Part shown: piece after piece, positions 1-64,000 of the stretch
How the letters are laid out: each line of letters opens with the position of its first letter
Position numbering within the stretch: position 1 is the first letter of the stretch
Assembly (NCBI GenBank): GCA_964356415.1
Contig: CAYHHK010000001.1
Location: 38,057-102,056 of the forward strand
Length of the DNA: 64,000 bases
DNA from: an uncultured Flavobacteriales bacterium
Lineage (GTDB): Bacteria > Bacteroidota > Bacteroidia > AKYH767-A > 2013-40CM-41-45
Reading direction: 5' to 3'
The notes under the pieces: model-generated
Database searches by the model: none
What the model saw: only the letters and a program-made list of their open reading frames with translations
Told to the model about the DNA's origin: nothing
Program-made: the position numbers and the translations under genes

Positions 1-277
1 TCTGCAAGCCGGCATATTGCTTTCCGATTCCGTCAGGTGCACCGGGCAGATCCAGTGCTATAATTGGAATATCGAAAGGCAGCAACCTCGAGGCAAACTG
101 CATTACCTTACCGGCACCAACAATTCCGCTGGCACCTGAGATTACCATTGCTCCGCGTTCGCCTGGTTTTCCAAAAATTTTGGTAACCAGTGTTTCTGTA
201 TCAACGGGGAGTTTCCCGTTCTTAAATATTTCAAGCACTGTTCCCAAGCCAAGTGTTTCCAGTGTTGATTGTCTCAT
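1..277 (-). CDS. partial N-terminal fragment of an NAD(P)-binding Rossmann (SDR/NmrA-like) protein; the gene continues beyond the window start
   Basis: Reverse-strand ATG at 277 gives MRQSTLETLGLGTVLEIFKNGKLPVDTETLVTKIFGKPGERGAMVISGASGIVGAGK..., a glycine-rich dinucleotide-binding loop. The frame stays open to position 1. Confidence 0.4.
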   Translation of the reverse strand, partial: MRQSTLETLGLGTVLEIFKNGKLPVDTETLVTKIFGKPGERGAMVISGASGIVGAGKVMQFASRLLPFDIPIIALDLPGAPDGIGKQYAGLQ

Positions 278-298
278 TGAATTCATATCGTGTATTTA

Positions 299-1498
299 TT
301 ATTGTACATGAAAAATTGCTGCAATTCCCACATCACCGGCCGCGCATCCGAAAATAAGCACATACCCTCCTCCAAGTTCTACTGCCTCTTCCAGTGCCTC
401 CATTAACACTCTTGTTAAAGTTGGACCCTGCGGATGCCCGAATACAAGCGGGCTTCCGGTATTGTTCATTTTATGCCAGTCGTAATTGAGAACTTTTGTA
501 AAAATTGCATCATTCACTGCGAATGGATTGTGGTTTTTCACAACTTTCATATCATGCATCCTAAGTCCTGTTTTCTGAAGCAATTTTTGAACAGCTAATG
601 CCGGAGCTTCTGGCATCAATGATGGGTTGGTTCGCACTTCAGTTTTTGCCACAAATGAAATTTCCACTTCCGGTTTTTTACTGAGTTGTTTTGCTTTTTC
701 TCTCGTGGTTACCAGAAGTGTCGCCATTCCATCGGCAGCATGTGTTTGTGTCCCGCTTGTAACGCATGAATCAAGTTCCCTCATGGCACGCAAGCTCTCA
801 ATGGAAATTTTTTTCACACCTGAATCTTCATCGATCCATCCGGCAGATTTGCCCTGAACATTCAGAATCTCAATGGGAACAGCAACCCGGTCAGTAAATC
901 CGGAATCTTTGGCATTAAAATATTGCTCATACCTGAAACAGGTTAGTTCATCCACTTCTTTCTTTTCAATCTTATACTTTCTTGCAGCCAGTCCTGCAGC
1001 ACTCAACATGGCTTGTCCGGTGGAAGGATCGAAACCGAAGTTGTCCCATACATCGGCAATCACTTCGGTACGTTTGTAACTTCTCCTTTCCGGGAAAACG
1101 CCCACAGGTGAATCACTCGTTCGGTCAAATGTGAGTACACCAACAGTATCGCTAGCTCCACTCTGAACCTGAGCACCTGCAAGGATCACTGCCTGCAAGC
1201 CGGTAGCACACGCCTGCTCAACTTGAAATCCCGGTAATCTTTTTCCCATACAGCTTGCTACAACGGTTGCAGTCCAGAATTTAAAATGCCATGGTACCGT
1301 GGAGCCGATTACCATATAATCAAGGTGGCTTACCGGGACATTTCTTTTGTTCATAATGAGCGCCATGGCTTCGCCGGCGAACTGCCCGATATTGACTTCA
1401 GCCAGTGGGGAAGCCTGCCATGCCGGGAAATAGCTGCATCCCCAAGTACCATAGGGAATATATGCATCAGGGAACATTTTATGGATTTTATTTTTCAT
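299..1498 (-). CDS. thiolase-like protein (SCP-x/nonspecific-lipid-transfer type acetyl-CoA acetyltransferase family)
   Basis: 399 aa with a QACATGLQAV active-site Cys region and the C-terminal GHPQGPTL...GCAAGDVGIAAI thiolase motifs. ATG confirmed at 1498. Confidence 0.7.
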   Translation of the reverse strand: MKNKIHKMFPDAYIPYGTWGCSYFPAWQASPLAEVNIGQFAGEAMALIMNKRNVPVSHLDYMVIGSTVPWHFKFWTATVVASCMGKRLPGFQVEQACATGLQAVILAGAQVQSGASDTVGVLTFDRTSDSPVGVFPERRSYKRTEVIADVWDNFGFDPSTGQAMLSAAGLAARKYKIEKKEVDELTCFRYEQYFNAKDSGFTDRVAVPIEILNVQGKSAGWIDEDSGVKKISIESLRAMRELDSCVTSGTQTHAADGMATLLVTTREKAKQLSKKPEVEISFVAKTEVRTNPSLMPEAPALAVQKLLQKTGLRMHDMKVVKNHNPFAVNDAIFTKVLNYDWHKMNNTGSPLVFGHPQGPTLTRVLMEALEEAVELGGGYVLIFGCAAGDVGIAAIFHVQ

Positions 1499-1513
1499 GC
1501 TTGGTAAAAAGAT

Positions 1514-2644
1514 TTATAGACCGATTTCTTTTGCAATATTTATTTTCAAAATTTCTGATGTTCCTCCGCCAATGAGTGTGAACCGGGAATCGCGCAGGTA
1601 TCTTTCAATATTATATTCTGTCGCATATCCATAGGATGCCAATACCCGTGAGGCCTCATCGCAAATATTCACCGCACATTCTGATGCATATAGTTTTGCG
1701 ATCATCGCTTCTTTTTGCCGGGGAAGATTTTTATCACTCAAGGTAGCTGCATAGAATACATACTGTTTAGCAGTTTCAAGTTGTACAGCCATCGATGCAA
1801 ACTTCATTTGAATTGCCTGAAATTTGCCAATTGGTTTACCGAATTGCGTTCGATTATTGGCATATATTAGTGCATCTTCATAAGCTGCAACAGCAACGCC
1901 AATGGCAAGAGATGCAGTCATAATTCTAATTTCAGCGAGAATTTCTTTGAGACACTTAGTTCCCCCGCCAATCTCACCCAGCAAATATTTTTTTGGAAGT
2001 TCTACATCAATGAATCCTACTTCTGCTGTAAGTGAAGCACGCACTCCCATTTTTTCGATGCTTTTACCAACCACCACGCCTTTCAGATTTGATGGGACAA
2101 AGAATATGGAAAGTTGTTCGCTGTTGTTTGTTTTTGCAAGCACTGTGAAGAAATCCGCAACAGGCGCAGAAGTCACCCATGTTTTTTGTCCGTTTAAAAT
2201 GAATCCTTCATTGCTAATTTTTGCTATTGTTTTTATGGACATTAAATCACTTCCGGCATTCGGCTCGGTCATACAGATGCCGCCGATTTTATTGCCTTTC
2301 AATGCTTCAATGAAATAGTTCTCTGTTATTTCCTTATCTCCGAACCGGTATATGAAGTATGTCCCCATCAGCGATTGCATGGTACACGCCACTGCCAGAG
2401 AAAGAGAACCTCTTGCAAGTTCTATCACAGCCAGCGAGTAAGAAAGTATATCCAATCCACTTCCGCCGGCTTCTGTTGGATATCGCATTCCAAAAAAACC
2501 CATCTCACCGACTTTTTTGAAAAGGGCTTTTGGAAACTGTTTTTCTTCGTCCAGTTTTGCGGCTTCAGGTTTAACCTTCTTATCCGAAAACTCCCGGAAA
2601 GTTTGCTGAATCTGCTTTTGTATTTCGTTTAATTCAAAATCCAT
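1514..2644 (-). CDS. acyl-CoA dehydrogenase (possibly glutaryl-CoA dehydrogenase-type)
   Basis: 376 aa with ACAD fold motifs (GGSGLDILSYSLAVIELAR, C-terminal ...ERYLRDSR...IGGGTSEI). ATG at 2644. Confidence 0.85.
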   Translation of the reverse strand: MDFELNEIQKQIQQTFREFSDKKVKPEAAKLDEEKQFPKALFKKVGEMGFFGMRYPTEAGGSGLDILSYSLAVIELARGSLSLAVACTMQSLMGTYFIYRFGDKEITENYFIEALKGNKIGGICMTEPNAGSDLMSIKTIAKISNEGFILNGQKTWVTSAPVADFFTVLAKTNNSEQLSIFFVPSNLKGVVVGKSIEKMGVRASLTAEVGFIDVELPKKYLLGEIGGGTKCLKEILAEIRIMTASLAIGVAVAAYEDALIYANNRTQFGKPIGKFQAIQMKFASMAVQLETAKQYVFYAATLSDKNLPRQKEAMIAKLYASECAVNICDEASRVLASYGYATEYNIERYLRDSRFTLIGGGTSEILKINIAKEIGL

Positions 2645-2704
2645 TTACTTTTCAGAGGCATTTTTAATATTCAATCTTTATATTATGTATTGTATAATTC
2701 AATA

Positions 2705-3103
2705 CTAAGGAATAATTGCAATTGCTTCAATTTCAATAACTGCGGGGTGATCCAATAAATCACTCACGAAAATCATACTCATGCATGGAAAGTTTTTTCC
2801 TATGATTTTTTTCCAGATTATACCCAATTCCTTTCTTGATTCTAAATATTGATTTCTGTCTGTGCAGAAACAGGTCATTTTACAAATATCTTCTGGTTTT
2901 CCGCCCGCCTTTTCCACGACAGTTAAAATGTTTTTCAATGCCTGTTCGAATTGTGGAATTAATTTTTCACTTGTGAATATTTCATTTTCATTCCATCCAA
3001 CCTGACCGGCCATAAATAGAATTCTGCCATTTGCGGCTAGAATTCCGTTGGAATATCCTCTTGGCTGAGGCCAACCATCAGGCAGGATAATTTCATGCTT
3101 CAT
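2705..3103 (-). CDS. ridA: RidA/YjgF family reactive enamine-imine deaminase
   Basis: 132 aa with the characteristic RidA/YjgF/chorismate-mutase-like fold sequence. ATG at 3103. Confidence 0.75.
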   Translation of the reverse strand: MKHEIILPDGWPQPRGYSNGILAANGRILFMAGQVGWNENEIFTSEKLIPQFEQALKNILTVVEKAGGKPEDICKMTCFCTDRNQYLESRKELGIIWKKIIGKNFPCMSMIFVSDLLDHPAVIEIEAIAIIP

Positions 3104-3106
3104 TTC

Positions 3107-4780
3107 TCAGATATTTACATTGTATATTTTCTGTGCCGCTCCCTTACTTACCAATTCATTCTTTACATCCCTTATCACTTTTTTTCTCACCCGTTTTTTC
3201 GGACTTCCATATCCGCCGCCGCCGCCTGCAATCTGCCGATAAACAGTTCCATCAGGTATGCCATAAATTATATCCTTACTCAAGGGGACAATTTTTTTTC
3301 CGTTTTTGTATTTCAGCTCGATTTTATTCAGCACACTTCCCTTACCCCCGAAGAGCCCATAGTTCTGTTCCACATCACCATCTCCAAAGACAACCATTGT
3401 TGTATCACTCCCACGCAATAAAATTTTTGTTTCGGTTCCAAGGCCTCCCCTCCATTCTCCTGCTCCTCCGGAGTCGCATAAATATTCGTGATGCAGAATC
3501 AAATGAGGAGTTTGCTGTTCGTACATTTCATAATCCTGGTCCAGTACGCCGCCTGAAGCGTCAATCATTCCAATATGGTCATAGCCATCGTCTCCTTTTA
3601 GGGCGCCGCTTCCGCCTTTCATCCCAAAGAAACAGATGTCAACATATTTTTTTCCTGAGGTGCTATGAATTCCGGTAAAGAGAGAACACAGGAGATGGTT
3701 CCATCCTGCAGTGATTCTGTCAGGGATAGCCGGGCCCAATGCTTTAAAAATTGAGTCAGCTATTTGAGGGCAAAGATGATTTCCAAAAGTGGTTGCCGCC
3801 GGGTAGGAAGCATTCAAGATGGTTCCCTCAGGTACTATGTATTTCAATGGCTTCAGCATTCCTTCGTTATGGGGAATGTGTGGATTTACCATTTGTAGCA
3901 GGGTGAGCGTGATAGAAGAGCAAGTGGAAGTGTATGTTCCATTTACGAAACCTTTGGTTTGAGGAGACGATTTTGAAAAATCAAAAATGATTTCTTCATT
4001 TTTAACTGTAATATTTGCGCGTATAGGAAATTTGCTCCCCTTGTGTTTTCCATCGAAATAGACCATGCTTTTTCCTGCGTAGCTTCCATTTGGAATATTC
4101 CTGATTTCAGCACGCATCATTTTCTCTGTAGAGTCAAACAATGCCTGTTTGTGCATTTCAAATTTTTCTAACCCGTATTTTATGACAAGTGCCTGTAGCC
4201 GCCGTTCACCGAGTGTACAGGCACCAATCTGTGCTTTAATATCTTCCTGTACCATCTGCAGGCGGATGTTGGCGAAAATCAGATTCCAAACATCTTTGCG
4301 GAGGATACCTTTTTCAAACAGTTTGACTGCCGGTATGCGTAAAGCCTCCTGCCATACTTCTGTTGCATTCGGGTTATAACCGCCTTGTACTGCACCACCG
4401 ATATCAGCCTGATGACCTTTTGCTGCAGCCCATCCCACGAGGGTATTTTTAATAAATATCGGCTTGAAAATAGCCACATCATTATTCTGGTTACCCATGG
4501 AAAAAACATCGTTGTGAATAATTACATCACCCTCGTGAATGTCATTCCCGTACTGATCGAGTATTACTTTGCATACCGGTCCGAGTGAGAAAGAAAGGAT
4601 TGGAAGGTTTTCAGTTTGTTCCAGCATTTGTCCCTGAGCATCATACAGCCCGGTTACAAAGTCCTTTGCCTCACATAAAATGGGTGAGCGGGTTGTTTTA
4701 GTAAGCGAAATGCTCATCTCGTCCGTGATTGATTTGAAGGCACGCTGGAAAATAGAGACAAGTATTTTATCAATTTGCAT
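3107..4780 (-). CDS. hyuB: hydantoinase B / oxoprolinase family protein (HyuB-like)
   Basis: ~557 aa hydantoinase_B family protein. The ORF track's first codon at 4789 is TTG, and the first ATG is at 4780 (MQIDKIL...). Confidence 0.85.
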   Translation of the reverse strand: MQIDKILVSIFQRAFKSITDEMSISLTKTTRSPILCEAKDFVTGLYDAQGQMLEQTENLPILSFSLGPVCKVILDQYGNDIHEGDVIIHNDVFSMGNQNNDVAIFKPIFIKNTLVGWAAAKGHQADIGGAVQGGYNPNATEVWQEALRIPAVKLFEKGILRKDVWNLIFANIRLQMVQEDIKAQIGACTLGERRLQALVIKYGLEKFEMHKQALFDSTEKMMRAEIRNIPNGSYAGKSMVYFDGKHKGSKFPIRANITVKNEEIIFDFSKSSPQTKGFVNGTYTSTCSSITLTLLQMVNPHIPHNEGMLKPLKYIVPEGTILNASYPAATTFGNHLCPQIADSIFKALGPAIPDRITAGWNHLLCSLFTGIHSTSGKKYVDICFFGMKGGSGALKGDDGYDHIGMIDASGGVLDQDYEMYEQQTPHLILHHEYLCDSGGAGEWRGGLGTETKILLRGSDTTMVVFGDGDVEQNYGLFGGKGSVLNKIELKYKNGKKIVPLSKDIIYGIPDGTVYRQIAGGGGGYGSPKKRVRKKVIRDVKNELVSKGAAQKIYNVNI

Positions 4781-6902
4781 TTGTTTCAATATTTATTTTT
4801 CTAAATGGAAATCCATCTTGAAATTTTTCCCTTTCATAGACTATGAAAGAGCCAAAATCATCAACCACGCAATCATAGTTTGCACTTACAAAGATTGAAG
4901 TAGTTATTTTCTCAATTACACACGGGCCTTTCAAATGGCAACCATAAATGGGTTTATCCCCATCATACACAAGGATGTTTTGCAGTGTATCTAATTCAGG
5001 AATATATACTTCTCTATACCCTTTAATTGCAGATTCAATCGGTATAGATTTTGTATTTACAGAGAGAAATTCAGGTTTTTTTGTTTTGCCAATAACCCGC
5101 AAGCGAAGGTTGATCAGTTCCATTTCAGTTTTCTCTTCTCTGAGTGAGTAGCCAAATTGTCTGTTGTGTTCAGTGTGAAAAAGTTCAAAAATTTTAACAA
5201 GATTATAATTCAATACATCGTTCCAGGTGCATTCCAGCTGAACCTCGTGATACTGGCCAACATAACGCATGTCCAATGTGGGATGAAAAGAAATCCGTTC
5301 GTGCGGAATCCCTTCCTCTATATGCAGTGAATTGATTCCCTCTTCTTTCATTTCATTGAACAGGGAGAGAAATATTTTACGGTTTAGGTTCCCAAATAGG
5401 GAGTAGCAGGACCTGATATAATCATGTTTTAAATCCCCTAAAAGCATTCCTGCAGCACAGAAGATGGAAGAAACATTCGGAACGAGGAACATGGGTATTT
5501 CCAGTTCTTTACATATTTCAGCTGCGTGGATGGGACCTGCACCGCCGGCCACTATGAACAGGAATTCTCTTGGGTCATAACCCCGTTCAACAGAAATTTC
5601 ACGAACTCCCTGAGCCATGTTGCTGTTGATGATGCGATACATTCCAGCTGCGGTTTCCAGCATTGATAATTCAGTTTTTTTGGCAAGTTTCTCGCTGATT
5701 GCTTTCTCTGCTTTTGATTTATTCAGTTTCAATTCACCACCTGCAAAAAAATCCGGATTCAGATATCCAAGGACCAGGTCGGCATCAGTGCAGGCAGGCA
5801 GGTCTCCTCCGCGATCATAACAAACCGGGCCTGGCATTGCTCCGGCACTTTGCGGGCCCATCTGCAACAATCCTCCTTCGTTCATCCAGCCGATGCTTCC
5901 GCCTCCTGCGCCAATGGTAATAATGTCAAGTGAAGGCAGTGCAATACGGTAGCGGTTTATACTTCCATCGGTACTGGTAATACACTGATTATTGATCACG
6001 ATCGATGCATCAAAACTAGTTCCTCCCATGTCAACGGTGATGCAATTTTGGTGTCCCATCAATTGTGAATAAAACGCGCCTGCTGTAGGGGCAGCAGCGG
6101 GTCCTGATAACACTGTAACTGCCGGATTTTTTTTCACTTGTTCTGGAGCAACCACTCCTCCATTCGACTGCATAATGAGTAGTTTCCCTGAAAATTTTGT
6201 TTCTTTTAGTTTGTAGGTGAGATTGTCGAGGTATTTGGCAACAATCGGCCCTACAAATGCACTCACCACAGTTGTACTCACTCTTTCATAAAAGCGAATG
6301 GAAGGCAAGACTTCAAATGATGCCGTAATAAAAACACCGTGAAGTTTGTCTCTGAGAAACTTGACAGCCTGCATTTCATGTGACGGATTTTTGAAAGAAT
6401 TAATAAAGCAAATCGCAATGGATTCCACTTGTTCATCTTTGATTTTCTTAACAATGAGCAACAACTCTTTTTCCGAAATTTTTTTTAGTACTACTCCATT
6501 TGAGTCGATGCGTTCATCAACAGTAAATCTCAAATATCGTTCAACCAGCGGAGTGACATTTTTAAAGTGGTTGTTGTATTGTTCTTCCCGAATTCCTCTA
6601 CGCATTTCAAGGGCATCGCGAAACCCCTTGGTGGTTATTAGAGCGGTCTTCGCGCCTTTTAATGTTAGCAATGCATTGGTAGCAACAGTAGTTCCATGAA
6701 CAATAGTGTCAATTGAAGAAAGGAATTTTTCAAATTCCGTATAGCGCATTTGTGCTATTTCACGTAATCCGTTGATAAAGCCAATTGAGGGATCATGGGG
6801 AGTTGATAAGGTTTTATGTACAGTTGTACCGCCACTATCAGAAATAGCTATGAGGTCGGTAAATGTTCCACCGATGTCTATTCCTATATTCAGTTTTTCC
6901 AT
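4770..6902 (-). CDS. hyuA: hydantoinase A / oxoprolinase family protein (HyuA-like, ATP-binding)
   Basis: N-terminal MEKLNIGIDIGGTFTDL ASKHA-fold ATPase motif. ATG confirmed at 6902, and the longer ORF-track extension is unlikely. Confidence 0.85.
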   Translation of the reverse strand: MEKLNIGIDIGGTFTDLIAISDSGGTTVHKTLSTPHDPSIGFINGLREIAQMRYTEFEKFLSSIDTIVHGTTVATNALLTLKGAKTALITTKGFRDALEMRRGIREEQYNNHFKNVTPLVERYLRFTVDERIDSNGVVLKKISEKELLLIVKKIKDEQVESIAICFINSFKNPSHEMQAVKFLRDKLHGVFITASFEVLPSIRFYERVSTTVVSAFVGPIVAKYLDNLTYKLKETKFSGKLLIMQSNGGVVAPEQVKKNPAVTVLSGPAAAPTAGAFYSQLMGHQNCITVDMGGTSFDASIVINNQCITSTDGSINRYRIALPSLDIITIGAGGGSIGWMNEGGLLQMGPQSAGAMPGPVCYDRGGDLPACTDADLVLGYLNPDFFAGGELKLNKSKAEKAISEKLAKKTELSMLETAAGMYRIINSNMAQGVREISVERGYDPREFLFIVAGGAGPIHAAEICKELEIPMFLVPNVSSIFCAAGMLLGDLKHDYIRSCYSLFGNLNRKIFLSLFNEMKEEGINSLHIEEGIPHERISFHPTLDMRYVGQYHEVQLECTWNDVLNYNLVKIFELFHTEHNRQFGYSLREEKTEMELINLRLRVIGKTKKPEFLSVNTKSIPIESAIKGYREVYIPELDTLQNILVYDGDKPIYGCHLKGPCVIEKITTSIFVSANYDCVVDDFGSFIVYEREKFQDGFPFRKINIETNAN

Positions 6903-7049
6903 TTTAGGTCCTCTCGTTAATACAAATCTTTTTCCCGGTGGAATAATGTAATGCAAAAAGTTTTATAATGATGAGTGATGTTTTATTCATTCGTAGTTGC
7001 CCCTATCTATGTTCATATTTACTCAATGCGCTTTCTTGATAGTGAAATA

Positions 7050-7090
7050 TTCCCCACTTCTGACTTTAAACTTTTGTCAGAAGTGGGGAA
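7050..7090 (-). terminator. probable intrinsic (possibly bidirectional) terminator hairpin downstream of trpB2
   Basis: Perfect 15-bp inverted repeat ttccccacttctgac / gtcagaagtggggaa (7050-7064 and 7076-7090) with an 11-nt loop tttaaactttt. It lies 7 nt downstream of the trpB2 stop and is flanked by A/T-rich sequence. Confidence 0.6.
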
Positions 7091-7096
7091 TAATGA

Positions 7097-8464
7097 TTAC
7101 GGAATGACGGGCGTATTGAGTTCTCTCAGGTTTGTATAAAGTTGTTCATCAGTAAGTTCATGATCAACAAGCTTCCCTGTAAAATAATCCTGGTAAGCGC
7201 TCATGTCAAAATATCCATGGCCGCACAGGTTGAAGAGAATTGTTTTTGACTTCCCTTCAAGCTTTGCCTGATTTGCCTCCCTGATAGCTGCTGCGATACC
7301 ATGCGTTGCTTCAGGTGCGGGAAGTATCCCTTCGGTACGTGCAAACTTTATTCCTGCATCAAAGCATTCGAGCTGCTGCAGTGATTGTGCCTCTATCAAT
7401 TTATCATGTAATAATTTGCTCACAATTGCACCAGCTCCATGATAGCGCAAACCACCGGCGTGAATAGGAGCAGGAACAAAATTATGTCCAAGTGTGTACA
7501 TAGGAATTAACGGAGTCATTCCAATGGTATCGCCAAAATCATAGCGGTATTGGCCTTTGGTAAGCTTCGGACAAGAAGCCGGCTCTGCTGCAATGCAACG
7601 AACTTTTTTTCCGTTAACGAAATTGTGACGAAGAAATGGAAAAGCGATACCTGCGAAATTTGATCCGCCGCCAAATGGTGCAATTACTACGTCCGGGAAA
7701 TCACCTGCTATTTCAAATTGTTTTTCTGCTTCCAGCCCGATGATGGTTTGATGCATAAGCACATGATTTAAAACACTGCCGAGTGCATATTTTGTTGTTT
7801 CACTTTTAGCAGCCACTTCAACTGCTTCAGAGATAGCAATGCCTAAACTACCCGGTGAGTTCGGATCCATAGCAAGTATTTTTCTACCTGATTCTGTTGT
7901 ATTGCTTGGAGAAGAAATTACAGTAGCATTCCAGGTGTTCATTAAAAGTTTGCGATATGGTTTTTGATCATAACTGATTTTTACCATGTAAACTTCACAT
8001 TGTATGCCGAACAGATTGCATGCAAAACTAAGTGCACTGCCCCATTGGCCAGCGCCGGTTTCGGTGCTTATTTTTTTTACACCTTCCTTTTTGTTATAAT
8101 ACGCCTGTGGCACGGCCGTATTGGGCTTGTGTGAGCCTGCCGGGCTGTTGCCTTCATATTTGTAATAAATTTTTGCAGGTGTATCAAGTAATTTTTCCAA
8201 CCCGTAAGCGCGGTAAAGTGGTGATGGCCGCCAGATTTTATAGATTTCACGAACTTCGTCAGGGATATCAATCCATCGTTCCTGAGATACCTCCTGTTTG
8301 ATAAGTTCCATTGGAAACAAGGGAGCCAGGTCTTGCGGTCCAATGGGTTGCAATGTTCCGGGGTGAAGCGGAGGCGGACATGGATTCGGCATATCTGCCT
8401 GGATGTTGTACCATTGTTTCGGAATTTCTTTTTCCGTCAGGTAGATTTTTTTGATTTTTTCCAT
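7097..8464 (-). CDS. tryptophan synthase beta-chain-like PLP enzyme, TrpB2 (long/stand-alone) type
   Basis: 455 aa with the PLP lysine context (...SHKPNTA...), a long N-terminal extension typical of TrpB2, and a GGGSNFAG glycine loop. ATG at 8464. No trpA is adjacent. Confidence 0.8.
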
Positions 8465-8522
8465 TTTTTTGTTTTTTTTGGTTTGATGAATAAATAAATT
8501 TAAATCAACTTGTTTATGATGC

Positions 8523-9473
8523 TCATTTGTGGGTATCAGATTTTAGTAGCTTTTCAAAACTTCTTTTCATAAAAACACCAATCATTTCTTTGCGGTATGT
8601 GCGCGAATAAATATCGTTATCAATAATTCGCGGCATTTTTATCGCCCTAAGAATTAATTTATCTTTTTCTTCCAAGTTTCCTGATATTACAACAGGCTTT
8701 GGATCAACTCCACCGATTACAATATTTATTTTTCCGGATGCACTGATGGATACAGCGGTTGTTAATGAGGTGAAATCAATACTTTCTCTCAGACGCAATT
8801 TCATAAACACACATTTGTTTTCTTCGATTTGCGGGAGGAGAATACTTTTAATGATGGAGGTTGCAGAAAGATTTCTTGGCGTTAACCCGTCACCGGTATA
8901 AATATCTTCCAACTTTATTTTCTCTTCACCTTTTTCACTTTCAATGAGGAGTTCGGCATTGTAAGCAATCAGTACAGGAGCAGTGTCAGAAACAAATCTG
9001 GAAAAGCACTTTTTTTTTCCGCCCGTTGCGATGCAGATATCACCGTCACATTTCAAACAATAACCAACAGCTTGGCGCCACCATTCACTCTGATTGTAAA
9101 AACTGCACCTGTTCTCGCATAATATATTTCCACCGATGGTGGCTGTTTTTCTCAGCATTGGTGAAGCGGCAGCATGAGCCGCTTCACCTAACGAAGAAAA
9201 ATTAGCTGTGATAAATGAATTATTCTCTATCTCATTAAGTGTAACCAGGGAACCAATTCTGAAGTAATTGTCCTTTGATGTCGTGGTTTTTAATTCATTA
9301 ATTTCTGAAATATCAAGGATGCATACTGCGGTATCATTCCCTTGGAATTTATTTACCAGTATATCAGTGCCACCTGCAAGAAACCTGAAATTATTTGGGT
9401 ATTCTTTTGCAATACTAATTGCCTCAACGACTGATTTGGGCTTAAAATAAAGTGTTTCAGTTGTTACATCCAT
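8523..9473 (-). CDS. FAD-binding subunit of a xanthine-dehydrogenase-family molybdoenzyme (CoxM/XdhB/HcrB-like) with a Cys-rich insertion
   Basis: 316 aa. It has the FAD-binding FLAGGTDIL motif plus the unusual insert [44 protein letters not shown] (Cys at 119, 123, 139, 142, 147 and 156). Confidence 0.85.
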
Positions 9474-9505
9474 GCTGTATTAAATTTCATTGAATATCCA
9501 TTTTA

Positions 9506-12298
9506 TCATTTTTCATTCCTTTCATATTGACCTTTAAGCTGTGTAAGTATATCCTCCGGCAGGATAGGCAATTTGGTAATCCGAACGCCAACGGCATCAT
9601 AAACTGCATTTGCAATTGCAGGTATTACAGGATGTAAGGCACCTTCACCGCATTCTTTTGCACCAAATGGTCCTTCGGGGTCATTTGTTTCTATAATATT
9701 GGTAACGATATCAGGTGTATCGAGTGAAGTCGGAATTTTATAGTCGAGAAAATTGTTATTTACGATGAGGCCTTTGTAATATTTCATTTGTTCACTCATT
9801 GCCTGTCCAATTCCCATGTGCCACGAACCCTCCAGTTGCCCTTCAACCGCAAGGGGATTAATTGCCTTGCCACAATCATGTGCGCCCCATACTTTAAGTA
9901 TTTTAACATGGCCGGTTTCCGTATCCACTTTCACTTCTGCTACGCAGGCACCAAAGGAGTAGGAGGGACTCAAACCTGCTCCGGCTCCTTTGAAATCACC
10001 ACCCAGTTTTGGAGAGATATATTTTCCGCTGATAGTGACTGCTCCTCGTTTTGAAGTGAGTATATCAATTGCTTCCAGCCAGCTTAAATTAAGTTTTTTA
10101 TCGTTGCTAAAAATCCTTTCATTGGCCAGATTTAATTCACTAACAGCAATGCCATTTTGCAATGAAACAGATTCAAGGATTTCTTTTCTCAGATTTTCTG
10201 CAGCATTTTTTGCAGCATTTCCTGCCATGAATGTGACCCTGCTTGAGTAGCTTCCCAAATCAACCGGAGTTAAAAGTGTATCACCGGCCAGAACAAATAT
10301 TTTATCCATGGAAAGACTCAAAACTTCTGATACAATCATTGCAAGCATTGTATCGCTTCCTTGGCCGATATCACTTGCACCGCTGGTGATCAATACCCTT
10401 CCATCAAAATCAACTTTCAAGTGAACTGTTGATTGGGGTAATTCATTCCAGATGATTGGCAATGCACTTCCGCTGATAAAAAAACCACATGCTACACCAA
10501 GACCGTGGCCATGCTCTAGTTTGCCATGACGATTTTTCCAGTCACTTTGTTCGGCAACTTTCATCAGAGATTCGCGACTGCCATTTGAAGTTATTCTGTA
10601 TTCGCCAACTGTAAGTGTGTGGGGAGTTAAAAAATTTTTGATTCTTATTTCTACCGGATCAATTTTCAGTTTATGTGCGACATCATCAATAAGACTTTCT
10701 GTCGCAAACCGGGAATTCACAGCACCATGTCCGCGCATGGCACCGCATTGCGGCTTGTTGGTATAAACACGAAAAGTTTTAAATCCGAAATTGTCCAATT
10801 TGTAAGGTGCCTGCAGCAACACTCCGTTATAATAAGAAGTAACGACACCAAAACTTCCATATGCACCTCCATCAATGGCGATGTCAGCGTCCAAAACATT
10901 AAATGTTCCGTCATTTTTTACGCCTAATTGCAACGTCATTCGTGACGGGTGACGACCGTGATTACTAATGAACACTTCTTCGCGTGTGAATCGGATCTTA
11001 ACCGGTTTTCCGGTTTTGCGGGCAAGATGGGAAATGATCATTTCATGTGGAAAAGGATCACTCTTCCCGCCGAACCCGCCACCAACATAGGGTTTGATAA
11101 CGCGCACCCTGCTCAGTGGAACTTCCATCACTTTCGCCAGGGCCCTGTGAAGGTAATGTGGAACCTGGGTAGCGGTTATGATAGTCAATCCGTTCTCATC
11201 CCAGTAGGCAGTGGCTGCATGGGGTTCAGTGAATGCATGCGTCACCCCTTCAAATTCGAATGACATTTTTGAAACAATGTCTGATTCTTCCAGCCCTTTT
11301 TGCTGATCACCAAAACGCAACTCAGCTTTCTTGTGGACGTTGTTATTGAACTTTACGTGCCCATGTATTTTTTCATGGACTCCGACATCATTAAGCGATT
11401 CATCAATGGAGAGGAATTCTTTGATTGGTTTATAGGTTACCTTAATGCATTTCAGGGCTTCTATGGCAATGTCTTCGGTATCGGCTGCAACAGCAGCAAC
11501 TACTTCACCGATGTACCGTACTTTGTCAATTGCCATTGCGGTTTCATCATTCGAAATCGGAAGTACGCCGAATTTTACGGGTAGTTCTTTCCCTGTAATT
11601 ATTGCGCGTACACCGGGTATTTTTTCAGCCTCACTTGTATTAATGCTCTCTATTTTTGCATGAGGCAGGATACTGCGGAGAAATTTTGCATGCAGTGAAT
11701 TATTAATTCTAATGTCATCAGCATACGCTGCTGAACCACTTACTTTTTTGTTGGCTTCGATATAAGGCCTCCCGACACCGACTGTTTTGAATGTTGAATT
11801 ACTGATGCTGGCGGTTTCGGTTTTTGGATTTTGTCTATCATTAGCATATTCAGAAACCGCTTCGATGATTTTTTTGTATCCTGTGCATCGGCAAACATTT
11901 CCCGATAGCGACTCCTTTATTTCATCGATTGAAGGATTCGGGTTTTTATTTACAAAGTCAAGGGCCGTAATAACCATCCCGGGTGTGCAGAAACCACATT
12001 GAACTGCACCCTTCTCCACAAACTTATCCTGAAGTTTATGCAATGTGGCATGGGTTGAAATACCTTCAATGGTGGTTATGCTTGCTCCTTCAAAGCGCAA
12101 AGCCGGTGTAATGCAGCTTAATACGGGCTTATTATTTACCAATACAGTACAGGCACCGCAACTTCCCTGTTCGCAGCCGATTTTTGTACCTGTCAAGCCA
12201 GCTTTTTCACGAATGACCGTTGAAAGCATTTCATGAGCATTAACAACAAGATCGAAATGCTTTCCATTGATAATATAAGAAACAAGCTTATTGTTCAT
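9506..12298 (-). CDS. fused [2Fe-2S] ferredoxin-type small subunit and molybdopterin-binding large subunit of a xanthine dehydrogenase/aldehyde oxidase-family molybdenum hydroxylase
   Basis: 930 aa. The N-terminus carries CEQGSCGAC...C and CGFCTPGM...CRCTGY, the two [2Fe-2S] motifs, followed by the Mo-binding aldehyde-oxidase/XDH domains. The ATG at 12298 overlaps the ferredoxin stop (ATGA). Confidence 0.9.
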   Translation of the reverse strand: MNNKLVSYIINGKHFDLVVNAHEMLSTVIREKAGLTGTKIGCEQGSCGACTVLVNNKPVLSCITPALRFEGASITTIEGISTHATLHKLQDKFVEKGAVQCGFCTPGMVITALDFVNKNPNPSIDEIKESLSGNVCRCTGYKKIIEAVSEYANDRQNPKTETASISNSTFKTVGVGRPYIEANKKVSGSAAYADDIRINNSLHAKFLRSILPHAKIESINTSEAEKIPGVRAIITGKELPVKFGVLPISNDETAMAIDKVRYIGEVVAAVAADTEDIAIEALKCIKVTYKPIKEFLSIDESLNDVGVHEKIHGHVKFNNNVHKKAELRFGDQQKGLEESDIVSKMSFEFEGVTHAFTEPHAATAYWDENGLTIITATQVPHYLHRALAKVMEVPLSRVRVIKPYVGGGFGGKSDPFPHEMIISHLARKTGKPVKIRFTREEVFISNHGRHPSRMTLQLGVKNDGTFNVLDADIAIDGGAYGSFGVVTSYYNGVLLQAPYKLDNFGFKTFRVYTNKPQCGAMRGHGAVNSRFATESLIDDVAHKLKIDPVEIRIKNFLTPHTLTVGEYRITSNGSRESLMKVAEQSDWKNRHGKLEHGHGLGVACGFFISGSALPIIWNELPQSTVHLKVDFDGRVLITSGASDIGQGSDTMLAMIVSEVLSLSMDKIFVLAGDTLLTPVDLGSYSSRVTFMAGNAAKNAAENLRKEILESVSLQNGIAVSELNLANERIFSNDKKLNLSWLEAIDILTSKRGAVTISGKYISPKLGGDFKGAGAGLSPSYSFGACVAEVKVDTETGHVKILKVWGAHDCGKAINPLAVEGQLEGSWHMGIGQAMSEQMKYYKGLIVNNNFLDYKIPTSLDTPDIVTNIIETNDPEGPFGAKECGEGALHPVIPAIANAVYDAVGVRITKLPILPEDILTQLKGQYERNEK

Positions 12299-12528
12299 CT
12301 TGAGGTTCTTTCAACTTTAATAATTTTTGCAGGACAAATTATTGCTGCTTTTAAATTCAATTTGTATTCATCTTCATCGACATCCATTCTATATACTCCC
12401 CCTTTTTCTTTGCTCCCGATTAAGTTGCATTTTCCGTCTTTTCTTGATATTCGCCACCTGCTTTTGTTTGCTTCTGCGCATGCATTGCAGCCAATACACT
12501 TGCTGCGATGAAAGTATATCCTAACCAT
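12295..12528 (-). CDS. small [4Fe-4S] (single-cluster-type) ferredoxin
   Basis: 77 aa with CIGCNAC ... CP motifs. Its start overlaps the U32 stop by 1 nt (TAATG) and its stop overlaps the downstream start (ATGA). Confidence 0.75.
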   Translation of the reverse strand: MVRIYFHRSKCIGCNACAEANKSRWRISRKDGKCNLIGSKEKGGVYRMDVDEDEYKLNLKAAIICPAKIIKVERTSR

Positions 12529-13769
12529 TATGCATCAATGATTTTATACAATTTATCTGAAGGACGAATTTTGGCTTTTACCGGAAATGTAACAACATCA
12601 CCCTTTGAACATCTTTGGATGCTGTTGTCATTAACCCGAAATTCGTGCACATTTTCATTTATGACTCCTGTAGTAGGGCCACTGATTAGTATTTCATCTC
12701 CCACGTCAAGTGTTTGAGATTCAATTTTAAATTCTCCGATTCCGATTTTGTCAAAATACTTCACGACTTTTCCAATGTATATTTTTTTTTGGGTTGCCTT
12801 TGAGCCGTATTCATTATTCCATTCGCCAATTTTCTTTCCAAGATAATATCCGTCCCAGAAACCACGATTGAATACTGTAGATAATTTTATTTTCCATTGA
12901 TCTGCCTTCTCTTTTGAATAGGATTTTTCGTAAAATGAATCAATGGCTTCACGATAACATTTGGTAGTGGTGTAAACATAGTCTTCGCTCCTTCCTCTGC
13001 CTTCAATTTTTAAAACACAAACACCTGTATCAAGTATTTTGTCTATGAAATCAATGGTGCATAGGTCTTTAGCTGACATAATATATTCATTGTCAATTTC
13101 CAGTTCGGTTCCGGATTCTTTATCTATTACAACATAATTGCGTCTGCAATTCTGTATGCAGGCCCCGCGATTGGCAGACGAAAAATTGGTATGGAGACTC
13201 AGGTAACATTTGCCTGAAACGGCCATACACAATGCGCCATGTGCGAAAATTTCTATACGCACAGGTTTTCCGGAGGGCCCAACAATATTTTTCCGTTTGA
13301 TTTCACGCACAATGGATTTCACCTGATCAAGCGTGAGCTCCCGTGCCAGTACCATCACATCTGCAAACTGAGCGTAGAATTCTACAGTCTCAATATTTGT
13401 GATGTTGGCTTGTGTTGAAACATGAACGGGCATACCTGATTTTTTTGCAAAACTCATTGCGGCATGATCTGATGCAATAATCGCATTTATACCACAAGAT
13501 TTAGCCTTGTCAATTATGGTACGCATCAATACTAAATCGTGGTCGTACAGAATTGTGTTAAGTGTGATATATGTTTTGATTTTATTTTCCTTCGCGATTG
13601 AAGAAATATTTTCTAAATCTTCTAAAGTAAAATTGATGCTTGAACGCGCGCGCATATTCAGTTGCTCAACACCAAAATAAATAGCATTGCAGCCTGCTTG
13701 AATTGCGGCCATGAAGGATTCCCACGAACCGCAAGGAGACAAAAGTTCTATTTTGTGGTTCTTAACCAT
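12528..13769 (-). CDS. peptidase U32 family protein (TrhP/RlhA/UbiU-like, probable O2-independent Fe-S hydroxylase family)
   Basis: 413 aa with a conserved U32 core (MVKNHKIELLSPCGSWE...AGCNAIYFG...) and a C-terminal beta-barrel domain. ATG at 13769. Confidence 0.8.
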   Translation of the reverse strand: MVKNHKIELLSPCGSWESFMAAIQAGCNAIYFGVEQLNMRARSSINFTLEDLENISSIAKENKIKTYITLNTILYDHDLVLMRTIIDKAKSCGINAIIASDHAAMSFAKKSGMPVHVSTQANITNIETVEFYAQFADVMVLARELTLDQVKSIVREIKRKNIVGPSGKPVRIEIFAHGALCMAVSGKCYLSLHTNFSSANRGACIQNCRRNYVVIDKESGTELEIDNEYIMSAKDLCTIDFIDKILDTGVCVLKIEGRGRSEDYVYTTTKCYREAIDSFYEKSYSKEKADQWKIKLSTVFNRGFWDGYYLGKKIGEWNNEYGSKATQKKIYIGKVVKYFDKIGIGEFKIESQTLDVGDEILISGPTTGVINENVHEFRVNDNSIQRCSKGDVVTFPVKAKIRPSDKLYKIIDA

Positions 13770-13881
13770 TGTTCAGTGAGTTGACATCAATTTGAAATTC
13801 GAAAATATTATATGGAGGTATGACCTCCTATATCATTTTCAATAAATATTTTCAAAGATGATGAAACTACACAACTCAAAA

Positions 13882-13897
13882 TATGACTTAGGTCATA
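13882..13897. promoter_or_regulatory. candidate operator palindrome TATGAC-N4-GTCATA in the promoter region of the U32-fdx-Mo-enzyme operon
   Basis: Perfect 6-bp inverted arms with a 4-bp spacer inside a 343-bp AT-rich intergenic region. A related half-site (tatgacc) sits in the nearby GGAGGT-cat-ACCTCC hairpin at 13815-13829. Confidence 0.25.
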
Positions 13898-14112
13898 AAT
13901 AGGCGTATGGAATCCCACTATTTTAGATTACAATACCGAGGATGTGAGTTTTAAAGAAAATATTGTTTGGATGAGGGTGTTATATCAGTCATTGTTTTTT
14001 GAAAAGCTCAATGTTGAAATTTATTGTCCTTAAATGGCTTTCAACCACAAGATAATTTTAAAAAACAATCTTAATAACATTCGACAATCAGCGATTTAGC
14101 TGTTGTATTTAT

Positions 14113-15024
14113 TTAATCATGAGGAATATGTAGCATTACCTTAAAAATATGAAGTAGGTAAGGGAACAAGGCGTCCATACTTTCTGAAGCACCACGGGTA
14201 GAGCCCGGCAGCGCGAGAATGAGTGTATTTCCCTTCAGTCCTGCAATACTTCTGGAGAGCATGGCGTACGGCATTTGTTCCTGTCCGTAATTTCTGACGG
14301 CTTCAGCAATGCCCGGAATTTCTCTGTCGAGGAGTGGCCGGATGGCTTCCGGGGTAACATCACGAGGCGACAGCCCGGTTCCTCCTGTTAAGATTATCAG
14401 GTCAATTTGGTTTTTGCAAAACATCAAAACATTCTCCTGGATAATTTTGATTTCATCAGGGATGATAATGTATTCGCCAACCGGTATTTGTAATTTCTCT
14501 AGTTTTCCAATGATGGCTTTGCCTGCAGCGTCCTGTTTCTTTCCTGCTGAAACGCTGTCAGAACAAACAATCACTGCTGCTTTGATGTTGCTGTTTAGTT
14601 TATCCATGTATTGCGATTTGCCGCCTTTCTTCTTAATAAGTTTAAGATTTGTAATTTCTATTTCCTTATCAATCGGTTTGAGCATATCATATATAGTGAG
14701 TGCTACAACGGATGCTCCATGCATGGCTTCCACTTCAACTCCTGTCCGGTAAATGGAGTGTACTTCTGTTTCAATGATAATATTCAGGCCATCTATATGA
14801 TGACTTACTGAGGCAAATTCAATCGGCAATGGATGACAATCCGGAATCATATCACTTGTTCTTTTTATTCCGAATAAACCAGCAACCCGGCTTGCTTCCA
14901 GCACATCTCCTTTCGGAACAGTCTTGTTCCTTATTGCGTCAATGGTTTCCTGCCTGCTGACTTTTACGGTCGCCTGAGCTATTGCAAGGCGGTGTGTTTT
15001 TATTTTGTTTGTGATGTCAACCAT
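14113..15024 (-). CDS. moaC: bifunctional MoaC (cyclic pyranopterin monophosphate synthase) :: MogA/MoaB (molybdopterin adenylyltransferase) fusion
   Basis: The N-terminal ~150 aa form a MoaC fold and the C-terminal part is MogA-like with GGTG. The ORF-track first codon at 15054 is TTG, and the first ATG is at 15024 (MVDITNK...). Confidence 0.85.
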   Translation of the reverse strand: MVDITNKIKTHRLAIAQATVKVSRQETIDAIRNKTVPKGDVLEASRVAGLFGIKRTSDMIPDCHPLPIEFASVSHHIDGLNIIIETEVHSIYRTGVEVEAMHGASVVALTIYDMLKPIDKEIEITNLKLIKKKGGKSQYMDKLNSNIKAAVIVCSDSVSAGKKQDAAGKAIIGKLEKLQIPVGEYIIIPDEIKIIQENVLMFCKNQIDLIILTGGTGLSPRDVTPEAIRPLLDREIPGIAEAVRNYGQEQMPYAMLSRSIAGLKGNTLILALPGSTRGASESMDALFPYLLHIFKVMLHIPHD

Positions 15025-15149
15025 ATTATATTTTATTTTTATTTCCTTTTGCAATGTGACAATATTAGTCTTCTATTTTAATCGAAAGAATTCCTCGACT
15101 AGTCTTGCCTTAGGCGAGAACAGGCGGGGTGAATGATTTTTTTTCCAAT

Positions 15150-15593
15150 CTAGTGGTTCATTTTCCATGCATAGTTTTCATCATTGAATATTTCTTTACC
15201 CCATACAGGAACTTCTTTTTTAATTCTCTCAACAATTGCTGCACAGGCATCAATGGCATCTTTTCTATGCGCTGAAGAAGTAAATACAAAAAGACTGATC
15301 TCTCCGGCTTTCACTTTACCAAGACTGTGATAGATGTGAAGGCAGGTAAGAGAATATTTGATGATTTCTGATTCCCGTATTTCATGAAATTTCTCCATAG
15401 CCATTTCGTCATATGTTGAATAGTCAATTGCAACTACTTCTTTCCCATTGATCAAATCATTACGGACCTGGCCCAGGAAAATACTGTGTGCGCCGATTGT
15501 TTTTTTGGTGCTGTGTTTTGCAATGGAATCAGCAATGAAGGAAGGTTGTATTGATCCCTCAATAAATACTTTTTTAATTTTCTTTTCGTTCAT
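15150..15593 (-). CDS. moaE: molybdopterin synthase catalytic subunit MoaE
   Basis: ~147 aa MoaE. The ATG at 15593 lies immediately after the moeB stop (15595). The longer track ORF begins with GTG and would overlap moeB by 46 nt. Confidence 0.8.
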   Translation of the reverse strand: MNEKKIKKVFIEGSIQPSFIADSIAKHSTKKTIGAHSIFLGQVRNDLINGKEVVAIDYSTYDEMAMEKFHEIRESEIIKYSLTCLHIYHSLGKVKAGEISLFVFTSSAHRKDAIDACAAIVERIKKEVPVWGKEIFNDENYAWKMNH

Positions 15594-15594
15594 C

Positions 15595-16713
15595 TTAAAT
15601 TGAAATATTTTGATGATATTTTTTCCAGGCTTTGATTCCACCGGACAGGCTGTACACTGTGCAACCGGGGAAATTAGCTCTCAGCAGATTTGCAGCTTTC
15701 AGACTTCGAAGTCCGGTTTGACAAAATATTACAAGCTTGTTTTTATTTGCCATTGACTGCAGATTATTTTTAAAAATGCTCATTGGAATTCTCATATTTG
15801 TAAATTCATTAACTTCAGGGAATTCATCCATTTCACGTACATCAATAATTGTAATTATTTCATTTTTTAAAAGAGTATCAAAGTCCTCTAATGATATCTC
15901 TTCAATATTTTCTCCGGCTTTGCAGCCATATGAGTAGTTAAAATTTAAGAAATCGGCTTCGGTTTCAGGAAATGTTCCGGTTGACCTTTCTAAAGGTGAA
16001 ACGGCGACTTCATAAAATGAATTGTGCAGTGCATTATAGGTAAGGATCTTATTGCACAAAGGGCTTCCAAGTCCGGTAATAATTTTAATTGCCTCCGTAG
16101 CCTGCAGAATTCCAATTATACCCGGTAAGACACCGATAACTCCGGCTTCATTGCATGAAATTGCTGATGCATCATCAGGCGGAGTCGGAAATAAATCCCT
16201 GTAATTTGTTTTACGGTTGGATTTCTCTTCTGCAAGATTAAAGACAGCAACCTGTCCTTCAAAACGAAAAACAGCACCATATATCATTGGTTTGTCCAAC
16301 AGCACACATGCATCATTGATAAGGTACCGTGTGGAAAAATTGTCGGACCCGTCAATTACCAAATCATATCCGGAAATTATTCTAAGCGCATTTGAATTCT
16401 GAATTGAGAAGTTGAAGGGCTGAATGCTACAATCAGGATTTAATTTGTTGAGTCTTGATGCGGCTATATCAGCTTTTGATTTTCCAACATCTTCAGTTGT
16501 ATAAAGGATTTGTCTTTGTAAGTTGGAAATTTCAACGGTATCAAAATCTGCTATTCCAATGTTTCCGATGCCTGCTGCGGTAAGATATTGAAGCGCAGGA
16601 CAGCCTAAACCGCCCGCACCCACAACAAGAACCCTTGCATCCAACAATTTCTGCTGTGAAGCAATGCCAAATTCCTTCAATATGATTTGTTTTATGTATC
16701 TCTCAGTATTCAT
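15595..16713 (-). CDS. moeB: molybdopterin-synthase adenylyltransferase/sulfurtransferase MoeB (ThiF family) with a C-terminal rhodanese domain
   Basis: VLVVGAGGLGCPALQYL E1-like nucleotide-binding motif. The C-terminal rhodanese active-site loop is CQTGLRS. Confidence 0.9.
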   Translation of the reverse strand: MNTERYIKQIILKEFGIASQQKLLDARVLVVGAGGLGCPALQYLTAAGIGNIGIADFDTVEISNLQRQILYTTEDVGKSKADIAASRLNKLNPDCSIQPFNFSIQNSNALRIISGYDLVIDGSDNFSTRYLINDACVLLDKPMIYGAVFRFEGQVAVFNLAEEKSNRKTNYRDLFPTPPDDASAISCNEAGVIGVLPGIIGILQATEAIKIITGLGSPLCNKILTYNALHNSFYEVAVSPLERSTGTFPETEADFLNFNYSYGCKAGENIEEISLEDFDTLLKNEIITIIDVREMDEFPEVNEFTNMRIPMSIFKNNLQSMANKNKLVIFCQTGLRSLKAANLLRANFPGCTVYSLSGGIKAWKKYHQNISI

Positions 16714-16751
16714 TTAATGAATGCTTTCTTACTTTTAAAGTCAGAAAACTT

Positions 16752-16985
16752 TTATCCGCCTGAAAAGGGTGGAAGCAAGGCAACGGTATCACCATTATTC
16801 AACAACGTATTTTTCTGAACCAGGGTCTTATTAACCGCCATGGAATAGTCTATTGCTGCAATTCCATGATAAATTTCAGCCAGTTTTATTTGTAGTTCAT
16901 CCGTGTTGTTTATTCCTGAAAATATTATCTCAGGTTGGCCAACTATATCACCAATTTGTCCGAAAGCAAGTAGTCTGATTTCCAT
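16752..16985 (-). CDS. moaD: molybdopterin synthase sulfur-carrier subunit MoaD
   Basis: 77 aa ubiquitin-like protein ending in the ...FSGG di-glycine terminus. Confidence 0.85.
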   Translation of the reverse strand: MEIRLLAFGQIGDIVGQPEIIFSGINNTDELQIKLAEIYHGIAAIDYSMAVNKTLVQKNTLLNNGDTVALLPPFSGG

Positions 16986-16987
16986 TC

Positions 16988-17569
16988 TTATTTATTTTGG
17001 GTTGCATTTTCAAAGTCTTTCATGGTATTGATGTTTGAGAAGAAATAATTCTCAAATGATTTAATGTCGTTTACATTTATCTTAGTTAGCTTGAAATTTG
17101 AAATCATGTTGTGAAGTTTAATTTCGCCGCTCAGAATTAAGCTTTCCCATTTTGCAAGACACTCTTTTGAATAAACTCCAAACAGCGGCTCAATGGTTTT
17201 TTCATGTTCCGGCAATGTTATTTGGCTTTGCCCTGATGATTCTATAATATACCTGACTCCATTTGTAGTGATGAATGGCATGTCGCAGCTCACTATAAAG
17301 TTATGGTTTTTATCTGTATGGCTCAGTGCAGAGTGAATTCCTCCTGCAGGACCAATGCTCAATTTCAAATCTCCAATAACCTCCAAACCAAATTGCTGAT
17401 AGGAGGCATTGCCGGAAACAATTACCAGGTTCGCTACTGCCGGTTGAATTTGTTCAATCATTTGTTGAACAACGGCTTTCCCGTTTAATAGCATCAAACC
17501 TTTATCCATTCCCATGCGTGAGCTTTTGCCGCCTGCAAGAATATATCCGTTTACTTCAGATTTCTTCAT
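16988..17569 (-). CDS. mobA: molybdenum cofactor guanylyltransferase MobA
   Basis: LAGGKSSRMG nucleotidyltransferase motif. The track ORF's first codon is TTG at 17584, and the first ATG is at 17569. Confidence 0.85.
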   Translation of the reverse strand: MKKSEVNGYILAGGKSSRMGMDKGLMLLNGKAVVQQMIEQIQPAVANLVIVSGNASYQQFGLEVIGDLKLSIGPAGGIHSALSHTDKNHNFIVSCDMPFITTNGVRYIIESSGQSQITLPEHEKTIEPLFGVYSKECLAKWESLILSGEIKLHNMISNFKLTKINVNDIKSFENYFFSNINTMKDFENATQNK

Positions 17570-17580
17570 ACCGGATCTTT

Positions 17581-18312
17581 TCAAGTAGTAAATAGTTTTA
17601 CAGATGCAATCACCAGTACAGCGGCAAGCATTCTTTTAAGTAATTTATTTTCAATTATTTTCGCGCCAAAGTACGATCCTGCGACCCCTCCAACCAATGC
17701 AATCGCTATCATAGCACCCATTTGATTGTTAAAATGAAAGTCCTTCGTAAAGCACCCGGCAAGCCCCGCGATCGAATTCACGAAAATAAAAAGTGCGGAA
17801 ACTGCAGCTGATTGTTTCATGTTAGCCCAATGCAACAGTAAAATCACCGGGCTTAGAATAATGCCGCCGCCAATTCCGATCATGCCTGAAAAAAAACCTA
17901 TTACTGCTCCAATGACTAATGCTACATATACATTTATTGATTTTATAGGTTGTTCAGTGCTGACCTTCAATCCGGCGAGTTTTATTACAGGGAAAATTAA
18001 TAATAATGCCAAAATCTTCTTGTATATTCCTGCATCAACAGTGAACAGACCGCCAAAAAATGCCGCTGGAATAGAGGCAATGGCAAAGGGAATAAACAGG
18101 CTCCATTTAAAAAAACCACTTCGGTAATATTGAGAGAATGCTATCAGGGAAACAAAAATATTCAGCAGCAGCGCCGTTATACGCATGGTGTCCGTTGGAA
18201 AGGAAAAAAACGCCATCAATGCCAGGTAACCGCTGGCTCCACCATGCCCGACGGATGAATAAAGAAATGCTACGGCAAGAAGAAGAAAATAGAACAAATA
18301 CGATGAATGCAT
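17581..18312 (-). CDS. TSUP (TauE/SafE) family anion transporter embedded in the Moco operon
   Basis: 243 aa with 7-8 TM helices and the repeated GxGGG motifs of the TauE/SafE family. It is tightly packed between the modE-like gene and mobA. Confidence 0.8.
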   Translation of the reverse strand: MHSSYLFYFLLLAVAFLYSSVGHGGASGYLALMAFFSFPTDTMRITALLLNIFVSLIAFSQYYRSGFFKWSLFIPFAIASIPAAFFGGLFTVDAGIYKKILALLLIFPVIKLAGLKVSTEQPIKSINVYVALVIGAVIGFFSGMIGIGGGIILSPVILLLHWANMKQSAAVSALFIFVNSIAGLAGCFTKDFHFNNQMGAMIAIALVGGVAGSYFGAKIIENKLLKRMLAAVLVIASVKLFTT

Positions 18313-18318
18313 CAGTGT

Positions 18319-18651
18319 TTATATTGTTTTGTTGAGCTCATTCTTAAATTTTTCGAATTCTTTAAAAAGAATTTCATACATAGTAATTAATTTTTGTCCT
18401 TCTGTTGTTAGCCTTGTTCCGCCACCATTTACTCCACCGGCTGTTTTTTTAAAAAGTGGTTTCGCATAACATTTGCTCATGTTATTTGCCATTTCCCATG
18501 CATGACGGTACGACATTTTCATTTTCTTAGCCGCGGATTTTATTGATCCTGTTGACTGAATAGCTTCCAGAAGTTTTTTCCTCCCGGGCCCGATCAGCTG
18601 GCCTCGTTCATTCTCTACCCAAAGCGTTCCTTTAAGTTTTAATGATGACAT
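18319..18651 (-). CDS. ModE N-terminal-domain-like winged-helix regulator (molybdenum-pterin-binding regulator family, no TOBE domains)
   Basis: 110 aa. LLEAIQSTGSIKSAAKKMKMSYRHAWEM matches the ModE/LysR-type HTH. Confidence 0.65.
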   Translation of the reverse strand: MSSLKLKGTLWVENERGQLIGPGRKKLLEAIQSTGSIKSAAKKMKMSYRHAWEMANNMSKCYAKPLFKKTAGGVNGGGTRLTTEGQKLITMYEILFKEFEKFKNELNKTI

Positions 18652-18657
18652 GGCAAA

Positions 18658-19833
18658 TTAAATGATCATACTTAATTTAACAAGGTCGCCTTTTTCAAAA
18701 AAATCTTTTTCTTCGCTTAATTCAATGATGCAATCTGCCATGGCAAAGGAATTAAGCAGGTAACTTTCCTGGCTGTCCAAAATGCTTACGCCGGCCGGGT
18801 TTGTTTTTCCTTTAAGGAAAAAAGTAAGGCCGGTTTTTTTTCTGAATTCTCCTGTCAATGGCAGTTTTAACTTTCTGAAATATTCCTTCCTGGTAAAGCT
18901 GCTTATAGCGGGAATCACATATTCATAAAAGCAGGAGAGTACAGCCGCCGGATTTCCGGGCAATGCAAAAATCAGTGTTTGGTTGTATTTGCCGAAATAG
19001 AAAGGCTTTCCCGGCTTCTGCTTCACTTTGTGAAATATTTTTGTTACTCCGCATGCGGCCAGGGCGCCTGCTACAAAATCATAATCTCCGACTGATATCC
19101 CGCCTGTAACGATAATGATATCATTTGAAAGCTGATCCTGAATGGCATTTTTGATTTTACTTTCATCATCATCAACAATTGTTAGCGAAGCAGGAGAAAT
19201 ATTCAGCTGACTCAACGCGGCAACAAGTCCGTATGAATTTGACTCATATATTTTTCCATCCCCCATTGGAGTTCCGGGTTGCAACAATTCTTTTCCGGTA
19301 ACAATAATGCTGACTGATGGTTTTGAATACACATTCACTTTTTCAATTCCGGCCCCGGCAAGAAATGAAATTGCGGCGGGCGTTAACAGCGTATTCGGGT
19401 GCAGGATAATTTCATCTTTTTTCGTCTGGGACGCCTTAGGGCGAACATTGCTTCCGTGAAGAATTTCTGCATCACTGATTGAAATGCTGTTTTCCAAGGC
19501 AATTACCTTTTCCTGCATCACAACCGTGTCGGCACTATCGGGCAATGCAGCACCGGTAAAAATTCTTACCGCTTCCATTGGGTTCAGCCGCGTCCCAAAA
19601 ATATTTCCTGCCTGTATTTCACCCTTGAGCATTAAATTACTTTTTTTGTCCCAACCGGCATATGAAAATGCATAGCCATCCATTGCAGATTGATTGAAAG
19701 GTGGTGTGTCAATGAGGGAATAAGCCGGTTCCGCCAATACATAACCCTGTGCCTCTCTCAAAAAAAGATGTTCAACTTTAGTTGATGTGCAGTTTTCTTT
19801 GATGAGTGATTTTGCTTCAGTTACTTTAATCAT
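18658..19833 (-). CDS. moeA: molybdopterin molybdotransferase MoeA
   Basis: 391 aa with the MoeA fold and the SAMDGYAF motif. ATG at 19833. Confidence 0.9.
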   Translation of the reverse strand: MIKVTEAKSLIKENCTSTKVEHLFLREAQGYVLAEPAYSLIDTPPFNQSAMDGYAFSYAGWDKKSNLMLKGEIQAGNIFGTRLNPMEAVRIFTGAALPDSADTVVMQEKVIALENSISISDAEILHGSNVRPKASQTKKDEIILHPNTLLTPAAISFLAGAGIEKVNVYSKPSVSIIVTGKELLQPGTPMGDGKIYESNSYGLVAALSQLNISPASLTIVDDDESKIKNAIQDQLSNDIIIVTGGISVGDYDFVAGALAACGVTKIFHKVKQKPGKPFYFGKYNQTLIFALPGNPAAVLSCFYEYVIPAISSFTRKEYFRKLKLPLTGEFRKKTGLTFFLKGKTNPAGVSILDSQESYLLNSFAMADCIIELSEEKDFFEKGDLVKLSMII

Positions 19834-19916
19834 TTCCGATATGCCGTTTAAGGAATAACGATATTTATAAAAATACTACGTACTACTTTTTCCGGACAAC
19901 ACATTGTATTTTATAG

Positions 19917-19930
19917 TTGACATTTTTCAA
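19917..19930. promoter_or_regulatory. candidate CRP/FNR-family binding site TTGAC-N4-TTCAA upstream of moeA
   Basis: TTGACATTTTTCAA matches 9 of 10 positions of the TTGAT-N4-ATCAA FNR consensus. It lies ~85-95 bp upstream of the moeA start in the 159-bp moaA-moeA intergenic region. Confidence 0.3.
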
Positions 19931-19992
19931 CGTTTTTTATGAATGTATTTGATGTAATATTTTCCAATAATGAATTACGTGATACTTTACTA

Positions 19993-20976
19993 TTATCCTC
20001 CGATATTAATCATGCTCCGGTTCTTAATTGAGATTGCTTCAGAATTTTTTAACGATGATGTAAATTGTCCTCCCAATGCTTTTTCTTTGTCAGCTATACA
20101 TTGTTTAATCAATGGCAAGATATCTTCATTTCTCCTTAGCGCTCCAAGTATGTCAACTTCGCTTTTTGAGAAAAGGCAATTCTTCATTTTGCCGTCAGTT
20201 GTAAGCCGCATTCTGTTACATCCGCTACAGAATGGTTCACTCATGGTGCTGATAATTGCAAAGGTCCCTTTGTGACCCGGTATAAAATATTTTTTTGCGG
20301 TATCGTTTATTTTATTTGGTAATTTAATGAAGTTGTATTTAGAAGAAATTAATTCAAGAATTTCGCGGTGTGAAATGACTTTTTCTTTGTTCCATTGGTT
20401 GCCTTCAAATGGCATGAACTCGATGAACCTTACGTGTACGGGCTCATTTTGTGTCCATTCAACGAAGTCGGTGATCTCGTTGTCGTTCACACCTTTCATA
20501 ACAACCACATTTACTTTCAGGTGAAAATTATTTTCCAGCAGAACTTTAATATTTTTCCTGACCCTGTCGAATTCATTACGCTGTGTGATGGTGAAATTCT
20601 TATCCCGGTTTAGGGAATCAAGACTCACATTCACGGATTTTATTCCTGCAAAATTAAATGTTTCAATAAACTCGTCAACAAAAACGCCATTGGTTGTAAT
20701 TGAAAGTTCAATCGGATATTTTGAAAGACGCTGAATGATATCCCTTGCGTCTTTCCTGACCAGTGGTTCTCCCCCTGTAAGTCGGATTTTCTGTACACCT
20801 TCCTTTACAAATACAGAAGTGATGAAATCAATTTCATCTGCTGTCATTTGTGTTGCTCCTGAAAAATAGCCTCTCGGTAAATCTAGCGGACAACAATATG
20901 TACAGCGCAAATTGCACTTGTCGGTAAGTGAAATCCGAAGGTAATCATGAATACGGTTGAATTTATCCTTTAACAT
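19993..20976 (-). CDS. moaA: GTP 3',8-cyclase MoaA (radical SAM)
   Basis: CNLRCTYCCP radical-SAM motif and C-terminal second-cluster Cys residues. ATG at 20976. Confidence 0.92.
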   Translation of the reverse strand: MLKDKFNRIHDYLRISLTDKCNLRCTYCCPLDLPRGYFSGATQMTADEIDFITSVFVKEGVQKIRLTGGEPLVRKDARDIIQRLSKYPIELSITTNGVFVDEFIETFNFAGIKSVNVSLDSLNRDKNFTITQRNEFDRVRKNIKVLLENNFHLKVNVVVMKGVNDNEITDFVEWTQNEPVHVRFIEFMPFEGNQWNKEKVISHREILELISSKYNFIKLPNKINDTAKKYFIPGHKGTFAIISTMSEPFCSGCNRMRLTTDGKMKNCLFSKSEVDILGALRRNEDILPLIKQCIADKEKALGGQFTSSLKNSEAISIKNRSMINIGG

Positions 20977-21026
20977 CCGGTGTCAAAGTTTATGTAATAT
21001 AGTCAATTATCAAAGCTTTTGGAAAT

Positions 21027-22313
21027 TTAGTTTTTAAGTAATTGCGGTTTAAAGGTTAGCATCAGGTACATCCAATTATTGGTTTCCCCTTCACTTCCTC
21101 CTTTGATTGCTTTCATAGTTTCTGTTGCTATCATTTGGGAATACCCGTATTGAATTGAAACACCTTTTGCCGGGTTATAACCTAAGGTCAGATCTAACTC
21201 CGTTCCTAATGTTGCATTCATGGCTTCATATTTTCCCTGTTCAGTCAGTATTTTTATGTTTAGAATATCTGAGTTTGAACTAAACTGATGCAAATCCAAG
21301 CCAAGCCACCATTTTTCAACTTTGTACTTTATTTTGAAATAGAAATCATTCAAGCCGACGGTGTTGATATGATTTCCAACATAAAAGTAGTCCATGTATC
21401 CATTGAATTTATGCGCTGTACCATATAGCGGATTAAATGAATGATTAACATCAGTATAAGTTTTGGAGGTATCGGTTTGACTTTGGCCGGAAAGTATTTC
21501 TCCGCCAATACCAATGGTGAGCTTAGAATGAAAGGTAAATGAAATGTCCGCACCTGCAAAATATGCGGCAATATCCTTTTTGGTAGCACCATCAGTACCC
21601 ATTTGATAATACCCGCGCAGTGAAGCGAAGATTTTTTCCTTCTTGTATTCTAAATGTGGCCCCAACGTCTGGCTGAAACGCGTACTGGTGGCTGAGACTG
21701 GCGATTGAACTCCATTGTTGACAACAAGTAAGCTGATGCCAACTGAATTGATTTTTTTATTCAGCCAGAGATAGTGCATTTCCTTGTAATTGTTTGCGAC
21801 AGTATAGGCAGTTCCAATGGTTGTTTCTGCATTTTGATTATAGGCAATTCCCACATTAGCTGAAAAGGTACTGTCAGCGTATTTAAGCAATAGTAGGTCA
21901 TGACTGCGTCCCTGCTGCGTCCAGCTTACACCACCCAATATCCGTTCATCGTCATAAACGAGTTCCTGTCTTCCGAATTTTGCTGAAAATCCTTTTGTGA
22001 AAAAATATTCCCCCCATGCTTCGTGAATTGACGAGAGGCCATCGGTCTTATTTAACTGTGACTGACTTCCCCATATTCGCACATCCTGTAGTGAGATTCC
22101 GACTTTGTATTTTTCTGCATTGTAATTAAAATTCAGACGCGTCCGTTGCTCAGTGAAAACAGTTCCTGCTTGTCCGGTGTCTATTAGGGATTTATAACCG
22201 TGACGGAATTCAGTGCGTGGGCGAATCTCTCCTCCCAGTGTCATCTGAGCCAAAACTGAATCAACAGGTGAGCATAAAATAATAAATAAAAAACAGGGCC
22301 ATATGTTTTTCAT
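21027..22313 (-). CDS. outer-membrane beta-barrel porin (alginate-export/anion-porin-like)
   Basis: 428 aa with a signal peptide, alternating amphipathic beta-strand pattern and a C-terminal aromatic residue typical of OM barrels. Confidence 0.5.
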   Translation of the reverse strand: MKNIWPCFLFIILCSPVDSVLAQMTLGGEIRPRTEFRHGYKSLIDTGQAGTVFTEQRTRLNFNYNAEKYKVGISLQDVRIWGSQSQLNKTDGLSSIHEAWGEYFFTKGFSAKFGRQELVYDDERILGGVSWTQQGRSHDLLLLKYADSTFSANVGIAYNQNAETTIGTAYTVANNYKEMHYLWLNKKINSVGISLLVVNNGVQSPVSATSTRFSQTLGPHLEYKKEKIFASLRGYYQMGTDGATKKDIAAYFAGADISFTFHSKLTIGIGGEILSGQSQTDTSKTYTDVNHSFNPLYGTAHKFNGYMDYFYVGNHINTVGLNDFYFKIKYKVEKWWLGLDLHQFSSNSDILNIKILTEQGKYEAMNATLGTELDLTLGYNPAKGVSIQYGYSQMIATETMKAIKGGSEGETNNWMYLMLTFKPQLLKN

Positions 22314-22334
22314 AGTTATGGTTTTAAAATTGAA

Positions 22335-23012
22335 TTAGGATAATGTAATTGAAAAATATTTTTTCATTTGATTTTCCATTTCAGTAAATTCAACATCAGT
22401 AAGATGTTTCTGGGCGAGTGCAAATACTACATTATCTTCCCTGAAAATATGAAGGCGGATTAGCTCGACCAGAGATTTTCCTTGTTCTACTGCGGTATCA
22501 ATAAGTACAGCGCGAGAGGGGATATCAGTCAGTCTGGAGGCCATTCCCATCAAGCTAAACGAAAGAGTTGTTAGCTGCATTATTTTTATATGGTCATTTT
22601 CGAGCATGTCTACTGCAGTTTCAGGAATTGGCGCAGTGCTTTTCTCACCTTTGTCTAACAACCGATCGTGCAGGATAGGAAATAAAATTCGCTCTTCTTT
22701 CAGATTGTGCATCACGATTGTCTCATCCAGAAACTGAAAGAAGTTGCCTAATCTTATATTTCGTTCTTTGGTAATTCCTTCTTTCCTTACTTCAATAAGT
22801 GCCGCTTCAAATTTCTCCAATTCTTCTAAAATAATTTTATGCTCATCAGTAAGGTGACGGAGAAATAATGAAAGTTGCTCATAAGGCACCGGCTGTATGC
22901 TTGGTGGTTTATACGCATCAGGTGGATCCATCGGAGAAAATTCCTGTTGCCCGTTAGTATCCTTTTCCACATTTCTTTTTATGTAATCGGTTTCGGTAAA
23001 AATATTATTCAT
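22335..23012 (-). CDS. hemerythrin HHE cation-binding domain protein
   Basis: Repeated H..E / HHE-like motifs (DEHKII..ELE, MHNLKEERILFP, ENDHIKI, HIFREDNVVF). The track start at 23045 is TTG, and the first ATG is at 23012. Confidence 0.6.
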   Translation of the reverse strand: MNNIFTETDYIKRNVEKDTNGQQEFSPMDPPDAYKPPSIQPVPYEQLSLFLRHLTDEHKIILEELEKFEAALIEVRKEGITKERNIRLGNFFQFLDETIVMHNLKEERILFPILHDRLLDKGEKSTAPIPETAVDMLENDHIKIMQLTTLSFSLMGMASRLTDIPSRAVLIDTAVEQGKSLVELIRLHIFREDNVVFALAQKHLTDVEFTEMENQMKKYFSITLS

Positions 23013-23330
23013 GATAATTTTAATTTGGTTTTGTGTAAAAATCAATCCTTTGATTGAATCCCGCTATGACATTAGTCACCTTTAGAAACGTTATTTTGGG
23101 ATAAACCCGAATTCCCGGTTTGACTTATCGCTTCAACATAAAGCATTGCATATCAACGGAATATAGAAAGACCATAGCCAATGGTATTTGATGATTTCCC
23201 CTGGATTGAGGTAAAAGATGAGGCATTGTCAATTCGAACGAAAAATCGAAAGACAGGCGGCAGAGATTCCGGAGTAAATTGTGATTTAAATGCTGTTAAA
23301 AAGAAACATCTTAGAATTTCGAAAAGATGG

Positions 23331-25307
23331 TTAATGAAGAGGTTGTACGACAAGCCGTCCTGTTATCAAATCCGTTTCAGATCGTAATTCATAGATATAG
23401 GCTCCGGGGCTGATTATTGCATCAACCGAAATAATATTTCTGCCATTGATAATTTTATGCCTGGATGATAGAACTTGTTCGCCGGGAATATTTCTGATGG
23501 TTATTTCGATGTCTGAATTCCGGTTGGCATATATTTCGAAATAAAATTGCCCGTCTGTAGGGTTTGGAAAAACTGTTGCTGGTAGAAATTTCAGATTCAT
23601 TGATATCGAAAGAAGTGACGGTGCCAGGTAAACCGGTTTTATAGATTCAATGCTATCACCAAAGTTGTTTTTCACCAGCAGGCGAAGCAAATAATTGCCC
23701 GGTGTTAATCCGTTTGTATTCCATATTCCAATGCTTGCATTACGAACTTCATTCAGTGAATCCAGGACAATAGGTGTCCATTGGGCTGTGCCAACTTTTT
23801 GATAAAACAAACTGTAGGTTCCAAAATCCATCCAGCTTCCTGCCGGACCATTGTCGATCCAGACTGAACCGGTAACGACAACGCTCGAATCAACGATACC
23901 TGTATCAGGCAGTGCAATGTTTTGCATCCATGCGATGGCCTGATCGTAAGCAACCGGATCCAGTACCAGTTTATTCTGAGCACAAATCATTACACTGCTT
24001 CCAATTGCAGAAGGTGCAGCAAATGGTAGCCAACTATATGCCAATAGAAAAATCCCATTCCTTTCGCTCCGCGTTGTAGAATAAACAGTAGCGCCGGTAG
24101 ATACAATAAAACTTGTATCTGTGGCCCAAAAATAGCCACCACTTCCATCCAGGAGAAAGTCATTGGCATTACATGTGGAGTGTTGTTGTGTTCCGACTTC
24201 GCCCAACTCGCAGTTGGATATTGCAATCATTGATGAATCAAAAACATATAAACTCCATGTTTGGACAGAAGTATTGATGAGGTGTAAATTCCTGTCAGGC
24301 AAGGGTGCGATGAAATTCGAATAATAAGAATTATCAAACAAGCCTGTAACGTTTACCGTATCGCCATATTGAAACCATGCGCCGATTGTACGCATTACGG
24401 AATTTGAAATGGTTACATCAGAGCCATTGACAGGCATCATTCCCCACCAAACTGTATGGCAGGAGTCAGCGAAAACTGTATAGCCGATTCCTGAGATACC
24501 GGGTGTATTATTGTTTAATGAATAATTAGTTACAGTGTCACCATCTGGAAAATCGAAATTGATAATAGCGCTGTCAGGGAAGTGGTGCCATAGTAATAGC
24601 GTATCGCAATTAGTAAAATTTGTGGTACAGGATGATGTTAGGATGTATTCTCCTGTCAGGTTGCAATTATTAATTGACAAAGTAGGTGCACCAAATAAGC
24701 CGCAGGTAGTAAAATCATTTTGATGAATATTGTCGAATATAACAATTGAGGAATCGGCGAGTAGCAAGTTGTGCGAATAGCCACTGTAATTAAAGCTCGA
24801 GTTTGAAATTAAGGCATAACCATTTTGAAGAACAAAAAATGAGCGTTGATAAAAATATTCCTGAGGGAAAAAGAAGGAGGTGGAGTCTGCCAGTAATTGT
24901 CCATTCCCAAATACATAGATATCCCCGGTATCAATGACTGTTGCATTGTCAAATATTAAAACCCCGTCATTCAATACCCATATTGGTCCTGTATGTGTCC
25001 AAAGACCTGTAATGATGACCGTATCGCTAGGAACATCTCCAACAACTAAAGTATCATTATTAAGGACAGCATCTTGAGAATGGAGTTTTAACCCTTGAGT
25101 CTGATATTGAAGTACATGATTCAACATCTGATAAGGGCTGCTCAGCACTTGAGGCACTGAATTATTTATGGGAAGAGTTTTTACGAAAGGAATTTGTTTA
25201 GTTGAATTATTTAGCGCGGCATTTATTTTCTGTTGAGGAAAAATAGTCTGTGCTGATGATATCATTATAGTAAAAACTACAAATGAGAGAAGAATTAGGT
25301 TTTTCAT
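23331..25307 (-). CDS. secreted T9SS cargo protein with a C-terminal Por sorting domain (function unknown, beta-rich)
   Basis: ATG at 25307 gives the signal peptide MKNLILLSFVVFTIMISSAQT. The C-terminus VFPNPTDGQFYFEI...GAYIYEL...GRLVV is a type-A T9SS CTD. Confidence 0.75.
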   Translation of the reverse strand: MKNLILLSFVVFTIMISSAQTIFPQQKINAALNNSTKQIPFVKTLPINNSVPQVLSSPYQMLNHVLQYQTQGLKLHSQDAVLNNDTLVVGDVPSDTVIITGLWTHTGPIWVLNDGVLIFDNATVIDTGDIYVFGNGQLLADSTSFFFPQEYFYQRSFFVLQNGYALISNSSFNYSGYSHNLLLADSSIVIFDNIHQNDFTTCGLFGAPTLSINNCNLTGEYILTSSCTTNFTNCDTLLLWHHFPDSAIINFDFPDGDTVTNYSLNNNTPGISGIGYTVFADSCHTVWWGMMPVNGSDVTISNSVMRTIGAWFQYGDTVNVTGLFDNSYYSNFIAPLPDRNLHLINTSVQTWSLYVFDSSMIAISNCELGEVGTQQHSTCNANDFLLDGSGGYFWATDTSFIVSTGATVYSTTRSERNGIFLLAYSWLPFAAPSAIGSSVMICAQNKLVLDPVAYDQAIAWMQNIALPDTGIVDSSVVVTGSVWIDNGPAGSWMDFGTYSLFYQKVGTAQWTPIVLDSLNEVRNASIGIWNTNGLTPGNYLLRLLVKNNFGDSIESIKPVYLAPSLLSISMNLKFLPATVFPNPTDGQFYFEIYANRNSDIEITIRNIPGEQVLSSRHKIINGRNIISVDAIISPGAYIYELRSETDLITGRLVVQPLH

Positions 25308-25450
25308 GGGTCGAGGAATAAAGTTACAGAATGAACTAATCAATATTACCGGTGTAATAATAGTTTTCAACCCGCAATTAAGAAATAGGTCTAGTGCTTT
25401 TCAGTAAGCGCGATCTGGCACTTAATAAGTACAAATCTATTGATTGATAC

Positions 25451-26797
25451 TCAACTAGGTCTCTCGCACCCTTTGCATTGATAAAATTTCCAATTAATCC
25501 ATGTTGCAATAATTGCGAAAGCAATCAAGCCATAAAAAAAATTTGTGGCATTGCCGGTTGCTCCAATCACCGCACCTATTATTATTGAGAAAATAAACGG
25601 GCCGTATGCAGCAACAGCAGCAGTCCATCCGATAACTCCTGCTGCCTGCCTTGGGTTGTGCTGGAAGATAATAGGATACTGACGAAAAGTTGCAGCGTTT
25701 CCGATTCCGGTGAAGAAGAATAATCCGAGCATCACTGCAACAAACATTGGAAATTGTTCCATGCTTGTTGGAGCAACCAATCCCATCGTGATCAGCATTG
25801 TGCAACCTATTATCAATCCTATTCCTGTTATGGTTGTAAGTATAGCACCACCAGTTTTATCAGATATAAAACCAAACAGCACACGGCTGGCAGAGCCAAT
25901 AAGTGGTCCGTAAAAAGCATATTTCAATGGGTCGGGTGCGCCTTCAAAATTTCCGTAAAGTGTTTTCATCAGCATTGGAAATGCAGCTGATAAGCCGGCA
26001 AAGGAACCGAATGTCATCACATATGTAATTGTACAGAACCAGGTATGTTTCTCTTTAAAAATATCCAACTGTTCTTTAAAGGATGCCTTGAGCGGAACAC
26101 TCCGTAAAAACCACCAGCATAAAATTGTCATGATGATGATAAGCGGAACATACCACAGTGCAGCATTCTGTAAATAAATTTGTGATGTGCCAAGGACGTC
26201 TTTTGTTTTAGGATCTACTTTTGTAAAAGTTTCAGAAGCACCACAGATGGCTATCCCAAGCAAAGCCGGAGTCATGAATTGGGCGAGACTTACCCCGAAA
26301 TTTCCAATGCCTGCCTGTATGCCAAGCGCAGTTCCTTTTAACCGTTTTGGAAAAAATAAATTTGTGCTTGGCATATAAGATGAAAAATCTCCTCCGCCAA
26401 ATCCACAGGTGAAAGCAAGAACCATAAAAACCCAGAACGGAGTTTCAGGATCCATCACTGCCAAACCAATACCGATACATGGAATTAATTTTATCAGTGT
26501 TGCAAATGTGATTACATGTCGTGTTCCATAAACCGGCAAAAGAAAAGTGTGAATGATGCGCAATGTTCCCCCTGCCAAGCCGGGCATTGCAGCAAGCCAG
26601 AACAACTGATTCGTCGTAAACTTAAAACCGATCCCCGGAAGTTTCACCACAATTGCACTCATCATAAACCAGGTTGCGAAAGACAATGTAAGGCTTATGG
26701 TTGTTACCGTAAGGGTACGCCATGCGGTTTTTCTGCCTTCCGATTCCCAAAAATAATTATCTTCAGGTTCCCATTTTTTCAGCCATGTTGTTTTCAT
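25451..26797 (-). CDS. narK: MFS nitrate/nitrite transporter NarK
   Basis: 12-TM MFS protein with NarK/NNP-family glycine-rich signature segments. ATG at 26797 (MKTTWLKKW...) starts 16 nt after the narK2 stop. Confidence 0.85.
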   Translation of the reverse strand: MKTTWLKKWEPEDNYFWESEGRKTAWRTLTVTTISLTLSFATWFMMSAIVVKLPGIGFKFTTNQLFWLAAMPGLAGGTLRIIHTFLLPVYGTRHVITFATLIKLIPCIGIGLAVMDPETPFWVFMVLAFTCGFGGGDFSSYMPSTNLFFPKRLKGTALGIQAGIGNFGVSLAQFMTPALLGIAICGASETFTKVDPKTKDVLGTSQIYLQNAALWYVPLIIIMTILCWWFLRSVPLKASFKEQLDIFKEKHTWFCTITYVMTFGSFAGLSAAFPMLMKTLYGNFEGAPDPLKYAFYGPLIGSASRVLFGFISDKTGGAILTTITGIGLIIGCTMLITMGLVAPTSMEQFPMFVAVMLGLFFFTGIGNAATFRQYPIIFQHNPRQAAGVIGWTAAVAAYGPFIFSIIIGAVIGATGNATNFFYGLIAFAIIATWINWKFYQCKGCERPS

Positions 26798-26813
26798 AAT
26801 TTTTGTTTGAATT

Positions 26814-28313
26814 TTAATGCACGTCGGTTGCCTCAATTTTGCCTTTTGTATGCGGGGCTGCTTCATCCCTCATGTGTGTAATAATATGGTGCATCCACCA
26901 CAAGCATAATATGGAAATTCCCCAGAGGAAAACCCACATGCTTGTCCACAATCCTGTTCCTTTAAGCATATAGCCAAAGATGATTGGAGAGAAAAATCCA
27001 CCCAATCCTCCGAGCACACCTACCATTCCTCCAACAGCTCCAACGTCATTGGGGAAGTAATTTGGAATGTGTTTGTAAACTGCAGCTTTTCCTATTCCCC
27101 AAACAATGCCAACTAAAAAAATAAGTATGGTTGCAATCCAGATGTTCGCCTGAAAATAGATATGTGTTGTTCCCTTTGCAATTAGCTGTTTCTTTTTTAC
27201 GATGTCGCCTGATACTACTGTGGCTACCTGCCAGTTTTTTTTCATGGGGAATAATGAAAACTCATCCTCTGAATGATAACGTTCTGGCTTCATGATGAGC
27301 GGGTAATTCATTCCATCAATACTTATCAGGCTGTCGGTAACTAGTGTAACCTTACCGGCTCTTTTGGCAAGAACACCTTCTCCCGGAGATTCAATTTCCA
27401 TTTGGGGTACAATAAGCAGGAAACACATAATGCAAGACGCAATGAAGATCCAATACATCACTTTTCTGGCTCCAAGTTTATCCGACATCCATCCGCCCAA
27501 GGCGCGAATTAACCCTGACGGCATGCTGAAGAGTGAGGCAAGCAATCCGGCAGTGACCAATGAAACAGAGTACATGTTGAGATAATATGGTACGAGCCAT
27601 TGCGAGAGCGCAACAAAACAACCAAACACGAGATAATAATATAATCCGAAACGCCACACACGTACTTGTTTCAGCGGTGCCAGCATCTTAATAAAACTTT
27701 TCCCCCTTGCGGTTTCCGAAATTTTATTTTTTGTGAAAAGCAGAAAAATAATTCCCATTATGATGAGTGCGACAGAATAAATTTGCGGGAGTTGCCTCCA
27801 GCCTTCAAGATTTGTTCCGTTGCCTGTAAGATTTTTTAATAGTGTTGGGGCAATAAGCGTTGTAATTCCGGCACCGAAATTTCCCATGCCGAATATACCG
27901 AGTGCGCGCCCCTGCCATTCTTTGGGGTACCACAGTGATGTGTATGCAATGCCAATTGAAAATCCAACCCCTGCAATTCCAAACCCGAAACTACACAAAG
28001 CGAACGCGGCAAAGCTGTTGGCGTAACTCACAAAGTACATGGGTATTGCGCAGAGAAAAAGTAATCCACCCATCATCCATTTGCCCCCATATTTATCCGT
28101 CCATATTCCTCCATGCAAACGGAAGATAGAACCACTCAAAACAGGAATGGCAAGCAGCCAGCCGATTTCTACCGGACTCCATTTGAAAATCTGATTGTCG
28201 ACAAGAAATGCAACGAGCACTCCATTGAACATCCACACTGCAAAGCAAACAGTGAACGCTAGCGTGTTTAGAAATAAAATACGGTGTGAAGTAGATGTTG
28301 CTTTTTGTTCCAT
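26814..28313 (-). CDS. narK: MFS nitrate/nitrite transporter NarK-type (second copy) with an ~85-aa hydrophilic insertion between TM9 and TM10
   Basis: 499 aa with an NNP-family topology. The insertion ...PQMEIESPGEGVLAKRAGKVTLVTDSLISIDGMNYPLIMKPERYHSEDEFSLFPMKKNWQVATVVSGDIVKKKQLIAKGTTHIYFQAN... is visible in the sequence. Confidence 0.8.
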   Translation of the reverse strand: MEQKATSTSHRILFLNTLAFTVCFAVWMFNGVLVAFLVDNQIFKWSPVEIGWLLAIPVLSGSIFRLHGGIWTDKYGGKWMMGGLLFLCAIPMYFVSYANSFAAFALCSFGFGIAGVGFSIGIAYTSLWYPKEWQGRALGIFGMGNFGAGITTLIAPTLLKNLTGNGTNLEGWRQLPQIYSVALIIMGIIFLLFTKNKISETARGKSFIKMLAPLKQVRVWRFGLYYYLVFGCFVALSQWLVPYYLNMYSVSLVTAGLLASLFSMPSGLIRALGGWMSDKLGARKVMYWIFIASCIMCFLLIVPQMEIESPGEGVLAKRAGKVTLVTDSLISIDGMNYPLIMKPERYHSEDEFSLFPMKKNWQVATVVSGDIVKKKQLIAKGTTHIYFQANIWIATILIFLVGIVWGIGKAAVYKHIPNYFPNDVGAVGGMVGVLGGLGGFFSPIIFGYMLKGTGLWTSMWVFLWGISILCLWWMHHIITHMRDEAAPHTKGKIEATDVH

Positions 28314-28319
28314 GATGAT

Positions 28320-28904
28320 TTATTTTCCATTAGCAATACGATCAAGAGTTTTATAAGATGATTTATAGTTCATCCAGATATAAACGGCCCAAACAATACC
28401 AAGTATTTGAATACCTGAATAGGCAAGGGCATTTGAAATATTTTCAAAAGAGTAGGTGCCGTTTATGACATTATAGTAAATAAAGAAAAAGGGAATACAG
28501 ATTGTTGCCGACAAAATACGAACCCAAGCCGTAAAGAATCTCCCGATACTTATAAGGAATAATGCGGGCAATAATGGCAAAATAATGGTCGCCATTTTAT
28601 CTTCATTGATGGCATTGAAGGCACTGGAAGCAAAAGAAACACCGTAGGCAATTCCTAAAAGAACGAAACCCGAAGGTACGATGTGTAATCCTTTTGTGCC
28701 GATGTATCTGCTTGCCAGAATGCTTGCCATTATTGCAGATGCATCGCCTATCTGCCAGCAAGACATTTGCCAAAAGCTTTCGGGCGGAAAAAAAGAACCT
28801 GTTAAACCCATTGCCAGGTTCAAAGCAAAACCGATGCTCATTAAAATTAACAGCAAGCACATTTCAGGATGGCTTTTCACTGCCGGATTATTTTTTTCTT
28901 TCAT
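28320..28904 (-). CDS. hypothetical integral membrane protein (5-6 TM)
   Basis: 194 aa, hydrophobic, with no recognisable motif. It is tightly packed downstream of narK2. Confidence 0.5.
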   Translation of the reverse strand: MKEKNNPAVKSHPEMCLLLILMSIGFALNLAMGLTGSFFPPESFWQMSCWQIGDASAIMASILASRYIGTKGLHIVPSGFVLLGIAYGVSFASSAFNAINEDKMATIILPLLPALFLISIGRFFTAWVRILSATICIPFFFIYYNVINGTYSFENISNALAYSGIQILGIVWAVYIWMNYKSSYKTLDRIANGK

Positions 28905-28986
28905 TCAGAAACATTTAAAGCAGCACTATCTTAATTGCAAACTGATACCTTATATCTTTCAGCACATTCTTACTTTATATTTTCCA

Positions 28987-30723
28987 TTATTTATTATCGA
29001 TTTTCAATACCTTAAGTAATCTCCGGCTGTTTTTATGGTTAAATACGATGAAATACATCCCATTGTCAAGTCCGGGTATTTCAATTTTATGCTTTCCGGC
29101 TGTATTGAATTCGAGCGCACCGGTAAAAATTAGTTTTCCGGTTACATCGGAGAGTTCGCAGCTTATTTTTCCGGCCATCGGAGCAGAAACAGCGAATTCA
29201 AGAAAGTGATTGAAAGGATTGGTAAGTATGGAAATAGTATTCAGCAGACTGTTCATTTCGTTCACACCCACATTCAATATAAAGACGTCTGATAAATACG
29301 TGCAGCCCAAATCATCGGTAAGCTCAACGGTATAGGAGCCATTTAATAAAGGCACATAGGTGCTTGCTGTTGCTCCGGAAATGGCAGTGTCATTCAGAAA
29401 CCACTGATAAGTTCCCGTTCCGGTGGTTTGCAGCAGCGATGCATTGCCCGTTATGTGCGGAACATTTGATTGGGTGATGTAACGTTTCATATTGTTATCA
29501 ATATCGCCTCCGCCAAAAAGCAATCTGTTATTTGGCAATTCAATTGCATCACCCACATAGTCGGAGCCGCCGGGATAAAGATCAATGCTAAGATATCCGT
29601 TGGTTGCAAATGCCGAATCAATGGCTCCGCTTGCCAGCAGTTGGGCAACGCTACCCACAACATTATTTGTTTTACCCATTACCATTATCTTTCCGCTGCT
29701 TAATACTTTTATTCCCCTGCATTCCATTGCTGTAAAAGTCAGGTTTACATGTCCGTTAATTCCGAAAGTAGTATCCAAAATTCCCGATGAAGTGAAGCGG
29801 ATAACTTCAATTCCTTCTGTATCCGGTTCGCGCGTGCAAGCCATTACAATTTTCTCATCGGATTGCATATCCATATATGCATCAGCATAAATATACTTGA
29901 GATTTACCGTATCGGTAAAAACACCTGCAACCGCAAACGTTGTGTCTAAGACGCCGGTCGAGTCAAAGCATACAGCCACAAAATGGGCATTGCTTCCTGC
30001 ATCAAGATAGCGCCCGGCAACAATAATATTTCCGTTCTGAAGCAGCCGCGCCCTTGCAGGGCAGTAAGAAGTATTGATAGCATAGCGCGTTTTTCCATCG
30101 GTGTCGAAGGTGGTGTCTAACGAACCATCACTCATAAAACGCATAGCTCCCATCCCGTGTACACCTCCATTTGCGTTGGCTGAACTCGTTCCCCCGCAGA
30201 GAATTCTGCCGTTCGCCATCGGGATAACGGTGTAAAAAGTTCCGGATGACACCAGGTCAAAGCGCAGCGCATGGGTTCCCGCGTTTGCAAAATTTGTATC
30301 CACGCTTCCGTCAGGATTGTAGCGTGCCACAAACGGTATCTGCTGCGAACCGGCATTACCCGGTGCCTGAATTCCTGCGCACAGGAATTTTCCATCAGCC
30401 TGGAGCGCATAATTACGTCCCATATTGCGCTGGTCAAAACGGTGACCTACAATGCCATTCATTCCGAATGCTGAGTCAATAAGCCCACATTGGTCGAAGC
30501 GTATCATGATGTTATGATAATAATAACTCGAATCGCTGTCGTATCCTCCGGCTACGATTTTTCCATCGGACTGCCGAAGAAAATTGGAGAAATCTTCTGA
30601 ACCGCCTGCATTTACTATCAGCGATGAATTGTGGCCGAACAACGAATCGGGAATCCAGGTTTGTGCAATGGTATTGCTAAACAGACATATTGATGCAATT
30701 AGTATAAGGCACAATGTTTTCAT
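28987..30723 (-). CDS. secreted repeat (delta-60/beta-propeller-like) protein with a T9SS C-terminal sorting domain
   Basis: Signal peptide MKTLCLILIASICLFSNTIAQ, repeated G-x-I/V-xxxG / DxxFG units, and a C-terminal CTD (...GMYFIVF...KVLKI). Confidence 0.7.
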   Translation of the reverse strand: MKTLCLILIASICLFSNTIAQTWIPDSLFGHNSSLIVNAGGSEDFSNFLRQSDGKIVAGGYDSDSSYYYHNIMIRFDQCGLIDSAFGMNGIVGHRFDQRNMGRNYALQADGKFLCAGIQAPGNAGSQQIPFVARYNPDGSVDTNFANAGTHALRFDLVSSGTFYTVIPMANGRILCGGTSSANANGGVHGMGAMRFMSDGSLDTTFDTDGKTRYAINTSYCPARARLLQNGNIIVAGRYLDAGSNAHFVAVCFDSTGVLDTTFAVAGVFTDTVNLKYIYADAYMDMQSDEKIVMACTREPDTEGIEVIRFTSSGILDTTFGINGHVNLTFTAMECRGIKVLSSGKIMVMGKTNNVVGSVAQLLASGAIDSAFATNGYLSIDLYPGGSDYVGDAIELPNNRLLFGGGDIDNNMKRYITQSNVPHITGNASLLQTTGTGTYQWFLNDTAISGATASTYVPLLNGSYTVELTDDLGCTYLSDVFILNVGVNEMNSLLNTISILTNPFNHFLEFAVSAPMAGKISCELSDVTGKLIFTGALEFNTAGKHKIEIPGLDNGMYFIVFNHKNSRRLLKVLKIDNK

Positions 30724-30732
30724 AATGTTAAA

Positions 30733-31689
30733 TTATTTATCCTTTTTCACCATCTCATCTAAGTAGTCGAGCATTAATCTTGAAAGACGGGAAATAAAAA
30801 TTTCATATCCACCATAATTCTTGCTCACAAATTCTTCTTTTTTCCCCAATACAATAAATGGTGTGTTGGTGTAATAGGACTGCCCGTCATAAAGCAGTCC
30901 CGTGCAATATGCCCTGCCCGGATAAATGCCACCTTCAACTTTTGGAACCGGATTTTGTCCGTAGAGATTAAGATGAAGCTCCGTAAAATCGTATCCTTTT
31001 TTTCCTACCACTTGTGATTTATTTGTAACCAGCAAAACTGCATCCACACCCAATCCTTTGGTAAGTTCTCCCATGCTTTGCATAAATTTATACTCCATTG
31101 GAAGTTCTGCAGGAATAAATCGAAATCCACCTGCAACTGCCGATAAGTTTTCCGACTTATTCAATATGCCTTTGAATATCCCTGAAACCTCAGGTTCAAA
31201 ATCGTTGTAGAATTTTTGTTTCTCGGGGGTATCTAAAAACTGGTCGGGCAACAATAGCTGAACACCCCTGTCGGAAAATGTTTTTACCAAGGAGTCTTTA
31301 CACTGAACAAAAAAATCAGTTGCCACTTTGCTAGCACCATCCTTTGTGAGATTTTTTGTGTAAGTAGTTGCATGTTCCACTTCGTAAAGACCAACACCGC
31401 TCGAACCAACAGCATATTCCTGAGTGGTATATCGTTTTACTTCGGTGAATGGTTTGTCGTAAACATAAAAAGTTACGAGCGCAATCCGCTTGGGAATTTG
31501 TCCGTTGAACGCCGGCCAATACGGGCCTGTTTGCCCTTTCTTGTCTCCCTTTGGAGGATGATTTTGAACGGCTGCTTTGCCAAATGACTTGTCGCTTGAT
31601 TTGGCAATTTCATCAAATGCACCTTGAGCATTTACCTTAATCACAAAGGCAAATGATATTGAAAATAACAATAAAAACCTGTGCAGCAT
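30733..31689 (-). CDS. hypothetical secreted/periplasmic protein
   Basis: 318 aa with signal peptide MLHRFLLLFSISFAFVIKVNAQ and no recognisable domain. Confidence 0.5.
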   Translation of the reverse strand: MLHRFLLLFSISFAFVIKVNAQGAFDEIAKSSDKSFGKAAVQNHPPKGDKKGQTGPYWPAFNGQIPKRIALVTFYVYDKPFTEVKRYTTQEYAVGSSGVGLYEVEHATTYTKNLTKDGASKVATDFFVQCKDSLVKTFSDRGVQLLLPDQFLDTPEKQKFYNDFEPEVSGIFKGILNKSENLSAVAGGFRFIPAELPMEYKFMQSMGELTKGLGVDAVLLVTNKSQVVGKKGYDFTELHLNLYGQNPVPKVEGGIYPGRAYCTGLLYDGQSYYTNTPFIVLGKKEEFVSKNYGGYEIFISRLSRLMLDYLDEMVKKDK

Positions 31690-31787
31690 TTTGAAGTATT
31701 TTTTAATTCTTATCGTTTAATTCTTATCGATTGATTTTATTTTCATGCTGTTACACAATGAATGATATTGACCTTTCGTTTTAGCAT

Positions 31788-32420
31788 CTACAAGTCATAT
31801 CGAAATATCGGATCAATGTCGTCAGCTGAGTTTAGTCTGTAGTCAAGGTCTTTGATCAGGCCGGTGGTGCAGTCAAAAACCCAGGAATGAATCTGAAGGG
31901 AGCTGTTTTTCCATGCCCGCTGCACAATCCGCGTTTTCGCAAGGTTGTTAGTCTGTTCTATTACGTTCAACTCGACCAGTCGATTTTCCCTTTTTTTAAT
32001 ATCCTTTATTTTCTCAAGCAATTTTCGATGTTTCGCATATACCTCTTTAATGCTTCTGAGCCAGTTATTCACAAAACCAAAATCTTTATTTTGCATGGCT
32101 GCATTTACTCCGCCACAAGCATAATGGCCACAAACAATCACATGCTTTATATGCAGGATATCCACTGCGAAATATAGTACACTGAGCAAATTCATATCCG
32201 TTTGTATTACCACGTTGGCAATGTTACGATGAACAAAAATTTCTCCCGGACGGGTTTTTGTAACTTCATTCGCTGGCACCCGGCTATCAGAACAACCAAT
32301 CCAAAGGTATTCCGGTGATTGTCCTTTTGAGAGTTTGTTGAAGAAGTCAGCATCCTCTTTTCGCTTTAGGGCAGACCACTCACGATTGTTTCTTAATAGT
32401 TTTTGTGAACTGTCATTCAT
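31788..32420 (-). CDS. beta-class carbonic anhydrase
   Basis: Zinc-ligand motifs CSDSR and HxxCGG (HYACGG) at the expected spacing. Confidence 0.85.
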   Translation of the reverse strand: MNDSSQKLLRNNREWSALKRKEDADFFNKLSKGQSPEYLWIGCSDSRVPANEVTKTRPGEIFVHRNIANVVIQTDMNLLSVLYFAVDILHIKHVIVCGHYACGGVNAAMQNKDFGFVNNWLRSIKEVYAKHRKLLEKIKDIKKRENRLVELNVIEQTNNLAKTRIVQRAWKNSSLQIHSWVFDCTTGLIKDLDYRLNSADDIDPIFRYDL

Positions 32421-32445
32421 CTATTGTAATATTGAAGTTGCCTGC

Positions 32446-32895
32446 TCATGGGGCAGGTCTTTTAAAATCAATCCTGCCTTTATCCGGATGTTGTTTTGAA
32501 TAGCGCACAAAATATTTTCCTCCGGGAACAACAATACTATCCTTTGAGATGGGATGAAAAGTATTGCAATTGCTATAGCTGACACCGTCTGCTTCATATT
32601 GAAATTCAACGCCTTCACCTCGAGCAAATGCATCGCAATAGCCTGATGTAATTCCGGTGGTGTATTGAGGATTTTTCAGCAGTGATGCTTCCTCACGGTA
32701 TTCATTGAAAACAAGAATTAATGCAGAAGAAAGGAGCAGGAGAAGGGAAGAGTTGATTGCGAGCCTTATTTTTGACTCACTGCGGAAAATTCTGAATGCA
32801 TTGTAAATAATTCCTGCGCTTAAGACAACGAGAAGAATTGTTTTTACGATTTGACTTGTGAGCAATTCTTCATCGGTAACAATCTTCAGCAACAT
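32446..32895 (-). CDS. hypothetical membrane-anchored protein tightly coupled to narI
   Basis: 149 aa with two N-terminal TM helices and a soluble C-terminal domain. Its start is 3 nt after the narI stop. Confidence 0.5.
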   Translation of the reverse strand: MLLKIVTDEELLTSQIVKTILLVVLSAGIIYNAFRIFRSESKIRLAINSSLLLLLSSALILVFNEYREEASLLKNPQYTTGITSGYCDAFARGEGVEFQYEADGVSYSNCNTFHPISKDSIVVPGGKYFVRYSKQHPDKGRIDFKRPAP

Positions 32896-32898
32896 GGA

Positions 32899-33627
32899 TT
32901 AGTTATTTTTTGGACGATGTAAAGACCATGGAGTGCGGGGACTGCGTACTTTTCTTCTGTCCCAATACCAACGAACCTGCTGAAATGGACGCCAGATGTA
33001 ATTGAATGGCGGTACCAGAAAGTGAACCATTCGGGAGAAAGGAATGAGACCAATAATTGCAAATGCGCCAATGATGTGCAGTTTTACTGTCCATGGTAAT
33101 GGCACAATGGCTGCAATTTCAGGCTGAAGGGTAAAAATGGAGTAGAGGTAAGGAGTAAGCAGTGATGAAAACCATGATGAACCCCAGCGGAAATTATACG
33201 CAATCCACAAGCCAATCACGGTTTGAAAAATCAACAGCAGGTACACTACCAAGTCCATCCTGTTGGTAACGAATTTCAAGCGGGGAGTGGTATAGCGTCT
33301 GATTAAAAGGTTGACCAAACCAGTCAGCATGCTGATTCCGAAAATGAATGCCGTAATTTCCAGAATCATTAAACGGATTGGCTGACTGTTCCAGGCAAGC
33401 ACTCCATGCGGAAACATGAATGCAATAAGATGGCCGCAGAATAGCACAATCACTCCCCAGTGGAAAGGTACTGAACCGTAAAATAGTTTTCTTCCTTCAA
33501 GAAACTGTGAAGAGAGTGATGAGAACTGAAATCCTTTGTAAGTGTAGCGGTAGATTGAACCAACTAAAAAAACAGCGAGCGCCATGTATGGCAGCGCAAT
33601 AAGGAAGAAGTTGTCAAGTGCATTCAT
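32899..33627 (-). CDS. narI: respiratory nitrate reductase gamma subunit NarI (di-heme cytochrome b)
   Basis: 242 aa with 5 TM helices and conserved heme-ligand His residues (HWGVIVLFCGH; HIIGAF..HFLVPPF). Confidence 0.9.
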   Translation of the reverse strand: MNALDNFFLIALPYMALAVFLVGSIYRYTYKGFQFSSLSSQFLEGRKLFYGSVPFHWGVIVLFCGHLIAFMFPHGVLAWNSQPIRLMILEITAFIFGISMLTGLVNLLIRRYTTPRLKFVTNRMDLVVYLLLIFQTVIGLWIAYNFRWGSSWFSSLLTPYLYSIFTLQPEIAAIVPLPWTVKLHIIGAFAIIGLIPFSRMVHFLVPPFNYIWRPFQQVRWYWDRRKVRSPRTPWSLHRPKNN

Positions 33628-33652
33628 AGCTCAATTTTTATTTTGGTTTAAT

Positions 33653-34450
33653 TTATTTTTCCTTTTCAATGATTAATTCTATTTCAATATTTTGTTTAAA
33701 ATCTTTATCGGAAGTTATTCCGGAAGGTGCCTGATCAGTCTGGCAAGAGCATGGATCTTGAGAATCCTCGCAGCCGGTTACATGAACGTTGTCAGTAACA
33801 ACTGTATCGTAACCAAAGTCCTCTTTCATTACAATTAGTAAGGCCTGCAGCAAGGTGAAATATACAGCCCTGTATTGTTGTGAGAATTCCAATAGCACTT
33901 TATGATGCTTTTTGTAGATCTCATCTTTCTTTTTAATCTTTTCCTCTGCGAACTCACTTGTCATCTTAATAATGGCCGACATTACCAAACGGGTGGCAAT
34001 TTCATTGCGCATTGCTTCATCTTTCATTTTCGGAAGGAGCCGGAGCACATTGGGTAAATGATCCGATAATTCAGTGTGGCAAATATTTCCTGCTTCACGG
34101 TGCTCGCGGTTGAGATTTACAAGTAGTTGTCCGCGCTTGTAATCTTCTCCAAAAAGAATAAAGCCAATGTCAAGGGTAGTGATAGCCTGCACATCAAATG
34201 AACGAAGATAAAGCTCCTGCATATCAGTCAATGTTGCCGCATCAAGGAACTCCATAAATAAGTTCATGGCATCCGATGCCTTGGGCGAGTGAACTGATAG
34301 ATATTGATGAATTGCCTTGATTTTTTCTTTGTGAGAGTCTGCTTCAGGATAAATAAAAAGATCAGCAAGCAATTCATAATTGCTAATGGCAACAGGATGG
34401 GGTTCTGTATGCGTTGATTTATTATCCTCTTTGTCCAATACTGATTCCAT
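33653..34450 (-). CDS. narJ: nitrate reductase Moco-assembly chaperone NarJ (TorD family)
   Basis: 265 aa acidic helical TorD/NarJ-like protein in the narH-narI interval. Confidence 0.7.
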   Translation of the reverse strand: MESVLDKEDNKSTHTEPHPVAISNYELLADLFIYPEADSHKEKIKAIHQYLSVHSPKASDAMNLFMEFLDAATLTDMQELYLRSFDVQAITTLDIGFILFGEDYKRGQLLVNLNREHREAGNICHTELSDHLPNVLRLLPKMKDEAMRNEIATRLVMSAIIKMTSEFAEEKIKKKDEIYKKHHKVLLEFSQQYRAVYFTLLQALLIVMKEDFGYDTVVTDNVHVTGCEDSQDPCSCQTDQAPSGITSDKDFKQNIEIELIIEKEK

Positions 34451-34461
34451 ATTTATTATTT

Positions 34462-35184
34462 TTAATTGTTCATTGCCAATTCCATCTCAATTGCTTTCGG
34501 AAACAGGATATTGTTTTCCAGGTGTATATGCTGGTGTAAATCATTTTCAAACTCCTGCAATTTTGCATACGAATATCTGAAGCTATTACATGCATCTTCA
34601 GGAACAGTATAGTTGTTGGTTATTTTTCTTATTTCATTCATTAGAAGCCCAACCATCTCATGCTCATCTTCCATCATGCTTACCGGATTGGCCACTGTGC
34701 CGAATGGCGATTGTATTACCTGACCTGTTTTTTTTGATTCAGCTAGTTTTTTAATGTACGGAAAAAGAACCTGCTCCTCTTTCATCATGTGTTGATTTAA
34801 TTCATCCATTACCTTCACAAACAGACTTGCAGCTTCAATAACTTCAGGATGCTGATGTCCATGAACTCGGGCAACTTTTTGTGTGTATTCAAAAATTGGA
34901 GCCATTGCCTGCACCACATATTTGTGATGAGTCTGGATTATGTAATCTGCTAAAAAATTTAAATCCCATGTATTAAAATCTTGTGACGGAAGTTTGGTGG
35001 AAATTTCTGCCTGATGTAATTCTTTCTCTAATTGTTCCTGGCTGATTCCTTTTTCACGGCAGACTTTGGACAACGATTTCTTTCCTCCGCAACAGAAATC
35101 AATTCCATACTTTTTAAATACTTCTACTTTACGGTAATCCTTGGCTGCTATTTCTCCTACCGAAATTTCTTTTATCATGTTCAT
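34462..35184 (-). CDS. ytfE: iron-sulfur cluster repair di-iron protein RIC (YtfE/ScdA family)
   Basis: N-terminal ScdA_N motif (YGIDFCCGG) followed by a hemerythrin-like di-iron domain with H..E/HxxxE motifs. Confidence 0.85.
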   Translation of the reverse strand: MNMIKEISVGEIAAKDYRKVEVFKKYGIDFCCGGKKSLSKVCREKGISQEQLEKELHQAEISTKLPSQDFNTWDLNFLADYIIQTHHKYVVQAMAPIFEYTQKVARVHGHQHPEVIEAASLFVKVMDELNQHMMKEEQVLFPYIKKLAESKKTGQVIQSPFGTVANPVSMMEDEHEMVGLLMNEIRKITNNYTVPEDACNSFRYSYAKLQEFENDLHQHIHLENNILFPKAIEMELAMNN

Positions 35185-35204
35185 TATTTCAATTTTTAAA
35201 ATGA

Positions 35205-36755
35205 TTATATACCTCTTCTTACTTTACTTTTAATTCCAAATCCGATTTCACCTTTGGCATCACCTGTGAAGTCCATCATTTCAATGGCTTGCTCGCGGTG
35301 CGCGGGCGGGATTACAAAACGGTCTTCAAACTTAGCCAGTGCAGTAAGATAGAATATGCCATCGGCCATTTCAGCAGTAATGCCAGCTTCCCGCAATGCT
35401 TCATCAGCTTTCTCATCGCTTACATCTCCGACAGTTACTCTTCTTCTGTGAATGCGGACAGCCATCAGTTTTTTCCATTTGTCTTTGATTTTTTCTTCAT
35501 CGCCTGCGCTTAATAAGTTTGCGAGGTATTTCAATGGAAAGCGAACCTGGTCGAGTGTTCCCCATAAATCCTTTGTACTTGTATCATAGAGCCAGTTATC
35601 GTCCCAGTATTTTGCGATCGGGTTCATCTTTCCGGCTTGTGCAGAGTTGTCAACTTGTTTAACTGTAGCCATCACAGGTAACAGAGGTGGTACATAAAAA
35701 AGCATTGGCAGCGTACGGAATTCGGCATGTAGTGGTAGTGCAAGTTTCCATTGTTTGACGTACTTGTATACCGGTGAGAATTGAGCCGCATGAATTGTTG
35801 AATCTGCAACGCCATTCATTTTTGCGGCGCGAATAACTTTTTCATCAAACGGATCAAGAATAATATCAAGATGGCGGTCAATCAGATTTTTCTCATCATC
35901 ATTAATTGCAGATTCAATTTTTGATGCATCATAGAGGAGTACACCAAGGTAGCGGATACGACCAACGCACGAGTGCATGCATGCCGGTGCCAGCCCTGCT
36001 TCAAGGCGCGGAAAGCAAAGGATACATTTCTCGGATTTTCCTGTATGCCAATTGTAATAAGATTTTTTATAAGGGCATGCAGTCACACACATTCTCCATG
36101 CACGGCAAACTTCCTGATTGATAAGCACAACACCATCTTCACCGCGTTTATAGAGCGCACCTGATGGACAAGAAGCAACACAGGCCGGATTCAGGCAATG
36201 ATTGCAGATTCTTGGTAAATAGAAGAATGCCATTCTTTCCAGCTGAAACATTACCTCCTGTTCAGCAGCAGAAAGATTTTTTAGATTTGGGTCGTTGCGG
36301 CCAAAATCCGGTGTTCCGCTCAAGTCATCATCCCAGTTTGGTCCCATTTTAATATCAATAGGTTCCCCGGTGATAAGAGATACAGGCCGTGCCGTCGGCT
36401 GATCATTGCCTTCAGGCGCTTCAATAAGATCAAGATACTTGTAAGTAAACGGCTCGTAATAGTCGTCAATTACCGGCATACTCGGATTGTAAAAGATATT
36501 TGTAAGTCCTCGTCTCTTGCCGGCTCCTTTTAGGGATACTTTCCCATTCTCCTTTTGCCATCCGCCCCTATAAATGCTTTGGTCTTCCCATTTTGTAGGG
36601 TAGCCGGTACCGGGCTTTGTTTCGACATTGTTCCACCACATATATTCTGCGCCTTTCCTGTCAGTCCAGATATTCTTACATGCTACTGAGCAAGTGTGAC
36701 AGCCAATACATTTATCGAGGTGAAATACCATTGATATTTGTGAACGAACATCCAT
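35205..36755 (-). CDS. narH: respiratory nitrate reductase beta subunit NarH
   Basis: 516 aa with four Cys clusters (CIGCHTCSVAC; CNHCLNPACVASC; CRAWRMCVTACPY; CILCFPR...) that are diagnostic of NarH. Confidence 0.95.
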   Translation of the reverse strand: MDVRSQISMVFHLDKCIGCHTCSVACKNIWTDRKGAEYMWWNNVETKPGTGYPTKWEDQSIYRGGWQKENGKVSLKGAGKRRGLTNIFYNPSMPVIDDYYEPFTYKYLDLIEAPEGNDQPTARPVSLITGEPIDIKMGPNWDDDLSGTPDFGRNDPNLKNLSAAEQEVMFQLERMAFFYLPRICNHCLNPACVASCPSGALYKRGEDGVVLINQEVCRAWRMCVTACPYKKSYYNWHTGKSEKCILCFPRLEAGLAPACMHSCVGRIRYLGVLLYDASKIESAINDDEKNLIDRHLDIILDPFDEKVIRAAKMNGVADSTIHAAQFSPVYKYVKQWKLALPLHAEFRTLPMLFYVPPLLPVMATVKQVDNSAQAGKMNPIAKYWDDNWLYDTSTKDLWGTLDQVRFPLKYLANLLSAGDEEKIKDKWKKLMAVRIHRRRVTVGDVSDEKADEALREAGITAEMADGIFYLTALAKFEDRFVIPPAHREQAIEMMDFTGDAKGEIGFGIKSKVRRGI

Positions 36756-36794
36756 ATCGTATTGATTTAGTTTAGTTTTTAGTTTGAACGATTT

Positions 36795-39700
36795 CTACCA
36801 AACAAGTTTTTCCATTTTCTTGACAATTACGTGGGTATCACGCTGTGGTGCAATTGGTCCCCAATAATTGAAATGGTAGGAGAACTGACCATAGCCGCCA
36901 CTCAGGTAATTTGGTTTTAGATGTGTACGGGTTACACTGTTATGACCACCACCGCGACGGTTTCCTCTTAACTGAGATTTTGGAATTCCAACCGTTCTCT
37001 CCGGCACGTGATAAACGATGCAACTTCCGGGTGCAATCCTTGAACTTACACATGCACGTGTAACATACACACCGTGGTCATTGTGAACTTCTACCCAGTC
37101 ATTATCCTTAATGCCAAGAATTTCGGCATCTTTCTCACTAAGCCAGCAAGGTTCGCAGCCGCGTGATAGTGTCAACATACGAATATTTTCCATATAGGTA
37201 GAGTGGATGTGCCATTTACCGTGCGGAGTCAGGTAATTAAGTGCAAGGGCTTTTCCGTTCTTCCAGGTTTCACGTAAATCGCCATAAACTTCAGGCCGCG
37301 GTGCCGGTTTGTATGTTGGCAGATGCTCGCCATGAGCAATATATAATTCATGGTCAAGGTAAAAATGCTGCCTGCCGGTAAGTGTTCTCCATGGAACCAA
37401 TCTTTCCACATTGTAAGTATATGCTGAATATGCTCTGCCATCATTCATGAGCCCTGACCACAGAGGAGAAGTGTTATACCTGCGTGGCTGAGCTGCCAAA
37501 TCCTGATATCGAAGTTTCACATCTTTGCTTCCTTCACCGAGGTCGGCAAGCTGAAGACCTGTTTTCTTCTCCATGTTTTTATACGCCTGAACATTCAGTT
37601 TTCCATTAGTAAGTGTGGAAAGGTGCAGCACTGCATTTGCGGCCCATTCATCTTCCTGAATAGAAGGAAGTGTTTTACCATTGTATTTTCTCTGATGGAA
37701 ATGATTGGAAGAACACATTTCATCATATTCCTCCTTGCAGAAGTAGTGATTGCCATGAGCACCTAACCCTTTTTCACGTATGCCTTCTCCGAGTGTAATG
37801 AACTTCTCGTAGATTTGGGTATAATCCCTTTCAATAACTGTGAATTTTGGCATTGTTTTTCCAGGAATCGCTTCACATTCACCTTTATACCAGTCCTTAA
37901 TTGAAGGCTGCGAAATTTCGTCTGCTGAGTCATGAGAGAGTGGAGTCATAACGACATCTTTATGCACTCCCGGAAAATACTTTTTAGCCATTTCGCTTGT
38001 GGCTTTTGCAAGGTGCTTAAAAATATCCCAATCTGTTTTTGATTCCCAAACCGGAGCAACTGCCTGACCAAGCGGATGAATAAAGGAATGCATATCCGTG
38101 CTGTTCAGATCAGTTTTTTCATACCATGATGCAGCCGGAAGCACGATATCTGAATAAAGCGCCGATGAGTCCATGCGGAAATTTAAATCCACAACCAAAT
38201 CCATTTTCCCTTCAGGTGCAATTTCATGCCACACAACTTCCTCTGTATGCTCATCAGAATCCTTTCCTATTGAATTGTGGTGGGTGCCTAGATAATGCTT
38301 GAATGCATACTCATGTCCTTTCATACTTCCTGTAATGGCATTACCACGCCATATATACCAAACGCGCGGGAAATTTTCTTCGGCATCAGGGTCATTGATT
38401 GCAAATTTTAATTTTCGTGACTTGAGGTCATCAACAATTCGCTTGATTACATCGGCGTCGGTTTGGGCACCGTCTGCTTCAGCCTCTTTTACAACATCAA
38501 GCGGGTTTTTGTTGAACTGTGGGTAATATGGCATCCATCCATTTCTGACAGAGGTGAAAATACTGTCTGCCGTATGTTTACGGGTAAGTTCATTATCAGG
38601 AACAGCATTGTAATGTGAATGGCGGCCATCATAACGATATTGGCAGGTATTGATATAATGCCAGAGCGGAGCCTGCTGCAGTCTGGCTTGCGGAACCCAA
38701 TCCTTTGCAAAGGTGATTCCACCCCAGGAATCAACCGGTGCAAGTTTTTCTTGTCCAACGTAGTGATTGAGACCCCCGCCATTTTTTCCAAAGCAACCTG
38801 TTAGTGCAATGGTCATGGCTGCTGAACGATAAATTAAATTTGCATGGTACCAGTGGTTGATACCGGCACCAACAATCACCATGCATTTGCCTTTGGTTGT
38901 CTCGGCCGTGTTTCCCCATTCATGAGCAAACTGGATAACTGTTTTTGAATCAATCCCTGTAAAAACTTCCTGCCAGGCAGGAGTATAGGAAGAGTCTTTG
39001 TCTGTATAATCTTTTGGATAATTTCCAACTAGTCCACGGTCAACTCCATATTGACCCATTAACAAATCATAAATGGTTGCTACAGGAACTTTTCCATTTA
39101 CAGTATCAAGGTATTTTACCGGAACACCTCGCAAAAACTTATTATCCAAACCATATTCGATAAATTCTGTCTGCAAAACACCATCATTCTTTTTCAGGTT
39201 GGTGAGAACAGGGTCGTAATTCTTTTCAGTCTCCCCACATTCATATTTCATATTCCATTTTCCACCTGCTTTGTCCCAACGGTATCCCATGGTACCTTTT
39301 GGCACAATGAGTTCTCCTGTTTTTTCATCGATATTCAGGAATTTCCAGTCCCCATTTTCAATATCTTTCCATTTTGAAATTTCATTGGCTCGAACCAATC
39401 TTCCGGGCTTGAAATGATCTCCGTCTTTTTCAAGATGTACGAGGAACGGACTATCAGTATACTGTTTTGTATATTCAATGAAATATGGAACCTGTTTTTC
39501 GTGATGGAACTCTTTTAAAATGATGTGTGTGACTGCCATCCAGAAAGCATTGTCAGTGCCGGGATGTACTGGCACCCACTGGTCAGCATATTTACAAACC
39601 TGGCTGAAGTCAGGAGAGAACACAACTGCTTTTGTTCCATTATGGCGCGACTCTGCAAAGAAGTGACAATCGGGTGTGCGGGTCATATTGAGGCACGCAC

Positions 39701-40412
39701 CCATGTCTGCAATCAGTTTTGAATTATACCAATCGGCGCTCTCACATACATCAGTTTGTTCTCCCCACATTTCAGGGAAATGGGTTGGTAAATCGCAATA
39801 CCAATCATAGAAACTTAGATTAAATCCACCGAATAATTGCAGGAATCGGGCACCGGCTGCATAACTCAGCATTGACATTGCGGGGATAGGGGAGAATCCG
39901 GCAACGCGATCCGGTCCATGTTTTTTTGCAGTATAAATATTTGCTGCTGCCATTATTTCCAGTACTTCATCCCACGAAGTCCTTCTGAAGCCGCCTTTGC
40001 CTCTCGATTTTTGATAGCGCTTGCGTTTCTCTTTATTGTTCTGAAGATTTTCCCAAGCCTTCACCGGGTCGCCGCCGGTTTTTTCTTTTTCCTCTCTGAA
40101 TAAATCCAGAAGCGTACCGCGAATGAGCGGATATTTAATGCGTAGTGGGCTGTACAAATACCAGGAATATGAAATTCCGCGTTGACACCCACGGGGTTCA
40201 TAAGGTGGGAGAGATTCCTCCAGTAAAGGATAATCAAGTTGTTGTGTCTCCCAAACAACGATTCCATCCTTCACATGAATTTGCCAAGAGCAACCACCAG
40301 TGCAGTTTACACCGTGTGTACTCCTGACAATGCGGTCGTGCTGGAAACGGTTGCGATAAAACTCCTCCCACTGGCGTGTTTTTGGCGAAATAATGTCTTC
40401 AATCCAACTCAT
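36795..40412 (-). CDS. narG: respiratory nitrate reductase alpha subunit NarG (cytoplasm-facing, no Tat signal)
   Basis: 1205 aa with the FS0 ligand motif [18 protein letters not shown] (H-x3-C-x3-C). The N-terminus [11 protein letters not shown] has no RR motif. Confidence 0.95.
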
Positions 40413-40433
40413 ATATTAGATGTTTTTAAGGGT

Positions 40434-41300
40434 TTAGTACATTGATTTAGTTTGTCTTTCATAGATGGCATGATTCACAGTTCGCTGTTTTCTTTTTATC
40501 CAGAAGAATGAGAACAAAGTCAGAAGCACGGCAACTCCACCGATTCCGCCCATCAGCATTTTATTTCCAACAGTACTTGTTGCTTGTGTTGCTGCAACTT
40601 CATCAGCATGCTTCAAAAAAGCGGTAACATCTGCAATCTCTGTTTCTGTCAGAGGCCTTGCTTCATATGATTGCCGCATCTGAGGAAATGGCAATCCTGC
40701 GATCACTCCTTTCACACCATCAACAGTTAGTCTTGAAACCGACTGGCTGAGGTCTTTTGCCAGCGCACCACCACTCATGAAGCCTTCCAGATTAACATTA
40801 TGACATGCATTGCAGGTAGGACCGTTATTGGCAAAGCGAATTTTTCCGACAAATAAATCTTGTCCGCGTTGCACATTGCCTGTAGCGGAAGTCATTGTTT
40901 TTAAACTATCAGTGGCAGACTGTGTAACAGACGCTATGGAAGAAGCAGCCGGACTGTTGGTTTTGATATACCTAATTACCTCCCTGATCTGGGCGTCACT
41001 CAAAGCCGGCTGATCCGGCATAGGTACCTGATTGTAGGCTTTGAAAAGTGAATCGGCATATTTATCTCCGCTCTTTATTACTGATTGGGAGGATTTCACA
41101 AACTTAATTATCCAATCCTCTGACTGGCGCAGGTCAATATTTGCCAGATCAGGTCCAACGAGGCGTCCACTGCCAATACTATGACAGGCTGCACAAGTTT
41201 GCTTAAAAGTTGATTCACCTCCATTTTGAGAAGAAGCGGTAAATGTTGCAGTGCAGCATATTAATAAAAATGAAATAGATTTGAGCGTGTGTAATTTCAT
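40434..41300 (-). CDS. di-heme c-type cytochrome, periplasmic, with a C-terminal TM anchor (NarC-like)
   Basis: Signal peptide, two CxxCH motifs (CAACH and CNACH) and a C-terminal hydrophobic helix GGIGGVAVLLTLFSFFWI. It sits 21 bp upstream of narG. Confidence 0.85.
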   Translation of the reverse strand: MKLHTLKSISFLLICCTATFTASSQNGGESTFKQTCAACHSIGSGRLVGPDLANIDLRQSEDWIIKFVKSSQSVIKSGDKYADSLFKAYNQVPMPDQPALSDAQIREVIRYIKTNSPAASSIASVTQSATDSLKTMTSATGNVQRGQDLFVGKIRFANNGPTCNACHNVNLEGFMSGGALAKDLSQSVSRLTVDGVKGVIAGLPFPQMRQSYEARPLTETEIADVTAFLKHADEVAATQATSTVGNKMLMGGIGGVAVLLTLFSFFWIKRKQRTVNHAIYERQTKSMY

Positions 41301-41361
41301 TTGATTACTATTTTGTAATTAATGGTTGAGGATAATTATTCTAGGCCGAACTAATTGATTT

Positions 41362-41934
41362 TTATTTTTTATAAAATGCTCTTTCATTTTCATACATATC
41401 CCCAATTTCATCAGCCCACCTTGCAATCCTTCTGGAAATTGCATAAACAGCAATCAACAATATGGCGGCAATACTGAAAAAGAAATAATCGAATACAGAA
41501 AACTTAAAAGCAACTTTCTTGATTGCCGGCGCATCCGCGGCTGCTGCAGGCGTTGTTACTGAAGCGGATGCTGTCTTGCCTTCAGTATCAATATAACTGA
41601 GAATTGACTTGATCTCATCATCTTTAAGGAATGCGAAATCAGTCATTACTATTTTATTGTAGTCATTAAATAATGCAATGGCGTCTTTGTCACCTGATTT
41701 TACCATGGATTGTGATGACTTAATCCAATTTATCAGCCATTTTTCGTCACGCCTTTGCTGAATGCCAGCTAAGTCAGGTCCAACCAGCTTACCGCTGCCA
41801 ATGCTATGGCAGGCTGCACAGTTGCTTTTATACAGCTGCTTGCCTGATGAAGCATCCGGTATTTGGGCAAATGATTCAGATGAGTAAACGGTAAGAAATA
41901 GTAATACTGTGACAATGAAGGATATCTTATGCAT
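41362..41934 (-). CDS. mono-heme c-type cytochrome, periplasmic, with a C-terminal TM anchor (paralog of the first domain of the downstream di-heme protein)
   Basis: Signal peptide, a CAACH motif and a C-terminal TM helix. The N-terminal ~90 aa are highly similar to 40434..41300 (GKQLYKSNCAACHSIGSGKLVGPDLAGI...WIKSSQSMVKSGDK). Confidence 0.85.
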   Translation of the reverse strand: MHKISFIVTVLLFLTVYSSESFAQIPDASSGKQLYKSNCAACHSIGSGKLVGPDLAGIQQRRDEKWLINWIKSSQSMVKSGDKDAIALFNDYNKIVMTDFAFLKDDEIKSILSYIDTEGKTASASVTTPAAAADAPAIKKVAFKFSVFDYFFFSIAAILLIAVYAISRRIARWADEIGDMYENERAFYKK

Positions 41935-42135
41935 CCAGGTTGTTTTTTATTACGGGTAATAATACATTAGACTTTTCGGAAAATAATATGACAAAAGTCA
42001 ATTCATTTTCAGGTTTGTGTCAGAATAATTATTACGAAATAATATTTTTTAGTACCCAAACACCCATTCAGTGATATTTTTTTCAATCAGGCAGATTATC
42101 CGTATTTTTAGAAATTATATCAATTACAAAAAAAT

Positions 42136-43587
42136 ATGCGGATTTTACTCACCGGAGCGAATGGCTATATCGGAATGCGTCTTTTACCGGTTTTGGTTGA
42201 AGCAGGACATGATGTTACCTGTATCGTAAGAGACAGTAGCCGCTTTAGGCATAATCCTGATGTGCACAGGAAAATTTCTATTATTGATTTTGATTTTTTG
42301 AGCAATGGAAAATTGAATGAATATTTTTCAGGTATGCAATTTGACGTTGCATACTACCTTATCCATTCTCTCAAGGACACTTTCGTTGCGCTTGAGGAAC
42401 ATGAAAAAAAATCTGCGTTATGTTTTGTTGAAGTAGCCCGCATCACCGGAGTAAAGCAAATCATTTACCTTGGAGGTATCAGCAATGCAAGTGCCCTTTC
42501 GACTCACCTCAATGCGCGAAAAATTGTTAAGGATATTTTACAGAACTCCGGCATTGCGTATACAATTTATGAGGCAGGAATAATCGTTGGATCAGGCAGT
42601 GCTTCGTTTGAAATCATTCGTGATCTGGTAGAAAAAATGCCGGTAATGATAGCTCCAAGATTAATCAATTCTAAATGTCAGCCGATTGCAATCCGAAACG
42701 TTATTCGGTATCTTCTTGATTCAGTCATGAATGATAGATTATTTAATAAAACTTTTGAAATAGGAGGACCTGATGTATTAACCTATAAAGAAATGATGCT
42801 GCAATTTGCAGAAGTTCGTGGTTACAGGCGCTATATTTTTACCATCCCTTTTCTTACGCCCCGGATTTCCTCCTACTGGTTATTCATTGCAACTTCAACT
42901 AATTTTACCATTGCCCGGCAGCTGATGGAGAGTTTGAAAAATGATGTCGTTTGTAAGGATAATTCTATTCGGGAAATTATATCACAGGAATTGATACCAT
43001 ACCGGGAAGCTATTCAAATGGCATTTCAGATGATAAACCAAAATATGGTTTTGTCTTCATGGAAAGATGCTTCATCCAGTACATTGCATCATCTTGAGAT
43101 AAATAATTATGTGCAGGTTCCTGTTAATGGTTGTTTCAGGGATCGTAAGTGGAAGGAGATTCCGGAAGATAGTGTTGAAGAAGTTGCAGACCGATTTTTT
43201 GGAATTGGCGGTATTCATGGATGGTATTACGCCGATATTTTATGGAGGATGCGCGGCATCATTGATAGAATGTTCGGAGGTGTAGGCTTAAGAAGAGGCA
43301 GAAGAAATGAAAACGACTTGCAGCCCGGAGATGCGCTTGATTTCTGGCGGGTAATCCTTGCTGACCGTAAGAATCGCCGCCTGCTTTTATTCGCAGAAAT
43401 GAAAATACCGGGTGAGGCCTGGTTGGAATTTTCAATTGTAAAATTTCATGACCATTATATTTTGAAGCAAACAGCAACCTTCCGGCCGCATGGTATTGCA
43501 GGTCGGAACTACTGGTATGCAATGCTGCCGTTTCATTTTTTTATCTTTAGGAATATGCTTAAGAAAATTGCAAAAAGATCAAACTAA
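42136..43587 (+). CDS. NAD(P)-binding (NmrA/SDR-type) domain protein with a C-terminal DUF2867-like domain
   Basis: It is the only confidently plus-strand gene. The N-terminus is MRILLTGANGYIGMRL, a Rossmann motif. 483 aa. Confidence 0.7.
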   Translation: MRILLTGANGYIGMRLLPVLVEAGHDVTCIVRDSSRFRHNPDVHRKISIIDFDFLSNGKLNEYFSGMQFDVAYYLIHSLKDTFVALEEHEKKSALCFVEVARITGVKQIIYLGGISNASALSTHLNARKIVKDILQNSGIAYTIYEAGIIVGSGSASFEIIRDLVEKMPVMIAPRLINSKCQPIAIRNVIRYLLDSVMNDRLFNKTFEIGGPDVLTYKEMMLQFAEVRGYRRYIFTIPFLTPRISSYWLFIATSTNFTIARQLMESLKNDVVCKDNSIREIISQELIPYREAIQMAFQMINQNMVLSSWKDASSSTLHHLEINNYVQVPVNGCFRDRKWKEIPEDSVEEVADRFFGIGGIHGWYYADILWRMRGIIDRMFGGVGLRRGRRNENDLQPGDALDFWRVILADRKNRRLLLFAEMKIPGEAWLEFSIVKFHDHYILKQTATFRPHGIAGRNYWYAMLPFHFFIFRNMLKKIAKRSN

Positions 43588-44321
43588 ATTCCGGCTCCGA
43601 TACTTTTCCCGCCGTCAACATAAATTGTCTGCCCTGTAATAAACTGATTTTGCACCGAGACAAGAAAGGAAACCAGGTTTGCAATATCTTCAGGCTTACC
43701 CATTGTTTTGGTCGGTTGTGCCTCTATCAGTTTACCAAGAACAGCAGGATTCAATTTTTGTGTCAGGGGTGTATCAATCAATCCCGGTGCAATTGCATTG
43801 ACCAGCACATTGTGTCTTCCGAGTTCCAAAGCAAGTACTCTTGTAAGGGCAACAATCCCGGCTTTTGATGCTGAGTAGTTTGATTGGCCGGCATTTCCCA
43901 GCCATGCACGTGAAGAAATATTTACGATTCGCCCGCTCTTTTGTTCTTTCATGATCCGTGAGGCTTCACGGCACATCAACCAAGTTCCTTTCAGGTTTAC
44001 GTTCAGTACCGAATCAAAATCTTCCATGCTCATGTTCCAGATCATTTTATCTCTGATAATTCCCGCATTGTTAATGAGTACGTCAAGTCTTTTATACTCT
44101 ATCATTATTTTTTCAAAGAGAGATTTCACAATTAGTTCTTTGGTGATATCGGCTTTTGCAAAACTGAGTTTGCTTTTACCGAATTTTGTAAGCAATTTTT
44201 TTCCGTTTGCGGCATCCATATCTACAGCAATTACAAAGTAATCTTCGTCAATCAGTTTTTTCGTAATTGCCTTGCCAATTCCATTGGCCGCTCCGGTGAC
44301 GATGGCTATTTTAGGCTCCAT
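43584..44321 (-). CDS. SDR family oxidoreductase (FabG-like 3-oxoacyl reductase family)
   Basis: TGAANGIGKA cofactor motif, NNAG and catalytic YxxxK (YSASKAG). Confidence 0.85.
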   Translation of the reverse strand: MEPKIAIVTGAANGIGKAITKKLIDEDYFVIAVDMDAANGKKLLTKFGKSKLSFAKADITKELIVKSLFEKIMIEYKRLDVLINNAGIIRDKMIWNMSMEDFDSVLNVNLKGTWLMCREASRIMKEQKSGRIVNISSRAWLGNAGQSNYSASKAGIVALTRVLALELGRHNVLVNAIAPGLIDTPLTQKLNPAVLGKLIEAQPTKTMGKPEDIANLVSFLVSVQNQFITGQTIYVDGGKSIGAGI

Positions 44322-45162
44322 GTAATAGTGGTAGAGTTAAGCATGTTTCCATTTTTATATCCGCTTCATGTGTGTGATTGCTATCTGATCCTGCTTGACC
44401 CGGGTATTTGTCATTTGAACGCGCGACAATTTTCGCAACAATGCCCAAAGCAATTTCGGCCGGTGAATGCTGCCCGATGTCATATCCCATTGGCATGTCA
44501 ACTTCATTTAGTTGGCCCTGCGTTGTGATATTTTGTTGAAGAAATAATTTTCGTGTGACTAAAACTTTTCTCAAGCTTCCAATCATTCCAAGATATGCAT
44601 GCGGCTGATTTATGCTCAGGGCGAGGATTTCCCTGTCGTAGTCATGGGAATGGGTACAGATAACAATGTATGTATTGCTATCAAATGTAATTTTTGAAAA
44701 TGCCTGTTGATGGGGCAGATTGAATTTTGTCACCTCAGAGAGCTGGATTTTCCTGATATATTCCTTCCTTTCATCAACAATAACTATTTCGAAGTCTAAT
44801 TTATCTGCGAAATAGGAAATGTTGCTTCCTATGTGTCCTGCACCGAAAATAATTAGCTGCTTCCTCGGCTTCATGGGTTCAATAAATATTTTCATGCTTC
44901 CGCCGCAACACATCTTCTCTTTAAGAAGTGCATATTCTTCTAGCTTTGGACGGCCCGATTGATATGTTGCAATTGCAATTTCAATCACTTTCTTTTCGAT
45001 ATTTCCTCCTCCGATGGTTCCTGCGCATCTGCCATTTTCCCAAACAAGCATTTTGGCACCTGCCTTCAAAGGTGTGCTGCCACTGGTTTCAACAACTGTG
45101 CAGAGGGTTATGTGCTCTCTTTGTGCCGATGCATTATTGAGTATTTCAGTGAATCGGATCAT
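44311..45162 (-). CDS. xdhC: XdhC/CoxI family molybdoenzyme maturation factor
   Basis: 283 aa with an XdhC N-terminal domain and a Rossmann-like C-terminal domain (LIIFGAGHIG). Confidence 0.8.
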   Translation of the reverse strand: MIRFTEILNNASAQREHITLCTVVETSGSTPLKAGAKMLVWENGRCAGTIGGGNIEKKVIEIAIATYQSGRPKLEEYALLKEKMCCGGSMKIFIEPMKPRKQLIIFGAGHIGSNISYFADKLDFEIVIVDERKEYIRKIQLSEVTKFNLPHQQAFSKITFDSNTYIVICTHSHDYDREILALSINQPHAYLGMIGSLRKVLVTRKLFLQQNITTQGQLNEVDMPMGYDIGQHSPAEIALGIVAKIVARSNDKYPGQAGSDSNHTHEADIKMETCLTLPLLHGA

Positions 45163-45769
45163 GGGTAAAATATTTCCTGTATTCCTCTTTTGTATTGATG
45201 TTTGCGTGTATGTTGCTGTCGTTTGTTTTCAACTGCTCAAAAGGATATTTCTCTAGGATAGCCCTTAGATTGGTTTCCGGCTGTGTTGCTTTTTTGATGT
45301 CCTGTAAAATTTCAGCTGACACCAATACAGGGTGCCCATGTTTGTTATTGTTTTCCGGAACTACATATTTCCCTACCAAAAGTCTCTTCATCATTTGTTC
45401 AAGGAGTGCAGTGGTTGTAAAAGGATTGTCAATGTTCTGAATAAAGGCACTGTTTTTTGTATTGATTGCATTTACTCCAAGTTTTACACTAAAAAATCTG
45501 CCGTCTTCAGGATGTTCATTGATTATAGTGGTAATATTCGTTTTATTCTTAAGCGGTTTGATCAATTCTTTTGCCTTCTTCGCGGTTTCAGTATTTAAGA
45601 CGATCACAATGTCCGGAATATTTGCATCAATATAAACCATTGTCAGTCTTTCAAGAAACGAAATGGATGAATTAAATTTCAGGAAACATTTTGGACTACC
45701 GAAGCGTTCCGATTTGCCTGCTGAGAGTATGATTGCAGAAACAAAGCCGCTGCCGGGTTGTTTATTCAT
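45146..45769 (-). CDS. mocA: MobA-like NTP transferase, MocA-type molybdenum cofactor cytidylyltransferase candidate
   Basis: AIILSAGKSERFGSPK nucleotidyltransferase motif. Adjacency to xdhC suggests MCD-cofactor synthesis for the XDH-family enzyme. Confidence 0.65.
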   Translation of the reverse strand: MNKQPGSGFVSAIILSAGKSERFGSPKCFLKFNSSISFLERLTMVYIDANIPDIVIVLNTETAKKAKELIKPLKNKTNITTIINEHPEDGRFFSVKLGVNAINTKNSAFIQNIDNPFTTTALLEQMMKRLLVGKYVVPENNNKHGHPVLVSAEILQDIKKATQPETNLRAILEKYPFEQLKTNDSNIHANINTKEEYRKYFTHDPIH

Positions 45770-47772
45770 GTTCCTTTATATTCAACATTTCTGCCAAGAG
45801 AACTAAGCCCAATCAAGGCATCTTTGGAAATAAAGATGTTTTTTAAATCATCCAATTCTGAAATATTAAGATCACAACCATTAATCAGTTTTTCAGAAAC
45901 ATATAGGGCAAGAGGAGCATTCCCTTTGACCTTATTGATAATTCTTTCTGCATCTTCTTTGTCGAGATGATCAAGGCTGTATTCCAGGTGGAGCAGGTGG
46001 TCAAGTGAATTGGCCTCGAAAAATGTTTTTATAGCAAGACATCGCTCTTCAATATTCTTAACGCCCAACGGTATGGAATCAATGGCCATCTCTCCCGATA
46101 AAATTTTAGGAATATCTTCTTTCTGAATGATGCTGTCGATAAGACCGATTTCAGAAGCATGGGTTGCAGTTACTTTTTTTCCTGTATATATCAGATACTT
46201 CGCGAGCCCTTTGCCGACTCTTCTTGCTGTGCGTTTGGCACCACCCAGTCCTGGATAGATTCCGATGCCTGTTTCCGGAAATGCCAGTTTGGCGCCCTGA
46301 ACGGAGAGTATGAGATCGGCACACAATGCAAGTTCTAATCCACCGCCAAGCGCCATTCCATTTAATATTACCACAACTTTCTTTTTTGATTTGTCAATTT
46401 TTTCAAAAAGTTGCTGCCCGAAACTTGTGAAGTCAACAATTCTGTCAACTGAATGATTCTTTATGTTGTTTACGAAGAAATTGATATCTGCTCCTGCTAC
46501 AAAAGCTTTTCCTGTACCTGTGATAAAAATGGTTTTGACGGAGGAATAATTTTCTGCCTGCGAGAATTTCTCATTCAATTGATTTATTACTTCTTCATTC
46601 AAGGCATTCAGTTCTTCAGGTCGGTTTATTGTTATGATGGCTATGTCATCTTTATTTTCCAGAAGGACATAATCCATATGCCAGGAAGAAGAGGATACGA
46701 TGGGGATAGCTTCATTGTAGTGTCTTGCATAATTATTCACCAGACGCTTTACTTCTTCTTCTCCGGTTCTTTTCATTAAATCTACGGGACCATATTTCCA
46801 ACGAAGGCCGATTTTGGCACCCTTGTTTAAATCTACTGCAGAGCATACTCCGTCGTTAAGAATCTGAGTGCAGATAAAAAATACACAACCAAGCAGCCGT
46901 TCATTGATTACTTTGTTTGAGACTGGATTCAGTTCTGCTGAATTTAGCTCCGCAATTTTCCAGTTTTCTTTTTTTGCTGCAAGCTGTTCGAGCATGGGTG
47001 CAATTTTGTAGGATGGTCCAAAAAACTCAAGTGTTCGCTGGGCATGCATTGCAATGGAAACTCCGGTAGCATTCATCAATGCGAAAGGCCCCATTCCGAT
47101 TTTGAAAATTTTCATGCAGGCAGAATCAATACTTTCAATTGTTCCAATGTTTTCAGACAATAGCTTTACGGATTCATTCAGCCATGGAACAAAAAAACGA
47201 TTCACCGCAAATCCATAAACGTCTTTGCAGATAATTGCATCCTTACCCGATAGCATACAGAATGTTTTTGCATTCTCTATTGTTGTTGCTGAAGTTTGGG
47301 TTCCGGGAATAATTTCAACGAGGCGGTTTTTTGCTGCGTGATAAAAATAATGCAGGCCGATAAACCGTTCAGGATGTTTCACTGTGGCAGAAAGTTCAGA
47401 TACCGAAAACGAAGAAGTGTTTGTTGCAATGATCGTTTCTTCAGGTACAATTTCTGAAAGCGCTTTAAACAGATCGCTTTTTGCCTTGAAATCTTCGAAT
47501 ATAGCTTCAATGATAATATTGCAGATTTTTAATTCCTGCAGGTCAGCTGTTCCTTTAAGATTGGATAAGGAGTTAATAACTTCCTCCTCTTTAAAAATAT
47601 TTTTTGCCACCCCTTCGTTCAGCATCGTTTTGATACCGCCCAGGCCTTTCTCTACAAACTTCATTTCCTTGTCGGCAAGAATAACTGTAAAGCCTTCCTG
47701 AACAAATTTTTGAGCCAGGGCAGAGCCCATTGTTCCTGCCCCAATTACGCCGACAGTTTTGATATTTTTCAT
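45766..47772 (-). CDS. bifunctional 3-hydroxyacyl-CoA dehydrogenase (N-terminal) / enoyl-CoA hydratase (C-terminal)
   Basis: 668 aa. The N-terminus carries VGVIGAGTMGSALAQ (HADH NAD site) and the C-terminus has a crotonase fold. Its stop overlaps the mocA start (ATGA). Confidence 0.85.
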   Translation of the reverse strand: MKNIKTVGVIGAGTMGSALAQKFVQEGFTVILADKEMKFVEKGLGGIKTMLNEGVAKNIFKEEEVINSLSNLKGTADLQELKICNIIIEAIFEDFKAKSDLFKALSEIVPEETIIATNTSSFSVSELSATVKHPERFIGLHYFYHAAKNRLVEIIPGTQTSATTIENAKTFCMLSGKDAIICKDVYGFAVNRFFVPWLNESVKLLSENIGTIESIDSACMKIFKIGMGPFALMNATGVSIAMHAQRTLEFFGPSYKIAPMLEQLAAKKENWKIAELNSAELNPVSNKVINERLLGCVFFICTQILNDGVCSAVDLNKGAKIGLRWKYGPVDLMKRTGEEEVKRLVNNYARHYNEAIPIVSSSSWHMDYVLLENKDDIAIITINRPEELNALNEEVINQLNEKFSQAENYSSVKTIFITGTGKAFVAGADINFFVNNIKNHSVDRIVDFTSFGQQLFEKIDKSKKKVVVILNGMALGGGLELALCADLILSVQGAKLAFPETGIGIYPGLGGAKRTARRVGKGLAKYLIYTGKKVTATHASEIGLIDSIIQKEDIPKILSGEMAIDSIPLGVKNIEERCLAIKTFFEANSLDHLLHLEYSLDHLDKEDAERIINKVKGNAPLALYVSEKLINGCDLNISELDDLKNIFISKDALIGLSSLGRNVEYKGT

Positions 47773-48557
47773 TTTGAAAGTGCTTTATTATTTTCCCAGA
47801 CGGGTTTTCTTTTCTCTAAAAATGAATTGATGCCTTCATTCGCGTCATGGGTTTCCATCAGTTGCCTTACATACATGCTTTCAAGTTGCTGAAGAAAATT
47901 GGTTAAGACATGATTGAATTTAGCCCGTGATGCTCTTACTGCAAAGCGGAGTGAGGTGGCGCTTTTTGGAATAATTTGATCTGCAATCCATTTTTCAATA
48001 CCTGTATCCATTGTGGCCTTGTCATCAAACAGTTCATTCACCAATCCTATTTGTCTGGCTTCTTCTGCATGAAAGGTCCTTCCGGTAAGAAGTATTTCTT
48101 CTGCCCTTGCCAAGCCGATTTTTTCAGGAAGGATAACTGAAGCAGGAGGGGGGAAGACCCCAAGTACAATTTCGGGCTGCCCGAATCTGGCTGTTTTGTC
48201 GGCAAAAATAAAATTGCACATAATCGCAAGTTCCATTCCGCCACCAAGACATTGTCCTGAAACTTTTGCCAGAGTTGGGATGGACAGATCTCTTAGCGTA
48301 TAAAACAATGCATGAAAATTCTGAAGCATGGTTGAAGCAAATTCTTTTTTATGTTCTTCTACACTTGCCCCAAAGGAAAAATGCTTCCCTGCGCCTTCAA
48401 GAATAATCAGCTTAACCTGGGAATTAGCACGAAATGTATTTAATACAGACTGCAATTCTTCAATCATCACGTGGTCAAGTACATTTCCTTTGCCGTCATC
48501 AAGAATCACATTGATAACAGTATCATTATGGCTGTAAATAATTTTAACTTTTTCCAT
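47769..48557 (-). CDS. enoyl-CoA hydratase/isomerase (crotonase) family; dienoyl-CoA hydratase (Dch)-like candidate
   Basis: 262 aa with crotonase oxyanion-hole segments (LEGAGKHFSFGAS; CLGGGMELA). Function inferred from size and context with had/oah-like genes. Confidence 0.8.
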   Translation of the reverse strand: MEKVKIIYSHNDTVINVILDDGKGNVLDHVMIEELQSVLNTFRANSQVKLIILEGAGKHFSFGASVEEHKKEFASTMLQNFHALFYTLRDLSIPTLAKVSGQCLGGGMELAIMCNFIFADKTARFGQPEIVLGVFPPPASVILPEKIGLARAEEILLTGRTFHAEEARQIGLVNELFDDKATMDTGIEKWIADQIIPKSATSLRFAVRASRAKFNHVLTNFLQQLESMYVRQLMETHDANEGINSFLEKRKPVWENNKALSK

Positions 48558-48559
48558 TG

Positions 48560-49660
48560 TCAGGTATTAACTTTTTGGTATTGTGGCGAGATCGTTCTGT
48601 GCATTTCATCATTCCATTCATTTCCCTGCGCCAGGAGTTGACGCAGTTTGATGAAATCTACTTCACGGTCCTCTTTTGGTCCGTCATTAAAGGCTTTGAA
48701 TCCAGCCTTCGCTTCTGTCATCATATTTAGTGCAAGCCACTCGCGGCTGCCTTCCTTGTTTTTATCCCAGTGTTCGAGTTTGAATTTGCGAACTTCACTG
48801 ATGGTTTTTGTCATGCAGTTGGGGAATGTGTAAAGTAGTTTGGTGATCAGGTTATTTACCGCCTTGTCCAGCATCGATAAATCTGTTTCGGCAGTTGCTA
48901 AAATCTCTTTTGCTTTTTTCAATTCATCGCCTGATTTGGAAGTTCCGAAAATGACACGTCCGAATTCATTAGTGATTTTATCTGTTACCACCATTGGATT
49001 TGGAGTAAACTGACCATTCACTTTTAGCACAGGAACTATTTCTGTAATAACCCCAAAATAATATGCCTGATGTGCGGTCCACGGTTCACAAAGCGTGAGA
49101 GACATCATTGCCCGCTCAACGCCTACAAAAAGCGGAAGGAAATCAGTGGCGCCTCCAATGGGTGCACTCCCGTGTTTTGGACCTGCCTGGCCGAATCTTG
49201 CCATGTCACTGGCTATGCTGAAGTCGCAGGCCATTCCTATTTCCTGGCCACCGCCAATACGCATTCCGTTAACACGATTGATTACAGGTTTTTCGCATTT
49301 CAATATTGCACTTACCATGTCATTGAACAACCGCATATATTGTGAGTACTCCTGCGGGTTTCCGGCATAATACTCGGCATACTCTTTTGTGTTTCCGCCT
49401 GTACAAAATGCTTTGTCACCAACTGCAGTAAAAACAACTGCAACTACACTCCTGTCGTTTGATGCTTCTCCAAATGCCAGAATGATTTCTTTTACTGCCG
49501 AAGTCGTGTATGAATTATATTGTTTTGGATTATTAAGATAAATCCAGGCATTGTATAACCCATCTATGGGATTGCCATTTTTGTCAAGGCAGTTCTTTTT
49601 CTCAAAAATGATTTCTTTATATACTGCTGTGACGATGTTGTGATTTTTTAGGTTGCTCAT
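48560..49660 (-). CDS. crotonase-superfamily protein with a C-terminal extension; 6-oxocyclohex-1-ene-1-carbonyl-CoA hydrolase (Oah/BamA)-like candidate
   Basis: ~366 aa from the ATG at 49660 (MSNLKNH...). Crotonase core (AFCTGGNTKEY; GMRIGGGQEIGMACDF) plus a ~100 aa C-terminal extension. The longer track ORF would overlap the upstream T9SS gene. Confidence 0.7.
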   Translation of the reverse strand: MSNLKNHNIVTAVYKEIIFEKKNCLDKNGNPIDGLYNAWIYLNNPKQYNSYTTSAVKEIILAFGEASNDRSVVAVVFTAVGDKAFCTGGNTKEYAEYYAGNPQEYSQYMRLFNDMVSAILKCEKPVINRVNGMRIGGGQEIGMACDFSIASDMARFGQAGPKHGSAPIGGATDFLPLFVGVERAMMSLTLCEPWTAHQAYYFGVITEIVPVLKVNGQFTPNPMVVTDKITNEFGRVIFGTSKSGDELKKAKEILATAETDLSMLDKAVNNLITKLLYTFPNCMTKTISEVRKFKLEHWDKNKEGSREWLALNMMTEAKAGFKAFNDGPKEDREVDFIKLRQLLAQGNEWNDEMHRTISPQYQKVNT

Positions 49661-49664
49661 TGTT

Positions 49665-50852
49665 CTAGTTTGTAATTTGTAATTTAAATAAATATTGTTT
49701 TTGGCCTCTCGTTGCTGAAAGTAAATACAACCCCGGTGATAATTCAGAAACATCAATTTGCTTGGAATTCTTTGCTGTCACAACAGGGATTCCTCCAAAT
49801 GAATAAATTTTAATATCTGAGATGCAGTTGTCGGGAGAGTTGATAAATACACAGTTTGTGGATGGGTTCGGATAAATACTTAATTGTTCATTCTGATTTT
49901 CATTTATTGCATCAAGTATGCACCAGGTGATTCCGGAAGATATTGTTCCAAAATTGAAGTCAATGAATGGTGTGGATATTGGCGGGGTTGAGTCGCAAAA
50001 ATCAAAATCTCCCTTCATCCAGCCCCAATTGACCGAGCTGTCGGACACTTGAAAGCTTCCTGTTGCTGTTCCTTTAACGGTATCTGCATTATACCAGCTG
50101 TCGTTCACAATTATTCTTCCGTTGTTATCAAGCGTTGCATTGTGTTGAACTGAATCAGCATTCAGCAGGCTTTTATATAGGATGAAATACCCTGAAGAAA
50201 GGTTCTTAAATATTTCAGTATTCCAGGAACTGTGCAAACAAGTAATGCTATCTGAATTGGTAAAGGTTCCAAGATTTGTAAGATCGGTAAATGTGAGGGT
50301 ATTATTATTTGTGTATTCCCCGGTATTTGTAAATTGATTGTATGTGCAAATCCCATTATTTGTAAAAGTTCCGCCGGTAGTGATACTGTCAATATCCAGG
50401 AAACTGCCGTCGTTGATTATAGCGCCTGTGCTGTATAGACTGTCAATGTTTTGAATGGTTCCTGTATTGGTGAAGTTCACATAGCTCATCAGCGAACGGG
50501 CTGTAAGTGTCCCACTATTCGAAAATGAGCCTGCCTGTACAAACAAGTAGCGTATATCAAGTGTACCATGATTTGTCAGTGTTCCTCCATTTACCAGTAT
50601 GTCCCGTGAAGAATTGTTTTCTATTAGTGATCCTCCTGCATTAATGGTGATTCCTCCGGAAGGGAGATACCAGCCGGTGTCAAGTGCGACAGCGTGGTTG
50701 ATGGTAACTGTAAAGCCGGGCAATGGTATGCAGGTACAACTCCATGTCAACGGGTTCATCCAATTTCCATTTTGAACAGAAGTTGCATTCTGCGAAACAC
50801 CGGAAAAACAAATGGAGAATAAAGCCAGAAGGGTGCTAAGAAATTTGCGCAT
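49665..50852 (-). CDS. secreted beta-helix-like repeat protein with a T9SS C-terminal sorting domain, embedded in the catabolic operon
   Basis: Signal peptide MRKFLSTLLALFSICFSGVSQ, many FTNxGT-type repeats, and C-terminal SIYPNPSTNCVFIN...GLYLLS...LFKLQI. Confidence 0.75.
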   Translation of the reverse strand: MRKFLSTLLALFSICFSGVSQNATSVQNGNWMNPLTWSCTCIPLPGFTVTINHAVALDTGWYLPSGGITINAGGSLIENNSSRDILVNGGTLTNHGTLDIRYLFVQAGSFSNSGTLTARSLMSYVNFTNTGTIQNIDSLYSTGAIINDGSFLDIDSITTGGTFTNNGICTYNQFTNTGEYTNNNTLTFTDLTNLGTFTNSDSITCLHSSWNTEIFKNLSSGYFILYKSLLNADSVQHNATLDNNGRIIVNDSWYNADTVKGTATGSFQVSDSSVNWGWMKGDFDFCDSTPPISTPFIDFNFGTISSGITWCILDAINENQNEQLSIYPNPSTNCVFINSPDNCISDIKIYSFGGIPVVTAKNSKQIDVSELSPGLYLLSATRGQKQYLFKLQITN

Positions 50853-50858
50853 GAAGGT

Positions 50859-51968
50859 TTATTTGAAATCGGGAATAAGAACTGATCGTTTTGAATATTT
50901 ATGCTCAAGAGTATTTCTAAATACTTCATTTATTTTCGACATAGGAAAAGTTTGCACAAACTGTGATATGTTCAGTTTGCCATTGGATATCAGGTCTAAA
51001 ACCTCGGGATATAGTTCTGCCCTGCATCCCCATGTGCCGATGAGTTTGGCGTCATATGCCATCAGGTTGCTTAGCCGGACTTCTGTTTTATCCATTGTGA
51101 AGCCAACAATTGAAAGCGTTGAAGCGTACGTGATAAGGTTAAAAGCCAGATCCTGACCTGCTTTTGTTCCGCTGAATTCAAATATTTTCCATCTGAATTT
51201 TGGCGCATTGATTTCCTTAGCAAGCGCTTTTACTTTTTCTTTGATTGTTTTCTGATCAAGGCTTTTGATATTCAAAACCGCATCTATGCCATTTTCTTTT
51301 GCAGTGGTCAGCTTCGCATCATTGATATCCAGCGCAATTACTTTAGCTCCGAATATTTTTGCGATCAGTGCTCCATAAACTCCTACGCCTCCAACACCGA
51401 TAACAATGGCAAGATCACCCGGTTCCAGTTCTGATTTTTTAATGACCTGATAAGGTGTTGAAATTGCATCAGCAATAACCGCGAGATGTTCGAGTGGATA
51501 TTTATTCAAAACACTTTTTGGAACTTCACATAGAAATTTAGAGGGTACTATTATATGTGAGGAAAATCCTCCCTGGAAATCGTTTCCGGGCATTAATTGA
51601 TTTCTGCAAATATTGCTTCTCCCATTTTTACAGAACTCGCAATCACCACAAGGCAACACGGCAGGAATGATTACTGCTTTATCAAGCCATTTATTATCAC
51701 CGGTAATTACTGTCCCGCTGATCTCATGACCTAACGTCAGAGGAAGTGCATGCTTCGTCTGTACTCCTGCATGCCAAAAGCTGATGTCTGTATGACACAC
51801 ACCGCATCCTGCAATTTTCACAATGACCTCTCCGTCTTTTAATACCGGTAGTGGGTTTTCAATAAGTTGAAATTCCTTGTTGAGTTCAACCATTTGCCAT
51901 TGATGCATTTTTTCGGTTGAAGTAACTTTTGCAGAAGCAAGCTTGATTTTATCAAATGTTTCAGGCAT
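50859..51968 (-). CDS. zinc-dependent medium-chain alcohol dehydrogenase family; 6-hydroxycyclohex-1-ene-1-carbonyl-CoA dehydrogenase (Had/BamQ)-like candidate
   Basis: 369 aa with a catalytic Zn motif (GCGVCHTD), a structural Zn Cys4 (CGDCEFCKNGRSNIC) and a GxGxxG Rossmann motif (IGVGGVGVYG). Confidence 0.8.
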   Translation of the reverse strand: MPETFDKIKLASAKVTSTEKMHQWQMVELNKEFQLIENPLPVLKDGEVIVKIAGCGVCHTDISFWHAGVQTKHALPLTLGHEISGTVITGDNKWLDKAVIIPAVLPCGDCEFCKNGRSNICRNQLMPGNDFQGGFSSHIIVPSKFLCEVPKSVLNKYPLEHLAVIADAISTPYQVIKKSELEPGDLAIVIGVGGVGVYGALIAKIFGAKVIALDINDAKLTTAKENGIDAVLNIKSLDQKTIKEKVKALAKEINAPKFRWKIFEFSGTKAGQDLAFNLITYASTLSIVGFTMDKTEVRLSNLMAYDAKLIGTWGCRAELYPEVLDLISNGKLNISQFVQTFPMSKINEVFRNTLEHKYSKRSVLIPDFK

Positions 51969-51970
51969 AA

Positions 51971-53233
51971 CTATAGGTTTTTGTTTTCAAAAAGGATAGC
52001 TGTTCCCTGTCCGCCGCCAATGCATGCAGATGCGATCCCATATTTTACTTTTCTGCGTATCATTTCTTTAGAGATGGTGAGAGACAACCGCAATCCTGTG
52101 GCGGCAAGCGGATGCCCTATTGCAATGGCTCCTCCGTTTACATTCAGTTTGGTTCTGTCAATTCCCAGTTCCTTTTCGCAACCGATTACCTGCGCCGAGA
52201 ATGCTTCGTTAATTTCAAGCAGACCAATATCGGAGATATTCAATCCAGTCATTTCAAGCAAAAGTCTGATTGCCGGAACCGGGCCCAATCCCATGTATTT
52301 CGGATCGATGCCACAACTTGCGCCTCCGATTATTTTTGATATTGGTTTTAAATTCTTTTGTGAAACAGTTTGCAAATTTGCAATAACTGCAGCGGCTGCG
52401 CCATCAACAATTCCACTGCAATTTCCTGCCGTAAGAACTCCCACTTTGTCAAACACTGTAGGCAGTTTACCCAGCGCATCCAGCGTTGTGGCACGGATAT
52501 GTTCATCAATTGAAAAGGAGCTTGTTCCTTTTGGGAGAAAAGCTTTTCTTGATTTAAGGCCTTCAATATTAAACGTGGCGGACTGCAACGATGCGATTTC
52601 CTCAGAGAAGATTTTATTTGTTGTGGCATCAATTGCTCTTTGAAAAGAGGTCATTGCATATTCATCGCAGTCATTTCTTGAGATATCATATTTCTTTGCA
52701 ACATTTTCGGCTGTATATCCCATCGGATATCCGGCGGCAGTATCGTCCAGAGCTTCCCAAAGCATATCCTTAAATACAGGCCTGCCTAAGGGATATCCCA
52801 TTCTGTTTCCAAAACTCACAGTAGGGGAGAGTGACATATTTTCTGTGCCAACACAGAGAACTGTGTCTGCTTTTCCCAGAGTGATTTGTTCTGCACCTGT
52901 AATAATTGTTTCAAAGCCTGATCCGCAAATCCTTTGCACCATTAATGCCGGAACTTCAGCCGGGATTCCGCTAAAGAGAGATATGTGGCGTGGAAGAAAA
53001 TAGGAGTCTGTTGAACTTTGTCCGATATTGGCTGCAATCACCTGATCAATTTCATTAGGTTTCACTCCTGATTTTTGCAGCGTGGATATTGCGGCAAAAA
53101 TCCCTAAATCGGTAGGAGAGATTTGGGAAAGCGAACCACAGTATTTTCCAAAAGGTGTCCTTGTTCCGTCGACGAGATAAATGTCGTCGAATATTATTCC
53201 TATTCCTTTATTTATATGATGGTAGGCTTTCAC
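51971..53233 (-). CDS. acetyl-CoA C-acyltransferase (degradative thiolase)
   Basis: RTPFGKY, catalytic Cys (VQRICGSGFE), NVNGGAIAIGHPLAATG and C-terminal CIGGGQG. Apparent GTG start at 53233 overlaps the upstream stop (GTGA). Confidence 0.85.
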   Translation of the reverse strand: MKAYHHINKGIGIIFDDIYLVDGTRTPFGKYCGSLSQISPTDLGIFAAISTLQKSGVKPNEIDQVIAANIGQSSTDSYFLPRHISLFSGIPAEVPALMVQRICGSGFETIITGAEQITLGKADTVLCVGTENMSLSPTVSFGNRMGYPLGRPVFKDMLWEALDDTAAGYPMGYTAENVAKKYDISRNDCDEYAMTSFQRAIDATTNKIFSEEIASLQSATFNIEGLKSRKAFLPKGTSSFSIDEHIRATTLDALGKLPTVFDKVGVLTAGNCSGIVDGAAAAVIANLQTVSQKNLKPISKIIGGASCGIDPKYMGLGPVPAIRLLLEMTGLNISDIGLLEINEAFSAQVIGCEKELGIDRTKLNVNGGAIAIGHPLAATGLRLSLTISKEMIRRKVKYGIASACIGGGQGTAILFENKNL

Positions 53234-55131
53234 TGAATTTCAGTTTTATTTGAAACGGAAGTTTCCGTTTTTAGAAAATGCTGTTTGGCAATGAGCGCTG
53301 CTCCCAATGATGCCATGAATTGTGGATTTTCAACCGATTCAACTTCTTGCTTAAGTTTTAATCCAAGAATATCTCTCAGGTATGGATGGTAGGCGATCAC
53401 TCCTCCAATGAGATAAATGGGGATTCCGGACATGATGCGCAGTTTGGCAACCCGGTTAACAATGGAGAGATAGACGCCTTTTGAAATATCTTCAACACTC
53501 ATGCCTTCTATGAGCCATTTCATGATTTCTGTCTTGGCGAATACGGTACAAAAACTGTTCAGCTCAGTTTTATTGTTGCTGCGGGCAGCAAGAAGGCTCA
53601 TTTCACTGATGTTGAGGTCGGCCCGTTCTGCAATTTCAGTAATGAATGACCCTGTTCCTGCAGCACATTTGTCATTGAGAAAGAAATTCTCTACCTCACT
53701 GTTGATGCCGCAATGGATCACCTTGATGTCTTCTCCTCCTATGTCTATAATGTTCTTTGCACCGGGATAAGAAAAGGAGACCCCTTCTGCCGCACAATTA
53801 ATTTCTGTTTTTACAATATCTGCGTCAGGAAAATTTTTGCGTCCATAACCGGTGGCGCAGCTGGCCTTAATATTAAACTCACTACGGATTGCACTCATTA
53901 CATGCCGCACTCCAATCTTATCGCGGTTGAGTGTTTTAAGTGCTAATTTGAATGCCACTTTCGAATTGCTGTCGAGGACGATAAATTTTGTGTAAGATGA
54001 GCCGAGGTCAACACCCAAAAAATATTCTCCTGAACCTGATTTCTCTCCTTTAATGACTAATCCATTCCTAGCTTTTTGGCCACCGGCACCGCTAAATGAC
54101 TTGCCGATCAATGATGGATCAAGTGATTTCATAAATGCACTGTTGCTGCGAGAGGTCATTGCCTTTACCATATTTGTAACAGCAAGATTGATGGGAGTGC
54201 GGATATAGTGCTTGCGGCCGTACTCAACTATTTTTCCATTCATGAAATCAATTTCAGTTTGCCTGTTGTTTATCAGGTCAACTGCAAGTGAAGGGAAATG
54301 GTCCCCTGCTTTTTTAAGGTAACGCAAACATTTGCGAATGAATTCATCTTCAAATATTATTTTTTCCGCTTTTGCTACTTCCAGTGCCTCTTCAATTACC
54401 AGTTCGATAAGTTCTACGGTATCGGGTATCTCCATTGCTTCCTTTATGGTGAGCTTACCGATTCCGCACAGTGCTGACAAGGAGGAATTCAGGATTGTTT
54501 TTTCCCAGATCTGTTTCAGTAATTCAAAGGATGAGATGAATTTGGTATTCAGATTGACTTTGTTCAGCAAGTCACTTATTTGCTGAGCAGCGCCGGCTTT
54601 TGAATCATCGAGGGAAGCGATGTAATTGGGCGGATTAAAAAATGTGACTTTTACAATATTCGGGGCATTCAGGTTGCCGGCAAAGTTGATCACAAGGCGT
54701 AATGTTTTACTTTCACCAATTCCTGAGGCAAGAATCTGCTCGACATCAATGCCGTTTTGTGCACTTACAAAAATGGTTTTATCAAAATTAAGATTCATCA
54801 CCTGTTCGACGAATGCTGATGTTTGATATCCTTTTATACTCGCTATAATGATGTCAGGGTTGAAATTTCGTAATTCGGTGAGGCTGCTGTAGATGTTATC
54901 AACGAAAATATGTTTCTGTATTGCTCCGTCCAGTTTTATTCCTTCTTTCCTGATTAAATTAATTTTAATTTTATCAAAATCGCATACCGCCACATTACAT
55001 CCGGCTTCTTTCAGATGAGCAGAAAGAATGAGCCCGACAGGTCCCAGGCCTACCACAGCTACTTTTTGTTCTGCCTTTTCATTTCCTGAAGGATCTGGAG
55101 TTTGTGATCTGATATTATTTTCTTCACTCAT
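53230..55131 (-). CDS. fusion protein: N-terminal 2-dehydropantoate-2-reductase (ApbA/PanE)-like NAD(P)H oxidoreductase domain :: C-terminal BadF/BadG/BcrA/BcrD (HgdC-type) ATPase/activase domain
   Basis: 633 aa. The N-terminus carries VAVVGLGPVGLILSAHL plus KPR-like motifs (~aa 20-330). The C-terminus has YFLGVDLGSSYTKFIVLD and CAAGTGSFITEIAE, the acetate/sugar-kinase-fold activase signatures. Confidence 0.75.
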   Translation of the reverse strand: MSEENNIRSQTPDPSGNEKAEQKVAVVGLGPVGLILSAHLKEAGCNVAVCDFDKIKINLIRKEGIKLDGAIQKHIFVDNIYSSLTELRNFNPDIIIASIKGYQTSAFVEQVMNLNFDKTIFVSAQNGIDVEQILASGIGESKTLRLVINFAGNLNAPNIVKVTFFNPPNYIASLDDSKAGAAQQISDLLNKVNLNTKFISSFELLKQIWEKTILNSSLSALCGIGKLTIKEAMEIPDTVELIELVIEEALEVAKAEKIIFEDEFIRKCLRYLKKAGDHFPSLAVDLINNRQTEIDFMNGKIVEYGRKHYIRTPINLAVTNMVKAMTSRSNSAFMKSLDPSLIGKSFSGAGGQKARNGLVIKGEKSGSGEYFLGVDLGSSYTKFIVLDSNSKVAFKLALKTLNRDKIGVRHVMSAIRSEFNIKASCATGYGRKNFPDADIVKTEINCAAEGVSFSYPGAKNIIDIGGEDIKVIHCGINSEVENFFLNDKCAAGTGSFITEIAERADLNISEMSLLAARSNNKTELNSFCTVFAKTEIMKWLIEGMSVEDISKGVYLSIVNRVAKLRIMSGIPIYLIGGVIAYHPYLRDILGLKLKQEVESVENPQFMASLGAALIAKQHFLKTETSVSNKTEIQ

Positions 55132-55148
55132 TTTATTTTCTTCAAAGG

Positions 55149-56399
55149 CTATTTAACATTGATCTGTGCTCGCTGCGCTTGTGGATTTCGATGCGAAGCG
55201 TGTTGAATTTGTTCAATAAAGGCTTCAATCTTTGTAATGCTTTGTCCTTCCGAGAAAAATCTCAGGTCACACAAGTCACCTTCAATTACAAGATACGGAA
55301 TCCCTGTTTCGTCTTTTAACCTTTTTGGCAAGCCGAACTTCGCATTTGAATTGTTGAAGCAGGTTTTTGAATCATGAAATATGATGCCATCACAAGAGAA
55401 TTCCTTCAGCCATTTTGCCAACATTTTCATTTTAGCTTTTTCACTCCTGTTGATGAAAATATTTGTATAGGCAAGCGCCGATGATTTAAATGGATCTTTT
55501 TCATCAAACTCATCAAATATCCAGCTGTTGCAATACGTAGATGCAACTACACCGGTGTTGTTCTGAATGAATAAATCAGAAAGCATTCTGTTCTTTCCCC
55601 AGATGGGCATACCATCCCAGAAGATGCGTGATTGTTCTTTTTCAACAACTCCGGTTTTCTTCAAAATATTTTCCTGTAGCTCTTTTAAAAGTGTCTGGTA
55701 ATATTGTTTTGCTGTTTCTGTACCCCGCAACACCACAATGGGCCCCATATGTATGGTTGCATCAAAAAAACTGAGTGGTGCAGGTGATGCTTTAGACGTC
55801 CTTAAAACCTGTTGCCAAAGGAGGGTGGCCTCTTTGCTGAGCAATAAGGTTTCCCTGAAGGAATCAATGTCAAATTGTTTCCCACTGGCTTTTTCACATG
55901 CAGGAATAATATTTTTATGCTGCTGAACACCTGTGGTAATTATTTCCTCTGAAACATCATCCACGTATCTTGGCGGGGTTATACCTGTAATAGGGCAGTT
56001 AAATTCTTTGGCATAAAAGTTAAACCAATCCTGAACTTCCCTGCATTGATTGGTATTGTAAACTATCAGGTCGGGTTTAGGAACGCCTTTCATTCCATAG
56101 TGAGATTGTAAAGGCGTTTTGCCGCTGAGGTAAGAACCGATGTCACTCGTCGTGTATGAGCATATGTGGTTTGAGAAGCCAAGTTTACCCGCTTCAGGAA
56201 TGAAATCGGTAGCGGTACGTGTGGCACCAAGGAGTGCACCGTGATTTTCAGGAAAATATACATTGAACCCAAAAGATCTTAGCAGTTCGGCTGGCCCAAC
56301 GCTTGTACACCATGCGATTTTTCGTTCACCGGTTTCCAATGATCGAAAATATTCGCTCATCACTGCTTTTAATAACTGTGTTGATTTGATTTCGTACAT
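55149..56399 (-). CDS. 2-hydroxyacyl-CoA dehydratase / benzoyl-CoA reductase B/C family subunit (HgdB/BcrC-like), stand-alone
   Basis: HGD-D family features (conserved Cys and C-terminal ...CDLRFF...). The track start at 56471 is TTG. ATGs lie at 56441 and 56399; the latter abuts the ligase stop (TGAtATG) without overlap. Confidence 0.7.
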   Translation of the reverse strand: MYEIKSTQLLKAVMSEYFRSLETGERKIAWCTSVGPAELLRSFGFNVYFPENHGALLGATRTATDFIPEAGKLGFSNHICSYTTSDIGSYLSGKTPLQSHYGMKGVPKPDLIVYNTNQCREVQDWFNFYAKEFNCPITGITPPRYVDDVSEEIITTGVQQHKNIIPACEKASGKQFDIDSFRETLLLSKEATLLWQQVLRTSKASPAPLSFFDATIHMGPIVVLRGTETAKQYYQTLLKELQENILKKTGVVEKEQSRIFWDGMPIWGKNRMLSDLFIQNNTGVVASTYCNSWIFDEFDEKDPFKSSALAYTNIFINRSEKAKMKMLAKWLKEFSCDGIIFHDSKTCFNNSNAKFGLPKRLKDETGIPYLVIEGDLCDLRFFSEGQSITKIEAFIEQIQHASHRNPQAQRAQINVK

Positions 56400-56400
56400 A

Positions 56401-58149
56401 TCAGGTTGCAAATATTCTTCCAACAGTATTTTGAAGTTCATCCAGACGGATGATATAAATTTCTTCTTCAACAGGGTTTTCGTCTCCGTATAAATTTTCC
56501 AGATGCGCTTTGTATGCGCTCACCACATTTCGCGGAGCTACTTTCATGGATGGAGTCAATGTTCCTTTCTCCAGAGAAAGCTCATCATCGATAATCATAG
56601 CAGCTCTTATTTGTGCAAACTTTTGTCCGATGCCACAATTTGCATCATGTAAGCAACCGTGTAAGCATTTGCTGAGTTCATTCAGGTCGCGGGGACAGAA
56701 GCAACCTTCCTCAGGAGAAATGTTGTAGTCAGGATGATTTAAAAGTTTTTTATTTGGGAATAATATGGCAACAGGATAGTCTTGTCCGCTGCCTACTACC
56801 ATGGCGAATGAGATGTAGTGGCATTTCATCTCGATGAGTTTTTCAAGGTCTGACGGAACAACTTTTTCTCCGTTTGACAATTTAAAGATGCGGTCTTTGC
56901 GGGTGATAAGTTTCAGACCATTTTCTGTAATTTCTCCAATATCACCGGTGCAAAACCAGCCATCATCAGTAAATATTCCTGAATTCGCTTCGTCATTTTT
57001 ATAATACCCTTTCATTACGTTGGGACCTTTCACCTGAATTTCTCCGTCATCTGCGAGTCTGATGCTTACTCCGGGCAAAGGACTTCCTACAATACCATGA
57101 TGGCGTTTCTTATTTGGATTTGTGAGCGTACAGCATGGGGAAGTCTCAGTGAGACCCCATCCTTCTATGACTGGTACATGTCTTTTTTCAAATTCGTCGG
57201 AGAGATTTTTAGGAAGCGAAGCCGCTGCAGTGAAAATGAATTTCAATTGGGGATGAAAAAAGAGTTCTTCTGCTTCCTGATCATTTCTTGTAAGATCAAT
57301 AAGTGACTGGTAAACTTTTGGAACGCTGAAAAAGACTGTTGGCTGAATAATTTTCCAGTTTTCCATGAGCACTTTAGGATCTTTTCCATAGCCGGATTCA
57401 AGAGAGATGGTAGCGCCATTGTAAAGTGCCGTGAATAATTCAAAAATACCTCCGAAACTGTGATGCCACGGGAGATAGGAAAGGAAGCGATCAGTGGATG
57501 TTATTTTCAAGACCTTGGATAGCCCTGCTTGTTGTGATAAAATATTTTCATGTGTAAGTTGAACACATTTGGGAATACCCATCGTTCCTGATGTATACAT
57601 GTTCAGACAAATTTCATCAGGTGAAGCATTAGGATCAATTGAAAAACTTGTATCAGAATTAGTTTTTAGCAACTCATCAAAATGGTGCTGATTGTCAAAA
57701 TATTTTTTTTCAATGTTGTCAAAAACAAAAAGATGCCTGACATGAATGTTATTACTGAGTCTGCCTAATTGCAGTTCTCCGGCTACGCTAAGGAATTTTG
57801 CATCAGAATGATTGATGAGTAGTTCTGCCGTTTCCTGATGAAAATAGGCGAAGATGGGAACACTGATTCCACCTGAAACCATCACAGCAAGTTCAAGTTC
57901 AAGCATTTCAAGGCGATTCGGAGAATAAATTACCATCTTATCCCCGGCGATAAAGCCGAATCGCTTGAGGTTAAAAGCAATCTTTAAAATGTCATTGTAG
58001 AAATTGTGCCAGGTGATGCCTTCGAAAATTCCGTTTCTCTTCTCTTGAAAAACAATATTATCCCGAAACGCCCTTACATTGTGATGCAATAACATAGAAA
58101 TGTTAGGAATCATTTTATCCGGCTTAAATTCAGATTCAAGAGTTTTCAT
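56401..58149 (-). CDS. AMP-forming acyl-CoA synthetase/ligase
   Basis: 582 aa with the AMP-binding motif YTSGTMGIPKCV and C-terminal ligase motifs. ATG at 58149. Confidence 0.85.
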   Translation of the reverse strand: MKTLESEFKPDKMIPNISMLLHHNVRAFRDNIVFQEKRNGIFEGITWHNFYNDILKIAFNLKRFGFIAGDKMVIYSPNRLEMLELELAVMVSGGISVPIFAYFHQETAELLINHSDAKFLSVAGELQLGRLSNNIHVRHLFVFDNIEKKYFDNQHHFDELLKTNSDTSFSIDPNASPDEICLNMYTSGTMGIPKCVQLTHENILSQQAGLSKVLKITSTDRFLSYLPWHHSFGGIFELFTALYNGATISLESGYGKDPKVLMENWKIIQPTVFFSVPKVYQSLIDLTRNDQEAEELFFHPQLKFIFTAAASLPKNLSDEFEKRHVPVIEGWGLTETSPCCTLTNPNKKRHHGIVGSPLPGVSIRLADDGEIQVKGPNVMKGYYKNDEANSGIFTDDGWFCTGDIGEITENGLKLITRKDRIFKLSNGEKVVPSDLEKLIEMKCHYISFAMVVGSGQDYPVAILFPNKKLLNHPDYNISPEEGCFCPRDLNELSKCLHGCLHDANCGIGQKFAQIRAAMIIDDELSLEKGTLTPSMKVAPRNVVSAYKAHLENLYGDENPVEEEIYIIRLDELQNTVGRIFAT

Positions 58150-58160
58150 TTTGATTATTA

Positions 58161-59021
58161 TTAAACAGCCAGTGCCTGTTTTTCCAATAACTTTTTATGG
58201 CGATAGCCTCCCCACAAGGCTGCTCCAAGGGCGCCGGCATAAATGGCATCGGGATGCGTTTTTATTTCAAATTTTTTTCCTGTTTCTATTAATTGCTCTT
58301 CAATTGCCTGAATCATTCCTGTGTTTAGTGCCATGCCACCTGTAAGAAAAATAGGGGATGCTGCCTTTAATGAACTCATAAGTTTGATAATTCGGGAGGC
58401 GATGGAAAGATGAATTCCTTTGATGATGTCCGGTGTAGAAATCCCCCTTGATACCATGTTGATTACATCCGTTTCTGCCAATACAGCACATATCCCTGAG
58501 GAAATTTCGGGTTGGTTTGCCTTCATTGACACCTCTCCCACTTCCTCAATGGACAATCCTAAATAGCGCGAAATATTTTCAAGAAACTGGCCTGAACCGG
58601 AAGCGCATTGTCCTGTCATTTTGTAATCTTCCACACGCGCATTCTCACTGATGCGGATTGCCCGCACGTATAAAGCACCAAGATCAACAACGGTTCTTGC
58701 TTCAGGAAAAAAATAATTGGCTCCTCTCGCATGGGTAGTCATTCCATAAAAGTGGCCCCGCTTTTTTTTAACTAAATCGCCTTCTCCTGTGGAGGCAAGG
58801 TATGCAATGTCTTCATATTGAAGATTGTGTTTTGTAAGCATTGCCTGCACCATCTCATCAGCGACTTGTGTAGGGTTGCGTTTCCTTATTTTTTCTGTGT
58901 GCTTGTCATTGATGATGGGATGGTCAGAATAGTCCATTAGTACTAACTTTATGAAGTTGCTTCCGACGTCTATTCCCATTGTGAAATAGGATTTTGACAT
59001 ATTTGAATTATTTTTTATCAT
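58161..59021 (-). CDS. BadF/BadG/BcrA/BcrD-family ATPase, short form (BcrD/BadG-like subunit)
   Basis: 286 aa with the MGIDVGSNFIKLVL ATPase phosphate-1 motif and CASGSGQFLE. It is the last gene of the four-gene reductase cluster. Confidence 0.8.
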   Translation of the reverse strand: MIKNNSNMSKSYFTMGIDVGSNFIKLVLMDYSDHPIINDKHTEKIRKRNPTQVADEMVQAMLTKHNLQYEDIAYLASTGEGDLVKKKRGHFYGMTTHARGANYFFPEARTVVDLGALYVRAIRISENARVEDYKMTGQCASGSGQFLENISRYLGLSIEEVGEVSMKANQPEISSGICAVLAETDVINMVSRGISTPDIIKGIHLSIASRIIKLMSSLKAASPIFLTGGMALNTGMIQAIEEQLIETGKKFEIKTHPDAIYAGALGAALWGGYRHKKLLEKQALAV

Positions 59022-59106
59022 TATTGTTCGCTTATCTTCTGTTAGAAAATCATTAGGTGGCTTTTTTGGGAAAGTACAATATTGTGATTAAATTAATATA
59101 TGATAT

Positions 59107-59910
59107 TTATGATGATTGCTGTGTGCTGAAGACGAACTTCTTATTTTTAATTTTATTTTCTTTTGTTTCAATTTTCTCAAGTGGGGCATTTATAATGGAG
59201 TAAACACGGTTTTTTAATTCGTCAACACGGTCTTTGGTATAACCCTTTGTATCAATGGGTGCATGGATAATAATCTCTGACATTCCGGGGCCTGATTTCC
59301 CGGTTAATATTCCTTTGCGCTGAATTCTTTTCCAATTGGTTAAAAAAGTAATTGGTAAAATGGGAACTTGCTTCTGAATTGCCAGAGCAAATGCACCGGC
59401 TTTGAATTCACCCATGAGAGGAGCATTTTTCGATACTGTTCCCTCAGGAAAAATTGCCAAAGGATTTCCATTGGCTAATTCTCTTGACATTCTTTTTAGT
59501 GCTTTTATTGATCCACTGGCGTTTTGCCTGTCAACAAGTATATTCATACCTGAGGTGTAAAATATTTTAAACAGTGGCCATTTTTCAATTTCTTTCTTTC
59601 CGGTAAAAACAAAATACCTGTTAAAAGTAGTGTATAGGCAGGGAATGTCAATGAAAGAGGAATGGTTGGGACAAATAATATATCCTCCCTTTTTTGGTAT
59701 GTTATTTCGGCCTTTTACGTATGGAATAATGCCTCCGAGCAGTAAAAGAATCCATCCGAATATGCGCATTAATTTAAATGCATAAGGGTAGCGATCAGGA
59801 CTGTGCAGGAAGTACGAGAATGCAGGATATAAGATAATTAAAGTTACGGTGAACAGTAAAAAATAGTAAATCCTGTATGCTACTTTGAAGGGAAGCAGAA
59901 TGTACCCCAT
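59107..59910 (-). CDS. lysophospholipid (PlsC-type) acyl-CoA-dependent acyltransferase family membrane protein
   Basis: 267 aa with two N-terminal TM helices, an HxxxxD motif (NHSSFID) and FPEGT. Its start lies 3 nt after the stop of the BcrA-like gene. Confidence 0.75.
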   Translation of the reverse strand: MGYILLPFKVAYRIYYFLLFTVTLIILYPAFSYFLHSPDRYPYAFKLMRIFGWILLLLGGIIPYVKGRNNIPKKGGYIICPNHSSFIDIPCLYTTFNRYFVFTGKKEIEKWPLFKIFYTSGMNILVDRQNASGSIKALKRMSRELANGNPLAIFPEGTVSKNAPLMGEFKAGAFALAIQKQVPILPITFLTNWKRIQRKGILTGKSGPGMSEIIIHAPIDTKGYTKDRVDELKNRVYSIINAPLEKIETKENKIKNKKFVFSTQQSS

Positions 59911-59913
59911 TGG

Positions 59914-61323
59914 TTAGTTCTTTGCGGAAACCGGCAATTCCATGTCAACATTTCTTCTTGCAAACATGGCACCCCCAAGCGCTCCCATAAATATTGAATC
60001 GGTATGAATGTTTATTTTGATGTTATCGCCATAGTTTTCTTTTACCAGTTGCGTGAGATATTTAATTACTGCCTGGTTGCGTGCAACACCTCCTGTGAAA
60101 GTGAATTCATTGTAAACGCCTCCTGAACGCGCGATGAGAGACATGGCCCGCATAATTATGGCTTTGTGCAAGCCGCCAAGAATGTCAGCTCGCTTTTCAC
60201 CAAGATTGGTCAGTTCGCGCAATTCAGCTCCAGCAAATACTGTACATGTGGAGCAAATAGTTACTTCTTTCTCTGCCTCTAATGCCAGGGGACCTAATTC
60301 ATTTAATGAAATGCTCATTTCATCAGCAATATAACCGAGGTAGCGTCCACATCCGGCTGCACATCGATCATTCATTTGAAAACTGGTTACAAGACCGTAT
60401 TTATCCACTTGTATCGCTTTGGTGTCTTGTCCGCCGATGTCAAGTACTGTTCTTGTATCAGGAAAAACAGCATGGGCTCCAAATGCATGACATAAAATCT
60501 CTGAGCGAATGCATTCTTGCGGAAACGGAAGCAAGGCGCGACCATATCCTGTCCCTGTCATATTTTCTATTTCAAATTCAATATCTGCAATTTCGTCAAT
60601 GTGTTCACGTAGAGATTCGGATACGTGGTCAAAATTTCCTTTAAGTAAATTCAGTTCAGCATCAAAATTCACACTTGTATTTTCCGCGGATGTGTCAGGA
60701 AGGTTTTTGTATTTTTCTTTAAGCTCATCCATTGCTTTGTGCACAAGCTCTTTGAAGTCAAATTGAACTCGTTGGTTTTCTGATGGACTTATGCTCTTGT
60801 CCCAGACTGTCATCAATGGCTCAAAAAGTGAAATGTCGAGTTTGTTTACTTCCTCGTTGTAACGTTCAGAAACGGTATCGCGAAAGAATTGATTTTTTGC
60901 TCCAAGGTTATTATACAAATATTCATGTTTGATTTTTGGCTTAAAGGCCCTGCGTATATTCCTCAGGTGATTCAATATTTCTTCCCTCTTTTTTTCATCA
61001 GTAAAGAAGACATGACAGGTTTTTACAAGTTCATCTCCAAGTTTATCTAAACGAATTCTGAATTGCTCGTACTGAAATACACTTTCAAGGTCAGTAATAT
61101 ATTTGTTGTATTCAGGCTTTGCTTTTAGTTCTGCTTCCAGTTTTTTCTTGAGTACAGAAAATCGTGCATTGTAAATTGCTTCATCCTTCGCAATGTCAGC
61201 TGCCACTGAATAGTTTGCACGGGTATTTGTGATACCACGGCCTATGATTTCATCTTGTTCATTAATGATGACTGCTTTTGATGTTGTTGAGCCAAGGTCA
61301 ACGCCGAGATAATACTTGTTCAT
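59914..61323 (-). CDS. BadF/BadG/BcrA/BcrD-family ATPase, long form with an internal insertion (BcrA/BadF-like subunit)
   Basis: 469 aa. The N-terminal YYLGVDLGSTTSKAVII and C-terminal CAAGCGRYLGYIADE are separated by a ~200-aa helical insert, as in the larger ATP-binding BCR subunit. Confidence 0.8.
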   Translation of the reverse strand: MNKYYLGVDLGSTTSKAVIINEQDEIIGRGITNTRANYSVAADIAKDEAIYNARFSVLKKKLEAELKAKPEYNKYITDLESVFQYEQFRIRLDKLGDELVKTCHVFFTDEKKREEILNHLRNIRRAFKPKIKHEYLYNNLGAKNQFFRDTVSERYNEEVNKLDISLFEPLMTVWDKSISPSENQRVQFDFKELVHKAMDELKEKYKNLPDTSAENTSVNFDAELNLLKGNFDHVSESLREHIDEIADIEFEIENMTGTGYGRALLPFPQECIRSEILCHAFGAHAVFPDTRTVLDIGGQDTKAIQVDKYGLVTSFQMNDRCAAGCGRYLGYIADEMSISLNELGPLALEAEKEVTICSTCTVFAGAELRELTNLGEKRADILGGLHKAIIMRAMSLIARSGGVYNEFTFTGGVARNQAVIKYLTQLVKENYGDNIKINIHTDSIFMGALGGAMFARRNVDMELPVSAKN

Positions 61324-61347
61324 TTATTGTTTCCTTTTTAAAAGTGT

Positions 61348-62649
61348 TTAAGCCGAAACTACTCCCTGTGACATAATTATTTTTCGTTGCTCCAGCATCT
61401 GAAAATATGATTCAAGCCGGTTCTTAATATTTGCATATGAAAAATAGCGGGGATCAACCAAATCACTTTCGATGAAACCAACAGGAACACCACATCTTTG
61501 TTCGATTTCCCGCATCATTAATAATTGTCCTGCTGAAAATGAATTGCAGCTTTTGATTGAGTTGATTAAAAATCCGTCCGCTTTATACTCTTTAATATAG
61601 TGTTCAATTAAATCTACCCGTTGTGGCAAATTCAGGTTGGTGTAGCAGCCCATACAATATTTTGCAAGGCTCTCAAGGGGATTTTCAGGATCATGACGGA
61701 AACCTCGGTCATAAACACCACCGACTTTTGTATAAGTCGATGCGACAATCACAGCACCCATGTCATAAAATATTTTCCAAAACTCACGGAAGTTTGTCCA
61801 GTTTGGGGGACCTTCAACTACAAGTCGATATTTTTCTTCTTTTAATTCTCCTTCCGGGTTAATCGGAAGTAATCCCTTTTTAAGACGGTCATCCACTTCG
61901 TTGTATAATTCCTGATAGTATTCAAGTGCAATATCAGTTCCCCTGAACGCTGTGTTTAGAGGGCCCATATAGTACACGCCGGCGAAATATGAATCTATTG
62001 GCGAGGGTTTGTTTTTTGCGGATTCAAGAACCTTTACCCACAAATCTTCTGACTTGGCTGAGTTCTCAAGCATTTTTGAAAGGCGGTCGTAATCCAGTTT
62101 CTTTCCAGCAACTTTTTCCATCTTCGGAATCACTTCTTCTTTCAGCTGCTTCACCATATAGGTGACTTGATCGTCTGTTATTTTTCCATCTTCCTGATAT
62201 GGCGTATGCAGCATTGCAATCTCAACTCCGGGATATAATTTTTCGAGATTTTCAAACCACTTCATGAATGTGAAGCAACCAGTGTAGCTTAATAATAATA
62301 AGTCTGGCTCAGGAAGTTTTTCACCGGTAGGGCCAATATTGCCGTTGAGCATCATGCCAATGTCACACTTAACATAGGTGCATACGTCTTCGCTGAATCC
62401 GATTTTTTCAGCATCTTTAATGTATGAACCGGATTTTTTTCTCATGCCGGACTGAAGTGCATTTATTTCAGGGTAAACAGGCAGCATATCCAGTGCGAGA
62501 ATCAGTTCTGTTATGTTTCCCGGCACAAATGTGTACACGACCTTTTTACCATTCTCTTTTGCAGTACTAAGTTCAGTAAAAAGATTGCCAAGCATCTCTT
62601 TCTGAATGACCATGCTTTTTTCCTTTATTGCTTCCTTTGGATTGCTCAT
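61348..62649 (-). CDS. benzoyl-CoA reductase B / 2-hydroxyacyl-CoA dehydratase alpha-type subunit (BcrB/BadE/HgdA-like)
   Basis: 433 aa with HGD-D family features (GKKVVYTFVPGNITELILALDMLPVYPE) and conserved Cys. Confidence 0.8.
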   Translation of the reverse strand: MSNPKEAIKEKSMVIQKEMLGNLFTELSTAKENGKKVVYTFVPGNITELILALDMLPVYPEINALQSGMRKKSGSYIKDAEKIGFSEDVCTYVKCDIGMMLNGNIGPTGEKLPEPDLLLLSYTGCFTFMKWFENLEKLYPGVEIAMLHTPYQEDGKITDDQVTYMVKQLKEEVIPKMEKVAGKKLDYDRLSKMLENSAKSEDLWVKVLESAKNKPSPIDSYFAGVYYMGPLNTAFRGTDIALEYYQELYNEVDDRLKKGLLPINPEGELKEEKYRLVVEGPPNWTNFREFWKIFYDMGAVIVASTYTKVGGVYDRGFRHDPENPLESLAKYCMGCYTNLNLPQRVDLIEHYIKEYKADGFLINSIKSCNSFSAGQLLMMREIEQRCGVPVGFIESDLVDPRYFSYANIKNRLESYFQMLEQRKIIMSQGVVSA

Positions 62650-62704
62650 TTTGTAGTTTTTTCTGTGACTTAATATTTGTGAGATATCATCTTGATATTA
62701 TTAT

Positions 62705-63868
62705 TTATGCCCATAATTTTATTGAATCCGAAAACGTACCGGCCTGTTCTTTTATTACCTTGAATTGTCCCGTGTTTTCATGAAACTGGAAGTTGATATG
62801 ATTAAGACCTGCTTTATCACATGCCTTTTGTAGTTCCGGGCGATCAAGCAATGCCGGGTCACAAAAACTTGCTGCACAGAAAATGACTCCGTCTGCTTTT
62901 CTACTTATTGCTAAATCAACCAGGCGTTTCCCTTTGGGATTGCCAACGTCATATATTGCAGACGAGAAAACACTTTTTTGAAGAAAGGCATTGACTATTT
63001 CATTGACCGGATTTTCGGTAGTCGAATCAATATCACCCTGAATCCACCTTGATCCGAGCATAAAATCATCATCAATGATGTAGCATCCTGACATTTCAAT
63101 GGATTTAATTAATCCGATTGGTGGTTGTTCACAGAATGAACCTGAAATGATTACTCTTATATTATCCATTGGCTCACCTGATTCATGACGAATCAGGTTA
63201 AGCACTTCTTCAAGAACTTCATTGTGTCTTTCAACCGGAATTACCATTCCTGCACGAACGATATGGTAAACGTCAACAGCAGATAAACGCCATGGATATT
63301 CCTGGCGGATATCATAGATTGCTTCAATCAGTTTCCGGTTTCTGTTGTAGAGAGAAATGGAATGATTGAGTTTTTCGGGAGTAACTTTCACTCCATTTAG
63401 TTGGAACATATCATCCATTACTGTTTCAATCAGCTCGCGATAAAAAACCCCGCCGATGAGTGCATCAAAATTCTGCGGGTAATCAAAGTAGCGTGTAAAT
63501 TTCCCCTTCTTCACAATTTTAAACATTCCGGAAAGATTTCGTACGCAATCGCAGATTGCAGGAAAAAGAAAGCCATCAAAGTCATCAAGATTATGATCGA
63601 GCGCCATTTCTATGATGCCGCGGGGCAAATGACATATGTAGGATTGGTAATAGGCATCTCCTTTAATGATTTGTTTGCGGTCTCCAACTCCCATAATTCC
63701 TACCGGTAATGCATTTGCTGCATGAATGATTTCGCGCGGAACATAAATAGGAAGGTAACCAACAAGCAAGCGGTTAGGAGATTCCTTCTTCCATTCCTTT
63801 GCTGATGAAAAATTCAGGTCGAAAGCCAGTTCGCGACACATTTTCGTTATTTCTTCAATTGACCCCAT
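62705..63868 (-). CDS. benzoyl-CoA reductase C / 2-hydroxyacyl-CoA dehydratase beta-type subunit (BcrC/BadD/HgdB-like)
   Basis: 387 aa with HGD-D family features and conserved Cys (AICDCVRNL; GVIFCAASFCDP). It is the first gene of the cluster. Confidence 0.8.
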   Translation of the reverse strand: MGSIEEITKMCRELAFDLNFSSAKEWKKESPNRLLVGYLPIYVPREIIHAANALPVGIMGVGDRKQIIKGDAYYQSYICHLPRGIIEMALDHNLDDFDGFLFPAICDCVRNLSGMFKIVKKGKFTRYFDYPQNFDALIGGVFYRELIETVMDDMFQLNGVKVTPEKLNHSISLYNRNRKLIEAIYDIRQEYPWRLSAVDVYHIVRAGMVIPVERHNEVLEEVLNLIRHESGEPMDNIRVIISGSFCEQPPIGLIKSIEMSGCYIIDDDFMLGSRWIQGDIDSTTENPVNEIVNAFLQKSVFSSAIYDVGNPKGKRLVDLAISRKADGVIFCAASFCDPALLDRPELQKACDKAGLNHINFQFHENTGQFKVIKEQAGTFSDSIKLWA

Positions 63869-64000
63869 ATGGCATTATATTTTTACGAAGAAAGTTATTA
63901 ATCATAAGATTGAATATGATGCCGGTCAAATAAAAAAATACGAAAAAATACTTTCTGTGATATTCTGAATTTATGGAGCAATCTTGAATTAAATTGAAGT

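Follow-up and report, generated by a model that had tools for sequence, protein, structure and literature searches.

To our knowledge, every 2-hydroxyacyl-CoA dehydratase pathway starts with the reduction of a 2-oxo acid to an (R)-2-hydroxy acid, and the known ones rely on a CoA-transferase plus a 2HADH-family dehydrogenase rather than on a ligase and an enzyme of the ketopantoate reductase (KPR) family. The closest described system is (R)-2-hydroxyisocaproyl-CoA dehydratase HadBC of Clostridioides difficile with its activator HadI (PDB 3O3M/3O3N, 4EHT), and wider relatives are HgdAB/HgdC, FldBC/FldI, and LcdAB. The dehydratases characterized are all alpha-beta heterodimers, in which electrons enter via the beta subunit (PMC8473912). 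In the more distant double-cubane cluster protein DCCP, the protein is a homodimer (PMC7317905).

In the window, which is the whole analyzed stretch of 64,000 nucleotides, 17 minus-strand genes form one operon that includes BcrCBAD, a CoA ligase, a lone HGD-D protein designated sHGD, a KPR::activase fusion, thiolase, Had, Oah, and Dch (Table 1). The host is a nitrate-respiring Bacteroidota bacterium, and the module lies inside its benzoate-degradation operon. A sequence-only reading had placed a ligase, an HGD-D protein, and a KPR::activase fusion on this strand, where all three ORFs are present, and its notion of a second and distinct HAD/BCR-family unit, tightly linked and with its own activase, was borne out by the single operon. 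Of the junctions that it reported, TGAtATG was found between the ligase stop and the sHGD start (cctGAtATG, with a spacer of 1 nt), the ligase being translationally coupled to the sHGD gene, whereas GTGA lies not at the sHGD gene but further on, where the stop codon of KPR::activase shares bases with the GTG start of the thiolase (caGTGAaa). The gap is 17 nt from sHGD to KPR::activase and 11 nt from BcrD to the ligase. BcrCBAD are genuine reductase genes; scores exceed the cut-off for TIGR02263, TIGR02260, and TIGR02261 but not for BcrA (Table 1), Had (TIGR03201) and Oah (TIGR03200) also exceed theirs, and Dch, at 228 bits, is under its cut-off of 292.

Table 1. Positions of the operon, the module, and the Mo enzyme within the window.
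Feature	Position	Strand	Remarks
Upstream operon part	58161..63868	-	BcrC, BcrB, BcrA-like, PlsC-type acyltransferase, BcrD
BcrC	62705-63868	-	
BcrB	61348-62649	-	
BcrA-like	59914-61323	-	439 bits, under cut-off 578
PlsC-type acyltransferase	59107-59910	-	Inserted among bcr genes
BcrD	58161-59021	-	
AMP-forming acyl-CoA ligase, 582 aa	56401..58149	-	Pfam AMP-binding 5e-63 + AMP-binding_C_3
sHGD, 416 aa	55149..56399	-	Lone alpha-type (catalytic-type) HAD/BCR-family subunit; Pfam HGD-D E 6.5e-61
KPR::activase, whole ORF, 633 aa	53230..55131	-	Pfam ApbA + ApbA_C, residues 24-325; BcrAD_BadFG, residues 372-615
KPR domain, residues ~22-328	54148..55068	-	Pfam ApbA + ApbA_C; ketopantoate-reductase family, D-2-hydroxyacid dehydrogenase-like
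Activase ("archerase") domain, residues ~371-615	53287..54021	-	ATP-dependent; Pfam BcrAD_BadFG 8.7e-36
Downstream operon part	43584..53233	-	Thiolase, Had, inserted T9SS-tail protein, Oah, Dch, then further genes
Downstream part, after Dch		-	3-Hydroxyacyl-CoA dehydrogenase/enoyl-CoA hydratase fusion, MobA-like, XdhC, SDR
4-Hydroxybenzoyl-CoA-reductase-like Mo enzyme	8523..12298	-	Recurrent module partner in related loci
Mo enzyme, fused gamma-alpha subunit	9506-12298	-	
Mo enzyme, FAD/beta subunit	8523-9473	-	Cys-rich insertion

The label HgdB/BcrC-like, which had been given to sHGD, proved to be wrong, as BLASTP, PDB, and fold comparisons all indicated the alpha or catalytic type (HadB/HgdA/BcrB/BzdO-like). 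The best solved relative was HadB alpha (3o3m_A; 8e-47 with the single sequence and 1.8e-63 with the family profile), followed by MbdO, BzdO, and DCCP, and a Foldseek search with the AF2 model (pLDDT 85.7) gave the same order, with HadB alpha at the top (TM 0.87-0.92) and beta-type subunits last (TM 0.67-0.71). These matches are far beyond chance, and the fold of sHGD is, by sequence and predicted structure, of the alpha type. BLASTP also aligned sHGD with the window's BcrB (27% identity, E 4e-50) but gave no significant match to BcrC. In NCBIfam, sHGD was under the cut-off of every related model, namely BcrB (158 bits, cut-off 487), BzdO (68, cut-off 449), double_cubane (64.5, cut-off 350), and HadB alpha, for which the score of 213 bits against an equivalog cut-off of 750 counts against a dehydratase. 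The ATG start giving 416 aa agrees with orthologues of ~405 aa that align from residue 1; the alternative starts (a 440-aa TTG ORF and a 430-aa database call) run into the ligase gene.

Glu51 and Cys31, 80, 119, 290, and 347 are invariant in 79 sHGD orthologues. Cys80, Cys119, and Cys347 align with the [4Fe-4S] ligands Cys95, Cys128, and Cys380 of BzdO, and Glu51 (PEN motif, FPENHG) aligns with BzdO Glu65 and the PEN motif of HadB (PMC11971306). The other two cysteines are clade-specific and correspond to the motifs that surround Cys39 and Cys266 in BzdN and to VVGEETC of DCCP. In all, sHGD holds five of the six positions that ligate the [8Fe-9S] double-cubane cluster in BzdN/DCCP (PMC11971306), the sixth being Asn317/Arg318. 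We infer from these alignments the type of the sHGD cluster and the possible role of Cys31 and Cys290, which a plain dehydratase does not explain. They could be hydrogen or proton donors, or ligands of an enlarged cluster, if sHGD were a BCR/DCCP-like reductase that reduces, dearomatizes, or dehydroxylates a CoA ester, such as a substituted benzoyl-CoA or dienoyl-CoA, with stoichiometric ATP hydrolysis by the activase. Consistent with such a reductase, Gly35 stands where BzdO and HadB have a Trp/Phe filling the space of the lost sub-cluster, MbdO likewise has Cys at position 31, sHGD sits within BCR operons of two different types, and the pairing of one HGD-D protein with one activase is also that of DCCP/DCCP-R (PMC7317905). 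Nevertheless, we consider it unlikely, because no reductase subunit is as close to sHGD in sequence and fold as the dehydratase alpha subunit is, the equivalent of BzdO His131 is Val as in HadB, and the double_cubane score is low; moreover, a reductase would leave no role for KPR, the constant partner, or for the aminotransferase described below, and aromatic pathway genes are missing in the PVC-type loci.

The KPR domain scored over the cut-off of TIGR00745 (152 bits, cut-off 141), and its best PDB relatives were 2ew2, 8wl1, and 3wfi (1e-26 to 1e-20), with E. coli PanE (1ks9) at only 1e-4. GxGxxG, the Lys motif WEK...N, and the Glu of TEID are readable in its translation. The family contains D-mandelate dehydrogenases using bulky 2-keto acids (PMC4230899), and the domain belongs to the branch containing these D-2-hydroxyacid dehydrogenases. 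The activase domain was also over cut-off (TIGR00241 CoA_E_activ, 168 bits, cut-off 125), has both bridging-cluster Cys motifs (NDKCAAGTG and NSFCTVFA), and matched HadI (4eht, 1.7e-42) ahead of MbdQ, HgdC, and DCCP-R. For the ligase, no substrate-specific NCBIfam model scored above its cut-off, the best being the long-chain-fatty-acid-CoA ligase subfamily (225 bits, cut-off 476), and its PDB relatives (oxalate, malonyl, and feruloyl-CoA ligases, ~1e-32) were uninformative on the substrate. Because no other ligase is present in the operon, it could be the benzoate-CoA ligase, which counts against including it in a dehydratase module. Its orthologues (50-81% identity) immediately precede sHGD in every Bcr-type locus but L040/L043, where an ADP-forming acyl-CoA synthetase takes the slot; an ADP-forming enzyme replaces the AMP ligase in six loci. 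In BCR contexts, a CoA-ligating enzyme always adjoins sHGD, with non-orthologous replacement in the same slot.

The module, found in 192 species genomes of several phyla and in four gene contexts, is a conserved, uncharacterized gene set. The KPR domain is fused to the activase in 47 of the 63 loci with adequate flanks, is a separate neighbor in the Bzd-type loci and in L067, L068, and L071, where KPR and activase are separate genes, and is fused to sHGD in P0121/L082. The term "minimal" therefore undersold the module, of which KPR is a constant partner in these three arrangements and alongside which a 4-HBCR-like Mo enzyme with XdhC/MobA recurs. As had been proposed, no partner HGD-D gene accompanies sHGD, the only three HGD-D ORFs in the window being BcrC, BcrB, and sHGD. 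In the 11 PVC-type loci (Planctomycetota/Verrucomicrobiota/Kiritimatiellia/Kuenenia) and in L082, all with close sHGD orthologues (52-55% identity), neither a BCR nor a second HGD-D ORF was found within ±10 kb of sHGD and the activase. These contexts favor an autonomous, probably homodimeric enzyme, so that, of the two options offered earlier, the homodimer is better supported and recruitment of BcrB/BcrC is disfavored. Because the neighborhoods inspected were ±10 kb per genome, a beta partner encoded elsewhere is possible. Judging from gene content, the module probably works without the partner subunit needed by all characterized enzymes of this kind, and within the 2-hydroxyacyl-CoA dehydratase/class I benzoyl-CoA reductase family, sHGD is probably an alpha-type member that is encoded by a single gene and acts autonomously as a homodimer.

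It is also conceivable that sHGD pairs with BcrC as an alternative catalytic subunit, driven by BcrAD or the fused activase and conferring a second substrate specificity, given that sHGD is of the same alpha type as BcrB. The Bzd-type loci are without a dedicated activase, which counts against a dehydratase, and sHGD might therefore use BzdPQ there. However, more than 50 loci keep a dedicated activase, orthologues occur in loci without BCR genes nearby, and sHGD is equally conserved beside Bcr-type and Bzd-type partners that are mutually just 22-26% identical; we therefore regard such pairing as highly improbable.

We give an about even chance to the reading that the module converts a 2-oxo acid via an (R)-2-hydroxy acid and its CoA ester to an enoyl-CoA, probably starting from arylpyruvates and feeding the benzoyl-CoA pathway; here dehydration rather than reduction, its direction, and its substrate are what we infer. 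Using NAD(P)H, the KPR domain would form the (R)-2-hydroxy acid from the 2-oxo acid, the ligase would convert this with ATP to the thioester, and sHGD, its active-site [4Fe-4S] cluster being reduced by its own ATP-hydrolyzing activase, the C-terminal half of the fusion, would dehydrate the ester via a ketyl radical to (E)-2-enoyl-CoA. Shortening of this product would then fall to the hydratase/dehydrogenase and thiolase of the operon. The favored substrates in this operon would be arylpyruvates from Phe and Tyr: phenylpyruvate would yield phenyllactyl-CoA, cinnamoyl-CoA, and then benzoyl-CoA, and the 4-hydroxy series would yield 4-hydroxybenzoyl-CoA and, via the 4-HBCR-like Mo enzyme, benzoyl-CoA, both series supplying the co-encoded BcrCBAD reductase. 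The aromatic link is the presence of the module in Bcr-type and Bzd-type BCR operons with the Mo enzyme nearby. The Bzd-type loci also encode a HisC-type aminotransferase (TIGR01141, 317 bits, cut-off 277), which lies between two KPR genes, adjoins sHGD, and would complete a route from amino acid through 2-oxo acid, 2-hydroxy acid, and CoA ester to enoyl-CoA. Counting against the arylpyruvate route are the heterodimeric structure and the transferase and 2HADH enzymes of the known pathways, as well as the absence of KPR from the PVC-type loci. In favor of autonomy, sHGD and activase have as neighbors in these loci a CoA ligase and a hydratase/dehydrogenase resembling FadB.

The window's Mo enzyme scored 828 bits with TIGR03194 (cut-off 995), with the next model, XdhA, far lower at 568, and 200 bits with TIGR03195. 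Its beta subunit carries a Cys-rich insertion (CENRC...C...C..C...C), typical of reductive 4-hydroxybenzoyl-CoA reductase. The insertion is missing from the homologues in L082 and the Bzd-type loci, which may therefore be ordinary hydroxylases. L082 is a compact unit of KPR::sHGD, activase, three-subunit Mo enzyme, XdhC, and MobA, with neither a ligase nor a BCR found within 10 kb, and a CoA ester fits there better than a free acid as the KPR substrate. Together with the Mo-enzyme/XdhC/MobA neighborhood that adjoins the module in Bcr- and Bzd-type loci, this Rosetta-stone fusion would suit the same chemistry of 2-oxo reduction and radical dehydration taking place wholly on CoA esters. The ligase would activate an aromatic or heteroaromatic acid, a Mo enzyme of the xanthine dehydrogenase family would hydroxylate the acyl-CoA, ring opening would give a 2-oxoacyl-CoA, as 2-furoyl-CoA gives 2-oxoglutaryl-CoA in the HmfABCDE route, and KPR would form the (R)-2-hydroxyacyl-CoA, which sHGD would dehydrate, for example to glutaconyl-CoA, joining the lower benzoyl-CoA pathway. 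This seems quite unlikely, as the insertion is present in the window's enzyme, the Bzd-type aminotransferase speaks for free 2-oxo acids, the operon showed neither a hydrolase for lactones or CoA esters nor a glutaconyl-CoA decarboxylase, and we know of no KPR-family enzyme acting on CoA esters.

Domain and family annotation found no glutaryl-CoA dehydrogenase in the operon, and KorAB/POR-type genes come after the operon both in L001 and in the Bzd-type loci. With the ADP-forming synthetases in the ligase's place, the usual direction of which is toward acid and ATP, these findings would suit a reversed module that drains the benzoyl-CoA pathway, from glutaconyl-CoA via (R)-2-hydroxyglutaryl-CoA and 2-hydroxyglutarate, with ATP gain, to 2-oxoglutarate, which the neighboring 2-oxoacid:ferredoxin oxidoreductase would oxidize, regenerating two reduced ferredoxins per ring for BCR; the electron stoichiometry would balance. 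We judge this very unlikely. Most loci have an AMP-forming ligase, which normally runs toward the thioester, KorAB accompanies canonical bcr clusters too, and we know of no precedent for physiological reverse operation; furthermore, an acyl-CoA dehydrogenase is encoded elsewhere in the window (1514-2644), and the PVC-type and L082 contexts are without the benzoyl-CoA pathway.

Compared with the Had system, sHGD resembles HadB (~26-30% identity) in its profile and fold matches, three Cys ligands, and PEN Glu, the activase domain has HadI as its nearest relative, and a 2-oxoacid reductase is likewise encoded alongside. Unlike HadBC, the module has no gene for a beta subunit (HadC/HgdB type), has a ligase or ADP-forming synthetase instead of a CoA-transferase, has a reductase of the KPR family fused to activase or sHGD, carries the extra Cys31 and Cys290 plus Gly35, and resides in a host that respires nitrate and degrades aromatics rather than fermenting amino acids. 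With the class I BCR catalytic subunits BcrB (Thauera type), BzdO (PDB 8S02), and MbdO (PDB 9G87), sHGD shares the alpha-type fold (TM 0.84-0.86), [4Fe-4S] ligands, and Glu (PMC11971306), and it shares an operon with BcrCBAD; it differs in its low identity to BcrB, its scores under both the BcrB and BzdO cut-offs, its Val at the His131 position, and its lack of an N/C-type partner and of a heterodimeric ATPase of its own. DCCP with DCCP-R (Carboxydothermus hydrogenoformans, PDB 6ENO, 7YZM) and E. coli YjiM/YjiL have the same two-gene logic of one HGD-D protein and one homodimeric activase and share the five cysteine positions, but sHGD differs at the sixth, aligns with DCCP over the C-terminal half only (E 3e-9), and groups with CoA-ester-binding alpha subunits, whereas DCCP has too narrow a channel to admit CoA esters. 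Finally, the N-terminal half of the fusion, with both KPR domains, resembles the D-mandelate dehydrogenase/ketopantoate reductase family (PDB 3WFI, 2EW2; Wada et al. 2008, as cited in PMC4230899), from which the module departs in that this enzyme is fused with an iron-sulfur ATPase or, in the case of P0121, with sHGD itself.

The lone HGD-D protein (sHGD, 416 aa from its ATG) is encoded within a run of 17 genes extending from 63868 down to 43584, and because all of them are on the minus strand, with spacers of -17 to 85 nt, the run forms one operon. The module described in the sequence-only reading, which consists of an acyl-CoA ligase, sHGD and a protein (KPR::activase, 633 aa) in which a ketopantoate-reductase-family (KPR) domain is fused to an activase domain, was largely right as an observation. 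The TGAtATG junction reported there was found between the ligase stop and the sHGD start, and the GTGA overlap also exists, but it lies one gene on, between KPR::activase and the thiolase, and not at sHGD, which is separated from KPR::activase by 17 nt. The sHGD ORF (55149-56471, minus strand) could be extended upstream to a TTG, giving 440 aa, and one public record calls the protein at 430 aa, with a 41-nt overlap with the ligase gene; given orthologues of about 405 aa, the ATG at 56399 appears to be the better-backed start. The window has a G+C content of about 40% and T9SS sorting domains, and identical or close proteins are labelled Bacteroidia/Bacteroidetes, which identifies its source as a Bacteroidota MAG.

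The operon also contains inserted genes. The PlsC-type gene has no counterpart in most related operons; L012, one of the loci in other genomes that carry sHGD relatives (designated here by L numbers), has one at another position of its operon. Eight Flavobacteriales loci share a saccharopine-dehydrogenase-like gene in the region of the operon, and at L062 (6059-7249) it is located just upstream of BcrD, that is, in the BcrA-BcrD slot. The Por_Secre_tail (T9SS C-terminal sorting domain) gene splits the Had-Oah pair, and L027 and L038 have homologues at this position. For the BcrA-like ATPase (469 aa; orthologues of 473-477 aa), the match to a Pfam model of 271 positions extends over 450 residues, which implies a large insertion.

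Genes of the aromatic operon in the window and CoA-ligating ORFs at two related loci
Feature	Location	Position	Strand	Assignment
BcrC	window	62705-63868	-	TIGR02263 above cut-off
BcrB	window	61348-62649	-	TIGR02260 above cut-off
BcrA-like ATPase	window	59914-61323	-	439 bits, below equivalog cut-off 578
PlsC-type acyltransferase (1-acylglycerol-3-phosphate type)	window	59107-59910	-	inserted between BcrA-like and BcrD genes
BcrD	window	58161-59021	-	TIGR02261 above cut-off
AMP-forming ligase	window	56401-58149	-	Pfam AMP-binding
sHGD	window	55149-56399	-	Pfam HGD-D
KPR::activase fusion	window	53230-55131	-	ApbA, ApbA_C, BcrAD_BadFG
Thiolase	window	51971-53233	-	Thiolase_N/C
Had	window	50859-51968	-	TIGR03201 above cut-off
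T9SS-tail protein	window	49665-50852	-	Por_Secre_tail; inserted gene
Oah	window	48560-49756	-	TIGR03200 above cut-off
Dch	window	47769-48557	-	228 bits, below cut-off
3-Hydroxyacyl-CoA dehydrogenase/hydratase fusion	window	45766-47772	-	3HCDH plus ECH
MobA-like	window	45146-45769	-	NTP_transf_3
XdhC	window	44311-45162	-	XdhC domains
SDR	window	43584-44321	-	adh_short
ADP-forming synthetase	L043	7835-9976		
Ligase remnant ORF	L043	11219-11710		
ADP-forming synthetase	L040	857-2998		
Ligase remnant ORF	L040	4248-4733		

The subunit type of sHGD matters because, in this superfamily, the CoA ester is bound by the alpha subunit. sHGD matched Pfam HGD-D (PF06050) over residues 34-398 with 207 bits (cut-off, 28.4) and was 27% identical over its full length to BcrB of the window (BLASTP E value, 4e-50), and no significant BLASTP match to BcrC of the window was obtained. 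Among the NCBIfam models, the HadB alpha model ranked first (213 bits), followed by BcrB (158 bits), BzdO (68 bits) and double_cubane (64.5 bits), all of them below the equivalog cut-offs. The sequence ranking of solved structures was HadB alpha, MbdO, BzdO and the double-cubane cluster protein (DCCP), every PDB match being of the alpha type or DCCP. The AlphaFold model of sHGD (pLDDT, 85.7), which was built from a shallower alignment and informs on the fold and secondary structure only, gave Foldseek TM scores of 0.87-0.92 with HadB alpha, 0.84-0.86 with MbdO/BzdO, 0.75 with DCCP and 0.67-0.71 with the beta-type MbdN, HadC and BzdN. Taken together, sHGD is clearly a member of the HAD/BCR superfamily (BCR, benzoyl-CoA reductase) and of its alpha (catalytic) type, and the beta-type assignment implied by the earlier label "HgdB/BcrC-like" was ruled out by the BLASTP, HMM, PDB and fold comparisons, all of which spoke against it.

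A scan of one genome per species showed conservation of the module in 192 species genomes, each with a locus carrying a relative, and the best 80 loci were retrieved and their ORFs labelled by BLASTP against the window proteins. Every locus examined was from an uncultured MAG, the sources being groundwater, lakes and wastewater and the lineages mostly Bacteroidota and Ignavibacteria. Four gene contexts were distinguished. The Bcr-type context (type A), found in 51 of the 63 loci with adequate flanks (Bacteroidota, Ignavibacteria and Calditrichia), has the order of the window (BcrCBAD, ligase, sHGD, KPR::activase, thiolase, Had, Oah, Dch and hydratase/dehydrogenase), with MobA, XdhC and SDR downstream or divergent upstream. 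KPR and activase are separate genes in L067, L068 and L071 (Zixibacteria, Chromatiales and Fidelibacterota), and in L040 and L043 a 714-aa ADP-forming acyl-CoA synthetase occupies the ligase slot, a ligase remnant of 162-164 aa (43% identity) being left between sHGD and KPR::activase. The Bzd-type context (type B), present at four loci of Bacteroidota/Ignavibacteria MAGs (L048-L051; e.g., L049, 464-9981), comprises a complete reductase cluster of BzdN and BzdO, both scoring above their equivalog cut-offs, together with two ATPases, a ferredoxin and a BzdV-like oxidoreductase of 853 aa. Downstream of this cluster are an ADP-forming synthetase and sHGD (66% identity), then a HisC-type aminotransferase (TIGR01141 above cut-off) between two KPR genes, and further MobA, XdhC, KorABC and a Mo-enzyme FAD subunit; no dedicated activase was found at these loci. 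The PVC-type context (type C) covers eleven loci from Planctomycetota, Verrucomicrobiota, Kiritimatiellia and Kuenenia, together with one archaeal bin. Here, sHGD (52-55% identity) is encoded with an activase but BCR genes are absent, and the usual neighbors are an AMP ligase, a FadB-like hydratase/dehydrogenase, an MBL-fold protein and a FabH-like protein. The fusion-type context (type D) is represented by P0121, a KPR::sHGD protein with 55% identity and all five invariant cysteines of sHGD, which at its locus, L082, precedes genes for an activase, a Mo enzyme of the xanthine-dehydrogenase family with three subunits, XdhC and MobA, with no BCR or ligase within 10 kb.

A beta partner concealed nearby was ruled out by an hmmsearch with sHGD, BcrB and BcrC/BzdN profiles, which detected none when every ORF in the window and at 81 loci was covered; a partner encoded farther away is conceivable. 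The 64-kb window holds three HGD-D ORFs only, namely BcrC, BcrB and sHGD, and a single HGD-D ORF is present within ±10 kb in the 11 PVC-type loci and likewise in L082. The Bcr-type and Bzd-type reductases are 22-26% identical to each other, and sHGD is equally conserved beside either. Since sHGD is kept with an activase where the neighborhood has no other HGD-D gene, and beside both types of BCR, it is not an accessory of a particular BCR. Contexts C and D speak against its pairing with BcrC, a version of the earlier proposal that the subunit recruits the neighboring reductase proteins, and we give such pairing hardly any weight. DCCP is a homodimer (PMC7317905), and the simplest architecture that we infer for sHGD would, by analogy, be the same. 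The interpretation in the sequence-only reading accordingly survives in its homodimer option, given the type C and D loci without a second HGD-D protein, and not in its subunit type.

In the alignment to BzdO and HadB, Cys80, Cys119 and Cys347 of sHGD align with Cys95, Cys128 and Cys380 of BzdO, and Glu51, within an FPENHG motif, aligns with Glu65. In BzdO, the three cysteines are the ligands of the active-site [4Fe-4S] cluster, Glu65 is the catalytic Glu, and His131 is an active-site His beside the water ligand (PMC11971306). The four sHGD residues are invariant among 79 orthologues. Val122 of sHGD aligns with His131; Val is also found in HadB, and BcrB of the window is also without His at this position.

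Five cysteines (31, 80, 119, 290 and 347) are invariant in sHGD (79 orthologues with 52-100% identity). The segment KIAWC31TSVGPAELL resembles GYFC39TYVPEEIL in BzdN of L049, a match of Cys31 that rests on the local motif (KIAWCTSVGPAELL vs GYFCTYVPEEIL) and not on global alignment, since hhalign aligned sHGD to beta-type subunits over residues 159-383 only, and VVASTYC290 resembles VVIDDHC266 of BzdN and VVGEETC of DCCP. Because they are matched in these BzdN/DCCP motifs, Cys31 and Cys290 are not random. In BzdN, Cys36, Cys73, Cys100, Cys263, Cys293 and Cys327 ligate an [8Fe-9S] double cubane (PMC11971306), and the corresponding cysteines in L049 BzdN are 39, 76, 103, 266, 297 and 331. Of these six positions, five have an invariant Cys in sHGD, and the remaining one (Cys297 of BzdN; VNCAC in DCCP) is Asn317/Arg318. 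In a survey of 1.84 billion representative proteins, which gave 1,604 relatives (244 below 1e-30), the pair of Cys31 and Cys290 was found only in members of the sHGD clade, the most distant being about 36-42% identical, and in ordinary relatives of the alpha type position 31 is V/I/L and position 290 is T/P/S. Gly35, which is also clade-specific, stands where BzdO and HadB have Trp/Phe filling the space of the lost sub-cluster.

The two additional cysteines could ligate an enlarged cluster that has one iron left open, could form a dithiol/disulfide or could be hydrogen/proton donors. Cluster-less paralogues P0147 and P0149 retain both, so that their role is perhaps not tied to the cubane, which is hinted at by sequence comparison. 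These paralogues belong to a separate HGD-D clade (P0128, P0148, P0147, P0149, P0163 and P0178; 32-41% identity) without the three [4Fe-4S] ligands (Cys80 is replaced by Ser/Gln, Cys119 by Gly and Cys347 by Ser/Thr/Asn); several of its members retain Cys31 and/or Cys290, and P0128 and P0148 have an N-terminal KPR domain fused to the HGD-D domain.

The C-terminal half of KPR::activase is, by family-model matches and motifs, a standard activase: it scored 168 bits for TIGR00241 (cut-off, 125), its best PDB match was HadI (1.7e-42), and it contains the two Cys motifs for the [4Fe-4S] cluster that bridges the subunits. The N-terminal half matched PF02558 and PF08546 and scored 152 bits for TIGR00745 (cut-off, 141). 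Its translation shows GLGPVG, WEKTILN and TEID, and the roles of the catalytic Lys and Glu are taken, by analogy, to be those of Lys176 and Glu256 in E. coli PanE. The closest solved relatives of this half are 2ew2, 8wl1 and 3wfi (1e-26 to 1e-20), in comparison with 1e-4 for E. coli PanE, and 3WFI is, presumably, the structure of a D-mandelate dehydrogenase. The KPR family includes D-mandelate dehydrogenases, by which bulky 2-keto acids are converted to D-2-hydroxy acids (PMC4230899). The two kinds of gene fusion and the conserved adjacency indicate that KPR acts in the same pathway as sHGD. A role of KPR, activase and sHGD as an electron pump from NAD(P)H to low potential for the BCR or the Mo enzyme was set aside because KPR is without a flavin to split the hydride into single electrons.

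KPR-family enzymes convert 2-oxo acids to (R)/D-2-hydroxy acids, and HisC-family aminotransferases accept aromatic amino acids. Reduction of a 2-oxo acid is the entry to every known 2-hydroxyacyl-CoA dehydratase pathway (mechanism in PMC8473912). Since the type B loci have an aminotransferase and a CoA-ligating enzyme is always adjacent in the BCR contexts, the module may operate in a series from an amino acid through the 2-oxo acid, the (R)-2-hydroxy acid and its CoA ester to the enoyl-CoA. We consider it an evenly balanced proposition that sHGD acts as a dehydratase and that KPR and the ligase serve it as an entry module. An alternative is that sHGD is an ATP-stoichiometric reductase, which is favored by the five-Cys pattern and the BCR setting; it would leave KPR and the aminotransferase without explanation and is unlikely.

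In the known dehydratase pathways, the (R)-2-hydroxyacyl-CoA is furnished by a D-2-hydroxyacid dehydrogenase and a CoA-transferase. Here, the reductase is of the KPR family, CoA activation at the loci is by an AMP- or ADP-forming ligase, and no CoA-transferase was found. A ligase rather than the clostridial CoA-transferase may be used because the enoyl-CoA would be consumed by beta-oxidation, with no product thioester to donate CoA. The ligase of the window had only generic matches in NCBIfam and PDB, all below cut-off, from which its specificity is not inferable by homology; no benzoate-CoA ligase model was included in the best 25 of 103 NCBIfam matches, none of those being above cut-off, which leaves benzoate possible as its substrate. 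Because the neighbors are a BCR, beta-oxidation enzymes and a Mo enzyme resembling 4-hydroxybenzoyl-CoA reductase (4-HBCR), arylpyruvates would be the most economical substrates of the dehydratase route: phenylpyruvate could be converted by way of cinnamoyl-CoA to benzoyl-CoA, and 4-hydroxyphenylpyruvate by way of 4-coumaroyl-CoA to 4-hydroxybenzoyl-CoA. These substrates are perhaps half as probable as the dehydratase chemistry itself.

The Mo enzyme of the window (8523-12298, minus strand) scored 828 bits for TIGR03194, compared with 568 bits for the next model, and has the [2Fe-2S] gamma subunit fused to the alpha subunit (930 aa); neither of its subunits reaches the equivalog cut-off for 4-HBCR. 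In its FAD subunit there is a Cys-rich insertion of 38 aa (C119, 123, 139, 142, 147 and 156), in which the spacing of Cys123/139/147/156 is, we assume, that of the extra [4Fe-4S] cluster in Thauera HcrB. The homologue beside KPR::sHGD in L082 (41% identity) is without this insertion. In a version of the pathway with CoA esters throughout, the Mo enzyme would make a 2-oxoacyl-CoA that is then reduced by KPR; the fusion of KPR to sHGD and the compactness of the L082 unit are in its favor, and we rate it as distinctly improbable. Operation of the module in reverse, in which glutaconyl-CoA would be converted to 2-oxoglutarate for the reduction of ferredoxin, is given a smaller probability still. 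A role as a substitute for a missing glutaryl-CoA dehydrogenase was weakened by the presence of an acyl-CoA dehydrogenase elsewhere in the window.

Caprolactamase/acetophenone-carboxylase-like hydantoinase A and B subunits are together with a TrpB-like PLP enzyme in the window (3107-8464, minus strand), and the same trio is directly downstream of KPR::activase in L028, L039, L044 and L046. A gene of the peptidase U32 family (12528-13769, minus strand), members of which are implicated in O2-independent hydroxylations elsewhere, is also found near the BCR operon in seven loci (e.g., L039, 1-1266). The region separating the Mo enzyme from the aromatic operon encodes, on the minus strand within 32899-41934 and 14113-20976, NarGH(J)I respiratory nitrate reductase, two c-type cytochromes, an ScdA/hemerythrin protein, a carbonic anhydrase and a full set for Moco biosynthesis (MoaA, MoaC-MoaB, MoaE, MoeA, MoeB-like and MobA).

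Radical 2-hydroxyacyl-CoA dehydratases and class I BCRs are textbook examples of ATP-driven low-potential electron chemistry. To our knowledge, every characterized member that converts CoA esters consists of an alpha and a beta subunit, with the latter passing on the electron. Full-text literature searches turned up no account of the module, of a fusion between KPR and an activase or of an alpha-type dehydratase with a single subunit. Reviews and the 2025 BzdNO structure paper describe only heterodimeric HAD/BCR enzymes, homodimeric DCCP and TudS (PMC11971306, PMC7317905), and a route to benzoyl-CoA through phenyllactyl-CoA dehydratase was merely hypothesized, in an unrelated sulfate reducer, in a 2026 paper. 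A scheme in which the heterodimers arose from homodimeric double-cubane ancestors has been proposed (PMC11971306). It is conceivable, if doubtful, that sHGD is the first homodimeric HAD/BCR member converting CoA esters and an evolutionary intermediate between double-cubane proteins and alpha subunits, with either an enlarged Fe-S cofactor (five Cys ligands and one open iron for the substrate) or catalytic Cys31/Cys290, and that together with KPR it opens a new anaerobic route from the 2-oxo acids of Phe/Tyr, or 2-oxoacyl-CoA esters, to benzoyl-CoA, widespread in uncultured Bacteroidota, Ignavibacteria and other phyla. If true, a lone catalytic-type subunit would show how the heterodimers arose from such ancestors, and it would be a simpler system for mechanistic studies and for engineering toward bio-based enoates, adipate precursors and cinnamates. 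For these groups of Bacteroidota and Ignavibacteria, bcr genes are the only basis on which aromatic degradation is inferred, and knowing the input of the module to the BCR would alter how such metagenomes are read. Moreover, the database names for the sHGD family are inconsistent ("BcrC/BadD/HgdB", "bcr-type subunit B" and "2-hydroxyacyl-CoA dehydratase"), and gene-based surveys can miscount it as a BCR subunit.

sHGD does not qualify as a canonical dehydratase, as a BCR catalytic subunit or as a DCCP. Its 213 bits for the HadB equivalog (NF052455) compare with a cut-off of 750, and its 158 and 68 bits for the BcrB (TIGR02260) and BzdO (TIGR03191) equivalogs with 487 and 449, respectively. For the DCCP model (NF040772) the score was 64.5 bits against a cut-off of 350, and this wide shortfall and the one missing ligand Cys of six ruled out that sHGD is a true DCCP. 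Unlike the canonical dehydratases (HadBC, HgdAB, FldBC and LcdAB), sHGD is accompanied by neither an adjacent beta-subunit gene nor a CoA-transferase. The gene arrangement, with one HGD-D gene and one activase, agrees with that of DCCP, a homodimer with its own homodimeric reductase.

Follow-up and report, generated by a model that had tools for sequence, protein, structure and literature searches.

The bcrC, bcrB, bcrA and bcrD genes of an uncultured member of the Bacteroidota very probably encode, judging from sequence, a genuine benzoyl-CoA reductase (BCR) of class I (ATP-dependent) and of the Thauera 'Bcr' type, an enzyme that dearomatises benzoyl-CoA in the absence of oxygen; the genes are set in a catabolic island. 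The whole stretch of DNA analysed, 64 kb long, is here called the window. Four intact ORFs on the minus strand, of 387, 433, 469 and 286 aa, are listed within 58161-63868, where the plus strand has only short spurious ORFs. As the initial annotation had claimed, two of the four are of the HgdA/HgdB type and two are BadF/BadG/BcrA/BcrD ATPases. HGD-D (PF06050) matches BcrC with 216 bits and BcrB with 226 bits, and BcrAD_BadFG (PF01869) matches BcrA with 231 bits and BcrD with 203 bits, at Pfam E-values of 1e-60 to 1e-68, far past chance. The insert ascribed to the long ATPase is also present: compared with HgdC and MbdQ, the protein has ~200 additional residues, at ~56-254. The proposed C-B-A-D order and Thauera-like subunit sizes hold, but the four genes do not form an unbroken run, since a 267-aa ORF for a PlsC-type acyltransferase splits bcrA from bcrD. 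Of the related loci compared, L017 and L020 alone share with the window this gene between bcrA and bcrD, and its product probably stands outside the reductase proper. The start of BcrD may lie 14 codons further 3', the ENA gene call giving 272 aa.

Table 1. Features of the catabolic island, with positions in the window
Feature	Position	Strand	Product	Model matches
4-hydroxybenzoyl-CoA-reductase-like molybdoenzyme	8523..12298	-	fused gamma+alpha subunit, 930 aa; FAD beta subunit, 316 aa	
nar locus	32899..40412	-	respiratory nitrate reductase; narG 36795-40412, narH 35205-36755, narI 32899-33627	
mocA, xdhC-type, SDR	43584..45769	-	MocA (molybdenum-cofactor cytidylyltransferase), XdhC-type maturation factor, SDR	
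fadB-like	45766..47772	-	3-hydroxyacyl-CoA dehydrogenase/enoyl-CoA hydratase fusion; predicted beta-oxidation of C7 product	NCBIfam FadB/FadJ-type
dch-like	47769..48557	-	cyclohexa-1,5-diene-1-carbonyl-CoA hydratase	TIGR03189 best match, 227.7 bits, under cut-off 292.5
oah	48560..49756	-	ring-opening 6-oxocyclohex-1-ene-1-carbonyl-CoA hydrolase	TIGR03200 588.3 bits, cut-off 464
T9SS sorting-domain gene	49665..50852	-	C-terminal sorting-domain protein, between had and oah	TIGR04183 Por_Secre_tail 36.8 bits, cut-off 23
had	50859..51968	-		TIGR03201 453.5 bits, cut-off 338.65
thiolase	51971..53233	-	420 aa	Thiolase_N, Thiolase_C; TIGR01930 384 bits
KPR-activase fusion	53230..55131	-	ketopantoate-reductase-family 2-oxoacid reductase domain fused to activase, 633 aa	ApbA, ApbA_C, BcrAD_BadFG
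hgdX	55149..56441	-	'HgdX', lone alpha-type BCR/HAD-family subunit	PF06050 207 bits
acid-CoA ligase	56401..58149	-	AMP-forming, long-chain (ACSL/FadD) type	PF00501, PF23562
bcrD	58161..59021	-	short ATPase, 286 aa (or 272 aa, ENA start 58979)	TIGR02261, PF01869
PlsC-type acyltransferase	59107..59910	-	267 aa, between bcrA and bcrD	PF01553 99 bits; TIGR00530 105.6 bits
bcrA	59914..61323	-	long ATPase, 469 aa, insert ~200 aa	TIGR02259, PF01869
bcrB	61348..62649	-	substrate-binding catalytic subunit, 433 aa	TIGR02260
bcrC	62705..63868	-	electron-transfer subunit of catalytic dimer, 387 aa	TIGR02263

Family assignment of the reductase

BcrC, BcrB and BcrD pass the cut-offs of their NCBIfam equivalog models, with 455.8 bits against 421, 692.3 against 487 and 317.0 against 312.85, respectively. 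BcrA matches its model over the full length with 439 bits, under the cut-off of 578; every BcrA of the FCB (Fibrobacterota-Chlorobiota-Bacteroidota) type that was tested falls below it, at 412-439 bits, and Thauera-like BcrA proteins score 538-610 bits, three of four narrowly under. Comparison by blastp with reference sequences from the source data of PMC11971306 demonstrated 67.3% (BcrB) and 48.4% (BcrC) identity to the biochemically characterised subunits of T. aromatica K172, against 29-31% to MbdO/N, 23-27% to HadB/C and 22-24% to BzdO/N. In a neighbour-joining (NJ) tree of BcrB, the window protein groups within the Bcr-type clade, as part of an FCB subclade (62-69% identical to T. aromatica BcrB) beside a Thauera-like one, with MbdO, BzdO and HadB outside the clade. 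Scores, identities and tree place the catalytic subunits with the Thauera type, in line with the initial proposal; these direct references cover the catalytic subunits, and the ATPase subunits BcrA and BcrD were classified by HMM scores alone.

A (R)-2-hydroxyacyl-CoA dehydratase with duplicated activators, performing no dearomatisation, would share the superfamily and Pfam domains, and HadB/HadC models and structures do match significantly. The Clostridioides difficile 2-hydroxyisocaproyl-CoA dehydratase HadBC/HadI (3O3M, 4EHT) also has the same fold and ATP-dependent electron injection, but a single activator. However, Had-type scores lie 3-4 times below Bcr-type scores (190 vs 692 bits for BcrB, 152 vs 456 for BcrC), identity to HadB/C is far from the 48-67% shared with T. 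aromatica BCR, HadB branches outside the Bcr clade, and the architecture has four subunits including a long BcrA. Scores, identities, tree and architecture effectively refute a dehydratase identity, which we regard as highly improbable.

The window resembles T. aromatica K172 BcrCBAD in its four subunits, their order and similar sizes, and in linkage to dch, had and oah, although the latter host belongs to the Betaproteobacteria. Thauera-like loci are arranged had-oah-dch-bcrCBAD, whereas in the window the lower pathway is encoded downstream of bcrD; BcrA is divergent, and the operon differs from that of T. aromatica in lacking a ferredoxin gene within the window and in carrying the acyltransferase insert and a ligase/HgdX/KPR-activase module. 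Rhodopseudomonas palustris BadDEFG is covered by the same equivalog models (TIGR02259-02263, Bcr/Bad type), but the route predicted for the window is the dienoyl-CoA route of Thauera, the oah product scoring 588 bits on the Oah model and only 123 bits on the R. palustris-type BadI model.

Cluster ligands, substrate and predicted reaction

Cofactor ligands are retained in all four subunits. BcrC C79, C106, C246, C262 and C336 are conserved without exception, both across 76 related loci and in T. aromatica. BcrB C90, C125 and C368 align with BzdO Cys95, Cys128 and Cys380, and Y92 aligns with BzdO Tyr97. BcrA C321 and C360 align with the cluster cysteines of HgdC, and its DIGGQD motif is intact; the only two cysteines of BcrD, C139 and C178, fall on the positions of the HgdC cluster ligands in the alignment and do not vary among 65 loci. 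Across 65-76 related loci the BcrA, BcrD and BcrB cysteines, together with BcrB Y92 and E61, are invariant. Both ATPases therefore keep the two ligands of a bridging cluster, which the initial annotation had singled out for checking.

The three-Cys catalytic [4Fe-4S] site and the Tyr near the thioester are shared with BzdNOPQ of Aromatoleum sp. CIB (BzdNO 8S02, PMC11971306). In contrast, BzdO His131 is Phe128 in the window BcrB, and BzdN holds an [8Fe-9S] double cubane through six cysteines, whereas BcrC has only three cubane cysteines plus two Bcr/Mbd-specific ones. For all four subunits, the best relative of solved structure is the 3-methylbenzoyl-CoA reductase MbdONQP of Thauera chlorobenzoica (PDB 9gai/9g87), which has the 3-Cys sites and likewise Phe in place of BzdO His131; its catalytic subunits nevertheless share only the low identity given above, and MbdQ lacks the BcrA insert.

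MbdONQP also illustrates that some class I enzymes have an altered specificity, so that the window enzyme might act on a substituted (methyl-, halo- or hydroxy-) benzoyl-CoA or another aryl-CoA. The FCB proteins form their own subclade, BcrC and the below-cut-off BcrA diverge more than BcrB, and a 4-hydroxybenzoyl-CoA-reductase (4-HBCR)-like enzyme is encoded in the same island. Yet at every BcrB pocket position inspected (41, 61, 92, 128 and 369-371) the window has the T. aromatica residue, unlike MbdO; the adjoining Had and Oah, enzymes of the unsubstituted ring, pass their equivalog cut-offs; and the 4-HBCR-like enzyme would itself supply plain benzoyl-CoA. We consider a substituted substrate unlikely and take benzoyl-CoA as the predicted one.

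On the model of the homologous T. aromatica BCR and BzdNO structure, reduced low-potential ferredoxin, for which the window has no gene, would be the electron donor to a [4Fe-4S] cluster bridging BcrA and BcrD. Hydrolysis of MgATP, one per electron, would drive the electron to the BcrC cluster and on to the three-Cys catalytic [4Fe-4S]-OH2 cluster of BcrB, where benzoyl-CoA would be reduced to cyclohexa-1,5-diene-1-carbonyl-CoA. The diene would then be hydrated by Dch and oxidised by Had, and the ring opened by Oah to 3-hydroxypimelyl-CoA, which the FadB-like enzyme and thiolases would shorten.

The catabolic island and its host

The lower-pathway gene set described earlier does adjoin the reductase: had and oah pass their cut-offs and the dch model is the best match for its gene. 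Translation of oah probably starts ~35 codons 3' of the listed TTG. The MocA/XdhC/SDR genes are in most related loci divergent and upstream of bcrC. The nar locus was likewise recovered with Pfam, NarG (1205 aa) carrying Molybdopterin and Molydop_binding domains, NarH Nitr_red_bet_C and NarI Nitrate_red_gam; an ScdA/RIC protein is encoded inside it, and the locus is followed downstream by genes for two MFS transporters and for Moco synthesis. Reducing equivalents may pass to nitrate via NarGHI, and the nitrate-dependent aromatic degradation suggested previously is to be read as genomic potential only. The 4-HBCR-like enzyme has its best matches in TIGR03194 (828 bits, cut-off 995), TIGR03193 (167) and TIGR03195 (200), all below cut-offs, and its beta subunit bears a Cys-rich insert (C119, C123, C139, C142, C147 and C156). 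Pfam/NCBIfam annotation of the 64-kb window revealed neither a ferredoxin gene nor a ferredoxin-reducing 2-oxoacid oxidoreductase.

The host belongs to the Bacteroidota. GC content is even over the whole window, at 0.37-0.44, the cluster includes a T9SS sorting-domain gene, and the closest relatives come from Bacteroidota and Ignavibacteria MAGs; the T9SS-bearing FCB-group host named at the outset is thereby borne out. BcrB relatives occur in at least 592 GTDB species representatives. The best 80 of these loci are all from MAGs, mostly of the FCB group; nearly all come from Bacteroidota, Ignavibacteria or Calditrichota and share the gene order of the window. As the source is metagenomic, and some relatives' MAG names are plainly unreliable ('Bifidobacteriaceae' for L008/L013), a proteobacterial fragment might have been misjoined to a Bacteroidota contig by assembly or binning. 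This is scarcely credible, given that the same protein and neighbourhood occur in four independent assemblies, GC is even with the T9SS gene within the operon, and the FCB-type BcrB forms a clade apart from the Thauera-like one, in a lineage-specific operon found in dozens of MAGs on contigs of up to 3.6 Mb.

That such reductases are essentially unreported in T9SS-bearing lineages was overstated, because hundreds of public Bacteroidota and Ignavibacteria MAGs already carry the same operon, with proteins named benzoyl-CoA reductase by NCBI auto-annotation. Krumholzibacteriota MAGs with bcrABCD offer a published precedent for class I BCR genes in the FCB superphylum, in a different phylum (PMC10936416), and genes for class I BCR and for the benzoyl-CoA pathway have been inferred from MAGs of other non-proteobacterial phyla (PMC11704145). 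One Bacteroidota MAG appears in the mangrove study, which describes the phylum as 'rarely reported' in this role. The searchable literature holds no paper specifically on the Bacteroidota/Ignavibacteria clade, and dedicated literature on the Bacteroidota-type BCR is thin.

A conserved module downstream of bcrD

The ligase, HgdX and the KPR-activase fusion form a module that is conserved within FCB-type operons and previously undescribed. The initial annotation mentioned neither the acyltransferase insert nor this module. Of 41 FCB-type loci, 27 have the ligase gene after bcrD. Among NCBIfam models the ligase matches a long-chain ligase best, below cut-off, and it does not qualify as a benzoate-CoA-ligase equivalog. 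HgdX has no gene for a beta-type partner nearby; its best solved relative is HadB (163 bits), HadBC/HadI being the closest solved relative of HgdX and not of the BCR subunits, and blastp identity is 26-28% to each of HadB, BcrB and MbdO. It retains a 3-Cys motif and the CoA-ester-site Trp, Glu and two Tyr. The fusion protein matches TIGR00241 with 168 bits, its C489 and C528 are shared by all of 32 sequences, and its N-terminal domain matches solved KPR-family structures.

The reductase thus appears to be an ordinary Thauera-type member of its family, common to many uncultured Bacteroidota, and the ligase/HgdX/KPR-activase module is a fresher lead than the reductase itself.

Reductase subunits and their family

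The four ORFs that the initial annotation had read as a benzoyl-CoA reductase (BCR) set between 58161 and 63868, in the order bcrC-bcrB-bcrA-bcrD, were recovered there as two HGD-D ORFs followed by two BcrAD_BadFG ORFs, consecutive and on the minus strand, with Pfam E-values of 1e-60 to 1e-68. The plus strand opposite this interval carries short overlapping ORFs only. The gene count had to be amended: the four bcr ORFs stand, and a fifth ORF within the interval, encoding a PlsC-type acyltransferase with a hydrophobic N-terminus, had been overlooked. Synteny analysis by tblastn across the related loci located this insert between bcrA and bcrD in the window and at two numbered related loci only, L017 and L020. 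Residues 3-55 and 255-458 of BcrA are the sole stretches aligning with MbdQ and HgdC, of 3-methylbenzoyl-CoA reductase and 2-hydroxyacyl-CoA dehydratase, respectively, and therefore the long ATPase carries the insert ascribed to it, of about 200 amino acids relative to both proteins.

Positions of the bcr genes and of associated features (window coordinates unless a locus is named)
Feature	Position	Strand	Details
BcrC	63868..62705	-	387 aa; Pfam HGD-D; TIGR02263, 455.8 bits (cut-off 421.15), passed
BcrB	62649..61348	-	433 aa; Pfam HGD-D; TIGR02260, 692.3 bits (cut-off 486.55), passed
BcrA	61323..59914	-	469 aa; Pfam BcrAD_BadFG; TIGR02259, 439.3 bits (cut-off 578), full-length best match, cut-off missed
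PlsC-type acyltransferase	59910..59107	-	267 aa; PF01553, 99 bits; between bcrA and bcrD
BcrD	59021..58161	-	286 aa; Pfam BcrAD_BadFG; TIGR02261, 317.0 bits (cut-off 312.85), passed
Accessory module	53230-58149	-	directly 3' of bcrD; also at related loci L005-L075
HgdX	55149..56441	-	lone alpha-type HGD-D protein
KPR::activase	53230..55131	-	fusion, 633 aa
T9SS C-terminal sorting-domain gene	49665-50852	-	inserted between had and oah
MocA and XdhC maturation genes	44311-45769	-	close to the bcr genes
nar locus	32899-40412	-	narG, narH, narI; gene for an ScdA/RIC iron-sulfur repair protein separates narH from narI
nar surroundings	14113-28313	-	second hemerythrin-domain protein, two MFS transporters, beta-class carbonic anhydrase, Moco genes
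4-Hydroxybenzoyl-CoA-reductase-like molybdoenzyme	8523-12298	-	best matches TIGR03194, TIGR03193, TIGR03195, all below cut-offs
TrpB-like PLP enzyme	7097-8464		within the island
Hydantoinase A/B-type genes	3107-6956	-	728 and 560 aa; adjoin acyl-CoA dehydrogenase and thiolase
Tryptophanase/tyrosine-phenol-lyase-family gene	L001 7187-8563	same as bcr	beyond the window, 218 bp upstream of bcrC

The best NCBIfam match of all four subunits is the Thauera/Rhodopseudomonas-type equivalog model, and BcrA is the one subunit that misses its cut-off. Five BcrA sequences of the type found in the Fibrobacterota-Chlorobiota-Bacteroidota (FCB) group scored 412-439 bits on TIGR02259, all under 578; four Thauera-like BcrA sequences scored 538-610 bits, three of them also under 578, indicating that the cut-off is strict and that FCB BcrA is a divergent subgroup. 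The shortfall, judged from these scores, is a trait of the lineage and no defect of the gene in the window.

Bzd-type (Aromatoleum-type BCR), Had-type and double-cubane models scored the subunits three to ten times lower than the Bcr models. A Bzd-type BCR was rejected, as the scores of 73 bits on TIGR03190 and 101 bits on TIGR03191 lie well under the cut-offs, which are about 450. Likewise, an (R)-2-hydroxyacyl-CoA dehydratase with a single activator does not fit a locus with two ATPase genes, and the HadB and HadC models gave 190 and 152 bits (cut-offs 750 and 700), far under the Bcr scores. For identity and tree comparisons, the reference sequences are those in the source data accompanying Fuchs et al. 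2025 (PMC11971306). BcrB and BcrC are 67.3% and 48.4% identical to their counterparts in the characterised Thauera aromatica K172, against 29-31% to MbdO/N, 23-27% to HadB/C and 22-24% to BzdO/N. In a neighbour-joining tree of BcrB with 76 relatives and the references, the window sequence falls in an FCB subclade adjoining the Thauera-like one, within a Bcr-type clade that leaves MbdO, BzdO and HadB outside. Hence branching with dehydratases or other non-dearomatising clades, one of two outcomes that would have refuted the initial reading, was seen neither in the tree, which covers BcrB only, nor in the identities of BcrB and BcrC. Searching 72,556 plasmids with BcrB by tblastn returned only remote matches of the 2-hydroxyacyl-CoA dehydratase family, at 26% identity or less.

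The cofactor residues agree with this placement. BcrD has two cysteines, C139 and C178, and no others; together with C321 and C360 of BcrA they align with both HgdC ligands of the subunit-bridging [4Fe-4S] cluster. The BcrA pair is invariant in 75 related sequences and the BcrD pair in 65, so that each ATPase keeps two cysteines and the second refuting outcome, a loss of cluster ligands, was not observed. In BcrB, C90, C125 and C368 correspond by alignment to Cys95, Cys128 and Cys380 of BzdO, the ligands of its catalytic [4Fe-4S]-OH2 cluster (PMC11971306), and Y92 matches the thioester-binding Tyr97. E61, which is invariant and also found in T. aromatica, MbdO and HadB, would be the equivalent of BzdO Glu65, within a stretch where the alignment is unreliable. 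At the seven pocket positions inspected the BcrB of the window has the residue of T. aromatica BcrB, and where BzdO has His131 the Bcr- and Mbd-type sequences all have Phe. BcrC keeps the cubane cysteines C79, C106 and C336 and has the two Bcr/Mbd-specific cysteines, C246 and C262. A Bzd-type [8Fe-9S] double cubane with six cysteines was rejected for BcrC, in which three of the six ligand positions have no Cys (the equivalents of BzdN C36, C263 and the C288/C293 region).

The phosphate-2 motif of BcrD (residues 113-118) reads DLGALY, whereas BcrA, HgdC and MbdQ have DIGGQD. We considered that this motif might mark BcrD as a defective subunit and rejected the idea: DxGAL[Y/H/F] is found in every BcrD examined, Thauera-like loci included. 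Since the BcrD motif differs from that of BcrA, Bcr-type reductases, which are permanent tetramers, have two ATP sites that are non-equivalent in sequence.

Lower pathway, nitrate reductase and electron supply

Downstream of bcrD, on the same strand, lie genes for an ACSL-type AMP ligase, HgdX, the KPR::activase fusion, a thiolase, Had, a T9SS sorting-domain protein, Oah, a Dch-like hydratase, a FadB-like fusion, MocA, XdhC and an SDR protein. The proposal that a lower pathway adjoins the bcr genes was borne out: Had (TIGR03201, 453.5 bits against 338.65) and Oah (TIGR03200, 588.3 bits against 464.45) exceed their equivalog cut-offs, and the dch model is the best match of the hydratase, yet at 227.7 bits against a cut-off of 292.5. 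A second thiolase and an acyl-CoA dehydrogenase are also present in the window. A gene related to that of the T9SS sorting-domain protein (34% identity) lies between bcrB and bcrA at the related locus L020, and unrelated secreted-protein genes seem to be inserted recurrently in the bcr operon.

The nar locus reported nearby was likewise found within the window, with narG, narH and narI. For the ORFs of 265 and 149 aa, no clear match to the NarJ family emerged. The Moco gene set in its surroundings is complete (MoaA, a MoaC/MogA fusion, MoeA, a MoeB-like protein and MobA). In the 4-hydroxybenzoyl-CoA-reductase-like molybdoenzyme a single protein of 930 aa combines the gamma and alpha subunits, and the FAD (beta) subunit carries a six-cysteine insert (C119-C156) resembling the extra [4Fe-4S] loop of HcrB. 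The window also holds hydantoinase A/B-type genes, of a family that includes ATP-dependent acetone/acetophenone carboxylases and oxoprolinases. The tryptophanase/tyrosine-phenol-lyase-family gene upstream of bcrC at locus L001 scored 673 bits on the subfamily model and reached neither equivalog cut-off; together with the TrpB-like enzyme of the island it hints at aromatic amino acids as substrates.

Thauera uses a dedicated low-potential ferredoxin, reduced by 2-oxoglutarate:ferredoxin oxidoreductase. A scan of the window ORFs for the motif CxxCxxCxxxCP found no ferredoxin, and no 2-oxoacid:ferredoxin oxidoreductase or other ferredoxin-reducing enzyme is among the annotated window ORFs. Within 10 kb of bcrB at 80 related loci we found one small ferredoxin-like ORF (129 aa, at L060); the remaining three motif matches lie inside ORFs of 375-1041 aa.

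Sequence comparison establishes the cluster ligands, the family membership and the co-location with pathway genes. By homology to the T. aromatica BCR and from the BzdNO structure (PMC11971306) we infer the substrate, stoichiometry, electron donor and nitrate-linked growth, the predicted activity being ATP-dependent two-electron reduction of benzoyl-CoA to cyclohexa-1,5-diene-1-carbonyl-CoA. Reduced ferredoxin would reduce the bridging cluster of BcrA/BcrD, and the catalytic cluster would then give the ring a hydrogen atom followed by an electron, yielding the dienoyl-CoA. Dch, Had and Oah would convert this product to 3-hydroxypimelyl-CoA, with beta-oxidation enzymes acting next, and electrons could pass to NarGHI. 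The enzyme of the window is a member of a known family and mechanistically not new.

The accessory dehydratase-like module

Directly 3' of bcrD lies a module of ligase, HgdX and a fusion of a ketopantoate reductase (KPR)-family domain with an activase, of which we found no description in the literature. We counted its parts in the 41 FCB-clade loci whose sequence extends 5.5 kb or more downstream of bcrD. HgdX occurs within 6 kb of bcrD in 32 of them, five Bacteroidales-type loci having it farther downstream; the fusion is present in 31 and the ligase in 27. At L075 KPR and activase are separate genes, and at the Bacteroidales-type locus L043 an ADP-forming acyl-CoA synthetase stands beside a separate KPR in place of the AMP ligase. 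At L081, from Oligoflexia, HgdX and an activase adjoin an aminotransferase.

HgdX is 26-28% identical to each of HadB, BcrB and MbdO, its best relative of solved structure being HadB, and the synteny analysis revealed no nearby gene for a beta-type partner. It keeps the three-cysteine site, the PEN glutamate, the equivalent of BzdO Trp46 and both thioester-binding tyrosines. Two extra cysteines, C55 and C314 (440-aa numbering), are invariant; they line the predicted acyl-binding pocket, at or next to second-cubane ligand positions of DCCP and BzdN. DCCP is defined by the seven-cysteine motif CX19CX18-19CX29CX166-170CX32-34CX32C, which supplies six cluster ligands (PMC7317905). HgdX has Cys in four of the ligand columns (C104, C143, C314 and C371), C55 is off its column by one residue, and the sixth position is without Cys. 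The double-cubane model NF040772, with its cut-off of 350, gave HgdX 64 bits. The retained Trp fills the second-cubane space in BzdO. Given the offset cysteine, the absent sixth ligand and the retention of Trp and both Tyr, we rejected HgdX as a full DCCP and favour, on these residues, an alpha-type CoA-ester enzyme.

Both activase cluster cysteines, C489 and C528, are retained in the fusion, and its N-domain aligns with KPR-family structures; its Lys (IWEK) and Glu (TEID) motifs are presumably the catalytic motifs of that family, which includes D-2-hydroxyacid and D-mandelate dehydrogenases. The conserved quartet of ligase, 2-oxoacid reductase, dehydratase-like subunit and activase supplies exactly what is required to convert a 2-oxoacid to an enoyl-CoA or the reverse. 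The same set of functions is found in the Fld and Had pathways of clostridia, whereas the module builds it from non-orthologous parts.

Tentatively, and with the odds rather against the reading as a whole, route included, we propose an undescribed branch of the BCR/2-hydroxyacyl-CoA dehydratase family of radical enzymes in which HgdX works with its own activase, reductase and ligase. The activase would in Bacteroidota be fused to the KPR-family 2-oxoacid reductase, and the ligase would be AMP- or ADP-forming according to lineage. The module might act on aryllactates, which would feed benzoyl-CoA, or on 2-hydroxyglutaryl-CoA, which would connect the C5 product with 2-oxoglutarate. The most attractive route would lead from aromatic amino acids through arylpyruvate, (R)-aryllactate and aryllactyl-CoA to a cinnamoyl-type CoA, from which beta-oxidation would give benzoyl-CoA or 4-hydroxybenzoyl-CoA. 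The alternative would run the hydroxyglutarate route in reverse, converting glutaconyl-CoA to 2-oxoglutarate and so regenerating reductant for ring reduction. If the aryllactate route is true, protein-degrading Bacteroidota would be unrecognised mineralisers of aromatic rings in anoxic waters.

Host, distribution and biological meaning

The host is a member of the Bacteroidota, the level of placement reached here. A chimeric contig was rejected, as GC is even across the window (0.37-0.44), the T9SS gene lies inside the operon, identical proteins of the window were found in four independent assemblies, and relatives share the synteny. When GTDB was scanned with one genome for each species, a BcrB relative was detected in at least 592 species representatives. 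The 80 closest relatives (67-94% identity) are all from MAGs, nearly all labelled Bacteroidota, Ignavibacteria, Calditrichaceae or Chlorobiota, the Bacteroidota labels being Chitinophagaceae, Saprospiraceae, Flavobacteriales, Vicingaceae and Bacteroidales. The top match comes from a water-column MAG of Lac Pavin, and MAG origins also include other lakes, groundwater and a membrane bioreactor. By tblastn synteny the FCB clade has the standard order bcrC-bcrB-bcrA-bcrD-(ligase)-HgdX-KPR::activase-thiolase-had; more remote proteobacterial, planctomycete and myxobacterial loci have the order had-oah-dch-bcrCBAD. A MAG named 'uncultured Bifidobacteriaceae bacterium' (CAYRJA01) holds two Bacteroidota-type bcr loci, L008 and L013, with BcrB 90% and 85% identical to that of the window. 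Its label, possibly its bin, looks wrong, and 'binchicken' MAG names should not be trusted for taxonomy.

Class I BCRs are familiar from textbooks as enzymes of Proteobacteria that denitrify or are phototrophic. The view that they are essentially unreported in this group holds in part: we found no paper devoted to a Bacteroidota/Ignavibacteria BCR clade in the searchable literature, but besides the breadth of species already described, over 120 clusters formed at 90% identity share more than 80% identity with the window BcrB and are already named 'benzoyl-CoA reductase subunit B' in NCBI and JGI. A 2024 study described bcrABCD in another phylum of the FCB superphylum, the Krumholzibacteriota (PMC10936416), and a 2025 mangrove study listed one Bacteroidota MAG and called the phylum 'rarely reported' for this function (PMC11704145).

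These genes form a coherent, vertically structured clade of class I BCR in uncultured Bacteroidota, Ignavibacteria and Calditrichota, accompanied in the window by a full ring-opening pathway and a respiratory nitrate reductase. The conserved accessory module is the part likeliest to reward experiments. If the enzyme is active, it would offer new, distantly related sequences of the oxygen-sensitive 'biological Birch reductase', members of a phylum usually regarded as one of polymer and protein degraders would also mineralise aromatic rings without oxygen, and the census of organisms taking part in anoxic aromatic-carbon turnover would change.

Follow-up and report, generated by a model that had tools for sequence, protein, structure and literature searches.

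A PlsC-type acyltransferase gene between bcrA and bcrD of a Bacteroidota-type operon: probably an ordinary lipid enzyme at a variable junction

A gene for a PlsC-type acyltransferase lies between bcrA and bcrD in a benzoyl-CoA reductase operon of Bacteroidota type. The gene probably encodes an ordinary, functional lipid acyltransferase that occupies a variable junction of the operon and is co-transcribed with it by virtue of position. Judged by sequence, the protein is a member of a widespread Bacteroidota lipid-acyltransferase family that is often paired with glsA, and the genes around it make up a genuine pathway of class I benzoyl-CoA reductase. Among the bcr operons of Bacteroidota the arrangement is a curiosity; it does not add a new component to benzoyl-CoA reductase.

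The acyltransferase gene and its operon

The bcr genes and the acyltransferase gene follow one another on the minus strand of the window (the whole 64-kb stretch of DNA that was analysed) and are listed here in the direction of transcription; loci compared with the window are cited by their L or P numbers.

62705–63868, minus strand: BcrC-type subunit, 387 aa, first gene of the operon (TIGR02263, 455.8 against a cutoff of 421.15)
61348–62649, minus strand: BcrB-type subunit, 433 aa (TIGR02260, 692 against a cutoff of 486.55)
59914–61323, minus strand: BcrA-like ATPase subunit of class I benzoyl-CoA reductase, 469 aa (PF01869; TIGR02259)
59911–59913, minus strand: bcrA–plsC spacer, 3 nt, between the bcrA stop codon TAA (59914–59916) and the plsC start codon ATG (59908–59910)
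59107–59910, minus strand: PlsC-like LPLAT acyltransferase, 267 aa, ATG start
59022–59106, minus strand: plsC–bcrD spacer, 85 nt, partly conserved with L005
58161–59021, minus strand: BcrD-like ATPase subunit (TIGR02261, 317 against a cutoff of 312.85, equivalog reached)
47769–58149, minus strand: rest of the catabolic operon, coding for an AMP-ligase, a single HGD-D subunit, an ApbA–activase fusion, thiolase, Had, a T9SS-tailed protein, Oah and Dch

The BcrA-like protein scores 439 bits against TIGR02259, under the cutoff of 578, yet this model is the best match for the gene, and the protein is 79–90% identical to BcrA of Bacteroidota-type loci. Had and Oah both score above equivalog cutoffs; Dch is the top match for its gene. 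Past Dch lie a 3HCDH–ECH fusion, MobA/XdhC and an SDR gene. Further along the window are genes for cytochromes c, narGHI with accessory genes and two narK-like MFS transporter genes, followed by Moco biosynthesis genes, a 4-hydroxybenzoyl-CoA-reductase-like pair, a TrpB-like gene and hydantoinase A/B. Nearly all genes of the window share the minus strand and make up one anaerobic island. Several of the encoded proteins carry a Por_Secre_tail, and the organism is therefore a Bacteroidota-like denitrifier.

Other features of the island can be described in their own right. Directly after bcrD stands a second module of the BCR/HAD family (53230–58149, minus strand), composed of an AMP-forming ligase of 582 aa, a single HGD-D subunit of 440 aa and a 633-aa protein that joins a ketopantoate-reductase-like ApbA domain to an activase ATPase. 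The same trio follows bcrCBAD in L087, L093, L094, L041 and L171, occurs at 43–54% identity in L100, a locus of another phylum, and has partial matches in L163 and L110; we know of no described function for it. The 4-hydroxybenzoyl-CoA-reductase-like enzyme (8523–12298, minus strand) consists of a [2Fe-2S] gamma subunit fused to the Mo-binding alpha subunit (930 aa), followed by an FAD subunit (316 aa). Both score under their equivalog cutoffs (828 against 995 and 200 against 405 bits), and the fused gamma–alpha form is also present in L006, L007, L026 and L093. Adjoining these genes are hydantoinase A/B and a TrpB-like PLP enzyme (3107–8464, minus strand). The hydantoinase genes match caprolactamase best and acetophenone carboxylase subunits next, all far below cutoff, and may encode an ATP-dependent carboxylase or lactamase that acts on an aromatic compound.

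The position of plsC inside the reductase operon, three nucleotides after the preceding gene, is as the earlier note had reported it, and a scan of the bcrA–plsC–bcrD stretch found no terminator-like hairpin on the minus strand. Co-transcription of plsC with bcrCBA, as a consequence of its position, is suggested by the tight spacing and the missing terminator. Sigma-70-like promoter matches lie upstream of bcrC (63929–63874, minus strand), in a consensus scan that is uninformative for Bacteroidota and does not cover their promoters. Alignment with L005 indicates that the true start of bcrD is likely the ATG at 59000, which would extend the plsC–bcrD gap to 106 nt. The bcrD start also varies among public gene calls, which give 272, 279 or 286 aa.

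The plsC product matches PF01553 (Acyltransferase) over residues 65–189 with an E-value of 2.4e-28 and 99 bits against a cutoff of 23. Its two signature motifs were read directly from the sequence, NHSSFID at residues 82–88 (window 59647–59667) and FPEGT at residues 154–158 (59437–59451), and the earlier identification of a membrane LPLAT/PlsC-type acyltransferase by these motifs is borne out. In motif I (N82-H83-x4-D88), H83 and D88 are invariant across 20 homologues, which also keep motif II (V126-D127-R128), motif IV (P183/P186), K105 and P112. Motif III, F154-P-E-G-T158, is followed by V159 (codon 59434–59436) in place of Arg, giving FPEGTV(159)SK; the family consensus here is EGTISK, with Ile or Val at the Arg position in most members. 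Two hydrophobic segments at the N-terminus (about residues 13–31 and 43–61 by hydropathy) are the normal membrane motif of PlsC, and a C-terminal tail of about 20 aa is common only to the window protein and its L005 relative.

Models of narrower scope were matched to different degrees. The subfamily-domain model TIGR00530 (AGP_acyltrn) is barely passed, at 105.6 against 102.95, and the E. coli PlsC equivalog NF011593 gives 58 against a cutoff of 501. Scores against the OlsA models NF052553 and NF052552 are 51 and 42 bits, below their cutoffs of 300, and GlsA (NF053697) is not among the matches of the window protein at E ≤ 1e-5.

The N-terminus (MxYILLPFRVIYKIYY) is kept in 19 homologues, and because of this conservation the 267-aa start is preferred over the 220-aa model of public assemblies, which was rejected. 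The public call (L001 10001–10663) begins at an internal Met and lacks the conserved N-terminal helix. A pseudogene or chance reading frame was ruled out by the intact motifs, the conserved N-terminus and a dN/dS of 0.086. GC content is uninformative (36.7% in plsC, 40% in the neighbouring genes).

Distribution of the family and occupancy of the junction

A database search with the window protein returned 426 relatives, about 55–64% identical save for three near-identical ones. They are annotated as 1-acyl-sn-glycerol-3-phosphate or lysophospholipid acyltransferases and come from Bacteroidia MAGs. A pattern-based scan of one genome per species, from which the best 80 of 109 hits were kept, yielded 80 loci in 80 assemblies at 49–62% identity, and each genome carries one copy of the family among these best 80 of 109 hits. 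The sample leans towards relatives of the window organism, and bcr-bearing genomes may have a second paralogue beyond these hits. When all open reading frames of the 80 loci were clustered, the neighbourhoods proved mostly unrelated to one another. About 58 of the 80 loci lie in unrelated contexts, as do P0006 and P0014, which are among the closest homologues (about 60% identical) and are found amid AraC regulators, pirins, patatin and porin genes.

The commonest neighbour, present at 14 loci, is a gene of 245–286 aa directly upstream of plsC. Its product is a PF19576 acyltransferase that reaches the GlsA equivalog NF053697 with 371 bits against a cutoff of 260, and GlsA is lyso-glycine lipid O-acyltransferase. 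The upstream neighbour being a GlsA equivalog, glsA–plsC is a membrane-lipid gene pair, and it is also found where no bcr genes lie within 10 kb. The whole 64-kb window is devoid of glsA, and plsC alone follows bcrA.

Occupancy of the bcrA–bcrD junction was compared in two sets of loci, one found through PlsC itself and the other, unbiased, through a BcrA search of metagenome contigs. In the PlsC-found set the window-type order bcrA–plsC–bcrD is seen in L001–L005, bcrCBA–glsA–plsC…bcrD in L007, L019, L022, L025, L027, L036, L041 and L171, and bcrCBA–plsC…bcrD without glsA in L026; the glsA–plsC pair occupies the junction in at least nine species or lineages other than that of the window. MAGs with bcrA–(glsA)–plsC include CAINDA01, JAHEXZ01 and CAIQQJ01. 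Several of these loci have plsC and bcrD 1–8 kb apart with opposite-strand genes between them, repeatedly a LuxR-type response regulator, and bcrD must therefore have its own promoter there.

The BcrA search returned 11 Bacteroidota-type loci with BcrA 72–90% identical to that of the window. Ten of them show the region downstream of bcrA, and plsC is present in none of these ten. In five (L087, L089, L092, L094 and L097) bcrA stands next to bcrD. Outside the window lineage (L001–L005), L087 is the closest relative, with BcrA 89–90% identical, gene order colinear through dch and a bcrA–bcrD gap of about 13 nt; the rest of the catabolic operon (47769–58149) is colinear with both L087 and L094, which lack plsC. 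A search by tblastn and the family HMM found no PlsC-like open reading frame in any of the 69 non-Bacteroidota BcrA loci, and the PlsC-family HMM had no match in the whole 870 kb of BcrA-found loci; in the control set it recovered all 86 PlsCs and 10 of 14 GlsA copies. Full-text literature searches turned up no account of an acyltransferase within a bcr operon. The earlier note's remark that bcr operons elsewhere are without such a gene agrees with these results. The comparison of synteny that it had proposed gave a divided answer, as the insertion recurs in loci found through PlsC and is absent from all ten found through BcrA, so that conserved presence across orthologous bcr operons was not found. 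The BcrA tree intermingles junctions that carry plsC with junctions that do not; the plsC-less L088 is nested among plsC-bearing loci. By this comparison, benzoyl-CoA reductase does not need plsC.

The junction accommodates other genes as well. A saccharopine-dehydrogenase-family gene recurs there with or without glsA–plsC (L041 10931–12076; L088 1401–2561; L093 11672–12796; L091 5140–5565; L038 1922–2910), and in the BcrA-found L088, L093 and L091 it stands alone. An opposite-strand LuxR-type regulator is found in L007, L025, L026 and L171 and a Crp-type regulator in L090, and between plsC and bcrD lie T9SS proteins in L007 and a TonB receptor with CobN in L036. The junction of L095 (1422–4970) is filled by genes for an HNH endonuclease and a Dam-type N6-adenine methyltransferase plus two unknown genes on the opposite strand, and looks like a mobile restriction-modification-like insert. 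Elsewhere in the operon, a T9SS-sorted secreted-protein gene lies between had and oah of the window (49665–50852, minus strand), and relatives have T9SS-tailed genes between bcrB and bcrA (L022 6551–7471; L026 7197–8315; L027). Passenger genes are evidently tolerated in Bacteroidota-type bcr operons.

Between the window and L005, plsC shows a dN/dS of 0.086 at a dS of about 1.0, compared with 0.011 at 1.1 for bcrA and 0.042 at 0.82 for bcrD. Given the similar dS values and the low dN/dS, plsC has been resident under purifying selection since the window and L005 split. PlsC identity falls roughly in step with BcrA identity across loci: BcrA identities of 90–94% correspond to 64–84% in PlsC, 86–88% to 56–69%, and 79–81% to 56–63%. 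This pattern is consistent with an old insertion that was later lost differentially, glsA being the part lost from the window. It suggests long co-residence at the junction, in which selection could have had a part. Independent capture of the window PlsC, which comes without glsA and is only 56–62% identical to the others, is not favoured, as its divergence relative to BcrA scales much as in other pairs. A neighbour-joining tree with 200 bootstraps interleaves operon-linked and unlinked PlsCs and never recovers the linked ones as a separate clade (0 of 200), which is weak evidence as the deep nodes are unresolved.

At least five different arrangements place the family within aromatic or denitrification clusters, namely bcrA–(glsA)–plsC, HBCR–plsC–fdx–korAB, HBCR…plsC, narK–plsC–Moco genes and crp–glsA–plsC–nos, and the linkage is not random. 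The gene lies between 4-hydroxybenzoyl-CoA-reductase-like genes and ferredoxin–korAB in L006, L008 and L017, and near 4-hydroxybenzoyl-CoA-reductase-like genes in L064 and L073. In L011 it stands between narGHI/narK and hemerythrin/porin/Moco genes, with NarG 90% and NarH 95% identical to those of the window. This recurrence could represent the inherited synteny of one internally shuffled chromosomal region, or it could result from selection for anaerobic co-expression, in a sample biased to relatives of the window. The bcr-less loci L015, L020, L030 and L033 (about 8000–18500 in each) carry glsA–plsC upstream of a cytochrome c–nosZ–nosL–nosD–nosF–nosY cluster. Moco genes and a Crp/Fnr-type regulator lie directly upstream of glsA–plsC in L020, L030 and L033, and norCB-like genes are found upstream in L015 and L020.

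Explanations of the gene's placement

Under the reading that we prefer, the plsC product would be a membrane-embedded PlsC/LPLAT enzyme making membrane lipid. Going by what is known of the family, His83 and Asp88 of the HX4D motif would move an acyl chain onto a lyso-lipid acceptor, probably lysophosphatidate and possibly another lyso-lipid, with acyl-ACP or acyl-CoA as the donor. The gene would be this lineage's copy of a Bacteroidota family usually adjacent to glsA, and its product would have no catalytic or structural part in benzoyl-CoA reduction. It would stand between bcrA and bcrD because that junction in the Bacteroidota-type operon carries a variable insert, which appears as glsA–plsC in several lineages, as unrelated cargo in others and as nothing in many, and which in the window lineage would have shrunk to plsC alone. 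As outcomes that would speak against its own proposals the earlier note had named absence of the gene from all orthologous loci together with a promoter of its own, or an ordinary PlsC essential for phospholipid synthesis and located here by chance, and this largely describes what was found: the gene is missing from all ten informative Bacteroidota-type loci found through BcrA, and the family is widespread, lies mostly in unrelated contexts and, in the best 80 of 109 hits, has a single copy in each genome. The word chance does not quite fit, as the same junction recurs with glsA–plsC.

The proposals in question gave the protein a part in the aromatic pathway. One was the transfer of an aroyl or alicyclic acyl group, such as benzoyl or cyclohexanoyl, from CoA to a lipid or other acceptor. 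Only the position in the operon, beside an AMP-forming ligase and CoA-ester enzymes, points that way; the protein is an ordinary family member with the same motifs as its relatives, most of which belong to genomes or loci without aromatic genes, plsC is missing from most bcr loci, and the alignment reveals no substitution specific to operon-linked copies. We consider such a transfer very improbable. Anchoring of the soluble BcrABCD complex to the membrane, for which one might cite the two N-terminal hydrophobic helices and a gene position between two ATPase subunit genes, is slightly less credible still. The helices are those of PlsC enzymes in general, bcrA is directly joined to bcrD, and such a gene is lacking, in L087 and in all operons of other phyla, and in several relatives plsC and bcrD lie 4–8 kb apart with opposite-strand genes between them. 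Neither proposal gained support from the comparison. A partnership of another kind would follow if the neighbouring genes were themselves lipid-modifying: the plasmalogen synthase PlsA/PlsR of anaerobes belongs to the BCR/HAD family (PMC10191378), which gives that family a link to lipid metabolism in principle and would make the acyltransferase a genuine pathway partner. This identity is effectively refuted by the equivalog cutoffs that BcrB, BcrC and BcrD reach as benzoyl-CoA reductase subunits, by those reached by Had and Oah along with the best match of Dch, and by the colinearity of the four-subunit operon with bcrCBAD-had-oah-dch of other phyla.

A more serious competitor, possible in our judgement though doubtful, is functional co-regulation. 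Here plsC, ancestrally together with glsA, would belong to the anaerobic regulon of a denitrifying Bacteroidota clade; lipid acylation would be remodelled under nitrate respiration or during growth on membrane-active aromatic acids, and the placement would have been selected for co-expression and not for ring reduction. The recurrence of plsC in the nar/nos/Moco/HBCR/bcr supercluster, in at least five arrangements and in lineages whose PlsCs are only 52–62% identical, agrees with this explanation, as do the Crp/Fnr-type regulator directly upstream of glsA–plsC in L020, L030 and L033, the purifying selection on plsC in place and the parallel divergence of PlsC and BcrA. It sits less easily with the unrelated contexts of about 58 of the 80 loci and of P0006 and P0014, with the ten Bacteroidota-type bcr loci that lack plsC, and with the single copy detected per genome in the best 80 of 109 hits, as would suit a constitutive gene; the bias of the 80-locus sample towards relatives of the window organism also counts against it. 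More speculative, and in our view unlikely, is the version in which selection has made the Arg-less PlsC-like enzyme, ancestrally paired with GlsA, part of the anaerobic regulon in a clade of denitrifying, aromatic-degrading Bacteroidota, where it would remodel membrane lipids, possibly aminolipids and not phosphatidate, on a switch to nitrate respiration or to growth on benzoate. This would explain the persistence of the gene in nar/nos/Moco/HBCR/bcr clusters through rearrangements.

If plsC is an ordinary lipid acyltransferase gene, as we favour, its placement is a caution that tight spacing in a catabolic operon does not amount to membership in the pathway. Bacteroidota-type bcr operons would then be unusually permissive, admitting lipid genes, T9SS cargo, regulators and a restriction-modification-like pair. 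If co-regulation is the true explanation, membrane-lipid acylation would be linked to anaerobic respiration or aromatic catabolism in Bacteroidota, a result of modest importance. The understanding of the benzoyl-CoA reductase mechanism is unchanged under either reading.

Comparison with known systems

The window protein aligns over residues 14–250 (E 8.5e-24) with PlsC of Thermotoga maritima (PDB 5KYM), the canonical bacterial lysophosphatidate acyltransferase. The two have in common the pair of N-terminal hydrophobic helices, HX4D, the Arg of motif II, EGT, the Pro of motif IV and K105/P112. They differ at the EGTR-motif Arg (R159 of the T. maritima enzyme), which is reported to bind the phosphate of LPA (PMC6688108) and is replaced by Val in the window protein and by Ile or Val in most of its family. 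The window protein thus lacks the EGTR Arg of a canonical lysophosphatidate acyltransferase and retains K105, the second proposed phosphate ligand, a combination that hints at a non-canonical acceptor. The acceptor is uncertain because the Arg is replaced and the E. coli PlsC equivalog score is far below cutoff; from the residues and scores, canonical LPA acyltransferase activity is not assured, and the acceptor may be something other than lysophosphatidate.

The second system for comparison is the glsA–plsC pair of Bacteroidota. Of the 86 PlsC loci compared, 14 have the plsC homologue immediately downstream of a GlsA-equivalog gene, as does L171 in addition, and these pairs include eight loci at the bcrA–bcrD junction.

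The surroundings of the gene match the Thauera-type bcrCBAD-had-oah-dch operon in gene order and equivalog scores. In the canonical operon bcrA and bcrD are adjacent, as they also are in the 69 other-phylum loci (wherever bcrD is visible) and in five Bacteroidota-type loci, all of them without an acyltransferase, whereas in the window plsC stands between the two genes, and the acyltransferase lies outside the known system.
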